From the NCBI GenBank assembly GCA_963818475.1, contig CAWFSF010000006.1, positions 864,001-928,000 on the forward strand: a stretch of 64,000 nucleotides of DNA. The letters are read 5' to 3'. Source of the stretch: Nitrospirota bacterium (GTDB taxonomy: Bacteria; Nitrospirota; UBA9217). Below are positions 1 through 64,000 of the stretch, one piece after another. A model generated the notes under the pieces. The model was not told the DNA's origin. It worked only from the letters and a program-made list of their open reading frames with translations, and made no database searches. Positions within the stretch are counted from its first letter, which is position 1; each line of letters opens with the position of its first letter. A program made the position numbers and the translations under genes.

Positions 1-2
1 AA

Positions 3-395
3 CCCGCCGTCCTTGCGCCGGAGGAGTTCGAGATCATCAAAGGCCATACCACGCTCGGGGCAAAAATGCTCGCGGGCTCGTGTCATGCCGTTATCCGGAT
101 GGCAGAGTCGATCGCCATGAATCATCATGAGCGGTGGGACGGCAAGGGATATCCGAATGGGCTCACGGGAGAGGAAATTCCGATCGAAGGCAGGATCGTC
201 ATGCTCGCCGACCAGTACGACGCCCTGAGAAGCAAACGTCCCTACAAGCCGGAGTTCGATCATGAGAAGTCCTTCAGGATAATTGCGGCAGGCGATGGGA
301 GGACCAGGCCGGAACATTTCGATCCCCGGGTGCTTCAGGCTTTCAAGGACACGCATGCCGAGTTTGAGGAGATTTATGCAAGTCCACAAGACTGA
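3..395 (+). CDS. HD-GYP phosphodiesterase domain protein, C-terminal part (5' end outside window)
   Basis: [11 protein letters not shown] and [18 protein letters not shown] motifs. Confidence 0.9.
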
Positions 396-406
396 GGAGA
401 AGGGTA

Positions 407-472
407 GTGAAGATTGAAGGGAGAAGTTTGAAGTTTGAAGGGGGAAGTTTGAAGGGGGAAGTTTGAAGTTTG
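407..472 (+). repeat. Heptamer tandem array (TGAAGTT/TGAAGGG) upstream of four-helix-bundle gene
   Basis: gaagtttgaagtttgaagggggaagtttgaagggggaagtttgaagtttgaa. Confidence 0.85.
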
Positions 473-495
473 AAAAAAATGAACAGAGATAGAAC

Positions 496-858
496 ATGAA
501 AAGTGATCTGCCGTTGCGGACTTTTGAGTTTGCGAAACAGATCGTGAACTTGTGCCTGCATTTGAACGGTTCACCGGGGGTGTCGCGCACACTGGCGAAC
601 CAGCTTCTGCGCTCGGGGACCTCCATCGGGGCAAATGTTGAGGAAGGACAGGCTTCTCAGAGTGCGGCGGACTTCGTGAGCAAATACAGCATTGCCTGCA
701 AGGAGGCCCGTGAAACGCATTACTGGCTCCGCTTGCTCTCGGCAACCGAACTGCTCGATGCCGCCCGGCTCAAGCCGCACGCTGATGAATGCAATGAACT
801 CATCGCTATTCTCACCAGCATTATAATAAAGATGAGGCGGAAGAAGGAAAAAGGGTGA
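496..858 (+). CDS. Four helix bundle protein (23S rRNA IVS protein / bAvd-like family)
   Basis: QLLRSGTSIGANVEEG, KYSIACKEARETHYWLRLL signature. Confidence 0.92.
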   Translation: MKSDLPLRTFEFAKQIVNLCLHLNGSPGVSRTLANQLLRSGTSIGANVEEGQASQSAADFVSKYSIACKEARETHYWLRLLSATELLDAARLKPHADECNELIAILTSIIIKMRRKKEKG

Positions 859-975
859 AGTTTGAAGGGTGAAGTTTGAAGCGTGAAGGGTGAGGTTAAA
901 CTTACAAAGTTGATTGACAAGTCAAACAGCTGAGCTCATAATCCGAAAGCAATTTGACTTCAAGCTTCAAACTTT
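855..975. repeat. Heptamer array followed by its reverse complement (TGAAGTT ... CTTCAAA)
   Basis: gtgaagtttgaagggtgaagtttgaagcgtgaag ... cttcaagcttcaaacttt. Confidence 0.75.
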
Positions 976-1000
976 AAAAAATGATCAGGAGGCAATCGCC

Positions 1001-1441
1001 ATGAATGGAGACACGCAGGCAGGTGGTGTAACGGTAACTGATAACATGATGGCTTCGATGCGCTCGATAAAACCGTGGACAAAACTTATGGCAATACTGG
1101 GGTTCGCAAGCGTCGGACTTATGGTTCTTTTCAGCGTTGTCTTTATGGTTTTTGCGAACACGTTCCCGCAGCAGAAAAACGCCCCTTCGCCCTACATAGG
1201 ATTTATGTACATCGTGTTTGCAATTCTGTACTTTTTCCCCGCTTTTTACCTGTACAAGTATTCTGCTTCAATTGGCGCTTTCCTCAAAAGCAATGGCTCA
1301 ATAGATCTGGAATCCGCCCTGTCATACCAGAAGTCATTCTGGAAATTCGTGGGCATCGCCGCCTTGGTCGGGATGATTCTAGGCGTTCTCGCAATCGCTG
1401 CCGCCGTCATCATACCGATCTTGACGAAGGCAAGAGTGTGA
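1001..1441 (+). CDS. Membrane protein, DUF5362-like
   Basis: KPWTKLMAILGF, FFPAFYLYKYS, QKSFWKFVGI; three TM segments; RBS aggagg. Confidence 0.7.
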   Translation: MNGDTQAGGVTVTDNMMASMRSIKPWTKLMAILGFASVGLMVLFSVVFMVFANTFPQQKNAPSPYIGFMYIVFAILYFFPAFYLYKYSASIGAFLKSNGSIDLESALSYQKSFWKFVGIAALVGMILGVLAIAAAVIIPILTKARV

Positions 1442-1607
1442 AGTGTGAAGTGTGAAGTGTGAAAGGTGAAGGGTGAAGGTTGAAGCTTGAAGTGTGAAAT
1501 AGTTCGGTAAAGCAGTTGATTTCAAACTTCACTCTTCGAACTTCAAACTTGTAACGTTCTGGCGGAAGCCAATTGATTTCAAACTTCACCCTTCGAACTT
1601 CAAACTT
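1436..1607. repeat. Inverted heptamer arrays with a duplicated 35-bp reverse arm (1516-1550 and 1573-1607)
   Basis: (gtgtgaa)n ... ttgatttcaaacttcac[t/c]cttcgaacttcaaactt twice. Confidence 0.8.
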
Positions 1608-1628
1608 CTAGTAAAGGGAGAGTACACG

Positions 1629-1943
1629 ATGAAAAAACTGGGCTTGGTTATCTTAATTTCTCTCCTGGTCGGCTGCTCTTCAGTGCCGGTCAAAATCCCC
1701 ACCGTTATGGAAAAACAATATGATGTTCTCGGCGAGGGCGAGGGTTCTGGTGTCGGGATCATGCTGTTCAATTTGATACCCATAGGCCAGAATGAGCGTC
1801 TGGAGCGGGCATACAATGAGGCTATTTTCAGTAAAAATGGCGACGCTTTGCTCAATCCGGTCATTTCAGAGCGCTGGTTCTGGGCCTATGTTCTGAATGG
1901 ATACGTAACAACGGTGAAGGGGACCGTGATCAAATATAAGTAG
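1629..1943 (+). CDS. Small lipoprotein
   Basis: Signal peptide with lipobox LVGC; RBS agggag. Confidence 0.8.
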   Translation: MKKLGLVILISLLVGCSSVPVKIPTVMEKQYDVLGEGEGSGVGIMLFNLIPIGQNERLERAYNEAIFSKNGDALLNPVISERWFWAYVLNGYVTTVKGTVIKYK

Positions 1944-2123
1944 TCCTACAAAAGCGGTCTGACGAGTCTTCAAACGTCACTTTTCAAACTTCTAATCGTC
2001 GGTTCCCTGAGTCGGTTCCAAGGCGGGGCTACCGCATTCCTTCCCTTACCAAGGGGAGGTTAGGTGGGGTGATTTGAGGAGAAAGAGGTCCGATCTAATT
2101 CTGGTTGTCCGAGGGGGTATGCC

Positions 2124-2789
2124 ATGCTTAGGGAAGCTTTTGATTTAGTGAATGGGACGCCATGGCCGACGTTGGCGGTGCTTATTGGGTTCATCATGTT
2201 ATCTGTCGGCTTTGGTCTCCGGATCAGTGTTGTTTTTAATGTGGAACAATTGAACAAAACCTATGCAAAAATCATTGGAATCGCACTTCTTATGATCGGG
2301 CTTGCTCCTCACGCGACGAGTCTTTTTTCTGATAACCCTCAAACGCCTCTCACAACCGACCCCTGGCTCATCTATTATGTTTCTTCCATGCTGTTTTTCG
2401 TGGCGCTTTGTTTCTCCATACTGAAGTTTACCGTGACAGAGTCCCAAGCTCGTGCCATGAAAAGCGGTTTCCTGCTGGTCGGAGCACTGGTTTCGCTGGC
2501 TGTTCTGTGGCGGGTCGCCGCCGTTTATTTCTACATAAGTACGCCTGGTAATCACGATGCTCCTTTCGACCTCTATCAAAAGCACAGCTATTTCCCTTAC
2601 TTCGTCATCGTGGGTGCAGGCATCCTCGTGATTCTTTGGATCATACACAGGTTTACCCAAGCGGAATCAAACAACATGAACAGGGTGAGGCTCTACGAGT
2701 ATTTTGCATCCTTGACAGCATATTTGATCTTTTGCAGGTTTGCGTGGGAGCTGGCGGACTTACTAGCGAGAAAGCATATGCCACAGTAG
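2124..2789 (+). CDS. Hypothetical multi-pass membrane protein
   Basis: About six hydrophobic segments; RBS gagggg. Confidence 0.65.
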   Translation: MLREAFDLVNGTPWPTLAVLIGFIMLSVGFGLRISVVFNVEQLNKTYAKIIGIALLMIGLAPHATSLFSDNPQTPLTTDPWLIYYVSSMLFFVALCFSILKFTVTESQARAMKSGFLLVGALVSLAVLWRVAAVYFYISTPGNHDAPFDLYQKHSYFPYFVIVGAGILVILWIIHRFTQAESNNMNRVRLYEYFASLTAYLIFCRFAWELADLLARKHMPQ

Positions 2790-3053
2790 CGATAACGTGA
2801 CGGGATTCGTTGATGATCACGGCAAGAAGGCCAAGGAATTCGATGGAAAACAGCGCATGAAGGTGATGAACATCGATGACAGGAGTGATGCTGACCGAGC
2901 AGCAGAAAGAACAGCTGCTCCGGAACTGGAAGATTCCCGAACGGCAGGGTGGAAACGTCGGTTGTGCGGCCAGACATGGTTCGAGAGTAAGATTGGGGCA
3001 GGAGAGGTTGAGGGATCCCAATGGTCCCCGGCCTTGAGTGATGAACAGTAAGG

Positions 3054-3086
3054 TAGTTCGTCACGTATTAACGTCCCCTAAGTTGT
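3054..3086 (+). repeat. 33-bp direct repeat, copy 1 (Y1-transposase end-like motif)
   Basis: TAGTTCGTCACGTATTAACGTCCCCTAAGTTGT identical at 4037-4069. Confidence 0.9.
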
Positions 3087-3088
3087 TC

Positions 3089-3236
3089 TTGCTCAATCCC
3101 GTCATTTCAGAGCGCTGGTTCTGGGCCTACGTTCTGAATGGATACGTAACAACGGTGAAGGGAACCGTGATCAAATATAAGTAGTCCAACAAAAGTGGTC
3201 TGACGAGTCTTCAAACTTCACTTTTCAAACTTCTAA
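3089..3236 (+). repeat. Duplicate of the lipoprotein 3' end and downstream DNA (1848-1995)
   Basis: 148 bp with 6 mismatches. Confidence 0.9.
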
Positions 3237-3286
3237 CTTCTATGTCGTCAAGACCCTAAGTGCCTCACAAAAGTTCTGTTGAAAGC

Positions 3287-3333
3287 ACCTGTCATTTCTG
3301 ACAGGTGACAGCGAACAAAAAATCGTTTACAAT
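3287..3333 (+). promoter_or_regulatory. lux-box-like palindrome plus -10 (copy 1)
   Basis: ACCTGTCATTTCTGACAGGT, 21 nt, TACAAT. Confidence 0.75.
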
Positions 3334-3523
3334 CCTGAAACAATTTGTCGAGGGCTGTTTAGTTAAGATCATAACGTAAGGTTTCGACAAGATAAAAAGG
3401 AAACACTTGCTTGTCAGGTCAAGTAAAAATAGACGTGGTAGGTATATGGGGACATTAGAGGGATGGAATGCATCAAACAACAAATGCATCACGTCCCGCG
3501 TCGGTCCCGTATGTGAGGGAACA

Positions 3524-3976
3524 ATGAAGTTAGGAGAGCTGATTCAGCAAGCACTCGACAAACAAGGTATTGCAACTCTTAAGGCGGCATCGAAAAAGGC
3601 AGGAGTATCAGCTGAGTGCTTGAGGATGTTTTTAGGCGCCGGTCATCTGCCGAAAGATAACACGCTCATAAAGATTGCGAAAAATCTGGGGCTGGACGAG
3701 AATTCAATCATACTCGCTGCCCACAGAGAAAGACTCTCGGGGGCCGGCGAGGATAATCTTCTTGTTCCCGTAGTCAGCGAGTACGAGAAAAAAAGGATAT
3801 GGCCGATTTCCGAGGAACAGTGGCAGTACCTCGAAAAAATTATGCGCCAGCCGGAAATTCAACTGATCAGAAAATACCGTCAGGTCTCGACGGAAGGCCA
3901 GGTTCAAATAAAAGGTTATGTCGATTTTATGTTCGTGTCGAACCGTAGCAAGCCACCGTCCGAGAGTGCTCCCTGA
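3524..3976 (+). CDS. XRE/Cro-like HTH regulator
   Basis: LKAASKKAGVSAECLRMF..LPKDNTLIKIAKNLGLD. Confidence 0.7.
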   Translation: MKLGELIQQALDKQGIATLKAASKKAGVSAECLRMFLGAGHLPKDNTLIKIAKNLGLDENSIILAAHRERLSGAGEDNLLVPVVSEYEKKRIWPISEEQWQYLEKIMRQPEIQLIRKYRQVSTEGQVQIKGYVDFMFVSNRSKPPSESAP

Positions 3977-4036
3977 TCGCTCTTTGATAGTCTGTCGAGC
4001 CTGACCGGGGGGCGAGAGCATCTTAGGGTCACTAAA

Positions 4037-4069
4037 TAGTTCGTCACGTATTAACGTCCCCTAAGTTGT
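4037..4069 (+). repeat. 33-bp direct repeat, copy 2
   Basis: Identical to 3054-3086. Confidence 0.9.
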
Positions 4070-4096
4070 CGAGGCAGGTAGAATCATCAAGGTGAT

Positions 4097-4145
4097 GGGG
4101 ACAGGTCTTGAAATATAAGAAACTGCCATTTCAAGACGCGACCTC
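4097..4145. repeat. REP-like hairpin
   Basis: ggggacagGTCTTGAAAT ... ATTTCAAGACgcgacc. Confidence 0.6.
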
Positions 4146-4211
4146 AAATGTTTCGAGAAAAGACAGAGAGCGAACCTGCTCCATTCCTGTAAATGAAGGT
4201 GAGAAAATATC

Positions 4212-4436
4212 ATGCATGCGATATTTGAAAAAGCAAATCAAGGCTTACACGTTATAATATTTTTCCTGGTGCTCATTGGCGTCCTGTCCATATCAGCGCG
4301 CTTGATCGTCAGGTACAAGCTGAAAAACAGCAGTAGATCCAGACGAGAGAAAAGGGTCTTTGAGGATTTAGCCGCGGTTGCAGTCGCCGGACTTCTCGGG
4401 ATCGTAATGCTGCAAACGCTTGGCAATATGAAATGA
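4212..4436 (+). CDS. Small two-TM membrane protein
   Basis: Two hydrophobic helices; RBS aaggtgag. Confidence 0.5.
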   Translation: MHAIFEKANQGLHVIIFFLVLIGVLSISARLIVRYKLKNSSRSRREKRVFEDLAAVAVAGLLGIVMLQTLGNMK

Positions 4437-4693
4437 ACGTCCTGGTAGATTCTGAATCAAGGCTGACATAAAAGTAGGCGTGGACCTATGAGGTTGGATA
4501 TGGTTCGAGAGCGCGATGAGGAAGGTGAAGACCGAGTAACGCAACGTAAGTAACAACGTTATATATCAATAAGCGAATAGACAAACCGATCAGTATAGCT
4601 GAAAGAAAATTATTTTATAAGCTAGCAAAAAGAGAAGCCTCCTGCTAAGAATAAGTTTATTCCGAAACTAAATTCTCGCACAGGAGGCCTCTC

Positions 4694-5986
4694 ATGAATG
4701 ATTCAGATGGTATCAGGCTGCAGGAATTTTGTCAATTCAAGAAAGAGATTCGCGGTTCGACGCAGTATTTGGTCGTAGGACTTGATGTCGCCAAGGAACG
4801 GCATAATGCCTTCTTTGGCACCGCGACCGGTAGGACACTGCACAAAGGGATGTTCTTTGATAATACGTACGATGGTTTCCAAAAGCTCCTGATCCAAACG
4901 GACGCGCTCAAGGTGCAGCATGGCCTGCGCAAAGTAGTTTTCGGACTGGAACCCACGGCCAATTATCATAAACCCCTGGGAGAATATCTCATCAAGGGCG
5001 GACACTTGGTTGTTCTGGTATCTGCTGCAGCCACGTCAAAGAACCGTGAGCTTATGGATGGCCGATGGGATAAGCACGACACCAAAGATGCCGCGAATGT
5101 CGCCGACCTAATCTCCCTGGGAAAATGCCTGTACTACGACTGCCCGGGGGAGGATCTGCGGTCCTTGCGGGGGCTGTTGTCCTTAAAGAAACGGCTCAAA
5201 AAAGAGGAGCACGGTCTCCGGGTCCGCATCCGCAATCAGCTTCTGGCCCAGTACTTCCCGGAAATGGACCAGCACTTCGGTTCGGTAGCGAGTCTGAACG
5301 TGGTCCAGCGATGCATGGATCCCTCGCTTATCTCCCTTATGGAATACGACGAGTTCTGCCGGACGGTATCGCCCGGCAAGGTGAATATGGCGCAGCAGCG
5401 GCGGCTTACGCAGATATGGCGGGCTGCCAAGCAGTCCATTGGCTGCATCGTCGGAGAAGCGGTGTCCGTGGAAGCACAGATCATGGTGATGGGACTTCAC
5501 CAAGTCCGGGAGACGATCAAGACCGTTGAGGACAAAATCGAGGACATCTGCCTGAAGTTTCCGGAGTACTCGTTCCTTCTCATGATTCCCGGTTTCGGTC
5601 CGGATGTGTCTTCCAAGGTCCTGGCTGCCATCGGCGATCCCGAACGCTTTACGAACGGTAAGCAGGTCTTGAAGATGGCCGGATTCGATCTGTGCGCGAG
5701 CCGAAGCGGAAAAACGTCAAATAGCGCCACACCGGTCATCTCCAAGCATGGGAAATCCGATCTCCGCTACGCTCTGTATCAGGCGGCGATCATCAGTTCG
5801 CTCAACTATAAAGAGTTCATCGTCTACCACACGAATAAGATAAAGGGACGGGAGCGGGAAAAAGGGATTGGCACCAAGATGCGGGTGAAACTGGCAGCAA
5901 AACTGTTGATCATCGCTTGGACGCTCATGAAGAAAAAAGAAACATTCGACCCGAAATACCTCAGCCAGGGGGGTAGTAAGGCATAG
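4694..5986 (+). CDS. IS110 DEDD recombinase/transposase
   Basis: VGLDVAK, GLEPTANY, KHDTKDA, IPGFG, SRSGK. Confidence 0.95.
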   Translation: MNDSDGIRLQEFCQFKKEIRGSTQYLVVGLDVAKERHNAFFGTATGRTLHKGMFFDNTYDGFQKLLIQTDALKVQHGLRKVVFGLEPTANYHKPLGEYLIKGGHLVVLVSAAATSKNRELMDGRWDKHDTKDAANVADLISLGKCLYYDCPGEDLRSLRGLLSLKKRLKKEEHGLRVRIRNQLLAQYFPEMDQHFGSVASLNVVQRCMDPSLISLMEYDEFCRTVSPGKVNMAQQRRLTQIWRAAKQSIGCIVGEAVSVEAQIMVMGLHQVRETIKTVEDKIEDICLKFPEYSFLLMIPGFGPDVSSKVLAAIGDPERFTNGKQVLKMAGFDLCASRSGKTSNSATPVISKHGKSDLRYALYQAAIISSLNYKEFIVYHTNKIKGREREKGIGTKMRVKLAAKLLIIAWTLMKKKETFDPKYLSQGGSKA

Positions 5987-6009
5987 GCCGGACTGAAAAT
6001 TGAATTTCG

Positions 6010-6200
6010 ACGTAGAGAGCCCGGGACACAACGTTGAGGCGAATGACCTCGTGAGGGACAATACAGGGCCTCTCATAGAACTTGAGAATCTGGATAAGGG
6101 ATGCTTGGCGGCAACGGCACGCCGGATATTTATAACGCTTAGAGAGCAAGTTCGCTTTACGTGAGAAAGTCGTCGAAGAAAATGCTGATGTCCAAACAGG
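6010..6200 (+). ncRNA. Predicted bridge/seek RNA in IS110-1 right end (boundaries approximate)
   Basis: Conserved with IS110-2 right end; ACAACGT and GGGAC match the target, GGATG and TATAAC match the donor ends. Confidence 0.7.
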
Positions 6201-6304
6201 ACGCATAGGTGAAGTGCGTCTTCAAGAAAAACCGTCAGTTATCGTATTGGAATTTCAGCGAAAGCAAGTTGCACTTGACAAGGGGGCTATAGGATGTCCC
6301 CGAG

Positions 6305-7254
6305 TCGGTTCTGACTACTTAGTATTTGACGAAAAAAATATCGAACATGCGCGAAAACTAATTATTCCACGTGAAAGCAATATGGAGCTTGCCAAAAATA
6401 GGCTAAACAATTTTGCAAATCATACCGGCCTAAAAACGATTTCGGCAAATAATAATGTAAATGTTACTGAACTATTGAACAGATATTTTAGTTGTAGCCC
6501 GCCGTTCGCCGAATCTGGGCAAAAGAAAAATGAGTTTCCCGATGCTATCGCATTAATGACACTAGAAGACTGGGCAAAGCAAAAGAACGTAAAAATTATA
6601 GCTGTTTCTTTAGATAAAGATTGGCACGATTTCGGAAAAGCATCTGAATATATAGACGTTACATCTGATTTAGCTGAAGCAATATCCATCTTCCAGCCTC
6701 ACAATACTGCTTTTGCATTTTGTATCAAACTAGCGAGCGATTTGATGACAACAGCGGGCGAAAAAATACGAGACCCCTTAGAATCGTATTTACGAAATTA
6801 TGTGGAAAATATGGATGTTTATGCCGAAGGAAGTTCTGCGTACTATTTTGAATCTGATTATGTGGAAACAAAATATAATACCTTTGAATTTTTAGTTAAC
6901 CATGAAGACAAGGCACAACTACGGCCGGTACAAATACAGGAAAATACGATTGTTGTAGAGTCTGAACTTACAATAAAGGCAGAAGCATCATCTGATTTTA
7001 CTTTTTCAGTTCATGATTCAATCGATAATGATGATATGAAAATTGGCGATGCAGAGGCTACACGCGACTTCGAATTCGACTCAAAGGTACTTATTACCTT
7101 AACGGGCGATTTCGATAAAGGACTCGATTTTGTAAAGGTAATAGCATTCGAGGTTTTATCTTCGCCAAAGTATGTAGATTTTGGAGAAATCGGCCCTGAG
7201 TGGGGTTACCATGAATTAGGTTATAATGAACTAGGTTATAATGAGTCGCAGTAA
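6305..7254 (+). CDS. PIN-domain (DUF4935-like) protein, probably 5'-truncated
   Basis: PPFAESGQKKNEFPDAIAL and VSLDKDW motifs; no N-terminal DT motif; AT-rich. Confidence 0.65.
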
Positions 7255-7343
7255 GTGCTGCATATAGGTCGATTGTCATCAAATGAGATTTTACCGCCGT
7301 GCTCTCCGCAAGGTGTCGCAGCACGTCAAAAAAGGAGGATAGC

Positions 7344-8360
7344 TTGCACATATTCAATAAACCGAGGGTCTTCTTATCTCATTCAGCAAAGGACAAGACT
7401 TTTATCGAAAGGCTATCGACAGACCTCCATAAATGTCAAATTGAACCGTGGTTGGATACTGAGGAAATCAGGGATGGTAAGTCCTGGCTAAAAGTTATAT
7501 TTGAAGACGGTATCCCGACCTGTGACAGTATCATGGTCTATTTTACCGAGAATTCTATTAATTCGAAAATGGTTGGGAAAGAAATTGACTCATCGCTTAT
7601 CACTCAATTAAGTGATAGTGGTATCGGGATTATTCCGTATGTCCAAAAAGCCGAACTGAGAAAGAAATTAAGGGTTGATTTGCAAACGCTGCATTGCCGT
7701 GAGTGGAATGATGCAAACTACCAAGATCTATTGCCATCTGTAGTTGCAGAGATATGGCATAGTTATATGGAAAGAACTGTAAGTACGGCTGTAGCTCAGG
7801 AGAGAAATAGGCGATTGGAATTGGAACTTGAAATTATTAAGCAACAAGAAAGATACGAATCGTCACCATTTACACCTTCAGAAGAAGCAGATTATAAATA
7901 TATCTATGATTCCCTAGGCCAAACGATTGACATTTGCTTCGGTTTATATGTCAAACACAACTCTTCATCTCTTGAAAAGCGTAAAGACGTCTTCCAATTT
8001 ACCTATCTCGACCTAGTGTTACTCAGTTTACAAAATGGTCAGGTGTATTGTGATTGGGACGAAATTAGGTACAGCTTAATAGGAATATTAAAAGAGCACG
8101 GATATCCGGAAGCTACTGAAGAAGACAGCAGGTATATTAATTCTAAAGACAACATGGGAGCGACATTCGTAGTTAACATAAGAACAATTGGACTAACGAA
8201 GAGAGTGCAGGCGGATGATGGTTTTGGATACCTTAAGCCGCAAGATGAATATTCTGAAAAAGCATTCAGATTTAATTATTGGCTAGGTTTTAATAACAAA
8301 TTGAAGAAAGAACTCACCTTTAAATATACTAAAGGTGAAGAATTGAAAATGAAGTTCTAA
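7344..8360 (+). CDS. TIR-domain protein
   Basis: VFLSHSAKDK..PWLDTEEI..SKMVGKEI; GGAGG RBS before TTG. Confidence 0.85.
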   Translation: MHIFNKPRVFLSHSAKDKTFIERLSTDLHKCQIEPWLDTEEIRDGKSWLKVIFEDGIPTCDSIMVYFTENSINSKMVGKEIDSSLITQLSDSGIGIIPYVQKAELRKKLRVDLQTLHCREWNDANYQDLLPSVVAEIWHSYMERTVSTAVAQERNRRLELELEIIKQQERYESSPFTPSEEADYKYIYDSLGQTIDICFGLYVKHNSSSLEKRKDVFQFTYLDLVLLSLQNGQVYCDWDEIRYSLIGILKEHGYPEATEEDSRYINSKDNMGATFVVNIRTIGLTKRVQADDGFGYLKPQDEYSEKAFRFNYWLGFNNKLKKELTFKYTKGEELKMKF

Positions 8361-8705
8361 GTGAACTTTTTTGTCGAAGAAAAGCAAAGTTAAAACAATA
8401 TTACCATAGTGTCTCAAAGTGTTTATCATTTGAAGGCACTCCAAATATACTAAAACTTAAAAAGGAAATGATGAAAACTCTTTTTGAAATTGAGAATTTT
8501 GGAACAATCGATACCGACAGGGGACTATTGGGGGACTATTGGGGTCAGACTTTAAAATTGACATTCTGGCTTTTCTCGGGGAGCTACGGAGATCTATATA
8601 GGGTCGGTCTGCTTTCTTACCATTCGGACTCTTTAGAAAATGGACTTTAATTGGGATGGATGCTTTGCACTCTGAATCCTCGCCCACCAGGAAAGGACCG
8701 CTGTC

Positions 8706-9245
8706 ATGTCCTTTGAATTCTGGCTCCTCTACGCAGTCACCGTGTTCCTCGCCTCGATCAGCCCCGGTCCCAGCATGCTGCTTGCACTGACGCACGGCAT
8801 GAAGTACGGGGCGCGGCGGACCATGACGACGGCGTCGGGCAACGTCGTCGCTTCGCTGCTCCAGGCGGCGGTATCTATCGCAGGTCTGGGCGCAATCCTT
8901 ACCCTGTCGGAAGGCGTGTTCTTGGTCATCCGGTGGCTGGGGGCAGGGTACCTCATCTACCTCGGCATCGTCACGTGGCGATCATCCTCGCTCTTGCAGG
9001 CAGGAGAGGAGGGCGGCGCGCCCGGTCCCGAGCTTTCGCTTCGGGGCATGTTCCTCCGGTCGTTCTTCGTTGCAGCGGGGAACCCGAAGGCGCTCATCGC
9101 CTTCTTGTGCTTCATGCTCTATGCAACGGCGGGTCAGCGCATCCTTGCGCTCTTCTCTCGGCAGGCCGCCGGCAGAAACCTGAACCGGATCGCCGGCGGC
9201 GCCTTTATCGGGGCCGGTATCGGGCTCGCTGTAAGCAGGCGATGA
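8706..9245 (+). pseudogene. LysE/RhtB translocator copy with 30-aa in-frame deletion
   Basis: Near-identical to 10619-11248 but GNPKA is joined to LIAFL. Confidence 0.8.
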
Positions 9246-9436
9246 GGGGTGGAAGGGGCAGGGTTCAGGGTTCAGATCTCTCATCAAGACCGCCCCTCGC
9301 CCTAGCCCTCTAACTCTAGGGGGAGGGAAAAGGGGAGAGGGTGCTTGGTTATTGAGAATCTTCAGGGTCGGGTCTACTTTCTTTTTCTCATTCCTTCCGC
9401 ATATCGACATCACAGCCTTCCCTCGGAGACCTAGAA

Positions 9437-9910
9437 CTACTTGGCGGACAGAACAATGTCCCCCTTGGTGCCTTCCACAATGGCAATGAGCTCACTCTGC
9501 TCCTTTGGAGGGACCTTGAACTTATTCAGGCTCTTCTTGAAGTCAACCACCATTGCCTGCCACTCTGTCTCGGTGATGTCAAGATGACTGTGAGCATCCT
9601 TCATGGAGCGCCCCGTGTACTGGCAGGGGCCGCCGGTCACCTGGCAGACCAGGGCGGTCACCTGAAATTTCAGTCCGGCTTTGGGTACCCGCTGTCTTGC
9701 TTTGTTGATTTTCGGATTTGCGTTCAGCGTCTTGTTGATCAACAGCCGTTCAATAAAGTCGTCCACGAGGGTCGCGATGCTGTAAACGCCCCCAAGCCGA
9801 TCATGCAGCGACGGCTCCTGCTTCTCCTGAGCGCCGGCGGGGACAGCATTCCCCAGGACGGTCAGGACGACCAGGAATGAAAAAGCCATTACCATACTGA
9901 GTTTCTTCAT
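9437..9910 (-). CDS. Group 1 truncated hemoglobin with signal peptide
   Basis: SLHDRLGG, TGGPCQYTGRSMKDAHSHLDIT; N-terminal signal ending AGA. Confidence 0.88.
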   Translation of the reverse strand: MKKLSMVMAFSFLVVLTVLGNAVPAGAQEKQEPSLHDRLGGVYSIATLVDDFIERLLINKTLNANPKINKARQRVPKAGLKFQVTALVCQVTGGPCQYTGRSMKDAHSHLDITETEWQAMVVDFKKSLNKFKVPPKEQSELIAIVEGTKGDIVLSAK

Positions 9911-10064
9911 AGGTTCCACAACTCCTTTCTTGGTGAAAAAAACTTTTTCTCCCCCCTCGCTTTCCATCCAGAAAGGACGGGCCATCGGAGAATTTTTCTA
10001 AAGTATATCCCTGCCCTCCGAATTGTCAAGCCGGCATACTGCGCCTTAAATGCCCTCATACGCC

Positions 10065-10111
10065 ACCTGTCGGTTTTGACAGGTGACACACGTTGAAAAT
10101 ATTCATATAAT
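10065..10111 (+). promoter_or_regulatory. lux-box-like palindrome plus -10 (copy 2)
   Basis: ACCTGTCGGTTTTGACAGGT, 21 nt, TATAAT. Confidence 0.8.
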
Positions 10112-10122
10112 AAACCATTACC

Positions 10123-10190
10123 TCGCTCTTCCCCCAGATCGTCGGCGGCGCCTTTATCGGGGCCGGTATCGGGCTCGCCGTAAGCAGGCG
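10123..10190 (+). pseudogene. Third, heavily deleted lysE fragment
   Basis: gctcttcccccagatcgtcggc fused to ggcgcctttatcggggccggtatcgggctcgccgtaagcaggcg. Confidence 0.75.
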
Positions 10191-10402
10191 CTGAGCAGCC
10201 ATCGTCCTTCCTTCCTGCTCTCTAAATTAATGAACTTCACCTGTGCTATAATTAAAAAGCGATCATCCAAGAAACAGTAGTACTGTGATTTACAATGGTT
10301 GTGAAAGAAAGATATAAATGGATATTTAGTGAATCTTTTTGATGTCTGAACGATGATCGCGAGCCGTGATTTGAAATCAAAAAGGCCGGGAGAACATACA
10401 CC

Positions 10403-10588
10403 ATGGGATTATGGTCAAAAATAAAAAATGCCGTTAAGAAGGCCGTTACGGTTGTTGTCAATATCGTTAAAGGCATTGTACGTGACCTGTTGTGTACTAC
10501 AAGGGGACGTAGTTGCACCCGTTGCGTAGCGGACAATGATGCAGTGACCGCAGTCGACTTTATTTGGGATGGAGACATCGCACTCTGA
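10403..10588 (+). CDS. Small protein with cationic amphipathic N-terminus
   Basis: MGLWSKIKNAVKKAVTVVVNIVKGIV; RBS gggag. Confidence 0.45.
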   Translation: MGLWSKIKNAVKKAVTVVVNIVKGIVRDLLCTTRGRSCTRCVADNDAVTAVDFIWDGDIAL

Positions 10589-10618
10589 ATCCTCGCCCAC
10601 CAGGAAAGGACCGCGACC

Positions 10619-11248
10619 GTGTCCCTTGAATTCTGGCTCCTCTACGCAGTCACCGTCTTCCTCGCCTCGATCAGCCCCGGTCCCAGCATGCTGCTTGCCC
10701 TGACGCACGGCATGAAGTACGGTACGCGGCGGACCATGACGACGGCGGCGGGCAACGTCGTCGCTTCGCTGCTCCAGGCGGCGGTTTCCATCGCAGGTCT
10801 GGGCGCAGTCCTGACCCTGTCAGAGGGCGTGTTCTCGGTCGTCCGGTGGCTGGGGGCGGGGTATCTCATCTACCTTGGCATCGTCACGTGGCAGTCTTCA
10901 TCGCTCTTGCAGGCAGGAGAGGAGGGCGGCGCGCCCAGTCCCGCGCTGACGCTTCGCAGCATGTTCCTCCGGTCGTTCTTCGTTGCAGCGGGGAACCCGA
11001 AGGCGATCATCTTCTTTACGGCGCTCTTCCCCCAGATCGTCGGCAGCGGCGTGCGGCGGCTCTCCGAAGTCTCGATCCTGCTTGCGACGCTGGCGCTCAT
11101 CGCCTTCTTGTGCTTCATGCTCTATGCAACGGCTGGTCAGCGCATCCTTGCGCTCTTCTCCCGGCAGGCCGCCGGCAGACACCTGAACCGGATCGCCGGC
11201 GGCGCTTTTATCGGGGCCGGTATCGGGCTCGCCGTAAGCAGGCGATGA
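10619..11248 (+). CDS. LysE/RhtB family translocator
   Basis: ISPGPSML, GAGYLIYLG, GNPKAIIFFTALFPQ. Confidence 0.92.
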   Translation: MSLEFWLLYAVTVFLASISPGPSMLLALTHGMKYGTRRTMTTAAGNVVASLLQAAVSIAGLGAVLTLSEGVFSVVRWLGAGYLIYLGIVTWQSSSLLQAGEEGGAPSPALTLRSMFLRSFFVAAGNPKAIIFFTALFPQIVGSGVRRLSEVSILLATLALIAFLCFMLYATAGQRILALFSRQAAGRHLNRIAGGAFIGAGIGLAVSRR

Positions 11249-11471
11249 GAGACATGAATATCTTCCGGATTGCCCTTCTTATTTCAGTTCACTGAAAAAA
11301 CCCTCTTGTCTCAGTAGACAGCAATTCTTGCACCCTCCCCTTAGTTCCCTCCCATCGAAGGAAGAGGAGCGTTAATCTTGCTGCGGGGTAGCTCATCATG
11401 AGCCTGTTCCGTTGCGATCCTTGTTCTGGGTCCCGGCCGCATTGCCGGTAATGGCCTTGTTGCGTGCGATC

Positions 11472-11533
11472 GCTACCAGGGAAAAATTCCGGAAAATTAG
11501 GGATTCCCCGGTTGTCATCCGGTCGGAAAGCTG
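11472..11533 (+). promoter_or_regulatory. Upstream motif shared with the luxR promoter
   Basis: AAAATTAGGGATTCCCCGGTTG identical at 22307-22328. Confidence 0.65.
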
Positions 11534-11623
11534 TTACAGATATGCATAGAGGGTGAATATAAAGAAAAGACCTTCTTATCGTATCCGGTCATACCTGAGA
11601 CTGGAATAATCGAGGATATCTCC

Positions 11624-12022
11624 ATGGATGGTGTGCAAGAAAAAGTCGTTCCTGATTCTGAACGCCGACGGGAACAACGAAATCCGGTCTCGTTCCCCCC
11701 TGATTATCAGCGCTATATCAACTGCGAAGTAAAAATGGACGATGTCTTCGTTTCCGTCATTCTTCACAACTTCAGCGAAAGCGGTGTTCTCTTCGAAAGC
11801 CGCGTGCCGTTCGAAATAAAATCGTATGCCGACTGCGTCATTTCGATATCCCAGTCGCTTTCAAGAAAAATCGCTTTCGCTATTCGAGTAAAACACTGTC
11901 AGAAAAAAAATAATGCCTATTTTGTCGGTGCGGTGATCGAGACGCCTGTCGATGCAACCTGGTTTAATATCTTTCGAGCAGTTGCCGATTTTATCAGGAA
12001 GCGGCAGGGCGATATATATTGA
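11624..12022 (+). CDS. PilZ domain protein
   Basis: RREQR and NFSESG motifs. Confidence 0.8.
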   Translation: MDGVQEKVVPDSERRREQRNPVSFPPDYQRYINCEVKMDDVFVSVILHNFSESGVLFESRVPFEIKSYADCVISISQSLSRKIAFAIRVKHCQKKNNAYFVGAVIETPVDATWFNIFRAVADFIRKRQGDIY

Positions 12023-12113
12023 AAAGGGCGTAGCACAACGGCATTGGACCAGACATATTCAGGACCATCTGACGTCTTGCCTGAAATTCCTCTTTGAATT
12101 CCTTATATAAGCC

Positions 12114-12160
12114 ACCTGTCAGTTTTGACAGGTGACAAACGTTAAAAATATTCATATAAT
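12114..12160 (+). promoter_or_regulatory. lux-box-like palindrome plus -10 (copy 3)
   Basis: ACCTGTCAGTTTTGACAGGT, 21 nt, TATAAT. Confidence 0.8.
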
Positions 12161-12203
12161 TATTTTTAGGTAGTTGCCAAACATCCCACCAGGAGGCAGA
12201 AGA

Positions 12204-14069
12204 ATGCAAAACTTCAGACAGATCCTGAAAAAAGACAAGGCGCTCCGGGAAGAGGTCGAGCATCTGGTCGAAAGCGGGAGAAACCTGCCCATAGCCAGGC
12301 GGCAAGGCGTCAATTCTTCCACCATCAAAAAAGCTATGATCGGGCCGCACAACGAGCTGCCAAGGGCAGAGGCAATGGTCCAGCGGCATCTACGGCCAGC
12401 CCTGCTGATCCGGAACAACAAGATCGAAACCCCGGAGTCTCTGGAAATCCGCAAGCGTCTGCTTCCGTACATCGGGAAAGTGGAGAGCAGGGTTCCTTCC
12501 GTGGGCAGGATCGAGTTCGAGAAGATCGGCCGGCCCTTCGGCGGTACCGGTTGGATGATCAGCGAGGATGTCATCGTCACGAACAGGCACGTTGCCGCGC
12601 TCATGGCGACGAAAAAGGGAAACACCATAACCTTCATTAAGAACCAGATGGGCGAGACGGTCCAGGCATGCATTGATTTCAAGGAGGAGTTTCTCGGAAA
12701 TAATCTCGCTACTCCCGAATTCGAGATCCCCATCGAGAAAGTGCTGTTCATGACGGACAACATCAATACCCAGCCCGATATCGCCTTTGTCAAGATACGG
12801 AAGCATCCCCGGTTGCCCCAGCCCATCCCCATCAGCGATACTCCTCTTACAAAAGATCAGTTCGTCTCCGTGATAGGATATCCCGCGTACGATCCCGACG
12901 GGATCATCAGCCCCGGTGCAGCAACGGATGTGTTTCACGACATCTACGGTGTGAAGCGGTGCTCGCCGGGCGAGATCATGGAGTACGACAAGAACGGCTG
13001 GTATTTCTTCCATGACTGCACGACCCTGGGCGGGAACTCCGGCTCCGTGGTGCTGGACAATTCGACCGGGTATGCGGTCGGTCTCCATTTCATGGGAGAA
13101 GTGAAAAAGGAAAATTACGCCGTGAAAAGCACGGAGATCATCAAGTACCTCCGCAAGATAAAAACGTCCGTGTACATCAGATCGGTCCCCGGTGAAGTGA
13201 GGGCCAAGGAACGGGCCGGTGGTCCGGAACCGGAAGCGGCTCCGGAAAGTTACGACGACCGCAAGGGTTACCAGGTAGATTTCCTGGATCCCAGGTTTCC
13301 CGTGCCCCTCCCCGTCGTCTCCCGGAACAAACAGCAGGTGCTCACTTTCGGCAGCAACCGCAAAGGAGCGTCGGAGCTGAAATACCATCACTTCAGCGTT
13401 GTGATGAACAAGGAACGTCGCATGTGCTTCTTCAGCATCTGCAACATCGACGGGAAGCAGAGCAAGCGGGGTGTAGCGAGGACAGGCTGGAAATGGGACC
13501 CCCGGCTCCTGAAAAAGTACCAGATCAAGGACGAATGTTACGGCAATCCTCCCCACTTTGCCCGCGGTCACATGACCCGCAAGGAGGACCCCATCTGGGG
13601 AAGCCTGCAAACGGCGCGTGCTGCCTGCTCGGACACCTTTCACGTCACCAACGCAACTCCCCAGATGCAACCGTTCAATGCCCCGGTCTGGCTCGCGCTC
13701 GAAGATTATGCGCTCGAGAACGCCCGCCAGGATGATATGAAAATCACGGTGATCACGGGCCCCATCTTTCATGATGAGGATCCGGTCAGGTTCGATGTGC
13801 AGGTCCCTGTCGAGTTTTTCAAGATCATCGCGTTCATCCATGACGAGACCGGCAAATTATGCGCCACAGCCTACACCGTCTCGCAGGCGGATTATCTGAC
13901 CAACGAAGAGTTCGTATACGGGGAATTCAAGACGTACCAGGTCTCGATCAAGTCGATCGAAAACAAAACAGGGATCGATTTCGGCAAGCTTGCAACGGCA
14001 GATCCGAAAAAAGGGGAAGAGGCGCTTTCCACGGCGCTTATGAACGTCGAGGATATTGTTTTCAATTAA
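12204..14069 (+). CDS. Trypsin-like serine protease fused to DNA/RNA non-specific endonuclease
   Basis: TNRH, PDIA, GGNSGS; ARGH, TNATPQ, FNAPVWLALE. Confidence 0.9.
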   Translation: MQNFRQILKKDKALREEVEHLVESGRNLPIARRQGVNSSTIKKAMIGPHNELPRAEAMVQRHLRPALLIRNNKIETPESLEIRKRLLPYIGKVESRVPSVGRIEFEKIGRPFGGTGWMISEDVIVTNRHVAALMATKKGNTITFIKNQMGETVQACIDFKEEFLGNNLATPEFEIPIEKVLFMTDNINTQPDIAFVKIRKHPRLPQPIPISDTPLTKDQFVSVIGYPAYDPDGIISPGAATDVFHDIYGVKRCSPGEIMEYDKNGWYFFHDCTTLGGNSGSVVLDNSTGYAVGLHFMGEVKKENYAVKSTEIIKYLRKIKTSVYIRSVPGEVRAKERAGGPEPEAAPESYDDRKGYQVDFLDPRFPVPLPVVSRNKQQVLTFGSNRKGASELKYHHFSVVMNKERRMCFFSICNIDGKQSKRGVARTGWKWDPRLLKKYQIKDECYGNPPHFARGHMTRKEDPIWGSLQTARAACSDTFHVTNATPQMQPFNAPVWLALEDYALENARQDDMKITVITGPIFHDEDPVRFDVQVPVEFFKIIAFIHDETGKLCATAYTVSQADYLTNEEFVYGEFKTYQVSIKSIENKTGIDFGKLATADPKKGEEALSTALMNVEDIVFN

Positions 14070-14156
14070 AATGAGCCTGCCTGTTGTAACGGCACTTTGG
14101 CCAGAAACTTTGATCCGCTGTTGTAACGAGGACATTCAACACCTAAAGTGCATATA

Positions 14157-14204
14157 GGGTCACTTCTTACCCTTGTCATAATTGTCCCACAAAGAAGTGA
14201 CCCC
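14157..14204. repeat. REP-like hairpin; empty equivalent of the intron insertion site
   Basis: GGGTCACTTCTT ... AAGAAGTGACCCC; second copy at 16781-16829. Confidence 0.85.
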
Positions 14205-14325
14205 AATTGTCCTTATGATGAGTGAGGTTTAAATGGCTGAAACACTTTAAATCAGGTGCAATATATCGGAAGCAACAATAACCCAGAGCAATTCCAGAAT
14301 TCAATTCTTGACAAGGAGGAGTTCT

Positions 14326-16659
14326 ATGAAGACCAAATTTTTCGTTGTGGCGATGCGCAAGGGCATCGTACTGGAAAGTCTAGTCGTTCTGCTTTTTTTG
14401 ATTGGATTGGCTTCTCAAAGTTCTGCCACTCCGCCGACGCCGCCGGCGCAAATCGTACTCCCTGAAGGACTGCTTGAAGAAGTCACTCTCACCGGAAAGG
14501 TTTTGCCGATACAGATCAAAATGAATGAAGAAATCATCGAGCTGCAAGTAGTTGCTACGCAACAGAAGCTGGTCCGCGGCAAAGGTGCTTTTGAACAGCC
14601 TGCGCCCGAAGTACTCATGGAAAAGAGCCAAAAGGCGATAAAAGAGAAGAAAGAAGATCATGAAGTTCCCTTAAAACTGGAACAGCCGGGAAATTATCTT
14701 ATCGATATCCGGATAAAGGGAAAAACCGCGAAAGGCGTAGGTTTTTCGGACCGACTCAACCGTTACGTTGTCATCAAAGAAAACGGCGTGGCAACGATGA
14801 TCAGCCCCGCAGAATTTCAGAGGCGTAACGAGAAGGCGCGAGAAAAGCTTTTTATGAATGAAAACGAGAAAAATACGAATAATCATCCCATTCGAGTACT
14901 TTTTGAGGACACAGTAAAGGTTCCGGAAGGCGTAAGAAAAACGATAAAGCCTTATGATGTTCCGAAAGACCGTCGCCTGGAAGTGCGTCCTGAGGGACCC
15001 TCTGAATTTTTACGCAAACATAGTATCGATCACAGTGCGACCAGCTGGACTTCAAAAGATCCAATCACGGTTAGTGGACGCCTAGTATTTCAGGACATCG
15101 ATGGCGTGGGGAAGCCGCTGGTGAACGTCGGCGTCTACCTCTGGGATTCAGATGTTTTCAGCGACGAATACCTGGGCGCTGTCGCCACCGATTGGGATGG
15201 CCGCTGGTCATTCACGGTGAACAACGATGACGGCTGGCTACAAGATGGCCGGGATATATATTATACGTTCAAACTCGAAAATACCCGTCTCAGTACGGGG
15301 AGTTGCGGCGGCGGGGCTTACGAGTGGAAATCGGCAGTTCATGACGACCTCTCTGAGGGGACGGTGTTAGATTTCGGAGACGAAACGGCCAGCACCAGCA
15401 TGGAGGCGCTACAGGTATGGAGTACGCTTAATCTGGCATGGAACCACGCCGCCGCAGTGGGTGGCTGGGACCCGGGGAGGATCGATTCGTGCTATCCTTC
15501 CTCCGGCACGTTTTATAACGGGACGGTAAACGTGCTCGGCTCCGACAATGATGGCCCCGATTCAATTACCCACGAATACGGTCATGGCCTCATGGCGCAT
15601 GCATATACGGACGGCGATCCTTCCCCGGGCGGGGCGCATGGTTTCGGCGATTGCAATCAGAATCGATCACTGTCGTGGTCTGAAGGGTGGGCGACCGCCT
15701 TTATGCTCTCCGTCCGGCCCGATAATCGCTATAACTGGCACGAAGGGGACGGAGGGCAGGAACTCGAATCGTTCCAGTCAACCTGTCACACGGGGGAGAC
15801 CAGCGAAGGATGGGTCGTCGCCGCGCTGCTCGATATGATGGACTCGAACGACGACGACAACGGCGGCAATCTGAATCGCGGTCGCAACGGCGCGCGGGAT
15901 CATAATACCGGCAACGAGGTTGCACTCGCAACAATCCTGCGGGACACCATGGTCGGCAGTAGTCATCACAACGACGTCCTGGAGTTTTGGAGCAGCCTAT
16001 CGGGAGAACTCGACGCTACCCATCGAAATCTGGCGCAGGAAATAATGAACTATGAATGGATGAGTGTTTTGATGCCTTCTTCATGCGTAGCGACGAAAGT
16101 TGCGACGGCGCGCGAAGCAAACCGGGAACCGATGCTTGCCGGACTGCGCAAATTTCGGGATCTCGCCCTCAAAAACTGGTCGCATGGACGCGAGCTGATC
16201 AATATGTACTATCGTAACAGTCCGGAAATAGCGATAACTCTCTTGAGCAATCCAAAGTTGATTCCGGCAGCGTTGAGCGTCATGAGGCATTTTTCAGAAA
16301 TCGGCACTACCGTTAGCAACCATCGCGCATATACTAAGAAGATGGTACAAAATCCGGAAGTGCTTCCTGGAGAAGTGATTGCATCTATCGAGGCCATTAC
16401 TCAGGTATTGTATAAGAACGGGAGTGCCGAATTGAAGGCCGACATAGATCGCGTGCGCAAGGATGTCGATGGTCTCAAGGGCGTGAGACTGCAGGAATTA
16501 CAGGAGCGCGTTACAAAGTTGAAAGCCGGGGAGCAAGGCAAAGGGCTTACCGCTATCAAGCAAAACAGCTTGACGCCAGCAAGCCAGAAAGCCTTAAAAG
16601 AATTGAAATTACAGACAATCATAAAGCAAGGGTTGCCGGAGATAAAGCCGGCACCGTAG
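14326..16659 (+). CDS. Secreted putative zinc metalloprotease with CFI-box-CTERM-like C-terminal region
   Basis: Signal peptide; ITHEYGH and WSEGWA; CVAT..LRKFRD..YYRNSP. Confidence 0.7.
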   Translation: MKTKFFVVAMRKGIVLESLVVLLFLIGLASQSSATPPTPPAQIVLPEGLLEEVTLTGKVLPIQIKMNEEIIELQVVATQQKLVRGKGAFEQPAPEVLMEKSQKAIKEKKEDHEVPLKLEQPGNYLIDIRIKGKTAKGVGFSDRLNRYVVIKENGVATMISPAEFQRRNEKAREKLFMNENEKNTNNHPIRVLFEDTVKVPEGVRKTIKPYDVPKDRRLEVRPEGPSEFLRKHSIDHSATSWTSKDPITVSGRLVFQDIDGVGKPLVNVGVYLWDSDVFSDEYLGAVATDWDGRWSFTVNNDDGWLQDGRDIYYTFKLENTRLSTGSCGGGAYEWKSAVHDDLSEGTVLDFGDETASTSMEALQVWSTLNLAWNHAAAVGGWDPGRIDSCYPSSGTFYNGTVNVLGSDNDGPDSITHEYGHGLMAHAYTDGDPSPGGAHGFGDCNQNRSLSWSEGWATAFMLSVRPDNRYNWHEGDGGQELESFQSTCHTGETSEGWVVAALLDMMDSNDDDNGGNLNRGRNGARDHNTGNEVALATILRDTMVGSSHHNDVLEFWSSLSGELDATHRNLAQEIMNYEWMSVLMPSSCVATKVATAREANREPMLAGLRKFRDLALKNWSHGRELINMYYRNSPEIAITLLSNPKLIPAALSVMRHFSEIGTTVSNHRAYTKKMVQNPEVLPGEVIASIEAITQVLYKNGSAELKADIDRVRKDVDGLKGVRLQELQERVTKLKAGEQGKGLTAIKQNSLTPASQKALKELKLQTIIKQGLPEIKPAP

Positions 16660-16829
16660 TTTCAATAATAGATATGAAGGCCAATGTATCAGACGTTTAT
16701 CATTCGAGATTTTGACTCTTGCCTTCCAATACAAATGGGCTTCGTAGCTACGTCTTTTGAGGGAGAACCGGTGTCATATAGGGTCACTTCTTTATCATTG
16801 TCATCATTGTCAAGATCAAAGAAGTGACC

Positions 16830-18742
16830 GTTCGCAGTAACAACTGATTATCTCGCGGGTTCAAGTCCCGCCCAAGGAGTTGTCCGTACACCTTGGTAGC
16901 ACGAGGGAGCGGCGTCTGAGCAATCAGAGGTCGTGAGTTCCCAAACGGCAAAGCTACAGGCCGCAGCGAAAGCGAACCTACACGTAGCCTCGTAACTTAT
17001 TCGGAGATGCCGACCTTGTGGTCAAATGGGGAAGGCCGATGCGCGCTGATTCAGACAACGGAATCGATCTGTGCGATCTCCCGGGGTAGCAGGGGCGGCA
17101 TGCAGCGGAAGATAAGCAGTCCAGTGCTGGAGACCCCATACAGTGATGTTAGAGGAACATCAACCGGTGCGTATAAGGAAACGAAAACGCACTGGGCTGT
17201 ATCGGGAGTCGGAGGGGTCCATAGTATCGTTTGAAGGTATGGGACAACATAACCCTGCCCGAGAAAAGGGACCCTGCTTTGTTCACGCAACCGAAGGAGA
17301 GAGGATGAGGGGATTGCAGAGATGCTAACAACCCCAGATACAATCAGGACACTCCAGAGGAAGCTCTACCGTAAGGCCAAGCAAGAACCGGCCTACCGCT
17401 TTTACGCGCTCTACGACAAGATACACCGGGCCGACATCCTCAGTCACGCCTACCATCTTGTCAGGGCCAACAAAGGAAGCGCCGGCATCGACGGCGTCAC
17501 CTTCGAGGCCATAGAGACCGGAGAAGGGGTAATCGCCTTTTTGGCGGAGCTGCAAGAAGCACTGAAGAGCAAGACCTATGCACCAAACCCTGTAAAGCGC
17601 GTCATGATCCCCAAAGGAGACGGCACAGAGCGTCCCTTGGGAATCCCGACCATTAGGGACAGGGTGGCCCAGATGGCCGTAAAACTGGTCATCGAACCGA
17701 TATTTGAAGCGGATTTTATAGACACCTCATACGGATTCAGACCCAAGAAGTCGGCCCATGATGCAATCGAAGACATATCGTATGCCCTTAACTGCGGTTA
17801 TACGGAAGTCATCGACGCCGATGTGTCCAGGTACTTCGACACCATTCCCCATGCCAAACTCATGGCCGTGGTCGCCGAGCGCATCGTTGACAGTGCGATT
17901 CTGCACATTATCCAGATGTGGCTCAAGGCCCCGGTTATGGAAGTGGACAAGGACGGAACGAAGCGCAACATCGGCGGCGGCAAGGCAAACACCAAAGGAA
18001 CACCGCAGGGCGGTGTCATCTCGCCGCTCCTGGCCAATCTCTATCTGCACCTGTTAGATAGGATATGGCATAAGAAGAAGCTTCAGTATAGGCTCGAAGC
18101 GCGTCTTGTCCGGTATGCCGACGATTTTGTCGTGCTGTGCAGAAAGGGAACTGAGCAGCCGATGGCGGTTGTGCGCCGGGTGCTCGAACGACTGGGACTT
18201 GTACTCAATGAGAACAAGACCCGCATGGTGAACGCCAAGCAAGAAGGCTTCAACTTCCTTGGATTTGAACTTCGTATGGGGAAAAGTCGGAGAACGGGCA
18301 ACCTTTACCCCCTTATACAACCGTCACGAAAAGCCCTGAAGAAGATCAAAGACAGCGTTACCGCTCTTACACACAGGCGGATGACGCCGAAGCCGCTTAC
18401 TATGATAATCGAAGATATCAATACCGCCCTCCGGGGCTGGGTCGGGTACTTTCATTACCGCAATAGCAGCAAGGCGTTCAATCGTCTCAAGTTTCATGTG
18501 GAAGCGCGAGTGCGCACGCATCTGCGAAAGCGGCATAAGATCAAAAGCAGGGCAGCGGGGTTTACCAGGTTCACCAACAGGTCTTTGTACGAGAAGTATG
18601 GGCTCTATAAAGTGCCGACGACAGCGGGCTGGCTGAAGGCGCATGCCTTGCGGTGAAGAACATCGGAAAGCCGTGTGCGGGAAAACTGCATGCACGGTTT
18701 GATGAGGGAGGGCTGGTCAATACGACCAGCTCTCTACTCTAC
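16830..18742 (+). mobile_element. Group II intron inserted at GTGACC/CC of a REP-like hairpin
   Basis: 5' GTTCG; domain V aagccgtgtgcgggaaaactgcatgcacggtttgatgagg; 3' ctactctAC; flanks rejoin to match 14191-14207. Confidence 0.9.
17322..18656 (+). CDS. ltrA: Group II intron reverse transcriptase/maturase without endonuclease domain
   Basis: RPLGIPTIRDR, GTPQGGVISPLLAN, RYADD, LRGWVGYF. Confidence 0.95.
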   Translation: MLTTPDTIRTLQRKLYRKAKQEPAYRFYALYDKIHRADILSHAYHLVRANKGSAGIDGVTFEAIETGEGVIAFLAELQEALKSKTYAPNPVKRVMIPKGDGTERPLGIPTIRDRVAQMAVKLVIEPIFEADFIDTSYGFRPKKSAHDAIEDISYALNCGYTEVIDADVSRYFDTIPHAKLMAVVAERIVDSAILHIIQMWLKAPVMEVDKDGTKRNIGGGKANTKGTPQGGVISPLLANLYLHLLDRIWHKKKLQYRLEARLVRYADDFVVLCRKGTEQPMAVVRRVLERLGLVLNENKTRMVNAKQEGFNFLGFELRMGKSRRTGNLYPLIQPSRKALKKIKDSVTALTHRRMTPKPLTMIIEDINTALRGWVGYFHYRNSSKAFNRLKFHVEARVRTHLRKRHKIKSRAAGFTRFTNRSLYEKYGLYKVPTTAGWLKAHALR

Positions 18743-19020
18743 CCAATAGTTCCCAAAGTTGGCCCGATGCACAAACTGGTGTTAGTGGGGCGTAGATCAG
18801 GAGAAGGGCAGCTGGAACATTATTTCCCCAGAGTGAACGCCTCATCCAGCTTGACCGAAGGTATCAAGAAATCCACGGATGATTTGCTTTCCAGCTATGC
18901 GATGGGTATTTGGTCAGCCGTACGGGGTCATAACTGTCGGCATGTCCTCCCATTATTCGTCAAACATCGCGTTTCCTCCTTTACCGATCGATGTATCTCC
19001 TTAAAACCCGAAAAAACACC

Positions 19021-19067
19021 ACCTGTCAGTTCTGACAGGTGACAAGTGCTAAAAATATTCATATAAT
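19021..19067 (+). promoter_or_regulatory. lux-box-like palindrome plus -10 (copy 4)
   Basis: ACCTGTCAGTTCTGACAGGT, 21 nt, TATAAT. Confidence 0.8.
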
Positions 19068-19123
19068 ATTTAATATTGCACTAATCATCTTGATCTGTTC
19101 TCGCGGGCCCTCATTCAACGCGT

Positions 19124-19492
19124 ATGCGCACCTTACTCCTGGTAGAAGACAGTGCTCCTCTCCGCAAGACGCTCCAATCCATCCTGGAGGCGTCGGGTTT
19201 TAGCGTCATCGCGTGCAGCGACGGGCAGGTGGCCATCGAACAGGCGAGTCACCGGGACGTCGACGTAATGCTCGTCGATTACCGCATGCCCGGCCCCAGC
19301 GGGGCCGAGGTCACAAAAATCATACGAGAACGCCATCCTCGGGCCTGTATCATCGGGATGAGCCTTGAGGACCGGAAAAACAGCTTTCTTGCCGCAGGCG
19401 CAGACGACTTTTTGTTGAAGCCTTTCGCCATCGGGGATGTCATCAGGATCGCAGAAACCTGTGTTTTTCAACAGGAAGGCATCGGCAAGTAA
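19124..19492 (+). CDS. Single-domain response regulator
   Basis: LLVED, VDYRMP, KPF. Confidence 0.9.
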   Translation: MRTLLLVEDSAPLRKTLQSILEASGFSVIACSDGQVAIEQASHRDVDVMLVDYRMPGPSGAEVTKIIRERHPRACIIGMSLEDRKNSFLAAGADDFLLKPFAIGDVIRIAETCVFQQEGIGK

Positions 19493-19546
19493 TCTTTTGG
19501 CGTGTCATTCACAAGTGATTAACCCTAACCGATAAGGAGGCAAGCC

Positions 19547-20752
19547 ATGGGAAAGAAAATCTTTTGTACGTTCGCCGTTCTGGTACTTGCATTTTGTTTT
19601 GTCCGTAGTTCTTATGGAGAATACACGCTCACATTAAATGTTCCCCTCTACGGACAGGACACGGGATACTATTGCGGTGCGGCAAGTTCGCAGATGATCA
19701 TGATGGGGTACCCGAGTCTTGCAAGCCGACAATGTTATACCCAGGATTTCATTTACAATGCCATTCAGGCAACTAAGCAGGACAACGGGTTTTATACCGA
19801 TCCTGATGGTTTGAGAGACACCCTCATGAATCTTAATCCACCGCCGGCGGCAGGACACTTTAGCCTATTCAGCAATGCAAACCGCGATACAATAATGCAT
19901 GACATGCTTTACTGGATGTCGATACGAAGCTACCCTTCAGCCGCGCTCATTAATGGCGGCGCGCATTGGGTCGTAATTACCGGGTTTCAGACAGACATTA
20001 ATCCGCAAACAGGAAACGCGGTTCTACAGTCCATAGATGTCAACGATCCCGCTCCGGCAGACATCGCCCCGCATGACAACCCCTGTACAACAGCGAATGA
20101 GGGCAATGAGGGTGGGACCATAAGACATGTCACTGGTGCATCCTGGTTCAGCAATGACTGGCAAAATCCCAACGGATACGGCACCAAATGGCTCAATCAG
20201 TATGTTGCCGTCGTAGAGCCGCCCTCGGTGAAAGGAAGCATAACCGCAAAACAGGAGGTAGAAAAAGGCGAGGTCATATCTGCCGAGGAGGCTTTGAAAC
20301 TGTCCCTACGGCATGTAAAAGAACGAAAACTTGCCGAAAGAAAGGAGTTCAGGTACCTCAGCAAGACCAGGCCGACAAGGGCGCTGCTCGTAAACAAACG
20401 ACACAAAGGATACTATATCGTCCCATTCGAGGACGAAAACAGGCGCGCGCCGCTGGCCGTCTTACTGAACGCATATACGGGAGATTTTCAGGAAATCGGC
20501 GCATTTCGCCACCCCATCGAATATCTTTCGCAGCAGGAGGCTGTCGACATCGCTGTGTGTTCCATTCGGAAGAAGCCCGCTCGACGACCTGTCGTGGAAC
20601 TAGAGTATGCCGTTTCGGAACAGATGAAGAGCCGCTATCGGCCGTTGTGGAAGGTGACAATGGCAGAGGAAAAGACCCCGATCATTCGTTACATTTCCCA
20701 GCTTGGAGAGGTATTTACTGAAGTTACTCCGGTACCGATCGGCGGCGACTAG
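19547..20752 (+). CDS. Secreted C39-like (papain-fold) peptidase
   Basis: Signal peptide; QDTGYYCGAAS, AHWVVITG, VNDP. Confidence 0.75.
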   Translation: MGKKIFCTFAVLVLAFCFVRSSYGEYTLTLNVPLYGQDTGYYCGAASSQMIMMGYPSLASRQCYTQDFIYNAIQATKQDNGFYTDPDGLRDTLMNLNPPPAAGHFSLFSNANRDTIMHDMLYWMSIRSYPSAALINGGAHWVVITGFQTDINPQTGNAVLQSIDVNDPAPADIAPHDNPCTTANEGNEGGTIRHVTGASWFSNDWQNPNGYGTKWLNQYVAVVEPPSVKGSITAKQEVEKGEVISAEEALKLSLRHVKERKLAERKEFRYLSKTRPTRALLVNKRHKGYYIVPFEDENRRAPLAVLLNAYTGDFQEIGAFRHPIEYLSQQEAVDIAVCSIRKKPARRPVVELEYAVSEQMKSRYRPLWKVTMAEEKTPIIRYISQLGEVFTEVTPVPIGGD

Positions 20753-20888
20753 CCGGATAACCTCACTCGGGTCGCGGAAAGTAGGTTAGGCTGTCTGGCT
20801 CAGGCTATGTGGACAACCTCCAGATCGTTCTTCCAATCTAATGGACCCCTGTGCCGCCCAGATGCATTTTTTAAACGTGAGGTAAACC

Positions 20889-22121
20889 ATGGTTCCTGAT
20901 GAGAGCGAGAATGGGAGCGGCGTTTTGAACGCGATCGCCGATCCTGTATTGATCATAGACAAGGACTTCAAGCTCGTTTTTGCAAACAATGCGGCGCTCG
21001 ATCTTTGGAGCGTGAGCCGCGACCAGGTCCTCGGCAAAGAATGCCGCGACCTGTCCCCCCGCTGCATCCTGCCCTGTGCGCCGGATAACTGCCCGCATCA
21101 GGAGGTCTTCGCGACGAACAGGCCGCTGCAGGTCAAGCGTACATTCTGCTGCACGGACGGAAATGAGAAGATATTCAGCATGACTGCCTCGCCGTTTACG
21201 GACGCCGACGGCAAGGTCGTCCGGATGATCGAGGTGCTGCGCGATATTACCGAGGCGGAAAATGCGGCGAAGGCCCTGCAAAAGGGCGAGGCGCCCATCA
21301 CGAAAGTACGGATGCTCGAAGAGCAGCTGCTGCATGCCCATAAGATGGCGGCCATGGGCACGCTCGCCGGAGGCATTGCGCATGATTTCAACAATATCCT
21401 GTTCGCGATCATCGGCTATGGCAGCCTCATCCAGATGACGCTGAAGCCCGATGATCCCTCCCTGCCTCATCTGAAGGAAATGCTCGATGCCGGGGAACGG
21501 GCGGCAAGGCTTACGCGGGGGCTTCTTGCGTTCAGCAGGAAAGGGTCGATGGGTCTGAGGGCAGTGAAGGTCACCGACCTCATTGGGGACTTCAGAAATA
21601 TGCTCGAGCGGATCATCGGCGAAGACATCGAGTTTCGCGTCGCAGCCGACCCCGACCCGGGAGAGCTGATCGTTCAGGCCGATACGGGCCAGATCGAACA
21701 GGTGTTGATGAACCTTGCCGCGAACGCACGGGACGCCATGCCGCGCGGAGGGACGCTGACCATAGAAACGGAACGCGTGACCATGGACAGCGGCTTCATC
21801 GCGCTGCACGGCTTCGGCCAGCCGGGCAGCTATGCCGCGATCGTTGTCACGGACACGGGCACGGGAATGGCCGATGCGACCAGGAGGAGGATCTTTGAGC
21901 CCTACTTTACCACCAAGGAACCGGGAAAGGGCACCGGGCTCGGTCTCTCCATAGCGTTCGGCATCGTCAAGCAGCATAGTGGCTTTCTCGAATGTCAAAG
22001 CGAACCGGGGAAGGGGACGACGTTCACGATCTATCTCCCTGTTGCAGCCGCGGCTGAACAATCCTTCTCCCAATCAAAGTTGCGAGACACACGACAAAAG
22101 CGATGTAAAACTCTGATTTGA
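20889..22121 (+). CDS. PAS sensor histidine kinase
   Basis: PAS domain; AHDFNN, NARDA, DTGTG, GTGLGL; no receiver domain. Confidence 0.9.
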   Translation: MVPDESENGSGVLNAIADPVLIIDKDFKLVFANNAALDLWSVSRDQVLGKECRDLSPRCILPCAPDNCPHQEVFATNRPLQVKRTFCCTDGNEKIFSMTASPFTDADGKVVRMIEVLRDITEAENAAKALQKGEAPITKVRMLEEQLLHAHKMAAMGTLAGGIAHDFNNILFAIIGYGSLIQMTLKPDDPSLPHLKEMLDAGERAARLTRGLLAFSRKGSMGLRAVKVTDLIGDFRNMLERIIGEDIEFRVAADPDPGELIVQADTGQIEQVLMNLAANARDAMPRGGTLTIETERVTMDSGFIALHGFGQPGSYAAIVVTDTGTGMADATRRRIFEPYFTTKEPGKGTGLGLSIAFGIVKQHSGFLECQSEPGKGTTFTIYLPVAAAAEQSFSQSKLRDTRQKRCKTLI

Positions 22122-22444
22122 GACGACTATATTTTTAAGGCGTGTGGATAACTTCCGGTTACTCCCTCTGATTTAAAAAAATCCTTCATTTTGTAAACAA
22201 ACATCAACTTATCAATGAATTACGTTGCGATGCCTCATTGGAATCCAGGCTGCATTGCCTATAAATAGGCTTGCTGCGTCTGATAGCTACCGGGGAAAAA
22301 GTGCGAAAAATTAGGGATTCCCCGGTTGCAAAGCGGTTCTAAAGCTGTTATTGATACTAAAGACTGAAAACAGTTTGTTGCAGCGGAGATTCTCAAGCGA
22401 GTTGTTCGAAGCAGCCGAATATCCTTCAAGGGGGCAAATCCGAT

Positions 22445-22951
22445 ATGTACGATCTGTCGAAAAAAGACGCCAACAGCCTGATCGAGATCATTCATGAGAG
22501 CCTGAACTGCAATACTTTGCACGCATTCCACCGGCTTGTCCAAAAACTTCGGCAACTGACGCCGGATAATCTCGGGATCGACTTTTCGCACAATGCGGGA
22601 GAGCATGCATCTAATGAAATCGAGCAAATCTTCCCTGGTAAAAATATCGCTGGTCCCTTCAGCCGGGCCGAAATCATAATGAATTATGCCTTGCCGCATC
22701 TTCGCCAGGCCCTTTCCCGAGTTACTAAGGAAGAAAGTCAAAAACCAACAACGATGCTCTCTTGCAGGGAGAGGGAGGTACTGCGATGGATGAGCGAAGG
22801 GAAGTGCACCTGGGACATATCCCGGATCCTGCGGATCACGGAACGGACCGTATACTATCATAGCCAGAACATCATGCATAAGCTCGAGGCGACAAGCCGT
22901 TCCCACGCGGTTTCCATCGCCCTTAAACGGGGGATCATCGAGCTTCATTGA
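22445..22951 (+). CDS. LuxR-family regulator with shortened autoinducer-binding region
   Basis: LSCREREVLRWMSEGKCTWDISRILRITERTV HTH; only 168 aa. Confidence 0.85.
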   Translation: MYDLSKKDANSLIEIIHESLNCNTLHAFHRLVQKLRQLTPDNLGIDFSHNAGEHASNEIEQIFPGKNIAGPFSRAEIIMNYALPHLRQALSRVTKEESQKPTTMLSCREREVLRWMSEGKCTWDISRILRITERTVYYHSQNIMHKLEATSRSHAVSIALKRGIIELH

Positions 22952-23224
22952 GCAACCAAACGTCAACAGTAGTGGAGCAACAACTGCACGGTCAAATTGA
23001 TCGTGCCTTTATTCGCATTATTATGCATTGGAATGCAATTTTATGATAATACCCTAAAAATACCCTGACAATATTTTTATTCATAAAAACAATGCGTTTA
23101 TCATTATTTCATAGCTGATGCTGTATGAATTTAAAAATTTAGGTTGATAAATATATAAAGTGTTGCTATAGTCGCGCACTAGTACGAAAGTATTAGCAAG
23201 TAGAATACGAATTAGACCTTGTCC

Positions 23225-23306
23225 CATCTTCGCAAGCTCGAGGCAACAAGCCGATCTCACGCAGTTGCCATCGGCCTTCAAGTGGGGGATCATCGAGTCT
23301 CATTGA
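23225..23306 (+). pseudogene. Degenerate duplicate of the luxR 3' end
   Basis: aagctcgaggcaacaagccgatctcacgc..gggatcatcgag..cattga resembles 22880-22951. Confidence 0.75.
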
Positions 23307-23364
23307 AAATTTGATTATTACGTAATAAGCCGCATCGACTTTTGAGCTCTCTAACGGAGGTACT

Positions 23365-24846
23365 ATGGCCTGCAAGCTGTTCCCTTATCCGTCAGCTCGT
23401 TCTGGATCCGCGCTGATCCTGATGACCCTCATTACTGTCTTATTGGTGGCCGCACTATCCGGTTGCAGCGGCGGCAAAGGCGGCTCCATGCCGTCTCCTT
23501 CGAATGTCGGCGGAGGCTTCACGCTTGTTGCTTCCGGCGGTACATTGGATGACGGGTCAGGGGTGAACGGACTTGCGGTACTGGTGACCCTGCGGGACGA
23601 AAGCGGGAACGGACCGGCAATCCCCTGGACTCTTTCGATCACCGGGCCGGGTTTCGCTGCTCCGCTTTCGATATCTTATGATGATGGTTCCCCGTCCAGT
23701 TATATGGCCTGGTGGTGGGACAGCTTTGATCCGCAGCCCGGCAGGTATACAGCTACAGCCACGAACGGTGCCACCGTTCTTACCTATGCTTTTGAGATCA
23801 ACACCACAACCATCAATCTATCGCAGCCCACGCTGAATAAATCCGGCAGTATAATTTCCTGGAACACGGTACCCGGCGCGGGTTCCTATTATTATGAAAT
23901 GACAGACGGATCACACGCGCTTCCGATTACATCCGGTTATTTTGAATCTGACCCTCTTGTCAGCCAATATTCTTTTTCTATCCCGACCTTGGAAAATGGC
24001 AGCTATCTCGTTTCAGTCTATGCCCTGACCAATAACCGTTTTACTCTTTCTTCCGATAGTGCTTCCTGGCCTTCTCTTCCCGTGCAAAACAACGATTCTC
24101 TTGCCACGATCGATTTTGTACAAGGAGGAACGGGCTCGGGCTATGTTCTGGATGCTCGCGGAGGTGTGTTGTATGAAGGTCTGTATTCCGCGGGATCGGA
24201 GACGCCCGCTGATTATTACGGAATTGTAATCTGGACTTCGATCGTTACGACCTCTACGCCGTCGACAGCGCCGGCGGGAGACTGGAATCTGACCGTAACA
24301 GGTCCGGGAATCACGACGGCTCTGACGTTCTCCTATCCGCGGACGGATTCTCACTACATCTGGTGGGATTTCGGCACGATTCCCGCTCCGGGCACCTACA
24401 CGGTCACGGCAACGCCTGCTGCAGGCGGTTCCTCGTTAATCCAAACGTTCACGGTTCCTTCTCCGACAGCAAAATTGCCGGTTGCAACCGGACTGAGCGC
24501 AACCCCCTCAAACGGCGGCGGGGCAGCGCTAAATTGGAATACCGTTGCAGGCGCGAATTCCTATTACGTAAACATTTGGACGTGCGTGGGGACCGGAAGT
24601 GTCAATACTGAGACTGGTTGTACAAATGAGGGAACGTATTCGGAAATTGCCGGCGGCTGGAGCAATTCAACGTCCCTCACGATCTCGAACGGCAGCTTGA
24701 CAAAAGGCCTTGTGTATGACCTGTACGTGACCGCTTCGGAACTCGATATGATGGACATGAATTCCGTGCCGGTTCCCGTCAGCCCCGGATCGCAGGTCAA
24801 TATGTCGGATACCACGTTCACCTATACGACCTTTACCGCGTTATAA
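23365..24846 (+). CDS. Lipoprotein with duplicated beta-rich domain
   Basis: Lipobox LSGC; internal repeat WTLSITGPG/WNLTVTGPG and WNTVPGAGSYY/WNTVAGANSYY. Confidence 0.75.
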   Translation: MACKLFPYPSARSGSALILMTLITVLLVAALSGCSGGKGGSMPSPSNVGGGFTLVASGGTLDDGSGVNGLAVLVTLRDESGNGPAIPWTLSITGPGFAAPLSISYDDGSPSSYMAWWWDSFDPQPGRYTATATNGATVLTYAFEINTTTINLSQPTLNKSGSIISWNTVPGAGSYYYEMTDGSHALPITSGYFESDPLVSQYSFSIPTLENGSYLVSVYALTNNRFTLSSDSASWPSLPVQNNDSLATIDFVQGGTGSGYVLDARGGVLYEGLYSAGSETPADYYGIVIWTSIVTTSTPSTAPAGDWNLTVTGPGITTALTFSYPRTDSHYIWWDFGTIPAPGTYTVTATPAAGGSSLIQTFTVPSPTAKLPVATGLSATPSNGGGAALNWNTVAGANSYYVNIWTCVGTGSVNTETGCTNEGTYSEIAGGWSNSTSLTISNGSLTKGLVYDLYVTASELDMMDMNSVPVPVSPGSQVNMSDTTFTYTTFTAL

Positions 24847-24915
24847 GACTCTTCCCTTCCCCTTCAAAGGAGGGGTTAGGGGAGGGGGCGTACCAAAATT
24901 CAAGGAGGACCCGGA

Positions 24916-26574
24916 ATGAAAGCGTCGATAGCAAAAATACTTCTCCTTCTTCTGCTGGTATCTTTAACAGCGTGCGGAGGCGGAGGAGGCGGGCTTTCTG
25001 GAGGCGGCGGCTCAGAGGATACTATCGCACCTTCTGTTCCCACCGGTTTGGTTGCGACGGCGAATTCCACGAGCCAAATTACCCTTACATGGAACGCCTC
25101 CACTGATGATGTGGGTGTTGCCGGGTATGACGTTGAGAATGGAATCTTCGTTACAAACACGAGCGAGGTACTTACAAATCTTGCGCCCAGTACACAGTAC
25201 TGCTTTAGCGTAAAAGCACGCGACGCTGCTTATAATTATTCCTCCTCCAGCGCACAAGTCTGTGCCAGCACGCTCAATCCCACCGGCTGGAGTCCCGCGA
25301 TCCAACTCGGCGAACGGAGGGATTCCTTGGATTACGACCTTTATTCCCCGCGCGCTGCCTTGAATGACAGTAATGCGGGTATCGCTGTCTGGGATGACAG
25401 CTATAGGTACTTCCCGTACATAGGACGCATAGTAGCGAACGTCTACAGGAATGGAAGCTGGGGAACGCCTGTCATTATTTCCCGTGATCTGCCGAGCTCG
25501 CACACGCCCAGTCTGGCAATGAATGCGAACGGGAATGGCGCGGCTGTCTGGTCGATGGCGACCAGCACTACCACGGACATAGGGATTGGGGCCAGCCTCT
25601 ATACAGCTGCGACAAACTCCTGGTCAGCCCCGGTCAGGATATGCGATCCGTTCACCGGTTATTTTTCAGCCCCCAAAGCTGCCATGGATTCATTAGGCAA
25701 TGTCGTTGCTATCTGGCTGTATGAGGGGGACGTATGGACAAGCCGCTATAGCGGCAGTGCATGGAGCAGCCCCGAGCTGCTGAGCAGCGGGACGAACTAC
25801 GTGTATTCAGCGGAGCTGAAGATCGGCGGCGATAATAATGCATTCGTGGTCTATTCCGAGGAGACCAGCCCCGGCTTATCTAGTTCAAACATTTTTGCAC
25901 GAATTTACACGGCATCAACCGCCACGTGGGGCACGTCTTCGACCCTGATCGGCAAACCTACCGTCACAACCGATGACGCAGCCAATCCCGTTATTTCAGT
26001 CTATGCGAACGGCGATGCGGTCGTGGCATGGGAAATGACTCATTACAACGGTTCCGCCTATGAATACTCCATCGCGGCCAATTTTTACAGCAGCCTTCTC
26101 TCCTGGCAGACAGCGACGAACGTGACGGCCAGTACAACTGCGTACAAGGAGTTTCCCGCTGTTGCCATCGATGGAACGGGCAATGCTTTTGTCGGGTGGC
26201 AGGAGAACTTATTCCCCGACAGGCAGGGATGGATGAGCAGGTATGATTCCGGTGCAAAAACGTGGAGCCCTGCCGAGCGGTTCGATACAGATGACATATA
26301 TTACGATATCTCGGATATCGCGATCGATGTCGACGGAAACGGAAACGCCCTCTTCGCCTATCGCCAGGGACGGGTGCACACGCGCTGGTACATGACAGCA
26401 TCGGGATGGGCTGCTACGGCATGGACACCGGTCCCGTCCGACTTTGATAATGCTCCCGGATTCAGTCTCGATGTCAACAACACGGGCAATGCTCTCGTGG
26501 TTACGCGTGAGATGGTCAGGGACTACGTGGGGACGTCATGGACGCCTTTCGCAAACCATTATACGAAACCGTAA
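24916..26574 (+). CDS. Lipoprotein with fibronectin type III and propeller-like repeats
   Basis: LTAC; DTIAPSVPTGL..WNASTDDVGVAGY..VKARDAA. Confidence 0.8.
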   Translation: MKASIAKILLLLLLVSLTACGGGGGGLSGGGGSEDTIAPSVPTGLVATANSTSQITLTWNASTDDVGVAGYDVENGIFVTNTSEVLTNLAPSTQYCFSVKARDAAYNYSSSSAQVCASTLNPTGWSPAIQLGERRDSLDYDLYSPRAALNDSNAGIAVWDDSYRYFPYIGRIVANVYRNGSWGTPVIISRDLPSSHTPSLAMNANGNGAAVWSMATSTTTDIGIGASLYTAATNSWSAPVRICDPFTGYFSAPKAAMDSLGNVVAIWLYEGDVWTSRYSGSAWSSPELLSSGTNYVYSAELKIGGDNNAFVVYSEETSPGLSSSNIFARIYTASTATWGTSSTLIGKPTVTTDDAANPVISVYANGDAVVAWEMTHYNGSAYEYSIAANFYSSLLSWQTATNVTASTTAYKEFPAVAIDGTGNAFVGWQENLFPDRQGWMSRYDSGAKTWSPAERFDTDDIYYDISDIAIDVDGNGNALFAYRQGRVHTRWYMTASGWAATAWTPVPSDFDNAPGFSLDVNNTGNALVVTREMVRDYVGTSWTPFANHYTKP

Positions 26575-26600
26575 AACGGACCAAACAATTGGAGACCGCC

Positions 26601-28064
26601 ATGCAAACTAACAGATCTCGCTGGATCAAGTGGACGGAATTGTTCTTTGTCATGCTCCTTCTGGCAGCCTGCAGCAGCGGAGGCGGAAGCCAGAGCGCAA
26701 GCGACAGCGGAGGATCGTCAGACAAACTGAGAAGTGACGGCACGTGGACCCAGGTCAGCGGGGCGACTACTGCTGATCAGCTCGGGACCTACGGCACGAA
26801 GAGTGTACCGGCATCCTCCAACATGCCCGGCGCCCGCTTTTCCTCGATGTCGTGGACCGATGGGAGCGGAAATTTGTGGCTCTTCGGCGGCGGATATTTC
26901 GATTCCGAAAGCAAGCTTCACTATCTGAACGACCTCTGGAAATTCGATCGCGGCAGCCGCGAGTGGACATGGGTGAGCGGGTCCGATACCCCGGACCAAT
27001 GGGGGACCTACGGCACAAAGGGCACTGCCACTGTAGACAATGTCCCGGGCGGGCGCTATGCAGCCGTCTCCTGGATCGACGGGACCGGCAACCTTTGGCT
27101 GTTCGGCGGCACCGGGTTCGACGCATCCGGCAACGATGACGCTCTCAACGATCTTTGGAAATTCGATCCGGTCACCCGCAACTGGACCTGGGTGAGCGGT
27201 TCGGACACGGTCGGCCAGATGGGAACCTACGGCGACAAAGGCGTGGCGGCTCCGACGAATGTACCGGGCGCCCGTGACCAGGCAGTCTCCGGGATCGATG
27301 CGAACGGGATTTTCTGGCTCTTCGGCGGTTTCGGCTACGATTCGAGCACGTTCGGCGGGCATCTCAATGACCTCTGGAAGTTCGATCCAACGAGCGGCAA
27401 CTGGACCTGGGTTAACGGAGCAAAGACCGGCGACCAGCGGGGAAATTACGGCACAAAAGGCACGGCGGACAGCGCCAATGTCCCGGGAGGACGTGATGGG
27501 GCCTTCTTCTGGATCGACAGCAGCGGCACTCTGTGGCTTTTCGGCGGGTATGGCCTCGACTCCAGCCCGATCGGCACGCCGGGTCCTCTGAATGACCTTT
27601 GGAAATTTGACGGCACCAACTGGACGTGGGTGAGCGGGGGGAATCTCATCTCGCAATATGGCTCTTACGGATCGAGAGGCTTCTCATCTGCTTCGAATGT
27701 TCCCGGATCGCGCAATGGCGGAGTATCCTGGATCGACGGTAACGGCAGCCTGTGGCTTTTCGGCGGATACGGTTACGCGAGCCGGCCTAGTGGCGGGGCC
27801 CTGAACGATCTGTGGAAATTCAATCCGGTCAGCGGCGAATGGATCTGGGTGAGCGGAGCCAGCTCCGGCAATCAGTCCGGTTCAGGCACGGTGCCCGGAT
27901 CGCGCATGTACACGCCTGCGTCCTGGATCGATGCGAACGGAAACTTATGGCTGTTCGGAGGATATGGTTTCGACTCCGCCGGCACACTTGGCTGCCTTAA
28001 CGATCTGTGGCGCGCTGCTGTCACTACTCACTGGGTGTGGTGGGCCGCTCCTTCCGTCCTTTGA
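26601..28064 (+). CDS. Kelch-like repeat lipoprotein
   Basis: LAAC; six WID.GNLWLFGG...LNDLWKF repeats. Confidence 0.85.
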   Translation: MQTNRSRWIKWTELFFVMLLLAACSSGGGSQSASDSGGSSDKLRSDGTWTQVSGATTADQLGTYGTKSVPASSNMPGARFSSMSWTDGSGNLWLFGGGYFDSESKLHYLNDLWKFDRGSREWTWVSGSDTPDQWGTYGTKGTATVDNVPGGRYAAVSWIDGTGNLWLFGGTGFDASGNDDALNDLWKFDPVTRNWTWVSGSDTVGQMGTYGDKGVAAPTNVPGARDQAVSGIDANGIFWLFGGFGYDSSTFGGHLNDLWKFDPTSGNWTWVNGAKTGDQRGNYGTKGTADSANVPGGRDGAFFWIDSSGTLWLFGGYGLDSSPIGTPGPLNDLWKFDGTNWTWVSGGNLISQYGSYGSRGFSSASNVPGSRNGGVSWIDGNGSLWLFGGYGYASRPSGGALNDLWKFNPVSGEWIWVSGASSGNQSGSGTVPGSRMYTPASWIDANGNLWLFGGYGFDSAGTLGCLNDLWRAAVTTHWVWWAAPSVL

Positions 28065-28175
28065 TCCTATTGAAGTTGCTGAGATCGGTGAGTAGCTAAA
28101 GGAATTTACTAGAAATATTTTTTTTGAATTTTTGAAGAGTTTGGGATGTAACGGGCTACCTTAAGGAGGCAGGCT

Positions 28176-31100
28176 ATGTTCAGGCACGGAAAATCGAGAA
28201 TACTTGCGGTGGCAGCAGTTGCGGTCATGAGCGCGGTAATCTCCGTCACGGTCTTGGGTTCATCACCCTCGCCGGTGACGGTCAAGCTCACGCCTTCCCT
28301 GGTGTCGGTCGACACCTCGGCGTTGGCGCCGAAGCTGGCCCAGGCCGAAATGGACGCAGTCTGGCATCTCTTCGATCGGGACACGGACGCCGCCTACATC
28401 CCGATGGAAACGGCCCGGGTAACGGTAAACCTGCCGCAGTCGTCTGCCCTAAGCCAAGTCCGTGTTTATGGCGCGTCCTCGTATCAACTCAACCTGTACC
28501 GTGATAATAACGGCGCATGGGAGCCTGTGCCCTCCCTGACCGGCGTTGATCTCACGGTTCTGGGTGCGGCCTGGAACAGGTTGAATATCACGGAACCCTT
28601 TTCCACATCCCAGCTTTTGTTCGAATTCGTTCCGCAGGGGAACGTAACCGCCGGCCTGCGTGAGGTCGAGATCTGGGGTCCTGAGGCAGCGTCCGGGGAC
28701 AAGAGTTGGGAGTATGTGACGCTCGAAGGTATCCGTACACCTCAGGACATGGTCAATATACTAGCCCGCCCGGCTTCCCATATTCTGGAGTTCTCGGCCG
28801 CTCCCTCTGAATTGTCCGTACCCGAAGGAGGAACATCAGCCGTCGCCATCGGTCTCATTCAGAATCCCGCGTTGTTCAAACGCGCCTATATCCTCTATGA
28901 CGGCTACAATCTGGTCAGTTCGGTGAGCATCCAGCGCAGGATCAACAGCTTATCGTGGACCGGCGGTTTCGCGATTTCTCAGCCCGCGGACACCGTGCCT
29001 TCCTGGTCCTCTTACCTTGAAGAAATAAACCCGGCCTGGCTCGTTCAAGGAGAAAACAGGATCGAATTCCGGACAGCGAGCGGCACAGCAACCATCCGCG
29101 GTCTCAGGCTCATTGTCGAAACCGACAGCGGATGGAACCTCGTTTCAGCAGTAAGTGCAGCGGCTGTATATGACGGAGACACTTCGACTGCGTATACCAT
29201 TGCCGCGTCAGCAACCGACCCGTCGATTCAACTAAGTTTCGAACGCACGGTCCAGCCTGACATCCTGAAACTTCATAGCGCAGGTCCGATGAATCTGACC
29301 GCAGGACTGCAGTATCTGAACGGAGCAACGTGGCAGGATGTGAAAGCAGGCTGGCAGCTCAATCTTTCTACTCTCAAAGCCGGCTGGAACGATATAACTA
29401 TTCCCGGCAAGGTGACGACGCAGGCCCTTCGGTTGGTGTTTAATACAGCAAGCCTCAAGATAAAGCCCGGTGTGGGCCTCGGTGCGATCAACGAAGTGCG
29501 GGTGTCCGCGGCCCCTGTCGGCCCTGTCCCGGCTACTCCCCGGATCGTGATCAGCTATCCGCGCAACGGAGAATATTTCGGACGGACCGCATATATCCAA
29601 GGCTTTGCAACGCCCGCAGTTGATACGGCCGGTAATTCCGCCCGGTGCAGTGTCGAAGGCAAGGACGGCCAGCGAACGGTGCCGGACGGGTCTTTCAGCC
29701 TCTCCCTTACCAAGGACGAAACGCATTTCTACGACCAGGCGGACAACGATCCGTGGCAGCCGGTGGCGCAGTCGACATACGACGGCCAGATAGGCGCCAT
29801 GCAGAACATAGTCCTGAATAAAAATTCAGGGGTCCAGACAGATCCCGACCCAAACGGCGAGAGCAGGAAAAACGCGCCCTTTACCGATAACAGGGACCAT
29901 CACACGGAAAAAGTATCGCCCGGCCAGGCAAAGAAGATCCAGTACGGGGGCGTGACCCTCGACATTCCGCAGGGCGCAGTTGATCAGGACACGGACATTA
30001 CGATCGTTCCGTTGAATGAAACGGATCTTGCCCATTACGATCCGGGCATGATCAACGTCACCTATCCGGCAGCCGGTTACCGCTTCCTGCCTCACGGCAT
30101 GAAGTTCAAGAAGCCGATCAACATTTCGTTCGGATACGCGAAGCAGCTCTTTGTGGCAGGCCAGACCGACAACGACGTCAACATGTATTATTACGACGAG
30201 ACGCTGCTGCGATGGCAGCAGCTGAACCGCGTAAAAGCAGACCCGGCTACGTCCCAGGTCACGGCCCTGTCCGATCATTTTACCGACATCATCAACTCCA
30301 CCCTCGTGGTGCCCGAGCATCCGCAGGCATTGTCGTTCAACCCGAACTCGATCAAGGACATCAAGGCGGCCGATCCGACCGCCAATGTGAACCTCATCGA
30401 ACCGCCCCAGGCAAACAGCAGAGGCACGGCCAACCTGAGCTACCCCATCGAGGTGCCGCAGGGACGCAATAAGCTTCAGCCCAACCTTGCCGTTCAGTAC
30501 AACTCCTCGGGCGGAAACGGCTGGATGGGCATGGGCTGGGACCTCCCGATGCAGGCGATCACGGTCGATACCCGCTGGGGCGTCCCGCGCTACAGCTCGA
30601 GCAAGGAGACCGAGACCTATACAATCGACGGGGAACAGCTTTCGCCGGCCGCCCACCGCGGGCCCTTTGTAGATCGTGTCCTCGCGCAAAGAATTTTCCA
30701 TACCCGGGTGGAAGGTCAGTTCCGCAAGATCATCCGGCACGGGAGCTCTCCGTCCAGTTACTGGTGGGAGGTCATCGACAAGAACGGCACGCGCTATCTT
30801 TACGGCGGAACGAATGGTCCGACAACTGACGCCACTCTTAGAGACGAAAACGAAAATATTTTTATGTGGACACTCCGTGAAGTCCGGGACACGAACAACA
30901 ACTTCATACGCTATTATTATGCTCACGTGAAAGACCCCGGTTTTCCGGGCGGTCTCCCGGGGGAGAATCTCTACCTCCAGGGCATAACCTATACCGGCAA
31001 CGGGACAAAGGAAGGCCCCTACACCGTCACCTTCACGCGCGACCAGACGCGGATAGACAAACAGAGTGATGCGCGCGGCGGGTTCAAGCGAGTGACCGGC

Positions 31101-34100
31101 GATCTTCTGACCAAGATCGAAATCTATCTCGGCGGCACATACCAGGACGGCGAGGTGAAGGGCGGCAACTTCATCCGGAGCTACGAATTCGACTACAATC
31201 ACAACGCCTATGGCGACGGCAGTGAGGGCACGGCTTTTTATAAAACGCTCCTGACATCGATCAGTCAGTACGGAGCGAAGCACGGTCTCTTCAATAAGCA
31301 CGAGTTCACCTATTATGATGACGCGCGTAAACTCGATGGAACGTACAAGGGTTTTGCATCGACCGGATGGGATGCCAGGGGAAGCGGTACTATCACTGCC
31401 GGAGGGATTCCCGGGACCTGGGGCGCTGCGAGCGCGCTCGGCGGTGACACGAGCAACGGCGGGGGAGGTCATTTTCATCTTGGCCTCGGTATCGATACAG
31501 ACACAAGCACTAAAAATGTGACTATTGGTTTCAAAATCGGCTTCAACCAGACCGAAGGCGATGCGTTGGTCGCGATGGTGGACATAGACGGCGACGGTCT
31601 GCCCGACAAGGTGTACAACAATGGCGGCTATTTTTATCAGAAGAATATGTCCGGTCCGCATGGACCCGGCGCCAAGTTCGGTCCTCCTGTCTCGATCGGA
31701 ATCCCGGGTATCTCCCATCAGAGTGTGACCTCCACGACGTGGGGTGCTGAACTCTATATCTATGTGCCGATGATGTACGATCAGAACAGGGCCGAGACCG
31801 AGAACGATACTTACTTAATGGATGTGAACGGAGATGGACTTATCGACGTGGTGAAGGGGGGCATGGTTTACTTCAATCACATCGTGAATGAAGTTCCCGT
31901 TTTCGAATGGAACAGCGTGGCAACGCCGGTTCCGATCGGCAAAAGCGTGATCGACACAAATGGCCTCCTGCCGGACCGCAGTGCCGAGGAAGCCGAGCGT
32001 GAGGAAAAATTCCCGCTTCTCGATACGGTACGCCGCTGGGTGGCACCTTACGACGGCACCGTGAAAATCGATGCCCCGGTGACTCTTATCAAGGACCCCA
32101 AGAAAAAACCGGACTATAAGGACGATGGCGTACAGGTCGCGATACAGCTGGAAGGAGCGGAATTGTGGTCCACGCAGACGATCTCGGTAGAGCCCACAGA
32201 TCCGAGGTCCGCGCGGATCCTTGCCAACGACTACGATACAGTGCATACGCCGGTCGGGGTGGACAGCGTTCCGGTCCATCGCGGAGACCGGCTCTACTTC
32301 CGGGTGCAATCCGTGTACAACGGCCTCTATGATCAGGTCTCGTGGGACCCCATAATCACCTATCTTGCTGGTGACACGGCCCGCACGGACGCGAACGGTC
32401 TTACCGAGTATGTCTATCAGGCCTCGAAGGAGTTCACGCTTGCAGGCCGCCGGGGCAAGCTCACGATGCCGATTACCGGCACCGTGCACCTGGGCGGAGA
32501 ATTGAAGAAGACTAAAACGACCTCGGATGACGTTTCGATCTCGATCACGCAGAACGGAACAGAAGTGTACAGAAACACTGTCCCCTGGGACGAGACCGGC
32601 ACCTTCAACGTCTCCCAGGATATTAGCGTTAAGCAGAAAGACGAACTCGTGTGGCGCGTCCTGGCCGATTCGCAGGTCGATGCGCAGTTCGATGCCTCGA
32701 ATGTAACATTCAAACCTAGCATGTACTATAGCGCGGCCGACGGATATGATACGGTAACTGATAATGACGGCAAGCCGTTCATCAGTATCGATCCGCCCTA
32801 TGAGATGGACCTCTATCCGGTCAACACGCTTACCGCCCCGCAGGAGTTCCTCGTAACCGCGGCGACCGGGACCCTGATCGCCGTGCCTTCTCTTGAAATT
32901 AATTCCTCAATCGCTGTTCCCAGGGAGGTGGCCTTTACTGCGAAGCGCACAGGTGCATTGCTCGGGAAGGGGATCATCACGATCACCAGGGATGTTGATG
33001 GCAATCTTGTCGTTTCAGCCCCGACGCTTACATTTACTGTCGATCAGGGCGATAAGCTTTTCTTTGATTTCAGCACGCGCGACCTGACCCTTGCCGCCCA
33101 GGTAATATCGAGCAGCGTCGCCGTACATGATGAAAAGGGCAACTTTATTGATGCTCCGAGCGCCTTCCACAGCGCTGCTGCGGAAGATGTTTTCCCGGTT
33201 CCGTTCCGAGGTTGGGGCGTCGTCGGATATAACGGCAACAAGCCGCGCGACACTCAACCGATCGACCAGTCTCTCCTGGTGTTGAACGACTCTTACGATG
33301 TGAACAACGCTCGGGTCTATCCTTTCAGGCCGGTTCCTGTAGACGAAGCCTGGGGCGGGATCGACAAGAGCGCCTGGATCAAGAAAGGTGTGGTCAGCTC
33401 CTCGCGACTGGGCCTCAAAGAGATACCGTTGCTGCATTCCGATAAATTTAGCTCTTCCACAGCACCTTCGCGCATCTCGAAATCCACCAATGATTCCGGG
33501 TCGCTCATTGTCAGCGCCAGCAAAGGCCAGAGCGAAAGCCTGGTCGACTTCCAGGACATGAACGGTGATGCCTACCCCGACGTGATCGGTGGCGGCGGCG
33601 TTCAGTATACAGCGCCGACCGGAGAACTCAACGGCGGCGCGAGCGGAGGGCTCGGCTCTGCCCGGTTAAGCCGCAACGAGAGCTTCAATGTGAGACACCG
33701 ATGCGGCAGGCAACATCGCGACGTCGATTGCTAACGGCAAGGGTAACGTAGCGGCCAGCGGACAAGCCTCTGCGGGCGGCGGCTCGCAGGGCACCGACAT
33801 GCCGAGGATCGGCATGAGCGCCAACAAGGGCAACGGCACCTCAGATACCGAATACGACCTTATCGACGTCAACGGTGACGGTCTGCCGGACAAGGTGTTC
33901 AAGGGCGGCACGGTCATGCTGAACCTGGGTTACCAATTCAAGGGAGACCGGGGAGGCGTGGGAGCCGTCAACAGCGGCAGCACGGACAACGGCGGCGTAA
34001 GCATGGGTTTCCAGACCGACTGGTACAGCATGGGCGGCGGCATGAATGTCGGGCTGGACAACACGGTAAGCAGTGAAACCTACGCCGATATCAACGGCGA

Positions 34101-37100
34101 CGGGCTTCCTGACAAACTTAGTCCGGGCCTCGTGATGCTCAACACTGGCAGCGGATACAAGGCCATAACCTGGCCTGGTCTCGGCGAAGTGGCGCGTGAT
34201 GAGCACGTCTCCTATGGCGGCGGCGTCTACTTCACGTTTGGATTCACCATCTACGACATCATCAAGATCACGTTCAATATCGGCGTGAATATGACGAACA
34301 ATATTGGACGTCCCGAAGTGGCCTTCCGCGACATTGATGGCGACGGATATGTCGATCAACTGACCTCTACTTCAGCCGAACAATTATCAGTGGGTCGAAA
34401 TCAGATCGGCCGCACCAATATCCTTAAAACCGTGAAACGTCCGCTCGGCGGCAGCATCAGCGATCGAATACACGCGCGACGGCAATACCTATGACATGCC
34501 CCAGAGTCAGTGGACCCTTACGAAGTCGACCCTGACCGACGGCAGGAAGAACACGTACGAGACAGAGTTCGCATACAAAAACGGGTACAAGGACCGTTTT
34601 GAACGGGACTTCTACGGCTTCGAGACCGTGATCGAGAAACATGCGCCCGGTAAGTTCGACGTTTATAATAAATCGATCGAGCGCTGGATCGTGCAGACCT
34701 TCAATAATCGCGACTTCTATTTGAAGGGACTTCTGCTGGATTCGAGGACTACCGACAAGAACATGACGCATATCTGGGCCAGGACCGTCAACGAGTATAC
34801 GCTCATGCCTGTAGCGGGCTTCGACTACACTCAGTTCCCCGCCCTTTCCAGGACGGACACTTACTTCTATGACGGCAATGACAGCTCCAGCGCGAAAGAA
34901 GATGGCTTCAAGAAGAGTACCTACCAGAGGTTTGATTATGATCTCTTCGGGAATGTCAGCAAGTTCTGGGATTTCGGGGAGTTTTATCCGACGAACGATA
35001 TAACCGACGATATGCGCGCAGACATTGATTACTACAACGACCCGATCAAATACATCATCAAACCGCGGGAGATCAAGGTCTACGGAACCGCGAACAACAG
35101 ATCTCTTCGCTGGAGAACCTCAGGCTACGATGCAGCGGGCAATATGACAAGTCTCACGCTCCATAATACCGGTACGCCAGCGTCTGTCTCTACCATGTCC
35201 TATGATGATTACGGCAACATTCAGACCATCATAGATCCAGTTAATTACGCACTTACCTACAGCTACGATCAGACGACGTCAACGTATGTAACCGGCATCA
35301 TCGACAACTTTGCGACACCCTATTATTCCTCTGCCTCCTATAACCCGCTTTACGGGCAGATGCAGACGTCCGTTGACCTGAACATGAACATGGAGGCGAG
35401 GGGATACGACGAGTTCGGCAGGCTGATCTGCGTGTACGGACCGTATGATACGGTTCCTGTAGATCCCAACTCGTGCTCAGGCTCTCCGACCATAACCTTT
35501 GCTTACACGGCGCCTTTGGTCGCTTCGGATAATGACCTGAACGCTCCGGTCCATGCGGTTACGGTCAATAAGGCAATCTCGGCTAAGGGCACGAGCCCGA
35601 TCAACATCAAGACTGTCACGTACGCGGACGGCTTGAAACGCATCATTCAGACCAAGAAGGATGCAGATGTGTACGATGTAACGACAGGTCAGCCTGCCTA
35701 CGGTATGACCATCTCTGGTCTCGTCGCCTTCGACGAACTTGGCCGTGTTACGAGCCAGGGCCAGCCTGAATTCGAAGCTGGCTTCAATGAGGCATTCTCG
35801 GAGCTCGCAGCAACGAACCCGACATACTTCTCCTACGATATTCTCGATCGGACAACGCAGCTGCTTACACCTGATGACAAGGGGGACACGGACAGCGCCC
35901 GACCGGGCAAGTTCGCAAAAATAACGACCACGTATACGTTCGACTATTTCAACGGTAACCTCTACGCCAAGAGTGTTGTTGTAGATCCCGAAGGCAACCA
36001 TGTAATGGGCGCAAATTTCAGAGGCACCAAGGAAAGCTACCAGGACGTGGATGACCGGATCGTCGGCGTGGTCGAGTACAACAACGGCCATCTCATCAAC
36101 ACCGCTTACACCTACGATCCGCTTGGTCAGATCACCTCAGTAACGGACAACAAAGGCAATACCACCACAGTTGCCTATGACCAGGTCGGCAACAGGACTG
36201 AGATCAACAACCCGGATGCCGGCAAGACCACATACGGTTATGACGCTAACGGCAACATGACGAGCAAGCAGAACGGAAATAGCCAGAACATAGCGTACAA
36301 GTACACCTTCAACCGGTTAACTGACATAACGTACCCGCAAAGCACGACGGTGCATTATGACTACGGCCAAATGAATGAAGCCTTTAATCGCGCTGCAAGG
36401 ATCAAGCAGGTCACCGACGAGTCAGGCACCGAGTGGCGGTACTACGGCAGACTGGGCGAGACAATTCGTGAAGAGAAGATGGTGAATGCCCATACCCCGG
36501 CCGTGCAGAAGAAGAAGTATACCACTGACTACGTCTTCGACTCCTTCGGCAGAATGTGGGAGATGACCTATCCCGACGGCGAAACGCTGCACTACGCCTA
36601 CGACAAGGGCGGTCTGCTCAAGGCTGCCTGGGGCGAGAAGACGAGCAACAGGTATAACTATGTGAACAATCTCTACTATGACAAGTTTGCCCAGAGGGTC
36701 TATATCGAGTATGGGAACAAGACGAAAACAATCTACACCTACAACGACAAGACCAGAAGACTGGCAACACTCGACACGAATCTCAAGGGCGGGCAGTACA
36801 TACAGAAGCTGGGCTACACCTACGACCTTGTCGGCAACGTCAAAACTCTGCTGAACAACATCGCCATACCCACGAGCACTGCGCTCCCGGCAGGCCCTGT
36901 TCATCAAGAGTTTCTCTATGATGATCTTTACCAGATTACGAATGCAGAGGGTGGCTACACGTACAATGAGCACCCGAGGACTTCTGATGGCAAAACTACT
37001 ATCAGTCCGAATAAGTGGAATAATTATCACAACGATTTCACTTATGACACTATCGGCAACATGACCCAGAAGGTCCAGGTCAACCAGATCATTCAGCCGT

Positions 37101-38659
37101 CGACTACCGCGCTCCTTCCGAAGAAGACGAACTACGTGCTCAACTATGCTTATGATGCGAGCAAGCCGCATGCCGTGATTGACGATGGAGCAAAAACGTA
37201 CTCCTACGATCCGGCAGGCAACATGACCGGCTGGCAGGACAAGAACTCGGGCCAGAAGCGGACGATCAAATGGAACGAAGAGAACAGAGTTAAGGAGATC
37301 GACGACAACGGCAAGGCCACGTACTTCCTTTATGATGACGCCGGTGAACGCGTCGCCAAGAGAGGCCAGTACGGCGAGACGATCTATATCAACCGGTTCT
37401 ATGCAATAAAGAACGGAGAACTCGGAACCAAGCACGTTTTCGCCGGCGAGACGAGAGTGCTTTCGAAGGTGGTAAAGACACCGCCTACGACAACGGCAAA
37501 CAGCTCGACAACTACATCCACAACCTCGAATGTGACTTCAAGCACGACATCGACAATACCCGGCATAAACGGGTTAGACAACGGCAGGGGTAAGAAGCTC
37601 GGTATCATCAAGCGCCTGGGAGACGGTTATGTGTCAGGCATCACCCAGCCAGTCGAGAAAGATGAGTTCTATTACCATACAGACCATCTCGGCTCGAGCA
37701 ACATGATCACTGACGCATATGGCGATGTGTATCAGCATCTCGAGAACTTCCCGTATGGTGAGAGCTGGATCGAGGAAGGTGGCAGCCATGGTGGTAATCT
37801 GCCGGGATACAAGTTCACCGGCAAGGAGCTTGATCCGGAGACTAATCTGTACTATTATGGTGCACGGTACTATGATCCAGTCTTGAGCAAGTGGATTAGT
37901 GCGGATCCGATATTGGGAAAATATCTCAATGGTAAAGGAGAGAACTCGATTTATCAACCCGAAGTCCTGGCCCTCTTTAGTTATGCGCACCTTAACCCTA
38001 TAAAACTGATTGATCCAGATGGCAATGAACCTAATAACGCACAAGCTATTACGTGGCAACAAGCCAGGCAAATTATAATAAGCAATTCGCGAACTACAGG
38101 AAAAACAATAACACTTCAAAATCTTCTATATCTTCAAGGTGCTCGCGGCGGGAAAAAAGTCGGTCCTTTCGGTGGCGATCGCGGTGGTCGGTATGTTTGG
38201 ACTGCAAAACGAGGCTGGATGGATCTCGGTCATTTCTTTCAAGTGGCAGGAAAGGCTCAGGAAAAATTGGGATCAGCTGGGCGATTGACTGCAAAATGGA
38301 CATATCAAGGTAGGGCTGCTTTCGAAGCTGGACTTTTTGCAATGACCAGTTATGCTGAGAACAAGGATAAGGGGACAGCATCTTATAATTCCTATGAAGA
38401 TCGTCCGAGTAATAGAGCGGGAGCTGACTTTTTCTTGGGGTATTATGAGGGTGGACGGGGAAAGGAGTTACTGAAAAATCTGGACAAATTCTTCGAAGAT
38501 GCTGGAGCTGGTAGGCCTCAAGATGCAGCAAATTGGAAAAAGATGCAGGCAAGCCCTCGAACGAAACAATGGTTTGAGCAGAATGATTCGTATACGCCTA
38601 TGCTTAACCCGAGGCGAATGAATCCTCCCGTTTATCCACCAGATAAAGGAGGCCAATAA
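28176..38659 (+). CDS. Giant SpvB/TcdB-like FG-GAP and Rhs toxin (~3,490 aa), split by two +1 frameshifts (~33694, ~34459)
   Basis: Signal peptide, ZU5-like region, SpvB GTANLSYPIEVP..GMGWDL, DxNGDGLPD repeats, YD repeats, YYYGARYYDP, DPDG. Confidence 0.85.
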
Positions 38660-39186
38660 TGAACAAAAAAATTGCAACTGCCATAATTGTAATTATTTCT
38701 TGTAGTCTAGGATTTGTTGCCGGTTACTTCACAAATTCTTTCATTCAGTTTTCTAGATCTTCGGGCATTTCCGAAAAGAGAATGAATGAACTTACTCGCG
38801 GACCATGTGAAGTACGGTTAAGAGGGATAAATGATCCTGTAATTAAATTGTTGCAAAAGGCTTATAATCTGCAAGAGACTGAACACGAAGATCTTGAGAT
38901 TAAGTCGATAAACGAATGCAGGTTTAACTATGTTTTGGAGTCAGATTTCCAAGGCGTTGCTAAAGTAATTTTTTCCCCAAGATCAAAAGGGGTCAATCGA
39001 GTTGAATTTTATAGTCGGAATGACGATTCTTTGTGGACGATGAGCGGGCCTAGTTTTGTTGCTTCCCTCTTTTCTGACGACAAACGGAACTATTTATATG
39101 ACGGATTTCGAGGCCGAATGTACGTAATGGAGAAAAATAATATTTCATCTTTTAAAGAAATCGGACAAGGGGCCCATATTAAGTAA
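38659..39186 (+). CDS. Putative immunity protein with N-terminal membrane anchor
   Basis: Start overlaps the Rhs stop codon; AT-rich. Confidence 0.55.
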   Translation: MNKKIATAIIVIISCSLGFVAGYFTNSFIQFSRSSGISEKRMNELTRGPCEVRLRGINDPVIKLLQKAYNLQETEHEDLEIKSINECRFNYVLESDFQGVAKVIFSPRSKGVNRVEFYSRNDDSLWTMSGPSFVASLFSDDKRNYLYDGFRGRMYVMEKNNISSFKEIGQGAHIK

Positions 39187-39195
39187 GACAATCTT

Positions 39196-39225
39196 GGGGA
39201 CATCCTATAGCCCCCTTGTCAAGTG
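39196..39225 (-). mobile_element. Solo IS110 right-end/target junction
   Basis: 30/30 reverse complement of 6272-6301. Confidence 0.85.
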
Positions 39226-39233
39226 GCAATCTT

Positions 39234-40300
39234 GGGGACGTTGTTACTTACATTGCAAAACACTTGACATCGCCATTAGAAGTCGATAATATTCCTTCAT
39301 GCCGCGTCACGCTCGCTTAGACGCCCCCGGCGCCTTGCACCACATCATGGTCCGGGGGATCGATAAGTCAAACATCTTTCGCGATGCAGAGGACAAAGCC
39401 CGCTTTCTTGAGCGTCTTGGGCAAAACGTTCAGGGCTCCAAATGTTCAATATACGCCTGGGTGCTCATGGACAACCATGTTCACCTGCTATTCCGAAGCG
39501 GCCAAGACGGCATCTCAGCCGTCATGAGAAAACTCCTTACCTGGTACGCCCAATACTTTAACCGCAGGCACGGCCGGAAGGGGCATCTGTTCGAAAACCG
39601 GTACAAATCCATCCTCTGCGACGAAGACAACTATCTCCTTGCCCTTGTCCGCTACATCCATCTTAATCCCGTTCGAGCAAAAATCATCCAGACCATGGCA
39701 GAGATGGACAAATACCCCTGGAGCGGCCATCGTGCCGTGATAGAAAAGGCAAAGTACCCGTGGATGGACACGGCAACAGTATTGTCACAGTTCGGAGGCA
39801 CGAAAAGAAAAGCCAGGAATGAATATCGGCGGTTTATGCAGGAGGGCATGGATCAGGGACACGATCCCCAGTTTTCCGGCGGCGGACTTGTTCGGAGCCT
39901 CGGCGGGTGGTCCAATGTCCTCTCTATGAGACGGAAAGGCCATAAGGAGGAAACGGACGAGCGGATCCTTGGAAGCGGCGATTTCGTACATCAAGTCATA
40001 AAAGAAGCGGAAGAGAAGTCGCTGCGGCAGATGAAACTCAAAAGATCGGGGCTGACCCTGATAAAGATCGTCGAGCAGGAATGTAGAAAAGGGCAGGTCA
40101 GCCGGATGGAACTGGAGAGCGGCAGCCGGCGGTCTAAAGTAAGTCAAGCGCGTGCACAGATCGCACGACGCGGCATGAAAGAGCTCGGCCTTTCGGCCGC
40201 AGAGGTTGCGCGACATCTTGGCGTAGCCACATCAAGCATAACGCGGGCAGTTAATAAAATCGAGATTCGAGATACAATGCAACGTAAGTAACAACGTCCC
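39234..40300 (+). mobile_element. Y1 tyrosine-transposase element with 23-bp terminal inverted repeats
   Basis: gggacgttgttacttacattgca (39235-39257) vs tgcaacgtaagtaacaacgtccc (40278-40300), 22/23. Confidence 0.85.
39299..40291 (+). CDS. RAYT-like HUH/Y1 transposase with C-terminal HTH
   Basis: MPRHAR, HHIMVRG, NHVHLL, GHLFENRYKS, YIHLNP, YPWS. Confidence 0.92.
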   Translation: MPRHARLDAPGALHHIMVRGIDKSNIFRDAEDKARFLERLGQNVQGSKCSIYAWVLMDNHVHLLFRSGQDGISAVMRKLLTWYAQYFNRRHGRKGHLFENRYKSILCDEDNYLLALVRYIHLNPVRAKIIQTMAEMDKYPWSGHRAVIEKAKYPWMDTATVLSQFGGTKRKARNEYRRFMQEGMDQGHDPQFSGGGLVRSLGGWSNVLSMRRKGHKEETDERILGSGDFVHQVIKEAEEKSLRQMKLKRSGLTLIKIVEQECRKGQVSRMELESGSRRSKVSQARAQIARRGMKELGLSAAEVARHLGVATSSITRAVNKIEIRDTMQRK

Positions 40301-40570
40301 GAAAGTTCGCATTGTATGTCGTGTCTATCTGCAGTTAATAATAGAATTTCTAGCTCCGGGGTTTTCTGGCAGCGCTTGGATTCGTAATATCATTGTTTTA
40401 TGTTGGCAGAGCTGCCGAAGCCTTACGGGGCTTTAGTACGTTTCTTTTGTTCGCGTTCCTTGGAATTGCAGTTCTAAGGGCAGTCGGATTGATTTCTGGT
40501 GAGCCAGTTTCGTTCTAGGAAGAAAGAAAAGTAGGGACCCGAACGAGTTCATGCGCCATTCAAGCTACAA

Positions 40571-40593
40571 GGGGTCATTGGGGTCACTTCTTT
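40571..40593 (-). repeat. Hairpin arm AAAGAAGTGACCCC (another empty intron-type site)
   Basis: ggggtcattggggtcacttcttt. Confidence 0.7.
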
Positions 40594-41142
40594 ACGGGTT
40601 GTTGCTCAAATGACTTTTCACAATCGGTTAAGCGCCTTGATGCAAAAAAAGTCTAAGCTAACGATAGGGAAATACCGGTTCTGTCTCTGGGGAAAGCTCA
40701 AACTGAGCGAGCCGGAGGCCTTTACCTCTGTTCTTTGAACAACGAGCTGCCTTGCTGCAGCTGCTTTCTTCGGCTTCGATACATGCGCTATCAGCACTTG
40801 GATATTTTGGATGGCACATTTTACAGTATAGATAAGGAAGCCGATAACGACAACGTATTGAAATTCATTAACACGAAAAGAACAGGATGAAAACGAGGAT
40901 ATGCAAGGAGCGAACTGCGGGATAATGAGACGTTCGCCAGGGCGCAGGGCGGGCGACATGTACGGACCTGGCGGCGGTCCAATGGCAACAGGAAAGGTCA
41001 TAGGTAAAGGACGACGGACTGGAGCCGCGATGTCGACATCGAGTCGCAAACGAGCGGAAGAGAAGTCAGGCGGCACAGGGAACTCGAACAGCGGGGCTGA
41101 CGCGGACAAACTCGACGGAGCGAGGAATGTAGCAAGGCCTCG

Positions 41143-41345
41143 TCAGCCGGCTGCGGGAGGCGAATCCCGACGGTCCAGGTACGTCAGGCCGCTCAGGGAG
41201 CAGACGCTTCTTGAAGGACTCGCATTCGGCCGGCAAAGCCCGCGCCATCGAGCCTTATCAAAACCGTATCGGGTTCCCCTGGCAAAGGAACGCTCCATTA
41301 GATGTTGTCTGGTTTTGATGTCATAACGTGCATTGGCTGATCGAC
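41143..41345 (-). pseudogene. IS1182/IS5-type transposase C-terminal fragment
   Basis: RQHLMERSFARGTRYGFDKARWRGL. Confidence 0.6.
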
Positions 41346-41348
41346 TGA

Positions 41349-42345
41349 TTGCACGCATGCGCTCCAGGACATCCTGCCGGAGATGACGCTAGCGATTCAT
41401 ACCGGTTCCTGGCTTTACTCCGCATCGCACCGTTGTTGGTATCTTCGGTCATTGCTCGCTCGAGTGATACGACTCACTCGGCGGGGGAAAAAACAGTTTG
41501 TGGCGTCTGCAGCACGGTTCACCGGACCTTTTACGATCATAAGATCAAGCGGGTCCGTGATCTTTCTAATGGCGATGCCCGCATCTATCTGGAACTACCG
41601 GTACGACGAGTCCAGTGCCGGAGGTGCGGTAAGGTGAAACAAGAGAAGCTGGCGTTTCTGGCAGACAGTCCGTTTTATACCAAGCGCTTTGCCTTCTATA
41701 TCGGCAAGCGGTGCAGCACCTCAACGATCAAGGATGTTGCCAAAGAGTTTCATCTTGACCGAAGAGCCGTCAAAGAACTCGAAATGCAGTACATGCGGGA
41801 GAAGCTTCGTCGGGCTGGAAACCCCGGACCGAAAGTTATCGGTATCGACGAAATCTCGATCCGCAAGGGCCATACGTACCGGATCGTAGTCAGCGACCTG
41901 GAGCGGCGGCGGCCAATCTGGTTCGGAGGTGAAGACCGCTCGGAAGAAAGCCTAAACTGCTTCTTCGACGAGTTGGGGCCGAAAAAGGCTAGCAAAATAC
42001 GCCTTGCGGTCATGGACATGTGGAAGCCTTTTGAAAAGTCCACACGTCAAGAAAGCTCCGCAGGCAGCCATTCTCTACGACAAGTTCCATATCATAAGGC
42101 ACCTGAACGATGCCTTGGACAAAATTAGAAAGAGCGAATATGCCAGACTGACCGGCAACAGTCGTAAGTTCATCAAGGGTCAGAAATATACGCTTCTCTC
42201 GCATCGCGAGAATCTTACGACGGATGGGAGAAGATCGTTAAAGACGCTTTTGACTGCTAACAAGCGGCTAAACACTGCCTATATCCTTAAAGAGGAGTTC
42301 GGGCAGCTCTGGGACTATCAGTCAGAAGCCTGGGCCAGAAAGTAA
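41349..42345 (+). pseudogene. ISL3 transposase, frameshifted and truncated
   Basis: Zn finger CGVC/CRRC, IGIDEISIRKGHTY, VMDMWKPF, YDKFH. Confidence 0.88.
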
Positions 42346-42751
42346 AATCCTATTTGGTTCGAATCTGAAACGGATCCGTTGGCGTCAGATAACCAAATTA
42401 GGGAGGCAGAAAAACGATTAAAATTAAAATTTTCGATTGAATATGCTCAATTTTTAAAAATTATGGCGGCGGCTATTTTGCATTCGTCAATGTTTTTTCT
42501 GTTGATCCCACCAGTGAGTGGGACATAGTAAAACGTAATTCGAACATCATAGGAAAACCGACTTCCTTGCCATTCCAGACGATGAATCAGGCGGTTATTA
42601 TGGTTTTATAGTAACTAACAATGTTCGTGAATCAAAGATTGTGTACTTCGAATTTGAAGAGGGTAAGGTATTGCGTGAGCCGGTTTATGAAAATTTGTTT
42701 GACTATCTTGTCAAGGTAGGATGTAGAAAAAACGGCGAAACAAAGGAATAA
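42346..42751 (+). pseudogene. SMI1/KNR4 immunity protein remnant
   Basis: IREAEKRLKLKFSIEYAQFLK / YGGGYF..DDESGGYYGF..NLFDYL across frameshifts. Confidence 0.7.
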
Positions 42752-42786
42752 CGTTGGAGGGCTAATGGGGTTGTTTTGGCTCAGCG

Positions 42787-43046
42787 TGAATTGGACTTTC
42801 AGCCGATTTGAGATAAACTATCTCGAACGGAGGAAGGTCCATGCGAAAAAAGCGTCACAATTACACACCCGAGGAGAAGGTTGCGATCCTCAAGCGTCAT
42901 CTGGTCGAACAGGTCCCGATCTCAGACCTATGCGACAAGTATCAGTTGCAACCAACGGTCTTCTGCCACTGGCAGAAGCAGTTCTTTGAAAACGGTGCGG
43001 CAGCCTTCACTCAAGGCAAGGATCCCAAGCGCCAAGAAACCCAGCA
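42787..43046 (+). pseudogene. IS3-family left end and orfA fragment
   Basis: RHNYTPEEKVAILKRHL..WQKQFFENG; cut at caatcttggggac. Confidence 0.75.
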
Positions 43047-43129
43047 CAATCTTGGGGACATACTATATAGCTCCTGTCAAGAGACCCTTTATTTTGCATG
43101 ATTTTCAATAAGATAATTTTCTGCATCAA

Positions 43130-43345
43130 CTAAGAACACAGTTTTCCTTCCGGCATTCCTGCCGCTATCGCTTTATCGGCGAGTCTCTCGCATTCAGGCG
43201 AACGACGGCTTAATCGTTATATCTATCCGGCGTGCATGGCCGCCAAGAATACCTTATCCAGATTCCATCGTTCAAACGAGAGGCACTGTATTGTCCCGCA
43301 CGAGGTCAACTGCCCTCAACGTTGATGCTCGGGCTCTTGCCGAAA
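43130..43345 (-). ncRNA. Predicted bridge/seek RNA of IS110-2 (boundaries approximate)
   Basis: Homologous to 6010-6200; ATCAACGT matches its own target 8/8. Confidence 0.7.
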
Positions 43346-43378
43346 TCGTTTTTGTGCTTCAGGATCATGCCGCTTTTT

Positions 43379-44660
43379 TCAGCGTTTTCGGATCCTCCTG
43401 CTTGAGATATTTTGGATCGAAGATTCTTTCTTCTTCATCAGCGTCCATGCGATGATCAAGAGTTTTGCGGCGAGCTTGACACGCATCTTTGTGCCGATCC
43501 CTTTCTCCCGCCCGGCCTTTGAGCTTGTTCGTAAAGTAGGCGATGAAGTCCTTGTTCTTGGCGAGGCGATAAGCGCCGCCTGATACAGTCCATACCGGAG
43601 GTCGGCCTTACCCTGTTTGGAGATGACCGGTATCGCGCTGTTTGACTTCTTGCCGCTCCGGTTCGCGCAAAGGCCAAGACCGGCCATTTTCAAGACCTGC
43701 TTCGCGTCGTAAACCGCTGAGGATTACCGATGGCCCCCAGGACTTTCGAAGAGATATCCGGCCCGAATCCCGGAATGCTCAGAAGGTACGTATACTCGGG
43801 AAACTCCAGGCAAGCATCCTCGATCTTGTCTTCCACTGACTTGATGCTTTGGCGAAGCTGCTTCAAACTGTCCACCATGACCTGCGCTTCGAAAAAAGGC
43901 CTCTCCATGGTGACAGATGGATCAACCGCGGCCCTCCAGATCTTGCCACCTTGCGGCCCTTGGATAGCTCATTGTGCCCGGCGCGACGGTACGGCAGAAG
44001 TCATCGTATTCCATGCCAGCGATCTCCGACGGATCGAGGCATTCCCTCACTACTGCCAGGGTTTCCGAGGGACCATAGTGTTGGTCCAGCTCGGGAAATA
44101 CTGCGCGAGGAGTTGGTTGCGAATGCACGCGCTTAAGCCGTGTTCCCGTTTCTTCAGCCGCCGTTTAAGCGCGTTGAGTATACGTACGTTCCGCAGCGTC
44201 ATCAGGGGGTATTCGTAAAACAGGCACTTTCCCTGGGAGATGAGATCGGCGACATTTGCAGCGTCTTTAACGTCATGCTTGTCCCAGCGGCCGTCCAGAA
44301 GCGGCCAGTTGTTCTTGACCGCGACGCCTCCCACAAGAACAACCATGTGCCCGCATTTGATCAGATGCTCCGCCAGGGGCTTGTGATAGTTTGCTGTCGG
44401 CTCGATGCCGAAAACGACTACCGTCAGGCTGTATTGAACTTTTATTCGCTCGACATAAGCGAGCAGCTTTTGAAAGCCTTCAAGCGTATTGTCAAAAACC
44501 AGATTCTTAACCAGAGTTTTGCCACGTGCCGTGCCGAAAAAAGCGTTATGTTTTTCCTTAGCCGCATCAATGCCGACGATCAAATGCTTATCCGAACCGC
44601 GAATCTCTTTCTTCAGTTGAAGAAACTGCTCAAGTCTGATATCATCTACATAGTTCTATA
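43379..44660 (-). pseudogene. IS110 transposase with several frameshifts
   Basis: VGIDAAK, GIEPTANYHKPL, IPGFGPD, KMRVKLAAKLL in different frames. Confidence 0.88.
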
Positions 44661-44807
44661 GAAGCCTCCTGTCTCTTGAATTTAGTTCCGTCATAAACTA
44701 ATTCTTAGCAAGAGGTTTCTGTTTTGGGTAGCTTATGAAAAAATATTCTTTCAGCTATACTGCTTGATTCACCTATGCTCTTTCTACTATACTTTCTACT
44801 ATATAAC

Positions 44808-44952
44808 GTTGATACCTAGCAAGCATTTAGCTTGACAAACCCTACCCTATTTAAAATCACCCCATGCCACGCCAAGCGAGACTCGACGTACCCGGAGCCC
44901 TGTGGGGGCATTGGGGTCACTGAGATACAATGCAACATAAGTAACAACGTCC
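44808..44952 (+). mobile_element. Internally deleted (MITE-like) derivative of the Y1-transposase element
   Basis: ATG at 44864 encodes MPRQARLDVPGAL, followed by gagatacaatgcaacataagtaacaacgtcc matching 40269-40299. Confidence 0.8.
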
Positions 44953-45060
44953 GTACGCAGTAACAACTGATTATCTTGCGAGTTCAAGTCCCGTCCGAGG
45001 AATTGTCCGTACACCTCGATAGCACGAGGGAGCGGCATCTGAGCAATCGGGACGTATGGG
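44953..45060 (+). mobile_element. 5' fragment of a second group II intron
   Basis: gtacgcagtaacaactgattatc..gcacgagggagcggc..ctgagcaatc homologous to 16830-16925. Confidence 0.85.
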
Positions 45061-45180
45061 ATTTCCCCAAGGTAACCTATAACGCTGATCGGATCCTGCA
45101 ACTGTTGAGACCCCGCCCCACCATAGCCCTTTCCGAAAAAAAGCTTGCAACAACTCAGTAAAATCAGTAATATACACCTC

Positions 45181-45819
45181 GTGAAAAAAATACAGGATTA
45201 CTTCAAAAAATACTTCATTACCGGGCTGCTCGTGCTCATCCCGATCTGGGCGACCTACTATGTGCTGTCAGGCCTGCTGGGGATCATCGACGGGATGCTG
45301 GGCGATTTGCCGGGATACTTGCTGGGACTGAAGTTCCCGGGGCTCGGCATCATCACGCTGATCCTGTTCGTGCTGTTCATCGGCGTCCTCTCCGCCAACT
45401 ATATCGGCAAGAACCTGGTCAGCTACAGCGATTCCATGATGCAACGAGTCCCGTTGGTGCGCGGTGTCTATTCCACCATGAAGAAGATCATGGATACCTT
45501 TTCCATGAAGCAGAACTTCCATGGCGTCGGACTGGTCGAATATCCCCGGAAGGGCTGTTACAGCGTAGGATTCATCACCGGCGGCCTTCAGGGTGAGGAA
45601 TTGGGTCTCACCGGCAGGTTTATGACGGTCTTTGTTCCTACCACCCCGAACCCCACAGCGGGTTTTCTTCTTCTCCTCCCCGAGACGGAGGTGCACCGGC
45701 TCAATATGTCCGTTGATGAGGGCATGAAGTTCATTGTCTCTCTCGGGCTGGTGTCACTGAGCGAGATTCAGGCCAATAAGCTTAAGAACAACGTTTGCAC
45801 TGAGGCTTCCAAAGTATGA
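45181..45819 (+). CDS. DUF502 domain protein
   Basis: YFITGLLVLIP, VEYPRKG, VFVPTTPNPTAG. Confidence 0.9.
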   Translation: MKKIQDYFKKYFITGLLVLIPIWATYYVLSGLLGIIDGMLGDLPGYLLGLKFPGLGIITLILFVLFIGVLSANYIGKNLVSYSDSMMQRVPLVRGVYSTMKKIMDTFSMKQNFHGVGLVEYPRKGCYSVGFITGGLQGEELGLTGRFMTVFVPTTPNPTAGFLLLLPETEVHRLNMSVDEGMKFIVSLGLVSLSEIQANKLKNNVCTEASKV

Positions 45820-47201
45820 AACCGACCGTGGTGATCCTTGCAGCAGGGCTGGGGACGAGAATGAAGTCCGGCCTTGCCAAAGCCCTGCACCCTCTTGCGG
45901 GACGGCCGCTGATCCAGCATGTTCTGGAGGCTGTTTCGGGGCTCGCTGCTGAACGGACCGTTGTCGTGCTGGGCCACCAGGCCGACCACGTGCGGAAAAT
46001 AGTGGAAGGGTACGGCGCAACCATAGCGCTCCAGGCAGAGCAGCTCGGCACGGGACATGCGGTGATGCAGGCACACGAGGTCATTGCTGCGGCGAAAGGA
46101 CCGGTCCTGATCCTCTGCGCTGATACGCCGCTGCTCACCACGACCACGCTGCGTTCGATCGTAGATCTCCATGCCGCGTCCCGCGCTGCGGTGACGGTCA
46201 TGACGGCCGTGGTCCTGGATCCCTTCGGGTACGGCAGGGTCGTGCGGAGCAAGGGCGGCATCACGCGCATTGTCGAGGAGAAGGACGCCACCACGGCCCA
46301 GAAAAAGATCATTGAAGTGAATGCCGGGATCTACTGTTTTGAACAACGGTTCCTGCTGGAAGCGCTGAAGTCCATCGGAAATAAGAACGCACAGGGTGAA
46401 TACTATCTGCCGGATACGATAACGCTGGCGCGGAAAAAACGACTCGTTGTGGCGGGCCTGGTCTGCGAAGACCCTGATGAGGTCATGGGGGTCAATACGC
46501 GGGTCGACCTGAGCCGCGCGGAACATATCATGCGTTCCCGGATCAACCGCGCCTGGATGCTGGCAGGCGTGACCATGCTCGACCCCGGCGCGACCTTCAT
46601 CGGGAGCGAGGTCACCTTGGGCCGCGACTGTATCCTGTATCCGAACGTCAGACTCGAAGGAAAAACAACGATCGGTCAGGGATGCACGGTCTTTCCAGGC
46701 ACCCGGATCGTGGACAGTACCATCGGCAATGCAGTGACGGTCAAGGACTGCTCCGTGATCGAAGAGAGCGCGATCGACGACAGCGCTTCGGTGGGGCCCT
46801 TCGCTCATCTCCGGCCCGGTTCGGTCATCGGCGCCCGGGCCAGGATCGGCAACTTTGTCGAGATAAAGAAAACATCCATTGGCGAGGGCAGCAAGGCGAA
46901 TCATCTCGCCTATATCGGCGACGCCACCGTGGGAAAAGACGTGAACATCGGCGCCGGCGTGATCACCTGCAATTATGACGGTTTCGATAAATTTGCGACG
47001 ATCATCGAGGACGGAGTATTTGTCGGCAGCGACAGCCAACTGGTGGCGCCGGTCCGGATCGGACGCGGGGCGCTTATCGCCGCAGGAGCCACGATCACGC
47101 GCGATGTCCCGGCTGATGCCCTGGCCATCAGCCGCCCGCCGCAGGACATACGCGAAGGTTTTGCCGGAAGGCGAAGGAAAATGAAGCAAAAAAAGAAGTG
47201 A
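45816..47201 (+). CDS. glmU: Bifunctional UDP-GlcNAc pyrophosphorylase/acetyltransferase
   Basis: LAAGLGTRMKS, QLGTGHA, hexapeptide repeats, NYDG. Confidence 0.97.
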   Translation: MKPTVVILAAGLGTRMKSGLAKALHPLAGRPLIQHVLEAVSGLAAERTVVVLGHQADHVRKIVEGYGATIALQAEQLGTGHAVMQAHEVIAAAKGPVLILCADTPLLTTTTLRSIVDLHAASRAAVTVMTAVVLDPFGYGRVVRSKGGITRIVEEKDATTAQKKIIEVNAGIYCFEQRFLLEALKSIGNKNAQGEYYLPDTITLARKKRLVVAGLVCEDPDEVMGVNTRVDLSRAEHIMRSRINRAWMLAGVTMLDPGATFIGSEVTLGRDCILYPNVRLEGKTTIGQGCTVFPGTRIVDSTIGNAVTVKDCSVIEESAIDDSASVGPFAHLRPGSVIGARARIGNFVEIKKTSIGEGSKANHLAYIGDATVGKDVNIGAGVITCNYDGFDKFATIIEDGVFVGSDSQLVAPVRIGRGALIAAGATITRDVPADALAISRPPQDIREGFAGRRRKMKQKKK

Positions 47202-47202
47202 T

Positions 47203-47375
47203 TTTGATGCATTCGTAAAAAGTCGAGAAGGCCGTCTTTGTGAGGGTCCCTTGCCGTCATTGCGAGCCAAAGGCGAAGCAATCTCGAAGTTGGTATCTGC
47301 CTGGAAAAACGAGATTGCCGCGTCGCTCCGCTCCTCGCAATGACAGCAGTTGGGGACTTCTTACGAGACCATCAA
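47203..47375. repeat. Nested palindromic repeat element between glmU and glmS
   Basis: Outer ttgatg..tcgtaaaaagtc / gacttcttacgagaccatcaa; inner gtcattgcgag..gcaatctc / gagattgc..ctcgcaatgac. Confidence 0.75.
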
Positions 47376-47420
47376 TCTTGCACTTTGCAATTTGTGTTAC
47401 GAACTGAGGTGTTTTGATCT

Positions 47421-49250
47421 ATGTGCGGAATTATCGGCTATATCGGCAAAGAACCTGCAGTCCCGATCCTGATCGAGGGGCTTAAAAAGCTTGAGTACCG
47501 CGGCTATGATTCTTCAGGCGTGGCGGTCATGCAGAATGACAAGATCGAGGTCCGCAGGGCCGTGGGCAAGCTCCAGAACCTGGAGACGCTGCTTCGCAGC
47601 GAATCGCTGAGCGGCAGGATCGGTATCGGACATGTCCGCTGGGCCACGCACGGCCGCCCGTCCGAGGAGAACGCCCATCCGCACCGCGCCGGCAACATCG
47701 TGGTCGTGCACAACGGCATCATCGAAAACTATATTACGCTCAAAAAAGAGCTCGCTGCCAAGGGCCGCACCTTTCTGTCCGAAACTGACACAGAGGTCAT
47801 CGCTCAGTTGATTGACAGCCTTGCCAAAGACGGCGTCAGCCTTGAAACGGCTGTCCGGGAAGCGACCCGCCACCTCGAAGGGGCCTACGCCATAGCGGTC
47901 ATCGACGAGCGTGACCCCGAGGTCGTCATCGGCGCACGGAAGGGCAGTCCGCTGGTTGTCGGTCTCGGCCAGGGTGAGTTTTTCCTGGCTTCGGATATCC
48001 CCGCCATTTTGCACCGCACGCGCGACGTGCTGTTCCTGGACGACGATGAGATGGCCATCCTTTCGGATGTGGGGGTCCGTATTACCGACCTCAAAGGCAA
48101 TGAAGTGACCCGCGAGATCACCCGCGTCCTCTGGAACCCGGTGATGGCGGAAAAGGGCGGTTACCGCCACTTCATGCTGAAGGAGATCTTCGAGCAGCCC
48201 CGGGCGATCATGGACACCATCCGCGGCCGCATTTCCCAGGAAACCGGCGCCATTCATCTGGAAGAGGTCGGCATCGGTCGGGAGCGCCTCAATACGATCA
48301 AGAAGATCTTTATCGTTGCCTGCGGCACGTCATGGCATGCCGGCCTGGCGGGCAAATACATGATCGAAGAGCTCGCGTCGATCCCGACCGAGGTCGACAT
48401 CGCATCGGAGTTCCGGTACCGTAATCCCCTGGTGGGCCCCGACGACCTGTTCATCGCCATTACCCAGTCGGGCGAGACCGCCGATACGCTGGCTGCCATG
48501 CGCGAGGCCAAGAAAAAAGGGGCAACGGTCATTGTTGTCTGCAATGTCGTTGGATCCACGGCGAGCCGCGAGGCCGACGGCGTGGTCTATACCCACGCCG
48601 GACCCGAGATCGGCGTGGCTTCGACCAAAGCCTTTACAGCACAGCTTACGGCGCTCTACCTCTTCGGCCTGTTCTTCGCCGGATTGCGCAAAACGCTTGC
48701 TATTGACGAATTGAAGAAGAAGCTTGCCGACCTGGTGCACATTCCCTCGCTTGTTGAGCGCTGCCTTGAGGACAACGAACGCATCGAGCAGATCGCGAAG
48801 CTTTTCTTCAAGGCCAACGACTTCCTGTACCTCGGCCGGGGGCCGAACTTCCCGGTAGCGCTCGAGGGCGCGCTCAAACTGAAAGAGATCTCATACATCC
48901 ATGCCGAGGGGTATCCGGCTGGAGAAATGAAACACGGTCCGATCGCGCTGATCGACGAGAACCTGCCCGTCGTGGTCCTGGCCGGCAGGAACGGCGTCTA
49001 TGAAAAGATCCTGGCCAATATCGAAGAAGTGAAGGCCCGCGGCGGGATCGTCATCGCGATCACGACCGAGGGAGACACCGAGATCGTCAAGCGGGTGGAC
49101 CACGCGGTCGCGGTGCCGGCGACGAACCAGCTGTTGATGCCGATCCTCCTGTCCATCCCGCTCCAGTTGCTGGCATACCACATTGCCGTGCTGCGCGGCG
49201 CCGATGTTGACCAGCCCCGAAATCTAGCCAAGAGCGTAACGGTGGAGTGA
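47421..49250 (+). CDS. glmS: Glutamine--fructose-6-phosphate aminotransferase
   Basis: MCGIIG, RWATHG, PRNLAKSVTVE. Confidence 0.98.
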   Translation: MCGIIGYIGKEPAVPILIEGLKKLEYRGYDSSGVAVMQNDKIEVRRAVGKLQNLETLLRSESLSGRIGIGHVRWATHGRPSEENAHPHRAGNIVVVHNGIIENYITLKKELAAKGRTFLSETDTEVIAQLIDSLAKDGVSLETAVREATRHLEGAYAIAVIDERDPEVVIGARKGSPLVVGLGQGEFFLASDIPAILHRTRDVLFLDDDEMAILSDVGVRITDLKGNEVTREITRVLWNPVMAEKGGYRHFMLKEIFEQPRAIMDTIRGRISQETGAIHLEEVGIGRERLNTIKKIFIVACGTSWHAGLAGKYMIEELASIPTEVDIASEFRYRNPLVGPDDLFIAITQSGETADTLAAMREAKKKGATVIVVCNVVGSTASREADGVVYTHAGPEIGVASTKAFTAQLTALYLFGLFFAGLRKTLAIDELKKKLADLVHIPSLVERCLEDNERIEQIAKLFFKANDFLYLGRGPNFPVALEGALKLKEISYIHAEGYPAGEMKHGPIALIDENLPVVVLAGRNGVYEKILANIEEVKARGGIVIAITTEGDTEIVKRVDHAVAVPATNQLLMPILLSIPLQLLAYHIAVLRGADVDQPRNLAKSVTVE

Positions 49251-49255
49251 TGCAA

Positions 49256-49328
49256 TTGCGGATTTCGGATTGCGGATTTCGGATTTAAATTCCGTTCATT
49301 CCGCAATTCACATTCCGCAATCCGCAAT
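49256..49328. repeat. Inverted heptamer arrays (TGCGGAT / ATCCGCA)
   Basis: tgcggatttcggattgcggatttcggat ... ttccgcaatccgcaat. Confidence 0.7.
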
Positions 49329-49332
49329 AGTT

Positions 49333-51558
49333 ATGGACTATTTAGAGAATCTCAATCCGCCTCAGCGCGAGGCTGTTCTGTACGGCGACGGGCCGCTCCT
49401 GATCCTGGCCGGCGCGGGCAGCGGCAAAACGCGGGTGATCACCAGCAGGATCGCGCATCTGATCCGCGAGCGGCACGTCGATCCGAGCAACATTCTAGCG
49501 GTCACCTTTACGAACAAGGCGGCCAACGAAATGCGGGAGCGGGTGGAGCGGATGATCAGCATCCCGCTGAACCGGCTCTGGATCAGCACGTTCCATTCGT
49601 CCTGCGTTCGCATCCTGCGCCAGCACATCAATGCGCTGGGGTATCAGAAGCAGTTCGTGATCTATGACGAAACGGACCGGTCCTCGCTCATCAAGGCTTG
49701 CATGGCGGACCTCAGGATCGATGCCGAGCAGTACCAGCCCCGGGCGATCGTAGCGCGCATCAGCGCGCTCAAGAACAACCTGACCGACGCGGAGCAGTTC
49801 GCCAGAACAGGAGGCCGGTTCGGCTTCGAAGAGGCGGTGGCGCGCGTTTATGCCCTCTATAGCGAGAAACTGAAGGAGTCGGGCGGGGTGGACTTCGACG
49901 ATCTGCTCATGCTGACGGTGAGGCTCTTCGAGGGGCACCCGGACGTGCTGGCCTACTACCAGGACCTGTTCAAGCACATTCTGATCGACGAGTACCAGGA
50001 CACGAACCATGCCCAGTACCGTTTTATCAGGCTTTTGACGGCGAAACATAAGAACCTCTGTGTGGTGGGTGATGACGATCAAAGCATTTACCGGTTCCGG
50101 GGCGCCGATATCTCGAACATCCTGAACTTCGAGAAGGACTTCCCCAACGTCAAAGTCATCAAGCTTGAGCAGAACTACCGTTCAACGAGCAATATCCTGG
50201 GCGCGGCAGGTGCTGTGGTCAGCCGCAACCTCGGCAGGAAAAAGAAGGAGCTTTGGACCGAGAAGCGTGGCGGCGAGAAGATCCTGTGCTACAAGGCAAC
50301 GGACGAGAAGGACGAAGCTCGCTATATCTGCAGGACCATCCAGCAGCAGATCGACGAGGGCAGGAGCCTGCGCGAGATCGCGGTGCTGTATCGCACCAAC
50401 GCCCAGTCACGCGCCCTGGAAGATGCACTCCGGGACCGGGGAATCCCGTACCGGATCTTCGGCGGCCTGCGGTTCTATGACCGCAAGGAGATCAAGGACA
50501 TCATCGCCTATCTGCGGGTGCTGCATAATCCCGCTGACGTGGTGAGCCTGCGCAGGATCATTAATGTGCCTGCCCGGGGCATCGGCGATACCACGGTCGA
50601 CAAACTGGAACGTGCTGCAAACCTGGCAGGTACGGGCCTCTATCAGGCGGTTGCCGGCGCAGAGCAGACCGACGTCACCCCTGCGGCAAAGCGGAAGCTT
50701 CGGGACTTTACCGCCATGATGGACCGTTTGCGGGAACTGACGGGCGTGCTGACGATCACGGACCTCGTAAGACGGGTGATCTTCGAAAGCGGTTACGGCA
50801 CTGCACTCGAACAGGAGAAGTCGATCGAATCCCGGATCAGGCTCGAGAACCTTACGGAGCTCATGACCGCTACCGAGGATTTCCTGGAGCAGCACCGGGA
50901 CGCATCGCTCGCCATGTTCCTGGACCAAGTGGCGCTGATGACCGATTCAGAACAGCAGATGTCCGCCGAGAGCAGGCGCGGGAACAATGATTCGGTGACG
51001 CTCATGACGCTTCATAGTGCCAAGGGTCTGGAGTTCGCCGTGGTGTTCCTGGCCGGGATGGAAGAGGGGCTGTTCCCCCATTCCCGGTCTGCTGAAAACG
51101 AGGACGAGCTTGAGGAGGAGCGCAGGCTCTGCTACGTTGGCATGACACGGGCCAAGGAGCGCCTCATCCTGACCCATGCCCGGGAACGCCGGCTCTACGG
51201 GTATCCGCAGGCGAACCTGGTGTCGCGCTTTATCCAGGATATCCCGGACGAAGCGATCGAAATGACTGGCGGTGATTTCGCGGCGGCCATTCAGGTCAGG
51301 GAACCGCAAAGGTGGAACACGGCCATTTCACCACCGGCCAGAAAAGGGCCGCCCGTCATCCATCCTGCGTCACCCAGCCAGAAGGGCGCGGCAGGATCTC
51401 CCTTTTACAACGGCGCGGTGGTGCGTCATGCCAAGTTCGGGCTCGGTACGGTGCAGCGGTCTGAGGGGGCGGGCGATGACCTCAAGATCAGCGTCAGTTT
51501 CCCGGGACACGGAGTGAAGACGCTTGCGGTGAAGTATGCGAATCTGGAGATCATTTAG
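49333..51558 (+). CDS. pcrA: ATP-dependent DNA helicase PcrA/UvrD
   Basis: AGAGSGKT, IDEYQD, VGDDDQSIY, EEERRLCYVGMTRA. Confidence 0.95.
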   Translation: MDYLENLNPPQREAVLYGDGPLLILAGAGSGKTRVITSRIAHLIRERHVDPSNILAVTFTNKAANEMRERVERMISIPLNRLWISTFHSSCVRILRQHINALGYQKQFVIYDETDRSSLIKACMADLRIDAEQYQPRAIVARISALKNNLTDAEQFARTGGRFGFEEAVARVYALYSEKLKESGGVDFDDLLMLTVRLFEGHPDVLAYYQDLFKHILIDEYQDTNHAQYRFIRLLTAKHKNLCVVGDDDQSIYRFRGADISNILNFEKDFPNVKVIKLEQNYRSTSNILGAAGAVVSRNLGRKKKELWTEKRGGEKILCYKATDEKDEARYICRTIQQQIDEGRSLREIAVLYRTNAQSRALEDALRDRGIPYRIFGGLRFYDRKEIKDIIAYLRVLHNPADVVSLRRIINVPARGIGDTTVDKLERAANLAGTGLYQAVAGAEQTDVTPAAKRKLRDFTAMMDRLRELTGVLTITDLVRRVIFESGYGTALEQEKSIESRIRLENLTELMTATEDFLEQHRDASLAMFLDQVALMTDSEQQMSAESRRGNNDSVTLMTLHSAKGLEFAVVFLAGMEEGLFPHSRSAENEDELEEERRLCYVGMTRAKERLILTHARERRLYGYPQANLVSRFIQDIPDEAIEMTGGDFAAAIQVREPQRWNTAISPPARKGPPVIHPASPSQKGAAGSPFYNGAVVRHAKFGLGTVQRSEGAGDDLKISVSFPGHGVKTLAVKYANLEII

Positions 51559-51580
51559 GAGCAACTGCAAGTCGAATTTA

Positions 51581-51660
51581 ACCGCTGAGACGCAGAGGCG
51601 CAGAGAAAATCTTTATTATGTTCAATGCGCCCTCCTCCGCGTCTCCGCGTCTCGGCGGTG
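51581..51660. repeat. Intergenic inverted repeat
   Basis: accgctgagacgcagaggcgcagag ... ctccgcgtctccgcgtctcggcggt. Confidence 0.7.
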
Positions 51661-51705
51661 GATAATGACTTTTTACTGCAATATAGACTTTTACAGGAGT
51701 CCAGA

Positions 51706-51993
51706 ATGAATATCACGAAGCAGGAAGTAGAACATGTTGCCAGGCTTGCCAGGCTGGAGTTGTCGGAGCAGGAAAAGGAAAAATTGACTGAGCAGCTTTC
51801 GGGCATTCTCACGTATGTGGAGAAGCTGAACGAGCTCACAACCACGGGTGTGGAGCCGACGGCGCATGTGCTCGATATCAGCAACGTCATGCGCGACGAT
51901 CTGCCTGCCGAGAGCCTTTCCCAGGAGCGGGCGCTGGCCAATGCGCCGGATAAGGCGGCAGGACATTTCCGCGTGCCGCTCATAATTGAATAA
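51706..51993 (+). CDS. gatC: Asp/Glu-tRNA amidotransferase subunit C
   Basis: VEHVARLARL, GVEPTAH, FRVP. Confidence 0.95.
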   Translation: MNITKQEVEHVARLARLELSEQEKEKLTEQLSGILTYVEKLNELTTTGVEPTAHVLDISNVMRDDLPAESLSQERALANAPDKAAGHFRVPLIIE

Positions 51994-52050
51994 TACGATT
52001 TCGGATTGCGGAATGAAAACAAAGAATCAAGAACGGAAAAAGAGGATATC

Positions 52051-52422
52051 ATGTTTAGATTGATGCTGCGATCAAAGATCCACCGGGCGACCGTAACGGA
52101 CGCAAATCTCGAATACGAGGGTAGCCTGACCGTTGACCCGCTTCTGCTCGAAGCTGCCGATATGCTTCCCTATGAGCAGGTGCGCGTGTCGAACCTGAAC
52201 AACGGCGAACGTTTCGAGACCTATCTCATACCCGGAAAGCGCGGTTCGGGAGACATGTGCCTGAACGGCCCTACGGCGCGCAAAGGAGCCAAGGGCGACA
52301 AGATCATCGTTTTCTGCTATGAGTACTACAACGAGCAGGAGCTGAAAACCTTCAAGCCCAATATTGTTCTCGTCGACGACCGAAACAAGATGGTTTCCGT
52401 GGGCCACGCCATAAAGGAGTAG
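52051..52422 (+). CDS. panD: Aspartate 1-decarboxylase
   Basis: [23 protein letters not shown]. Confidence 0.95.
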
Positions 52423-52424
52423 CG

Positions 52425-53885
52425 ATGGAGTTATACGAGCGGACAATTCATGATTTGCACGATATGCTGAAGAAGGGCGACACCACGTCCGAGGCCCTCA
52501 CGGAATCCGTCCTCGGCAGGATAGCTGCCGTGGACGACAAGGTCAAGGCCTATATCACGGTCACGGCCGATATTGCCCGGCAGCAGGCGAAGGAAGCGGA
52601 CAAGCGGTTGAAGGCCGGAGACAACTCCTCGCCGCTCCTCGGCATACCGCTGGCGATCAAGGACAACATGTGCACCGAGGGCATTGCGACGACCTGCGCC
52701 TCGAAGATCCTGAAGAACTTCATCCCCCCCTATGATGCGACAGTGGTTTCGCGGCTGAAGCAGGCCGGTGCCGTGATCTGCGGCAAACCGAACATGGATG
52801 AGTTCGCCATGGGCTCGTCAACGGAGAATTCCGGATTCTTTGCCACGAAGAACCCCTGGGACCTCAGCCGGATCCCGGGCGGATCGAGCGGCGGGTCGGC
52901 TGCCGCGGTCGCTGCTGACGAATGCATCGGGTCCCTCGGTTCGGACACGGGCGGGTCCATCCGTCAGCCTGCTGCCTGCTGCGGCGTGGTGGGTCTCAAA
53001 CCGACCTACGGCCGGGTGTCGCGGTTCGGTCTGGTGGCTTTTGCATCGTCCCTGGACCAGATCGGCCCCATTACGAAGGACGTAACGGATACGGCGATAA
53101 TAATGAACGCAATCGCCGGACATGATCCCCGGGACTCAACATCGGCGAATATCCCGATGCCCGATTTCACTAAGGCGCTCAAAAAAGACCTGCAGGGCAT
53201 GAAGATCGGTCTGCCCAAGGAGTATTTCATCGAAGGCATGGACCCCGGAGTGGACAAGGCCATGAAAGCCGCTGTCCAGACGCTCAAGGGGCTCGGGGCG
53301 ACGCTGGTGGAGGTCTCGCTGCCGCACACGGACTATGCAGTGGCAACGTACTATATCCTTGCCACGTCCGAGGCAAGTTCCAATCTGGCACGCTATGACG
53401 GCATCAAGTACGGGTTTCGTGCTGAAGGCGCCAAAGATCTGCTCGACCTGTACATGAAGTCGCGCTCCCAGGGGTTCGGCCCCGAGGTCAAGCGGCGCAT
53501 CATGCTCGGCACCTATGCGCTCTCGGCTGGGTACTATGACGCGTACTACAAAAAAGGACAGCAGGCGCGCACGCTGATCAAAAAGGACTTTGATGACGCA
53601 TTCAAGGTCTGCGACGTTATCGCCACGCCAACGGCGCCGACGGCTGCGTTCAAGATCGGCGAGAAATCGTCGGACCCGCTTCAGATGTATCTGTCCGACA
53701 TCTTCACGATCAGCGTGAACCTGGCAGGCATCCCGGGGATATCGATCCCCTGCGGGTTCACGGGCAATGACCTTCCGGTGGGCCTGCAGCTGCTCGGTAA
53801 ACATTTTGACGAGGAGTCGATCCTGAGGGCAGCCTTCGCTTATGAGCAGGCCACGGAGTGGCACAGGAAAAAACCGAAACTGTAA
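52425..53885 (+). CDS. gatA: Asp/Glu-tRNA amidotransferase subunit A
   Basis: [22 protein letters not shown]. Confidence 0.97.
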
Positions 53886-53978
53886 CGACAGTGTCCAGGA
53901 TTCAGGGGCCAGGGTCCAGGTGGGCGCCCCCTGCGTGGCGACTTTATTGCGGATTACCATACGAAGAGGTAGATCATC

Positions 53979-55409
53979 ATGAAATATGAAGCAGTGATCG
54001 GGCTTGAAGTGCATGCCCAGCTCCAGACGAAGACCAAGATATTCTGCGGCTGCGAGACCAAATTCGGCGAAGATGCCAACACGAGGACCTGTCCCGTCTG
54101 CATCGGCATGCCCGGCGTGCTGCCGGTCCTGAACCGGAAGGCCGTCGAGTACATTGTCAAGACCGGCCTGTCCACGCACGGGAAGGTAAGCCCCTCCAGC
54201 CGGTTCGCTCGCAAGAACTATTTCTACCCCGATCTGCCGAAGGGGTATCAGATCTCGCAGTACGAGCTGCCGATCATCGAGGGCGGCCATGTCGAGATCG
54301 TCATCGACGGGAACGTAAAGCGCATCGGCATCACCCGCATCCACCTCGAGGAGGACGCTGGCAAGAACCTGCACCAGTCAGCCGGAAACGCAAGCCTGGT
54401 TGATCTGAACCGGGCTGGGACGCCGCTCATGGAGATCGTGTCGGAACCCGATATCAGGACCGCAGAAGAAGCGTCTGAGTATCTCAAAAAGCTCCGCTCC
54501 ATCCTGCGCTACATCGAGGTGTCGGACGCGGACATGGAAAAGGGCAATTTCCGGTGCGATGCCAATGTCTCGATCCGTCCCGTCGGCGCCAGTGAGTTTG
54601 GCACCCGGGCCGAGATCAAGAACGTGAACTCCTTCAAGTTCGTTCAAAAAGCGATCGAGTATGAGATCAAGCGACAGGCGCAGATCCTTGACGAGGGCGG
54701 CCGGGTCATTCAAGAGACGCGGCTTTTCGATTCGAACAAGGGCGTTACCTTCTCGATGCGGAGCAAAGAAGAGGCGCACGACTACCGGTATTTTCCCGAA
54801 CCGGACCTGGTTCCTGTCAAGATCTCAGCTGAAACGATCGAAGAGATCAGAAAATCCATTCCCGAACTGCCCGACGCGAAGCGTGAGCGGTTTGCCAAGG
54901 ACTATGGCCTTCCCGAATATGATGCCGATATGCTCACCCAGAGCAGGGCCATGGCAGGCTATTTCGAGGATGCGGCGAGGCTTTCGAACCAACCCAAGAC
55001 CGTATCGAACTGGATGATGGGGGAACTGATGCGGCTGCTCAATGCCGACGGCAGGGAGATCGATGACAGCCCGATCAAACCGGACCGTCTTGCGGGTTTG
55101 ATCAAGATGATCGACAGCGGCGTGATCAGCATCAAGATCGCCAAGACCGTGTTCGAGGAGATGTACAAGAACGGAAAGGATGCGGAGACCGTTGTTCAAG
55201 AACAGGGGCTGGTGCAGGTATCGGATACAGGAGCCATTGAAACGATCATCGACGAGGTTATCAAAGCGAATCCCGGTCAGGCTGCTGAGTACAGGGCGGG
55301 CAAGGACAAGCTGTTCGGATTTTTTGTGGGCCAGGTTATGAAAGCGAGCAAGGGCAAGGCGAACCCGGATGTGGTTAACCAGCTTCTGAAACAGAAATTG
55401 AGCGAATAG
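53979..55409 (+). CDS. gatB: Asp/Glu-tRNA amidotransferase subunit B
   Basis: [32 protein letters not shown]. Confidence 0.98.
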
Positions 55410-55463
55410 CAGTCTCAGGCAACAGCGAAGCGAAAATTCAAACAATCGGTAGGGGGACAAGCA

Positions 55464-56159
55464 ATGCTGAAACAAGTGCACAAACATATGAACTGGCTTA
55501 TGTGGGGCATCGTCATCCTGATCACGGTCACGTTCCTGTTCTTCGGGATCTATCCGTCCAGTACGACCGGCAACACGGTGGCCAACGTGAACGGCGACGT
55601 TATCACCGGTGAGGACCTGAACCGGGTGTACCGGAACCTGTACGATACGTATAAACAGATATTCAAGGACCAGTTCAACGAGGCTATGACGAAGACCCTC
55701 AGAACACAGGCTTTGCGCGAGCTGGTGCAGAACAGGCTCCTGGTCCAGGAAGCAGGCCGCATGGGCCTCAGGATCAGCGATGACGAGCTCCGGGGCGCTA
55801 TCCTGAAGATCCCCGCCTTCAGCCCGCAGGGCAAATTCGACCAGAAGACCTATGAATACTATCTGCAGCGCGAGAATATAACCCCGGCTGTGTTCGAAAC
55901 AGAACAGCGGGAGTTCATGCTGAGGAAGAAGCTGGAGAGCCTGATCGAGGACAGCGTGGATGTGACCGATGCGGAACTTGCAGCGGCATATGCATTGTCG
56001 AACCCGAAGGCCAAAGCCGGCGACCTCGAGAAGAACAAGGAGTCTTTCAAGAAGGGGCAGTTGCAGAAGAAGCGGAGCGAGGCGCGAGACGCTTTTGTCC
56101 GCGGGCTGGAGAGCAAGGGCAAGGTGGTCCTGAACGATAAGGCATTGGCAGCGAGCTGA
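55464..56159 (+). CDS. SurA N-terminal domain (PpiD-like) chaperone
   Basis: TM anchor, VANVNGDVIT, LLVQEAGRMGLRISDDEL. Confidence 0.8.
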   Translation: MLKQVHKHMNWLMWGIVILITVTFLFFGIYPSSTTGNTVANVNGDVITGEDLNRVYRNLYDTYKQIFKDQFNEAMTKTLRTQALRELVQNRLLVQEAGRMGLRISDDELRGAILKIPAFSPQGKFDQKTYEYYLQRENITPAVFETEQREFMLRKKLESLIEDSVDVTDAELAAAYALSNPKAKAGDLEKNKESFKKGQLQKKRSEARDAFVRGLESKGKVVLNDKALAAS

Positions 56160-56508
56160 TCAGATCGTCGCTTCCCACGCAAGATCGCCGATCATCTCCC
56201 CTTGAACGAATTTCCTGATCTGCAGTCAGGACCGCGTCAGGCTGGTCTATAAGCGGAGCCCCTGTGGGCTCCGCTTCCACTCGCACTTATCAGACGTTAG
56301 TCCGATAATCCTAAAAACATCCTTTGACACTGATCAAATCGGATAAGAGTCGGATAACGGCGGATTTTTTCCTGATACATGGTTCACCCAATAAGTGAGT
56401 GCGTTGTTTACGATTTATCCGCTTTTATCCGTTGTTAATCCGCTCCTTCCGTGTCCAAATGCTTTTTTCAGGATAATTCCGTGTCAAGTGCTTTTTAGGG
56501 TGACGGGC

Positions 56509-57909
56509 TTATGGCGCCAATCGCTCCTCCAACGCTCCGAAGAGATGGATGACGCTGCGGCATGCCCGCTCCCAATCCTCGATCAGCAGGCTTTCGTTCA
56601 CGGAATGCGTTGCGGAGTAGGGGTCGCTGACGCTGAAAAGCAGGGCCGGAACGCCGCCGAGCGCATCAGTGATCGTCTGCACGAATGGAATGGATCCGCC
56701 GGCCCCGATGACCACGGGCTTTCTGCCATAACCCTGCTCCAAAGCATGCAGAGCTGCTTCGAAGGCCGGTCCGCTGGTATCGGTCTTCCACCAGGGCGAA
56801 GACGATTCCGGATCGATTGTCACGGTTACTCCCCAGGGAGCATGAGCGCGCAGATAGCGGGTGAGCAGGTCCAGGGTCTCCTGCGGATCCATGTCCGGAA
56901 CGATCCTGATGCCGACACGGGCCCACGCCGCGTCGTTGATGATGTTTGCCGCCTGCTTTCTGCTGCTGGCTTCAACGGCGTTCACGGCGATGGAGGGGCG
57001 GTGCCACATCTTTTCGTAGACCGAGCCTGCGCCGCCGGTGATCCGCACGCTCTCCAGCAGGGTGGACTGCTTCCGGTACAGGGCTTCGCGGAACGGGAGC
57101 GCATCGAGCGCGGCCTTTTCCTCAGGGGAAAGGGGATGCACCTTGTCGCACAAACCGGGTATGGCCGGCCGGCCCTGATCATCCACCAGCGCTGCCAGCA
57201 TTTTTGAGAGTGCCAGGACGGGGTCCGGCAGAGGTCCGCCCCAGGTGCCTGAATGGACGCTTGAAGCCAGGGAACGGACCTCGACGTTCACGGTCACCGT
57301 GCCGCGGAGCGAAGCCGTAAGGGTCGGCACGTTGCTGTCGAAATGCTCGCTGTCCGCGATCAGCACCACATCGGCTGCGAAGAGCTCGCGATGCTGCTCC
57401 AGCAGCTTGTACAGATTGGTCGATCCGATCTCCTCTTCGCCCTCGATCAGGACCTTGACATTGATCGGCAGCCGGCCGGATGTGGCCAGGTACGACCGGA
57501 TCGCAGCAGCGTGCATGACCGCGCCGCCCTTGTCATCGGCGGTTCCCCGTCCGTAAAGCCTGCCGTTCCGAACGATTGGTTCAAAGGGCGGCGTTGTCCA
57601 GAGCGCCTCGCGCCCTGTCGGCTGGACATCGTGGTGGGCGTACAGAAGAATGGTCGGCTTTCCGGGCGCCTCAGTCCATTGCCCGAAGACCGCAGGATGC
57701 CCCTGGCCGGGATCAAGGATGCGGACATCCGTGAGCCCGCTTGCAGCGAGCATGCGGGAGGTGAACTCCGCACTCTGCCTGACCGGTGCCGGGTCAAACC
57801 CGGGGAAACTGATGCTGGGGATCCGGACCAGTTCTTTCAGATCGTCGAGATAGGATGATCGCGCTTTGTCGAAGTGCGCAAGGGCTGAGGCAAGATGGCT
57901 GCTGTTCAT
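56509..57909 (-). CDS. M20 family metallo-dipeptidase
   Basis: HHDVQP, GRGTADDKG, EGEEEIGS. Confidence 0.92.
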   Translation of the reverse strand: MNSSHLASALAHFDKARSSYLDDLKELVRIPSISFPGFDPAPVRQSAEFTSRMLAASGLTDVRILDPGQGHPAVFGQWTEAPGKPTILLYAHHDVQPTGREALWTTPPFEPIVRNGRLYGRGTADDKGGAVMHAAAIRSYLATSGRLPINVKVLIEGEEEIGSTNLYKLLEQHRELFAADVVLIADSEHFDSNVPTLTASLRGTVTVNVEVRSLASSVHSGTWGGPLPDPVLALSKMLAALVDDQGRPAIPGLCDKVHPLSPEEKAALDALPFREALYRKQSTLLESVRITGGAGSVYEKMWHRPSIAVNAVEASSRKQAANIINDAAWARVGIRIVPDMDPQETLDLLTRYLRAHAPWGVTVTIDPESSSPWWKTDTSGPAFEAALHALEQGYGRKPVVIGAGGSIPFVQTITDALGGVPALLFSVSDPYSATHSVNESLLIEDWERACRSVIHLFGALEERLAP

Positions 57910-58093
57910 GGAGGGCTCCTTCGTGAGTTATCGTATCGGAAATTATACGTGAGATAATCCGGTTGTCAACTCGTACATTCTATTCATGTTGAGGCTGATA
58001 CCCATGGTCCTATTCTTTAGAGTCTTCAGCCTTCAGTCCGTCGACCTGAATTGTGAGTATTCATTCTAAGCCGCAACAGTACTACCTTCCCCG

Positions 58094-58657
58094 TCACTTC
58101 CTGGAATGGGCCTTCTTGTACTCGATCGGTCTTTCGGTCAGCCCCTTCGGTCCCCAGATGCCCGAACGGTTCTCCCGCGCCGCATATTGTGCTTTTTTCA
58201 GACGGTCCATATGCTTGCTGTTGGGCTGGATCGTGAACAGGACGGCGTAGCCGTCTTTGAGCATCAGCTCATTGATCAAGGTCCTGTCGTCCAGCCAGAG
58301 ATAGGCTAGAAGACGGTCATATTTGTCGTACTTCGTTATGTCCGTTTCCACATGGACCATTCCGCCTGATGCTTTTATAATCTCACGCAGATGCTTCTTT
58401 GCCTTCCTTCCCCAGGGTTTCTGGCCCATTTCGGGAGCATCGATGCCGATAAGCCTGGTCCGGTATGTTTTGCCTTCCATGCGCATGACCACCGTATCGC
58501 CGTCGTTCACGTCGATGATCCTGGCCCCCGGCAATTCGCTGCCCGCCCGGACCGGTGACGCGAGAACGGACAGGCAGAACATGATCGCGGCAAGATGCAG
58601 GGCATATCGCCTGCTGATCCGGTACGTGACCATACGTCTATTGTTCATCCAGAACAT
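58094..58657 (-). CDS. Thermonuclease (SNase) family protein
   Basis: DGDT, RLIGIDAPE, DKYDRLLAY. Confidence 0.92.
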   Translation of the reverse strand: MFWMNNRRMVTYRISRRYALHLAAIMFCLSVLASPVRAGSELPGARIIDVNDGDTVVMRMEGKTYRTRLIGIDAPEMGQKPWGRKAKKHLREIIKASGGMVHVETDITKYDKYDRLLAYLWLDDRTLINELMLKDGYAVLFTIQPNSKHMDRLKKAQYAARENRSGIWGPKGLTERPIEYKKAHSRK

Positions 58658-58748
58658 GGCCGGCTCTCCTTTGTTTATGAACAGTGAGCTTGCTGCAGTG
58701 TTCAACTATCTCATACCGTACTCCTGAAAACAAGCGAAAAATACCGTA

Positions 58749-58800
58749 TTGACATCGAGCAGCAACGTGATCTATAATGTAAGTGAACATTTACTTACAT
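58749..58800 (+). promoter_or_regulatory. Sigma70 promoter with overlapping TetR operator palindrome
   Basis: TTGACA-18-TATAAT; ATGTAAGTgaacattTACTTACAT. Confidence 0.75.
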
Positions 58801-58809
58801 TAGAAGGAC

Positions 58810-59442
58810 GTGAGCCTGATGCGAAAAACAACGATCAAGATGCGGAGTGAAGTGCGGCGGGAGCAGGTGGTCCAGGCCGCACTGAAGATCGTGGGGAAAA
58901 AAGGCGTGGGCGGCTTGACGACCTCAGCCATCGCGCGCGCGGTCGGTGTTTCCGAGGCCAACCTCTACCGCCATTTCAAGAACAAGGAAGAGATTTTGTT
59001 CGAGACTGGAAAGGGCATCGGAGCCGCCATCAGGAAAAACCTTGAGGTCGTTCTTGCCACTCCCGTGAGGCCGGTCCTCAAGCTCAAACGAGTTTTTCTT
59101 TTGCATCTTGAGTTTATCGAAAAGAACGAAGGGATTCCCCGCCTTGGCTTTTCCGAGGAGATGCACATCAATAATAAAAGGTTGAAAAAGGAATTTTTAA
59201 AGAACATTGAGCTGTATGCTTCTGGCCTGGAAGCACTTTTCCGTGACGCACAGCGCATTGGCTCTATTCGCCGGGATGTCGACCGCAAGGCGCTGGCGGC
59301 CATGCTTATCGGCATGGTGCAAGTCCTGGTCATGCGATGGTCCTTGAGCGGATTCTCGTTCTCTCTCACGTCAGAGGGTGCGAAACTCTGGAAAAACTAC
59401 GAGAAGTGCATTACGCCCGGTGAAAAAGTGAGGAGACAGTGA
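58810..59442 (+). CDS. TetR family regulator
   Basis: TTSAIARAVGVSEANLYRHFKNKEEI. Confidence 0.92.
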   Translation: MSLMRKTTIKMRSEVRREQVVQAALKIVGKKGVGGLTTSAIARAVGVSEANLYRHFKNKEEILFETGKGIGAAIRKNLEVVLATPVRPVLKLKRVFLLHLEFIEKNEGIPRLGFSEEMHINNKRLKKEFLKNIELYASGLEALFRDAQRIGSIRRDVDRKALAAMLIGMVQVLVMRWSLSGFSFSLTSEGAKLWKNYEKCITPGEKVRRQ

Positions 59443-59443
59443 A

Positions 59444-60274
59444 ATGAAAAAAAGAGTGTTTGTCGTGGGGATTCTTCTCGCAGCGGGCATTGCCACCACA
59501 GTGGTCTATCGCTTCGCAAATTCTCCGGAGCAAGACGCCTTGGTATTGTCGGGAAACGTGGAGGTGACCGAGGTGAATGTGGGCTTCAAGCTTCCGGGGA
59601 GAGTTCAGACATTGTTTGCCGATGAAGGGCGATCAGTGAAAAAAGGCGACAAGCTTGCCGTGCTCGATGGAGCGGAATATGAGGCTCAGGTGGCACAGAG
59701 CAGGGCTGCGCTTCAGAATGTGAATGCACAGCTCGATAAAGCGAAGAGAGACTATGACCGGGCGGAGAAGCTCAATAAAGAAGAAGCCATTTCCCAACAG
59801 CAGATGGATGGCGCGAGAACTGCATACGATATGACGCTTGCGCAGGTACAGCAAGCGAGGGCAACGCTCAAGAATGCCGATGTAAAATTAAGCGATACCG
59901 TAATTTATGCCCCCATTTCGGGCATCGTGCTCAAAAAAAATGTGGAGGAGGGTGAAACCGTGTCCTCGGGCACCTCTATCGTGACGATCGGAGATCTGGA
60001 AAAGCCGTGGGTAAAAGTTTACCTGAAAGAGGACAAACTCGGATTCGTGAAGCTGGGACAGAAGGTCGAGGTCACAACTGACACCTATCCGGGTAAAAGG
60101 TATTCGGGTTCGGTCACGTTCATTTCATCGGAAGCGGAATTCACTCCGAAAGCAGTGCAAACTCAGGAAGAACGGGTGAAACTCGTCTTCGGCGTAAAGG
60201 TCAGCGTTGAAAATCAAGATGATGAACTGAAGCCAGGCATGCCGGCTGACGTGGAGATTCTTTTAAAATACTAG
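59444..60274 (+). CDS. HlyD-family periplasmic adaptor (YbhG-like)
   Basis: LSGNVEVTEV, AEFTPK, LKPGMPADV. Confidence 0.9.
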   Translation: MKKRVFVVGILLAAGIATTVVYRFANSPEQDALVLSGNVEVTEVNVGFKLPGRVQTLFADEGRSVKKGDKLAVLDGAEYEAQVAQSRAALQNVNAQLDKAKRDYDRAEKLNKEEAISQQQMDGARTAYDMTLAQVQQARATLKNADVKLSDTVIYAPISGIVLKKNVEEGETVSSGTSIVTIGDLEKPWVKVYLKEDKLGFVKLGQKVEVTTDTYPGKRYSGSVTFISSEAEFTPKAVQTQEERVKLVFGVKVSVENQDDELKPGMPADVEILLKY

Positions 60275-60302
60275 CTTGGATTTTGCCCAAAGGGTTGAAT
60301 TA

Positions 60303-61220
60303 ATGAGTGAAGGGATAATCAAAACAGTAAATCTCACCAAATCGTTTGGTGGCAATACAGCTGTTGATCGCCTGAATCTCGACATCCGAAAAGGTGAGCT
60401 CTACGGACTTGTGGGGCCGGACGGAGCGGGGAAGACGACGACGATGAGGCTTCTCACGGCCATCATGGACACGACGTCGGGCGACGCTTCGGTTGCGGGG
60501 CACTCAATTCTCTCGGAAGGCGAGTTGATCAAGGAAAAGATCGGGTATATGTCCCAGCGGTTCGGCCTGTACGAAGACCTGACCGTCATGGAGAACATCA
60601 TCTTCTATGCCGATATTTATGAGGTGCCCGGGAAAGAACGGCCTGCCCGGATAGAGCGGCTGCTCGGGTTCAGCAACCTGACGCCGTTCAAGGATAGACT
60701 GGCCGGCAAGCTCTCGGGCGGGATGAAACAGAAGCTCGGCCTCGCCTGCGCGCTGATCCATACTCCCGAGGTCCTGTTCCTTGATGAACCGACAAACGGC
60801 GTTGACCCGGTTTCTCGCAGGGACTTCTGGAAGATACTGTACGGTCTTCTCAAGGAGGGAGTGACGATCATGGTGTCGACAGCCTATCTTGATGAGGCTG
60901 AGCGGTGCACCAGGATCGGCTTGATGCACAAAGGAAAGATACTGATCGAGGACGTTCCGAAGAACGTCAGAAGCTCTCTCCATCAGCCCATGATCGAGGT
61001 GTGGTCGGACAATGCGCGTTCATCCATCGATCTGGTGAAAAATCTGGGAGGGGTGACCAGTGTGAGCTTGTATGGGGATCGGCTGCATATTACGGTTGAG
61101 AAAAAAGTGCCGGCTGCCGAGATCATCGCCAACCTGAAACGCCTCGATATAGACGTAAAGGATTATCGGGAGATTCTTCCATCACTGGAGGACGTATTTA
61201 TTACGATGGTGGAGAAGTAA
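60303..61220 (+). CDS. ABC transporter ATP-binding protein
   Basis: GPDGAGKTT, LSGGMKQK, LDEP. Confidence 0.95.
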   Translation: MSEGIIKTVNLTKSFGGNTAVDRLNLDIRKGELYGLVGPDGAGKTTTMRLLTAIMDTTSGDASVAGHSILSEGELIKEKIGYMSQRFGLYEDLTVMENIIFYADIYEVPGKERPARIERLLGFSNLTPFKDRLAGKLSGGMKQKLGLACALIHTPEVLFLDEPTNGVDPVSRRDFWKILYGLLKEGVTIMVSTAYLDEAERCTRIGLMHKGKILIEDVPKNVRSSLHQPMIEVWSDNARSSIDLVKNLGGVTSVSLYGDRLHITVEKKVPAAEIIANLKRLDIDVKDYREILPSLEDVFITMVEK

Positions 61221-61255
61221 GTATTGTGGATTTCGGATCGCGGATTTAAAAAAAC

Positions 61256-62188
61256 ATGACAAATATTCAAGACAACATCGCCGTTAAGGTTGGAGGCCTC
61301 ACGCGCACGTTCGGTGATTTCACGGCAGTTGATGACATCGATCTGGATGTGGCGAAAGGGGAGATCTTCGGATTCCTCGGACCGAACGGCGCCGGCAAGT
61401 CTACAACGATCCGCATGCTCTGCGGACTGATACTGCCTACGTCCGGGACCGGGATTGTGGGCGGTTTCGACATCATTACCCAGTCCGAGGAGATCAAGCA
61501 GAACATCGGCTACATGTCGCAGAAATTCTCTCTCTACGACGATCTGACGGTCGAGGAAAATATCAACTTTTATAGCGGCATCTACAGCGTTCCTGAACTG
61601 AAGAAAACGGAGCGCAAGGAATGGATCCTGGGAATGGCGGGGCTTCAGGACAAGAGGAGCACCATCACGCGGACCTTGCCGGGCGGTTTCAAACAGCGGC
61701 TCGCCCTTGGCTGCGCCATTCTGCACGAGCCGTCGATACTGTTCCTTGATGAGCCCACTTCGGGCGTAGACCCGATATCGCGCAGGAACTTTTGGAATCT
61801 GATCCATGAGATGGCAAAAGGCGGGACCACGATATTCGTCACGACACACTACATGGATGAGGCTGACTATTGCGACCGGCTTGCACTCATTTACCGGGGC
61901 AAGATCATCGCTGAAGGGACGCCGAATCAGCTGCGCAAGGAGTACATGTCGCGCGACGTTCTCGAGATAGATGCGGAACCGCTCGTCGCAGCCATGGAAG
62001 CCCTTGATCAACAGGGGATCGAGACCGCGATATTCGGCAGCGTGCTCCATGCTACGGTGGAGAACGCGAAAAACGCCATACCACGTATTTGGAAGATCCT
62101 GGGCGAAGCTCATGTAGCGGTAAGCAGGATCGAAAAGATCGTTCCCTCGCTGGAAGATGTGTTTGTGACGCTGATTGAAGTGTCATGA
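61256..62188 (+). CDS. ABC transporter ATP-binding protein
   Basis: GPNGAGKST, LDEPTSGVDP, TTHYMDEA. Confidence 0.95.
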   Translation: MTNIQDNIAVKVGGLTRTFGDFTAVDDIDLDVAKGEIFGFLGPNGAGKSTTIRMLCGLILPTSGTGIVGGFDIITQSEEIKQNIGYMSQKFSLYDDLTVEENINFYSGIYSVPELKKTERKEWILGMAGLQDKRSTITRTLPGGFKQRLALGCAILHEPSILFLDEPTSGVDPISRRNFWNLIHEMAKGGTTIFVTTHYMDEADYCDRLALIYRGKIIAEGTPNQLRKEYMSRDVLEIDAEPLVAAMEALDQQGIETAIFGSVLHATVENAKNAIPRIWKILGEAHVAVSRIEKIVPSLEDVFVTLIEVS

Positions 62189-62361
62189 TATTTGTTCATT
62201 GGAGATTATCAGAGGAACGCTTTAAAAAGCCTGGACACAGATAAGGGCTGATTTATTATGATTCAAACAGATAAATCTTCTAAAAATCATATCGTTTCAG
62301 TGTAAATCTGTGTCAAGGTTTGGCCTGTAAGTCTCCGTGTCTCCATGAAAAAGGTTGTCTT

Positions 62362-63472
62362 ATGAAGTTTCTAAGAGTCAAAGCCATTGCGAAAAAAGAA
62401 ATGCTCCAGATCCGGCGCGATCCGTTGAGCCTTGCCATGGCGTTTCTGATGCCCGCTCTTCTTCTTATCATCTTCGGATACGCCATCACCCTCGACGTGA
62501 ATAATCTCACGACTATCGTCTACGACCGCGACCGGAGCAGCATGAGCCGGGAATTCATAGCTGAACTTACCGCTTCCGGGTATTTTACCATCGTCCGACA
62601 GCGCCGAGACGCCGCAAGAGATCGACAGCTATCTCGATAAGGGCAAGGCTCGCGTCGCTATCTCCATTCCTGATGATTTTTCACGGGACATACATGCCGA
62701 ACGCACGGCGCAGCTGCAGATCATTGTGGACGGGAGCGACTCGAATACCGCCACCATCGCCCTCGGTTATCTTACTGCGCTTACGGAACGCTATTCTCTG
62801 AAGTTGAGTGGAGGCAAGGCCGCGCCAGTCATCGATATCCGTATCCGGGTATGGTACAATCCGGAACTCAAGTCCAGGAACTTCATCATCCCCGGCCTCA
62901 TCGCGGTGATCATGGTGGTGATCGCGGCGCTTCTCACGTCGCTTACGGTGGCGCGTGAGTGGGAGCGAGGGACCATGGAGCAGCTTATCGCCACGCCCGT
63001 TAAGCCGCCGGAGCTGGTCCTCGGAAAGCTCATCCCGTATTTTCTCATCGGTTATCTGGACATGGCGATCACGGTGGTCATGGCGGTGTTCCTGTTTGAG
63101 GTCCCGCTCCGGGGGAATGTAGCACTTCTTGCCGTGATCTCGGCGGTGTTTCTCTTCGGCGGGCTCGGCCTCGGGATCCTCATTTCCATCGTAACAAAAA
63201 ACCAGCTTGTAGCGAGTCAGATCTCGATGGTTGCGACCTTTCTTCCGGCTTTTCTGCTCTCGGGGTTCATGTTTGCCATATCGAACATGCCGCCGGTGCT
63301 CCAGGCGGTAACGCGGATCGTACCCGCACGATATTTTGTCGCTGTACTGAAAGGCATCTTTCTCAAAGGCAACCCGTTGCGGCTCCTTTTGCCGAACGCG
63401 ATATTTCTGCTCATTTTCGGGCTGCTTACGTTCGTTGCAGCGAACCGGAAGTTTAAAAAGAAAATAGAATAA
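62362..63472 (+). CDS. ABC-2 permease (YbhS-like) with +1 frameshift near 62597
   Basis: KEMLQIRRDP..FGYAITLD, then VWYNPEL, REWERGTMEQL. Confidence 0.85.
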
Positions 63473-63523
63473 ATAAGACAGGGTTCAGGGGACAGGGCAC
63501 AGGGGGCAGGAGCTTCAGAGCTT

Positions 63524-64000
63524 ATGCGAAAAAGTATTGAACGCATAAAACAGATGGTGATCAAGGAATTCATCCAGATATTCCGGGACAAGAGGATGAA
63601 GGCCATCGTCTTCTTCGTCCCCATCATGCAGACGCTTGTGTTCGGCTATGCGGTGACCACTGACGTGAATAATGTCCCGACCGCTGTCTACGACCTTGAT
63701 CAGTCATCGGAAAGCCGCGAACTCATCAGACGGTTTTCCGCTTCCGGTTATTTCAATATTCAAATAAGCGCCGATTCCACTTCTCAATTGCAGGACGCGC
63801 TCGACCGCGGCACCGTCATCCTGGCCCTCCAGATCAACAGGGGCTTCTCATCAGATCTGAAGAAACGCGGACCTGCGGCCATCCAGGTCCTGGTGGACGG
63901 GACCGATTCAAACACCGCCATGGTTGCCGTGGATTACGTCAACCGGATCGTTCAGAAATACGGGCGGGACCTGTCCGTCGCAACCGTTCCCCAGCGGCTT
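63524..64000 (+). CDS. ABC-2 permease (YbhR-like), runs off window end
   Basis: KEFIQIFRD, VFGYAVTTDV, VDGTDSNTA. Confidence 0.88.
   Translation, partial: MRKSIERIKQMVIKEFIQIFRDKRMKAIVFFVPIMQTLVFGYAVTTDVNNVPTAVYDLDQSSESRELIRRFSASGYFNIQISADSTSQLQDALDRGTVILALQINRGFSSDLKKRGPAAIQVLVDGTDSNTAMVAVDYVNRIVQKYGRDLSVATVPQRL

Follow-up and report, generated by a model that had tools for sequence, protein, structure and literature searches.

Two RNA-guided mobile elements at adjacent positions of one end-repeat motif in the remnant of a RAYT-like Y1 transposon

How did one end-repeat of a transposon remnant come to hold a dead insertion sequence, and why does what is left of a group II intron sit at the opposite one? 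This question is raised by positions 43047-44952 of the window, by which we mean the whole 64,000-nucleotide stretch of DNA that was analysed. The first-pass annotation had described the locus as a triple nest, in which a mini Y1 element carried an IS110 in its left repeat and a group II intron in its right repeat. By direct reading of 43047-45060, all the sequence features that it listed were found at their places, with the IS in the left repeat and an intron start in the right one; however, the remnant is probably composite, the intron is a stump and the IS is a pseudogene. A search of 40 related genomes gave no second case of the triple nest. The locus is dead DNA without function, and this holds for its Y1, IS and intron parts alike. 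We propose, with a probability of about 80% for the reading as a whole, that it would be a graveyard in which two unrelated RNA-guided elements entered what remained of a RAYT-like Y1 transposon, both of them in the motif 5'-AACAACGT^CC^CC-3'. A dead IS in one end-repeat and an intron stump at the other would then be found because both elements target the same ten-base motif.

The locus forms the right-hand end of a variable region some 57 kb long. On its left, it is preceded by the 5' fragment of an IS3-type orfA (42841-43046, + strand; Pfam HTH_Tnp_1, 1.3e-07), truncated at the start of the Y1 left end, and a contig of run X3 matches 42900-43045 before continuing into different sequence. On its right, the first native gene is DUF502 (45145-45819, + strand; Pfam DUF502, 5.1e-29), followed by glmU and glmS. 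Homology with the same-genus genome G003 restarts near 45083, upstream of DUF502, which confirmed the right border of the island before DUF502-glmU; this upstream region is kept in both G003 and G004. The variable region is rich in remnants, among which a frameshifted ISL3, the IS3 orfA fragment, a degenerate Y1 piece and RHS cassettes were noted.

The Y1 family was characterized from a full-length element at 39227-40306 (+ strand), which has 26-nt terminal inverted repeats at 92%, a TTGACA-17-TAATAT promoter and a gene for a 330-aa transposase (39299-40291). This protein passed the general Pfam Y1_Tnp model (5.9e-13; 49.4 bits vs a cut-off of 23) and scored 68.2 bits with the RAYT model NF047646, below the cut-off of 80; a PDB sequence search gave no match. 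It contains HVH at residues 60-62 and a tyrosine at 102, within ENRYKS, which we take to be the catalytic residues. Three full Y1 copies in the genome are bracketed by AACAACGTCCCCAAG-type ends formed by a shared motif, and the repeat ends of the family read GGGGACGTTG.. and ..CAACGTCCCC. When the genome was scanned with a 19-mer, allowing up to 4 mismatches, 24 matches were obtained, of which 6 were copies of an unrelated repeat and 1 was doubtful, leaving 17 repeat copies. The gene thus lies between inverted copies of a genome-wide repeat, as a RAYT gene does, and the repeat remains below the copy number of a REP (>100 per genome). IS200/IS605 elements have a Y1 transposase and subterminal hairpins, without terminal inverted repeats; the present element possesses the Y1 domain, yet its terminal inverted repeats are clear, and it falls outside that family. 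RAYT genes with flanking long terminal inverted repeats of moderate copy number are described in PMC3733652. Compared with those RAYTs, the element is similar in having a Y1/HUH transposase gene between inverted repeats, here in about 17 copies, with gene-less repeat pairs as well. It is unlike them in that the protein stays under the NCBIfam cut-off and has an extra C-terminal helix-turn-helix region, and in that the genome carries several diverged full copies, not one. Outside this genome, the motif was linked to a Y1 gene only in G042, where a copy lies about 60 nt downstream of the gene, and in L009; no copy was observed beside the Y1 homologues of G043 and G044.

In the non-functional remnant, the left end leads into 13 codons, and a 19-nt joint connects these to a right end of 31 nt. 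The outer 11 nt of the left terminal repeat, caatcttgggg (43047-43057, + strand), are identical to 39227-39237 of the full element and were aligned with the other Y1 left ends. The inner part (44806-44863, + strand) begins with acgttgat at 44806 and contains a decayed promoter, with TTGACA at 44832-37 and TAAAAT at 44852-57. Both boxes of the promoter-like sequence reported earlier are therefore present, but because they are separated by a spacer of only 14 nt, they are not called by the promoter scan. The first 13 codons of the transposase (MPRQARLDVPGAL, 44864-44902, + strand) align with the Y1 gene starts at C1 and C5 of the same genome (G000), and translation from the ATG at 44864 gives MPRQARLDVPGALWGHWGH followed by a stop. 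The joint (44903-44921, + strand) is unrelated to the transposase gene and includes ggggcattggggtcac at 44905-44920; the 12-mer CATTGGGGTCAC has 2 occurrences genome-wide, in the joint and at 40576-40587. Finally, the right terminal repeat (44922-44952, + strand) ends in ...AACAACGTCC and is the same as 40269-40299 at 30 of 31 positions. Codons, junction sequence and right repeat all read as had been claimed.

The annotation had also expected the rebuilt empty element to align with 39227-40300. This was true of the right end, but the left end showed only 65% identity to that neighbouring full copy and 68-69% to the three other Y1 copies of the genome. Furthermore, a 271-nt contig of run X2 was identical over 44922-45128 and diverged exactly left of 44922. 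These comparisons suggest that the mini element is probably composite, and that it did not arise simply from the full copy next to it. A particular history of this kind, to which we give somewhat less than an even chance, would have the right repeat and the intron stump as an older solo unit, to which a left end with its 13 codons, carrying the IS already or receiving it later, was joined by deletion or recombination between different Y1-family copies, so that no single element had ever existed. It is favoured by the right end, which matches the neighbouring copy far better than C1 and C5a (only 22-23/31) while the left end remains at 65-69% to all four copies, by the 13 codons, for which the C1/C5a type gives a better alignment than the neighbouring copy does, by the joint motif repeated at 40576 beside another Y1 remnant, by the single-copy state of the mini element in the genome and by the break of the X2 contig. 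Against it, pairing of the two ends is retained (GGACGTTG/CAACGTCC), the loss of an internal segment from a diverged Y1 copy, since vanished and with a right end of the window type, would be a simple alternative, and the X2 organism may carry a different rearrangement. A composite origin changes the word nest, not the targeting, with which the graveyard reading is concerned.

The left end is split by IS110_2, a dead IS110-family insertion sequence (43058-44805, - strand, one GT core copy counted), which is single-copy in the genome. Over 1583 nt, it shares 70% identity with IS110_1, an intact reference element at 4560-6297 (+ strand), and the ends of the two align. IS110_1 encodes a protein with the Pfam domains DEDD_Tnp_IS110 (PF01548, 1.8e-19) and Transposase_20 (PF02371, 5.9e-16), and it scored 152.5 bits (cut-off 140) with NF033542, the NCBIfam model for 'IS110 family RNA-guided transposase'. 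The match of IS110_2 to the family is that of a frameshifted pseudogene. When the 430-aa IS110_1 transposase was used as query, tblastn gave a match of 56% identity at 43379-44661 (- strand), which runs through three reading frames with in-frame stops, has ATA/TAG at the position of the start codon and appears as four short pieces in the ORF list. The proposed insertion is consequently a real IS110-family element, but one with a broken transposase gene. Its position in the left repeat at the GT core was borne out by reading both junctions directly, the core AC (GT on the IS strand) being present at 43058-59 and again at 44806-07. In both IS types, the circle junction would yield TTGACA-17-TATATA.

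The same junctions were observed at other IS110 sites. IS110_1 itself lies in a right-end-type repeat, ..gtaacaacGT / GTccccgag. In all 3 full IS110 copies of the genome, CAACGT was found on the left and CCC on the right, with GT at both junctions, so that insertion is site- and orientation-specific, with a shared core and without target duplication. A CCC(C)AA flank adjoined all 6 solo right-end fragments of the genome, one of which had the variant terminus GGATAAC. The copy of G003 has the site ..aaccaacGT / GTccccaaag, three G016 copies have ..acac(t/c)acGT / GTcc(c/t)c..., and a fourth G016 copy, in ctaggtatcaacGT, is of the left-end type seen in the mini element. Judged from this recurrence, the insertion appears to be targeted to the GT core of the repeat, which is a genuine target site and not an accident.

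The best-conserved part between the two IS types was a 3' non-coding block (43211-43345, - strand, in IS110_2), which is a candidate guide RNA. In this block, ATCAACGT at 43319-43326 equals the left target flank of IS110_2 itself, tATCAACGT. The IS110_1 block contains GGGAC at 6023-27 and ACAACGT at 6028-34, and the target of this element is aACAACGT. The three G016 blocks read ACTACGT, two of the targets being cACTACGT and the third cACCACGT. Co-variation of the block segment with the left flank was thus observed across three IS types. A guide segment co-varying with the right IS flank was not found, since the CTTGG/CTGGG of the block does not change along with the right flanks, and GAGCA occurs in IS110_2 and its intact relative L023 where IS110_1 has GGGAC. 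In neither IS did the Rfam scans recover a family of bridge or seek RNAs. From the block sequences we infer that its RNA may be used as the IS110 guide, and we regard it as a candidate guide only.

Several properties are shared with known IS110/IS1111 elements. The transposase is of the DEDD type and carries PF02371 at its C-terminus; insertion takes place in a fixed orientation and position, within a short motif of a sequence that is repeated and prone to form hairpins; a long non-coding region contains short matches to both target strands; and a promoter is predicted at the circle junction. The difference lies in the target, here the terminal repeat of a RAYT-like Y1 transposon. As regards the two subgroups, a transposase of 430 aa has IS110 size, yet the long non-coding region is situated downstream as in IS1111, its RNA being predicted.

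At the other end, the right repeat is followed by the 5' stump of a group II intron (44953-45082, + strand), whose homology can be followed clearly to about 45050 and then only weakly, to about 45082. The stump starts with GTACGCAGTAAC at 44953, directly after ...AACAACGTCC, and its first base adjoins GTCC exactly. Between 44951-45048 and the start of the full intron, 16828-16925, identity was 91% (alternatively 90.6% over 96 nt). The Rfam D1 match of the stump (44976-45087) was sub-threshold, with E = 0.034; no D5/D6 match was obtained in the stump by the Rfam scan, the ORF is absent as well, and the sequence at 44953-45082 is not a complete ribozyme. The intron announced for the right repeat does start right after GTCC, but only about 100-130 nt of it are left. 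With the loss of its 3' junction, that side of the split repeat is beyond reconstruction. The reference full-length intron (16830-18742, + strand) belongs to group II, having D1-D4, D5/D6 and an RT-maturase ORF in D4. Its Rfam scores were 66.1 bits with the D1-D4 model RF02005 (cut-off 49) and 54.2 bits with RF00029 (cut-off 40), its IEP (17322-18656) carries RVT_1 and GIIM and scored 396.8 bits with TIGR04416, and its EBS1 loop is GGTCA at 17020-24. The genome contains 6 copies at 99.9% identity.

In the lineage of this intron, GACC was found upstream in 12 of 12 copies (6 in this genome and 6 in G002 and G009), (T)GACC being the only upstream sequence that all of them share, and EBS1 was GGTCA in the 3 copies with the loop read. 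Two candidates for additional insertions into the repeat were rejected: C392 of G002 has TGACC and not the repeat upstream, and an intron 3' fragment at position 277811 of C6 in G000 lies 8 nt beyond a repeat lacking 6 nt. In contrast to GACC, the junction of the stump was found in four other genomes (L009-L012) as the 20-mer AACAACGTCC|GTWCGCAGTA, followed in 4/4 by homologous intron sequence. Since the scan was conditioned on AACAACGTCC, conservation of the latter in the four hits is by construction, and about 2 random matches are expected in 596 Gb (one two-fold position); the recurrence has its weight because all four hits are real intron starts. In the two full-length introns, L011 and L012, the EBS1 loop is GGACG(T), the complement of (A)CGTCC. 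The L010 intron is placed at the 3' base of a hairpin formed by two terminal repeats (z = -5.5), and in L009 a mini intron of 322 nt occupies the right end of a roughly 355-nt Y1 derivative that arose by deletion; the hairpins of L009, L011 and L012 are weak. On these grounds, the intron position too is read as a genuine target site and not as an accident.

As the EBS1 of the stump is deleted and its sequence is closest to the own-genus lineage with the cognate site GACC, GTCC may have been an off-target site. The own-genus lineage normally uses GACC, not GTCC, so that the insertion would be due either to a variant with a different EBS1 or to a near-cognate site. The latter, an ectopic retrotransposition by a GACC-specific own-genus intron (EBS1 GGUCA vs GUCC, one U-U mismatch), is a serious candidate that we would still not bet on: the stump aligns better with the own-genus intron (91%) than with the L011/L012 lineage, GACC precedes every own-lineage copy and no GGACG variant was found in G000, G002 and G009, whereas the exact AACAACGTCC|GTWCGC junction in four other genomes, with a matching EBS1 in 2/2 full-length copies, points to an intron family retargeted between two sites, and the stump is old (9% diverged) and could stem from an extinct sub-lineage. 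Two more general explanations were judged very improbable. A chance pile-up of random insertions and deletions without a shared target would suit a region full of mobile-element remnants, but the boundaries of both elements fall, with single-base precision, on defined repeat positions, junctions of the same types were met again at independent sites as well as in other genomes, and the guide segments co-vary with the targets. Misjoined repeats could be suspected in a metagenome-assembled genome of 7 contigs, with 91% completeness and 6% contamination, where all parts of the locus are repeats; against such an artefact, IS110_2 and the mini element are single-copy, so that there is no second copy to mis-join, and the left end becomes continuous again when it is read across the two IS junctions, which share a single core dinucleotide. 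In addition, when the contigs of four other public runs were compared, that of X2 supported the right half (44922-45128), bridging right repeat, stump and native DNA without difference. The best share of sampled words from this stretch in a public run was 0.09, no run reaching at least 1/10.

The insertion sites of group IIC introns lie behind terminator hairpins or within the inverted repeats of attC (PMC4424553, PMC1702495). Such introns have a short IBS1 and lack IBS2. As in the introns of this class, no endonuclease-domain family was among the matches of the IEP found here, only 4-5 bases are conserved upstream of the insertion, many copies are at the 3' base of an inverted repeat, and the 3' exon starts with C. 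Unlike them, the sites are the ends of transposon palindromes (GGACG..CGTCC, GGTCA..TGACC) and not terminators with a T run, and a strong hairpin at the base (z <= -3.2) is present in only 3 of the 6 own copies; group IIC is here a candidate class.

Direct reading also showed that the IS core and the intron start are two bases apart in the motif AACAACGT-CC-CC; the equivalent positions about 2 nt apart described earlier for the two RNA-guided elements are correct, and both recur as target sites. In the graveyard reading, the IS110-family element would have entered the left repeat by recombination at its GT core, with a putative guide RNA from the conserved 3' block in which GGGAC (the complement of GTCCC) lies beside ACAACGT (left flank and core). 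The group II intron, with its endonuclease-less reverse transcriptase, would have been reverse-spliced into the DNA after GTCC of the right repeat via EBS1-IBS1 pairing. Later deletions and mutation would then have killed all three, leaving 13 codons of the Y1 gene, a frameshifted IS transposase and the short intron stump. The making and use of both RNAs as guides, the order of the events and the deletions are all presumed in this scheme.

A folded repeat that receives both an IS110/IS1111-type element and a group II intron has a parallel in integron attC sites, which are used by IS1111-attC elements and group IIC-attC introns (PMC11187229, PMC4424553; both terms also occur in PMC3001079). The repeat here is a different one, being part of a Y1 transposon; 2 nt separate the two points of insertion, and the overlapping bases ACGTCC are read by both putative guide segments. 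The kinds of targeting are already known, and the locus adds one more target example. It would mean that an IS110 recombinase and a group II intron, the two main bacterial RNA-guided DNA inserters, converged on overlapping bases of one end-repeat, a third case beside attC sites and REPs. As guide segment and target change together, it would also be a natural record of retargeting in both, and the matched guide-target pairs can be tested in mobility assays. For annotation, short 'tRNA-like' or promoter-like pieces in such regions call for caution, as they may be stumps of mobile elements. A case in point is GCGGGTTCAAGTCCCGC in the intron stump, which looks like a T-arm and was considered as a tRNA fragment marking an integration site; this idea was rejected, as ARAGORN gave no tRNA in the window and Rfam identified the start of group II D1.

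On a wider scale, it is an attractive though tentative idea, about which we are nearly evenly divided, that in Desulfuromonadales/Geobacterales the ten-base Y1 end motif and its palindromic minis may be a shared safe harbour for the two unrelated RNA-guided elements. Both guides appear reprogrammed in step with the repeat variants (ACAACGT / ATCAACGT / ACTACGT in the IS110 block, GGUCA / GGACG in EBS1), and the system would have its own hyperparasites, namely mini introns that lack an ORF (261-322 nt) and right-end modules of IS110 that stand alone (27-353 nt). Like the ssr9 module of ISPpu9, the latter may move on their own.

The first-pass annotation described a triple nest, in which a mini Y1 element carries an IS110-family element in its left repeat and a group II intron in its right repeat. 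The observation is confirmed, and the interpretation placed on it is partly supported. On direct reading of positions 38800-48500 of the window, all the features named were present. An IS3-type orfA fragment (Pfam HTH_Tnp_1) ends at 43046 and is followed by the outer portion of a Y1 left end, caatcttgggg (43047-57), the same sequence as at 39227-37 in the full Y1 element. The IS110-family element studied here, IS110_2, occupies 43058-44805 on the minus strand and shows the core AC (GT on its own strand) at both junctions; therefore, excision with one core retained restores caatcttggggACgttgat. Downstream of it lies the inner left-end part of the mini element, with TTGACA (44832-37) and TAAAAT (44852-57) separated by 14 nt, versus 17 nt in the full Y1 element; the promoter scan called the full element and made no call for the TTGACA/TAAAAT pair of the mini element. 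A truncated Y1 reading frame starts at ATG 44864 and translates MPRQARLDVPGAL, then WGHWGH and a stop. A joint of 19 nt connects this frame to the right end (44922-52, 31 nt), and the intron stump, a group II intron 5' remnant, starts with GTACGCAGTAAC at 44953.

On the strand common to the reading of both elements, the motif reads AACAAC-GT-CC^CC: strand exchange by the IS takes place at the GT, and the intron enters two bases further on. The annotation's spacing of about 2 nt within one motif was correct. The overlapping bases are read by the IS segment GGGAC|ACAACGT and by the intron EBS1 GGACG. All parts of the locus are dead. Concerning the assembly, none of the indexed runs contains the source reads. 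The right half is supported by an independent 271-nt contig and the left break (43045/46) by a contig of another public run, X3, with a different continuation; the predicted IS110_2 junctions are backed by the coherence of the restored left end and by the single-copy state of IS110_2.

IS110_1 (4560-6297), the intact reference copy, codes for a DEDD/PF02371 transposase of 430 aa (152.5 bits to the NCBIfam model 'IS110 family RNA-guided transposase', cut-off 140), with about 310 nt of non-coding DNA 3' of the gene. IS110_2 shares 70% DNA identity with it and is dead by its sequence: the protein match is scattered over three frames and interrupted by stops, and no start codon remains. The joined ends of either copy would yield TTGACA-17-TATATA. 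Full IS110 copies in the genome have ..CAACGT as left flank and CCC.. as right flank (3/3), and a CCC(C)AA flank adjoins all six solo right-end fragments. Among relatives, the copy in G003 has the target ..aaccaacGT|GTccccaaag and three copies in G016 have ..acac(t/c)acGT|GTcc(c/t)c..; the target of a fourth G016 copy, ctaggtatcaacGT, is of the left-end type of the mini element.

Conservation between the two IS types is highest in a ~135-nt block of the 3' non-coding part. In IS110_1, this block holds GGGAC-ACAACGT, that is, the complement of GTCCC and then a copy of the left flank and core. The segment ACAACGT of IS110_1 faces the target aACAACGT; IS110_2 and an intact relative (L023) carry ATCAACGT, the IS110_2 target being tATCAACGT; and the three G016 copies carry ACTACGT, with targets cACTACGT (n=2) and cACCACGT (n=1). 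The second part of the segment changes with the left target flank, and the block is a candidate guide RNA. No segment co-varying with the right target flank was found in the comparison of IS 3' blocks. PMC11187229 describes a long non-coding region downstream in IS1111-type and some IS110-type elements, and a seekRNA with short matches to both target strands, overlapping where insertion occurs; the IS110_1 block shows this pattern of matches and may encode such an RNA.

The full intron (16830-18742) passed Rfam RF02005 and RF00029 and encodes an RT-maturase; the domain search of this intron-encoded protein gave no endonuclease family at an E-value cut-off of 0.001. Six full copies are present in the genome (99.9% identity). 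Over the initial 98 nt of the full intron, the stump is 91% identical; the similarity fades beyond. A tRNA reading of its T-arm-like stretch was rejected, as this stretch belongs to intron domain 1. All six active copies have GACC immediately upstream and a 3' exon beginning C(C/T)N, (T)GACC likewise precedes six further copies of the lineage found in G002 and G009, and the EBS1 loop is GGTCA in the three copies read. Upstream of the stump is CGTCC, not GACC.

When the genomes of 185,579 species were scanned for exact matches to the junction AACAACGTCC|GTWCGCAGTA, four loci emerged, in MAGs labelled Geobacteraceae, Desulfuromonadaceae, Desulfuromonadales and Oryzomonas. The scan required the ten upstream bases, whose identity among the loci is thus by construction. 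About two chance matches of the 20-mer are expected by our own arithmetic for a collection of this size; homologous intron sequence nevertheless continues past the junction in all four, so these are real junctions. In the full-length introns L011 and L012, the EBS1 loop is GGACG(T), the complement of (A)CGTCC. Set against the GGTCA of the GACC lineage, this indicates that the intron family has retargeted between CGTCC and GACC sites by guide change. The stump itself is closest in sequence to the GACC lineage of its own genus, and its own EBS1 is deleted; it may have inserted at a near-cognate site, with one U-U mismatch, instead of stemming from a GGACG variant that homed there.

In the full Y1 element (39227-40306), inverted repeats of 26 nt (92%) form the termini and enclose a 330-aa ORF (Pfam Y1_Tnp, 5.9e-13; C-terminal helix-turn-helix weak), for which the best NCBIfam model is 'REP-associated tyrosine transposase', below its cut-off (68.2 vs 80). 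Ends of the ..AACAACGTCCCCAAG type bracket three full Y1 copies in the genome, where a 19-mer scan allowing up to 4 mismatches counted 17 repeats (24 matches, minus 6 of an unrelated repeat and 1 doubtful). These flanking repeats and copy number fit the RAYT genes of PMC3733652, described there as having long terminal inverted repeats on either side and a moderate copy number.

When the rebuilt mini element was compared with the Y1 copies, its right end was nearly identical to that of the neighbouring full copy (30/31, against 22-23/31 for the others), and its left end showed 65% identity to that copy and 68-69% to the remaining three. The joint contains a 12-mer with only one further occurrence in the genome, adjoining another Y1 remnant at 40576. 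Furthermore, the 271-nt contig, which comes from another public run, shows no difference across 44922-45128 and thus bridges right repeat, stump and native DNA, but departs left of 44922. The mini element is probably not a single element; the right repeat and stump appear to form an older unit, joined afterwards by the left part. As the mini element is single-copy in the genome, it is a remnant rather than a miniature element that propagates. A repeated end, cattggggtcacttctttacggg(c/t)tgttgc, which resembles the Y1 left end with 10 additional bases at the IS110 core position, was seen at 40576-40610, elsewhere in the genome (C2:15, C5:763258, C6:744490) and in locus L003 (about 3010-3035); its first 12 bases recur in the joint.

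No other triple nest was found among 40 relatives. The closest parallel is L009 (1155-1832), from a Geobacteraceae MAG, where a 322-nt ORF-less intron lies within the right end of a ~355-nt Y1 deletion derivative keeping 28 codons. The L010 intron lies at the 3' base of a hairpin formed by two inverted repeats, GGGACGTTGTTGATTAG...CTAATCAACAACGTCC (z = -5.5), and in G042 the motif is found ~60 nt downstream of a Y1 homologue. In the genome of the window, three of the six intron copies stand at the base of strong GGTCA...TGACC palindromes; an occupied palindrome lies at 16781-16829, and an empty copy of one of them at 14157-14203. The attC site is a known target of both IS110/IS1111 elements and group II introns. 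Targeting of transposon end-repeats, REPs and attC by IS110/IS1111 elements is described in PMC11187229 and PMC12288879, and reportedly also by Partridge and Hall (2003); that of inverted repeats by group II introns is described in PMC4424553. The locus is a new example of known targeting, with tidy guide co-variation evidence for both elements. Among the ten of 51 matches listed, no paper joined group II introns with RAYT/REPtron, a link that may already have been published. According to PMC1702495 and PMC4424553, IIC introns are En-less and insert after terminators or other inverted repeats; the intron here resembles them in its short IBS1, the lack of a conserved IBS2 and of an endonuclease-domain match, and a position after inverted repeats in part of the copies, and is a candidate IIC intron.

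The active intron homes to small palindromes, GGGTCACTTCTTT..AAAGAAGTGACC and GTCAAATCTTC..GAAGATTTGACC, entering directly after the last CC; further palindrome sites were seen at C2:835799 and C6:271794 of this genome and on C402 and C169 of G002. A stretch of 32 kb (C6:241301-273709) contains four of the six full intron copies, one of them in a terminator-like hairpin just past the 3' end of a tRNA-like sequence. At C6:277740-277960, a 139-nt intron 3' fragment (93.5% identity) lies 8 nt past a right-end-type repeat missing 6 nt around the GT core, and is followed by CCAAACGGTCCCGGGCAAGATTC. A 261-nt ORF-less mini group II intron (L014, in G044) comes after a hairpin plus CGACC.

The six solo IS110_1 right ends (window 39188-39237; C1:303505-303580; C5:632872, 187635, 609604 and 179161) measure 27 to 353 nt and all keep the exact right terminus; two are bracketed by a doubled outer Y1 half-repeat (..GTCCCCAAGATTGC + fragment + GTCCCCAAGATTG). 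They are reminiscent of the ssr9 module of ISPpu9, which circularises separately according to PMC12288879. Immediately after one solo fragment, a 20-nt target-like unit (gtccccaatgttctcgttac) is tandemly duplicated (C5:187929-187990).

The locus was also said to mark the right border of an island, and this held. From ~45083 onward, the DNA shows homology to the region that precedes DUF502 in a genome of the same genus, and synteny with G003 returns at C6:852467 on the left side and near 45083, upstream of DUF502, on the right. The variable region measures ~57 kb here vs ~24 kb in G003, where it is filled with RHS-type repeats and IS110 right-end fragments. G003 also carries a short IS110 right-end remnant (ctcggggacatcctat) some 80 nt before the conserved leader of DUF502. 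Within the window, 34496-39186 encodes a 1387-aa RHS-repeat protein (Pfam RHS_repeat, TcdB_toxin_midN) and then a small ORF without family, and 40900-42760 holds a degenerate Y1 3' piece (40991-41153), a frameshifted ISL3 transposase (41349-42345) and another small ORF, the usual clutter of polymorphic toxins and mobile DNA. Arrays of 14-nt GAAGTTTGAAGGG-type repeats (repeat families D1 and D12) were seen in both orientations at 400-1620 and 3200-3240.
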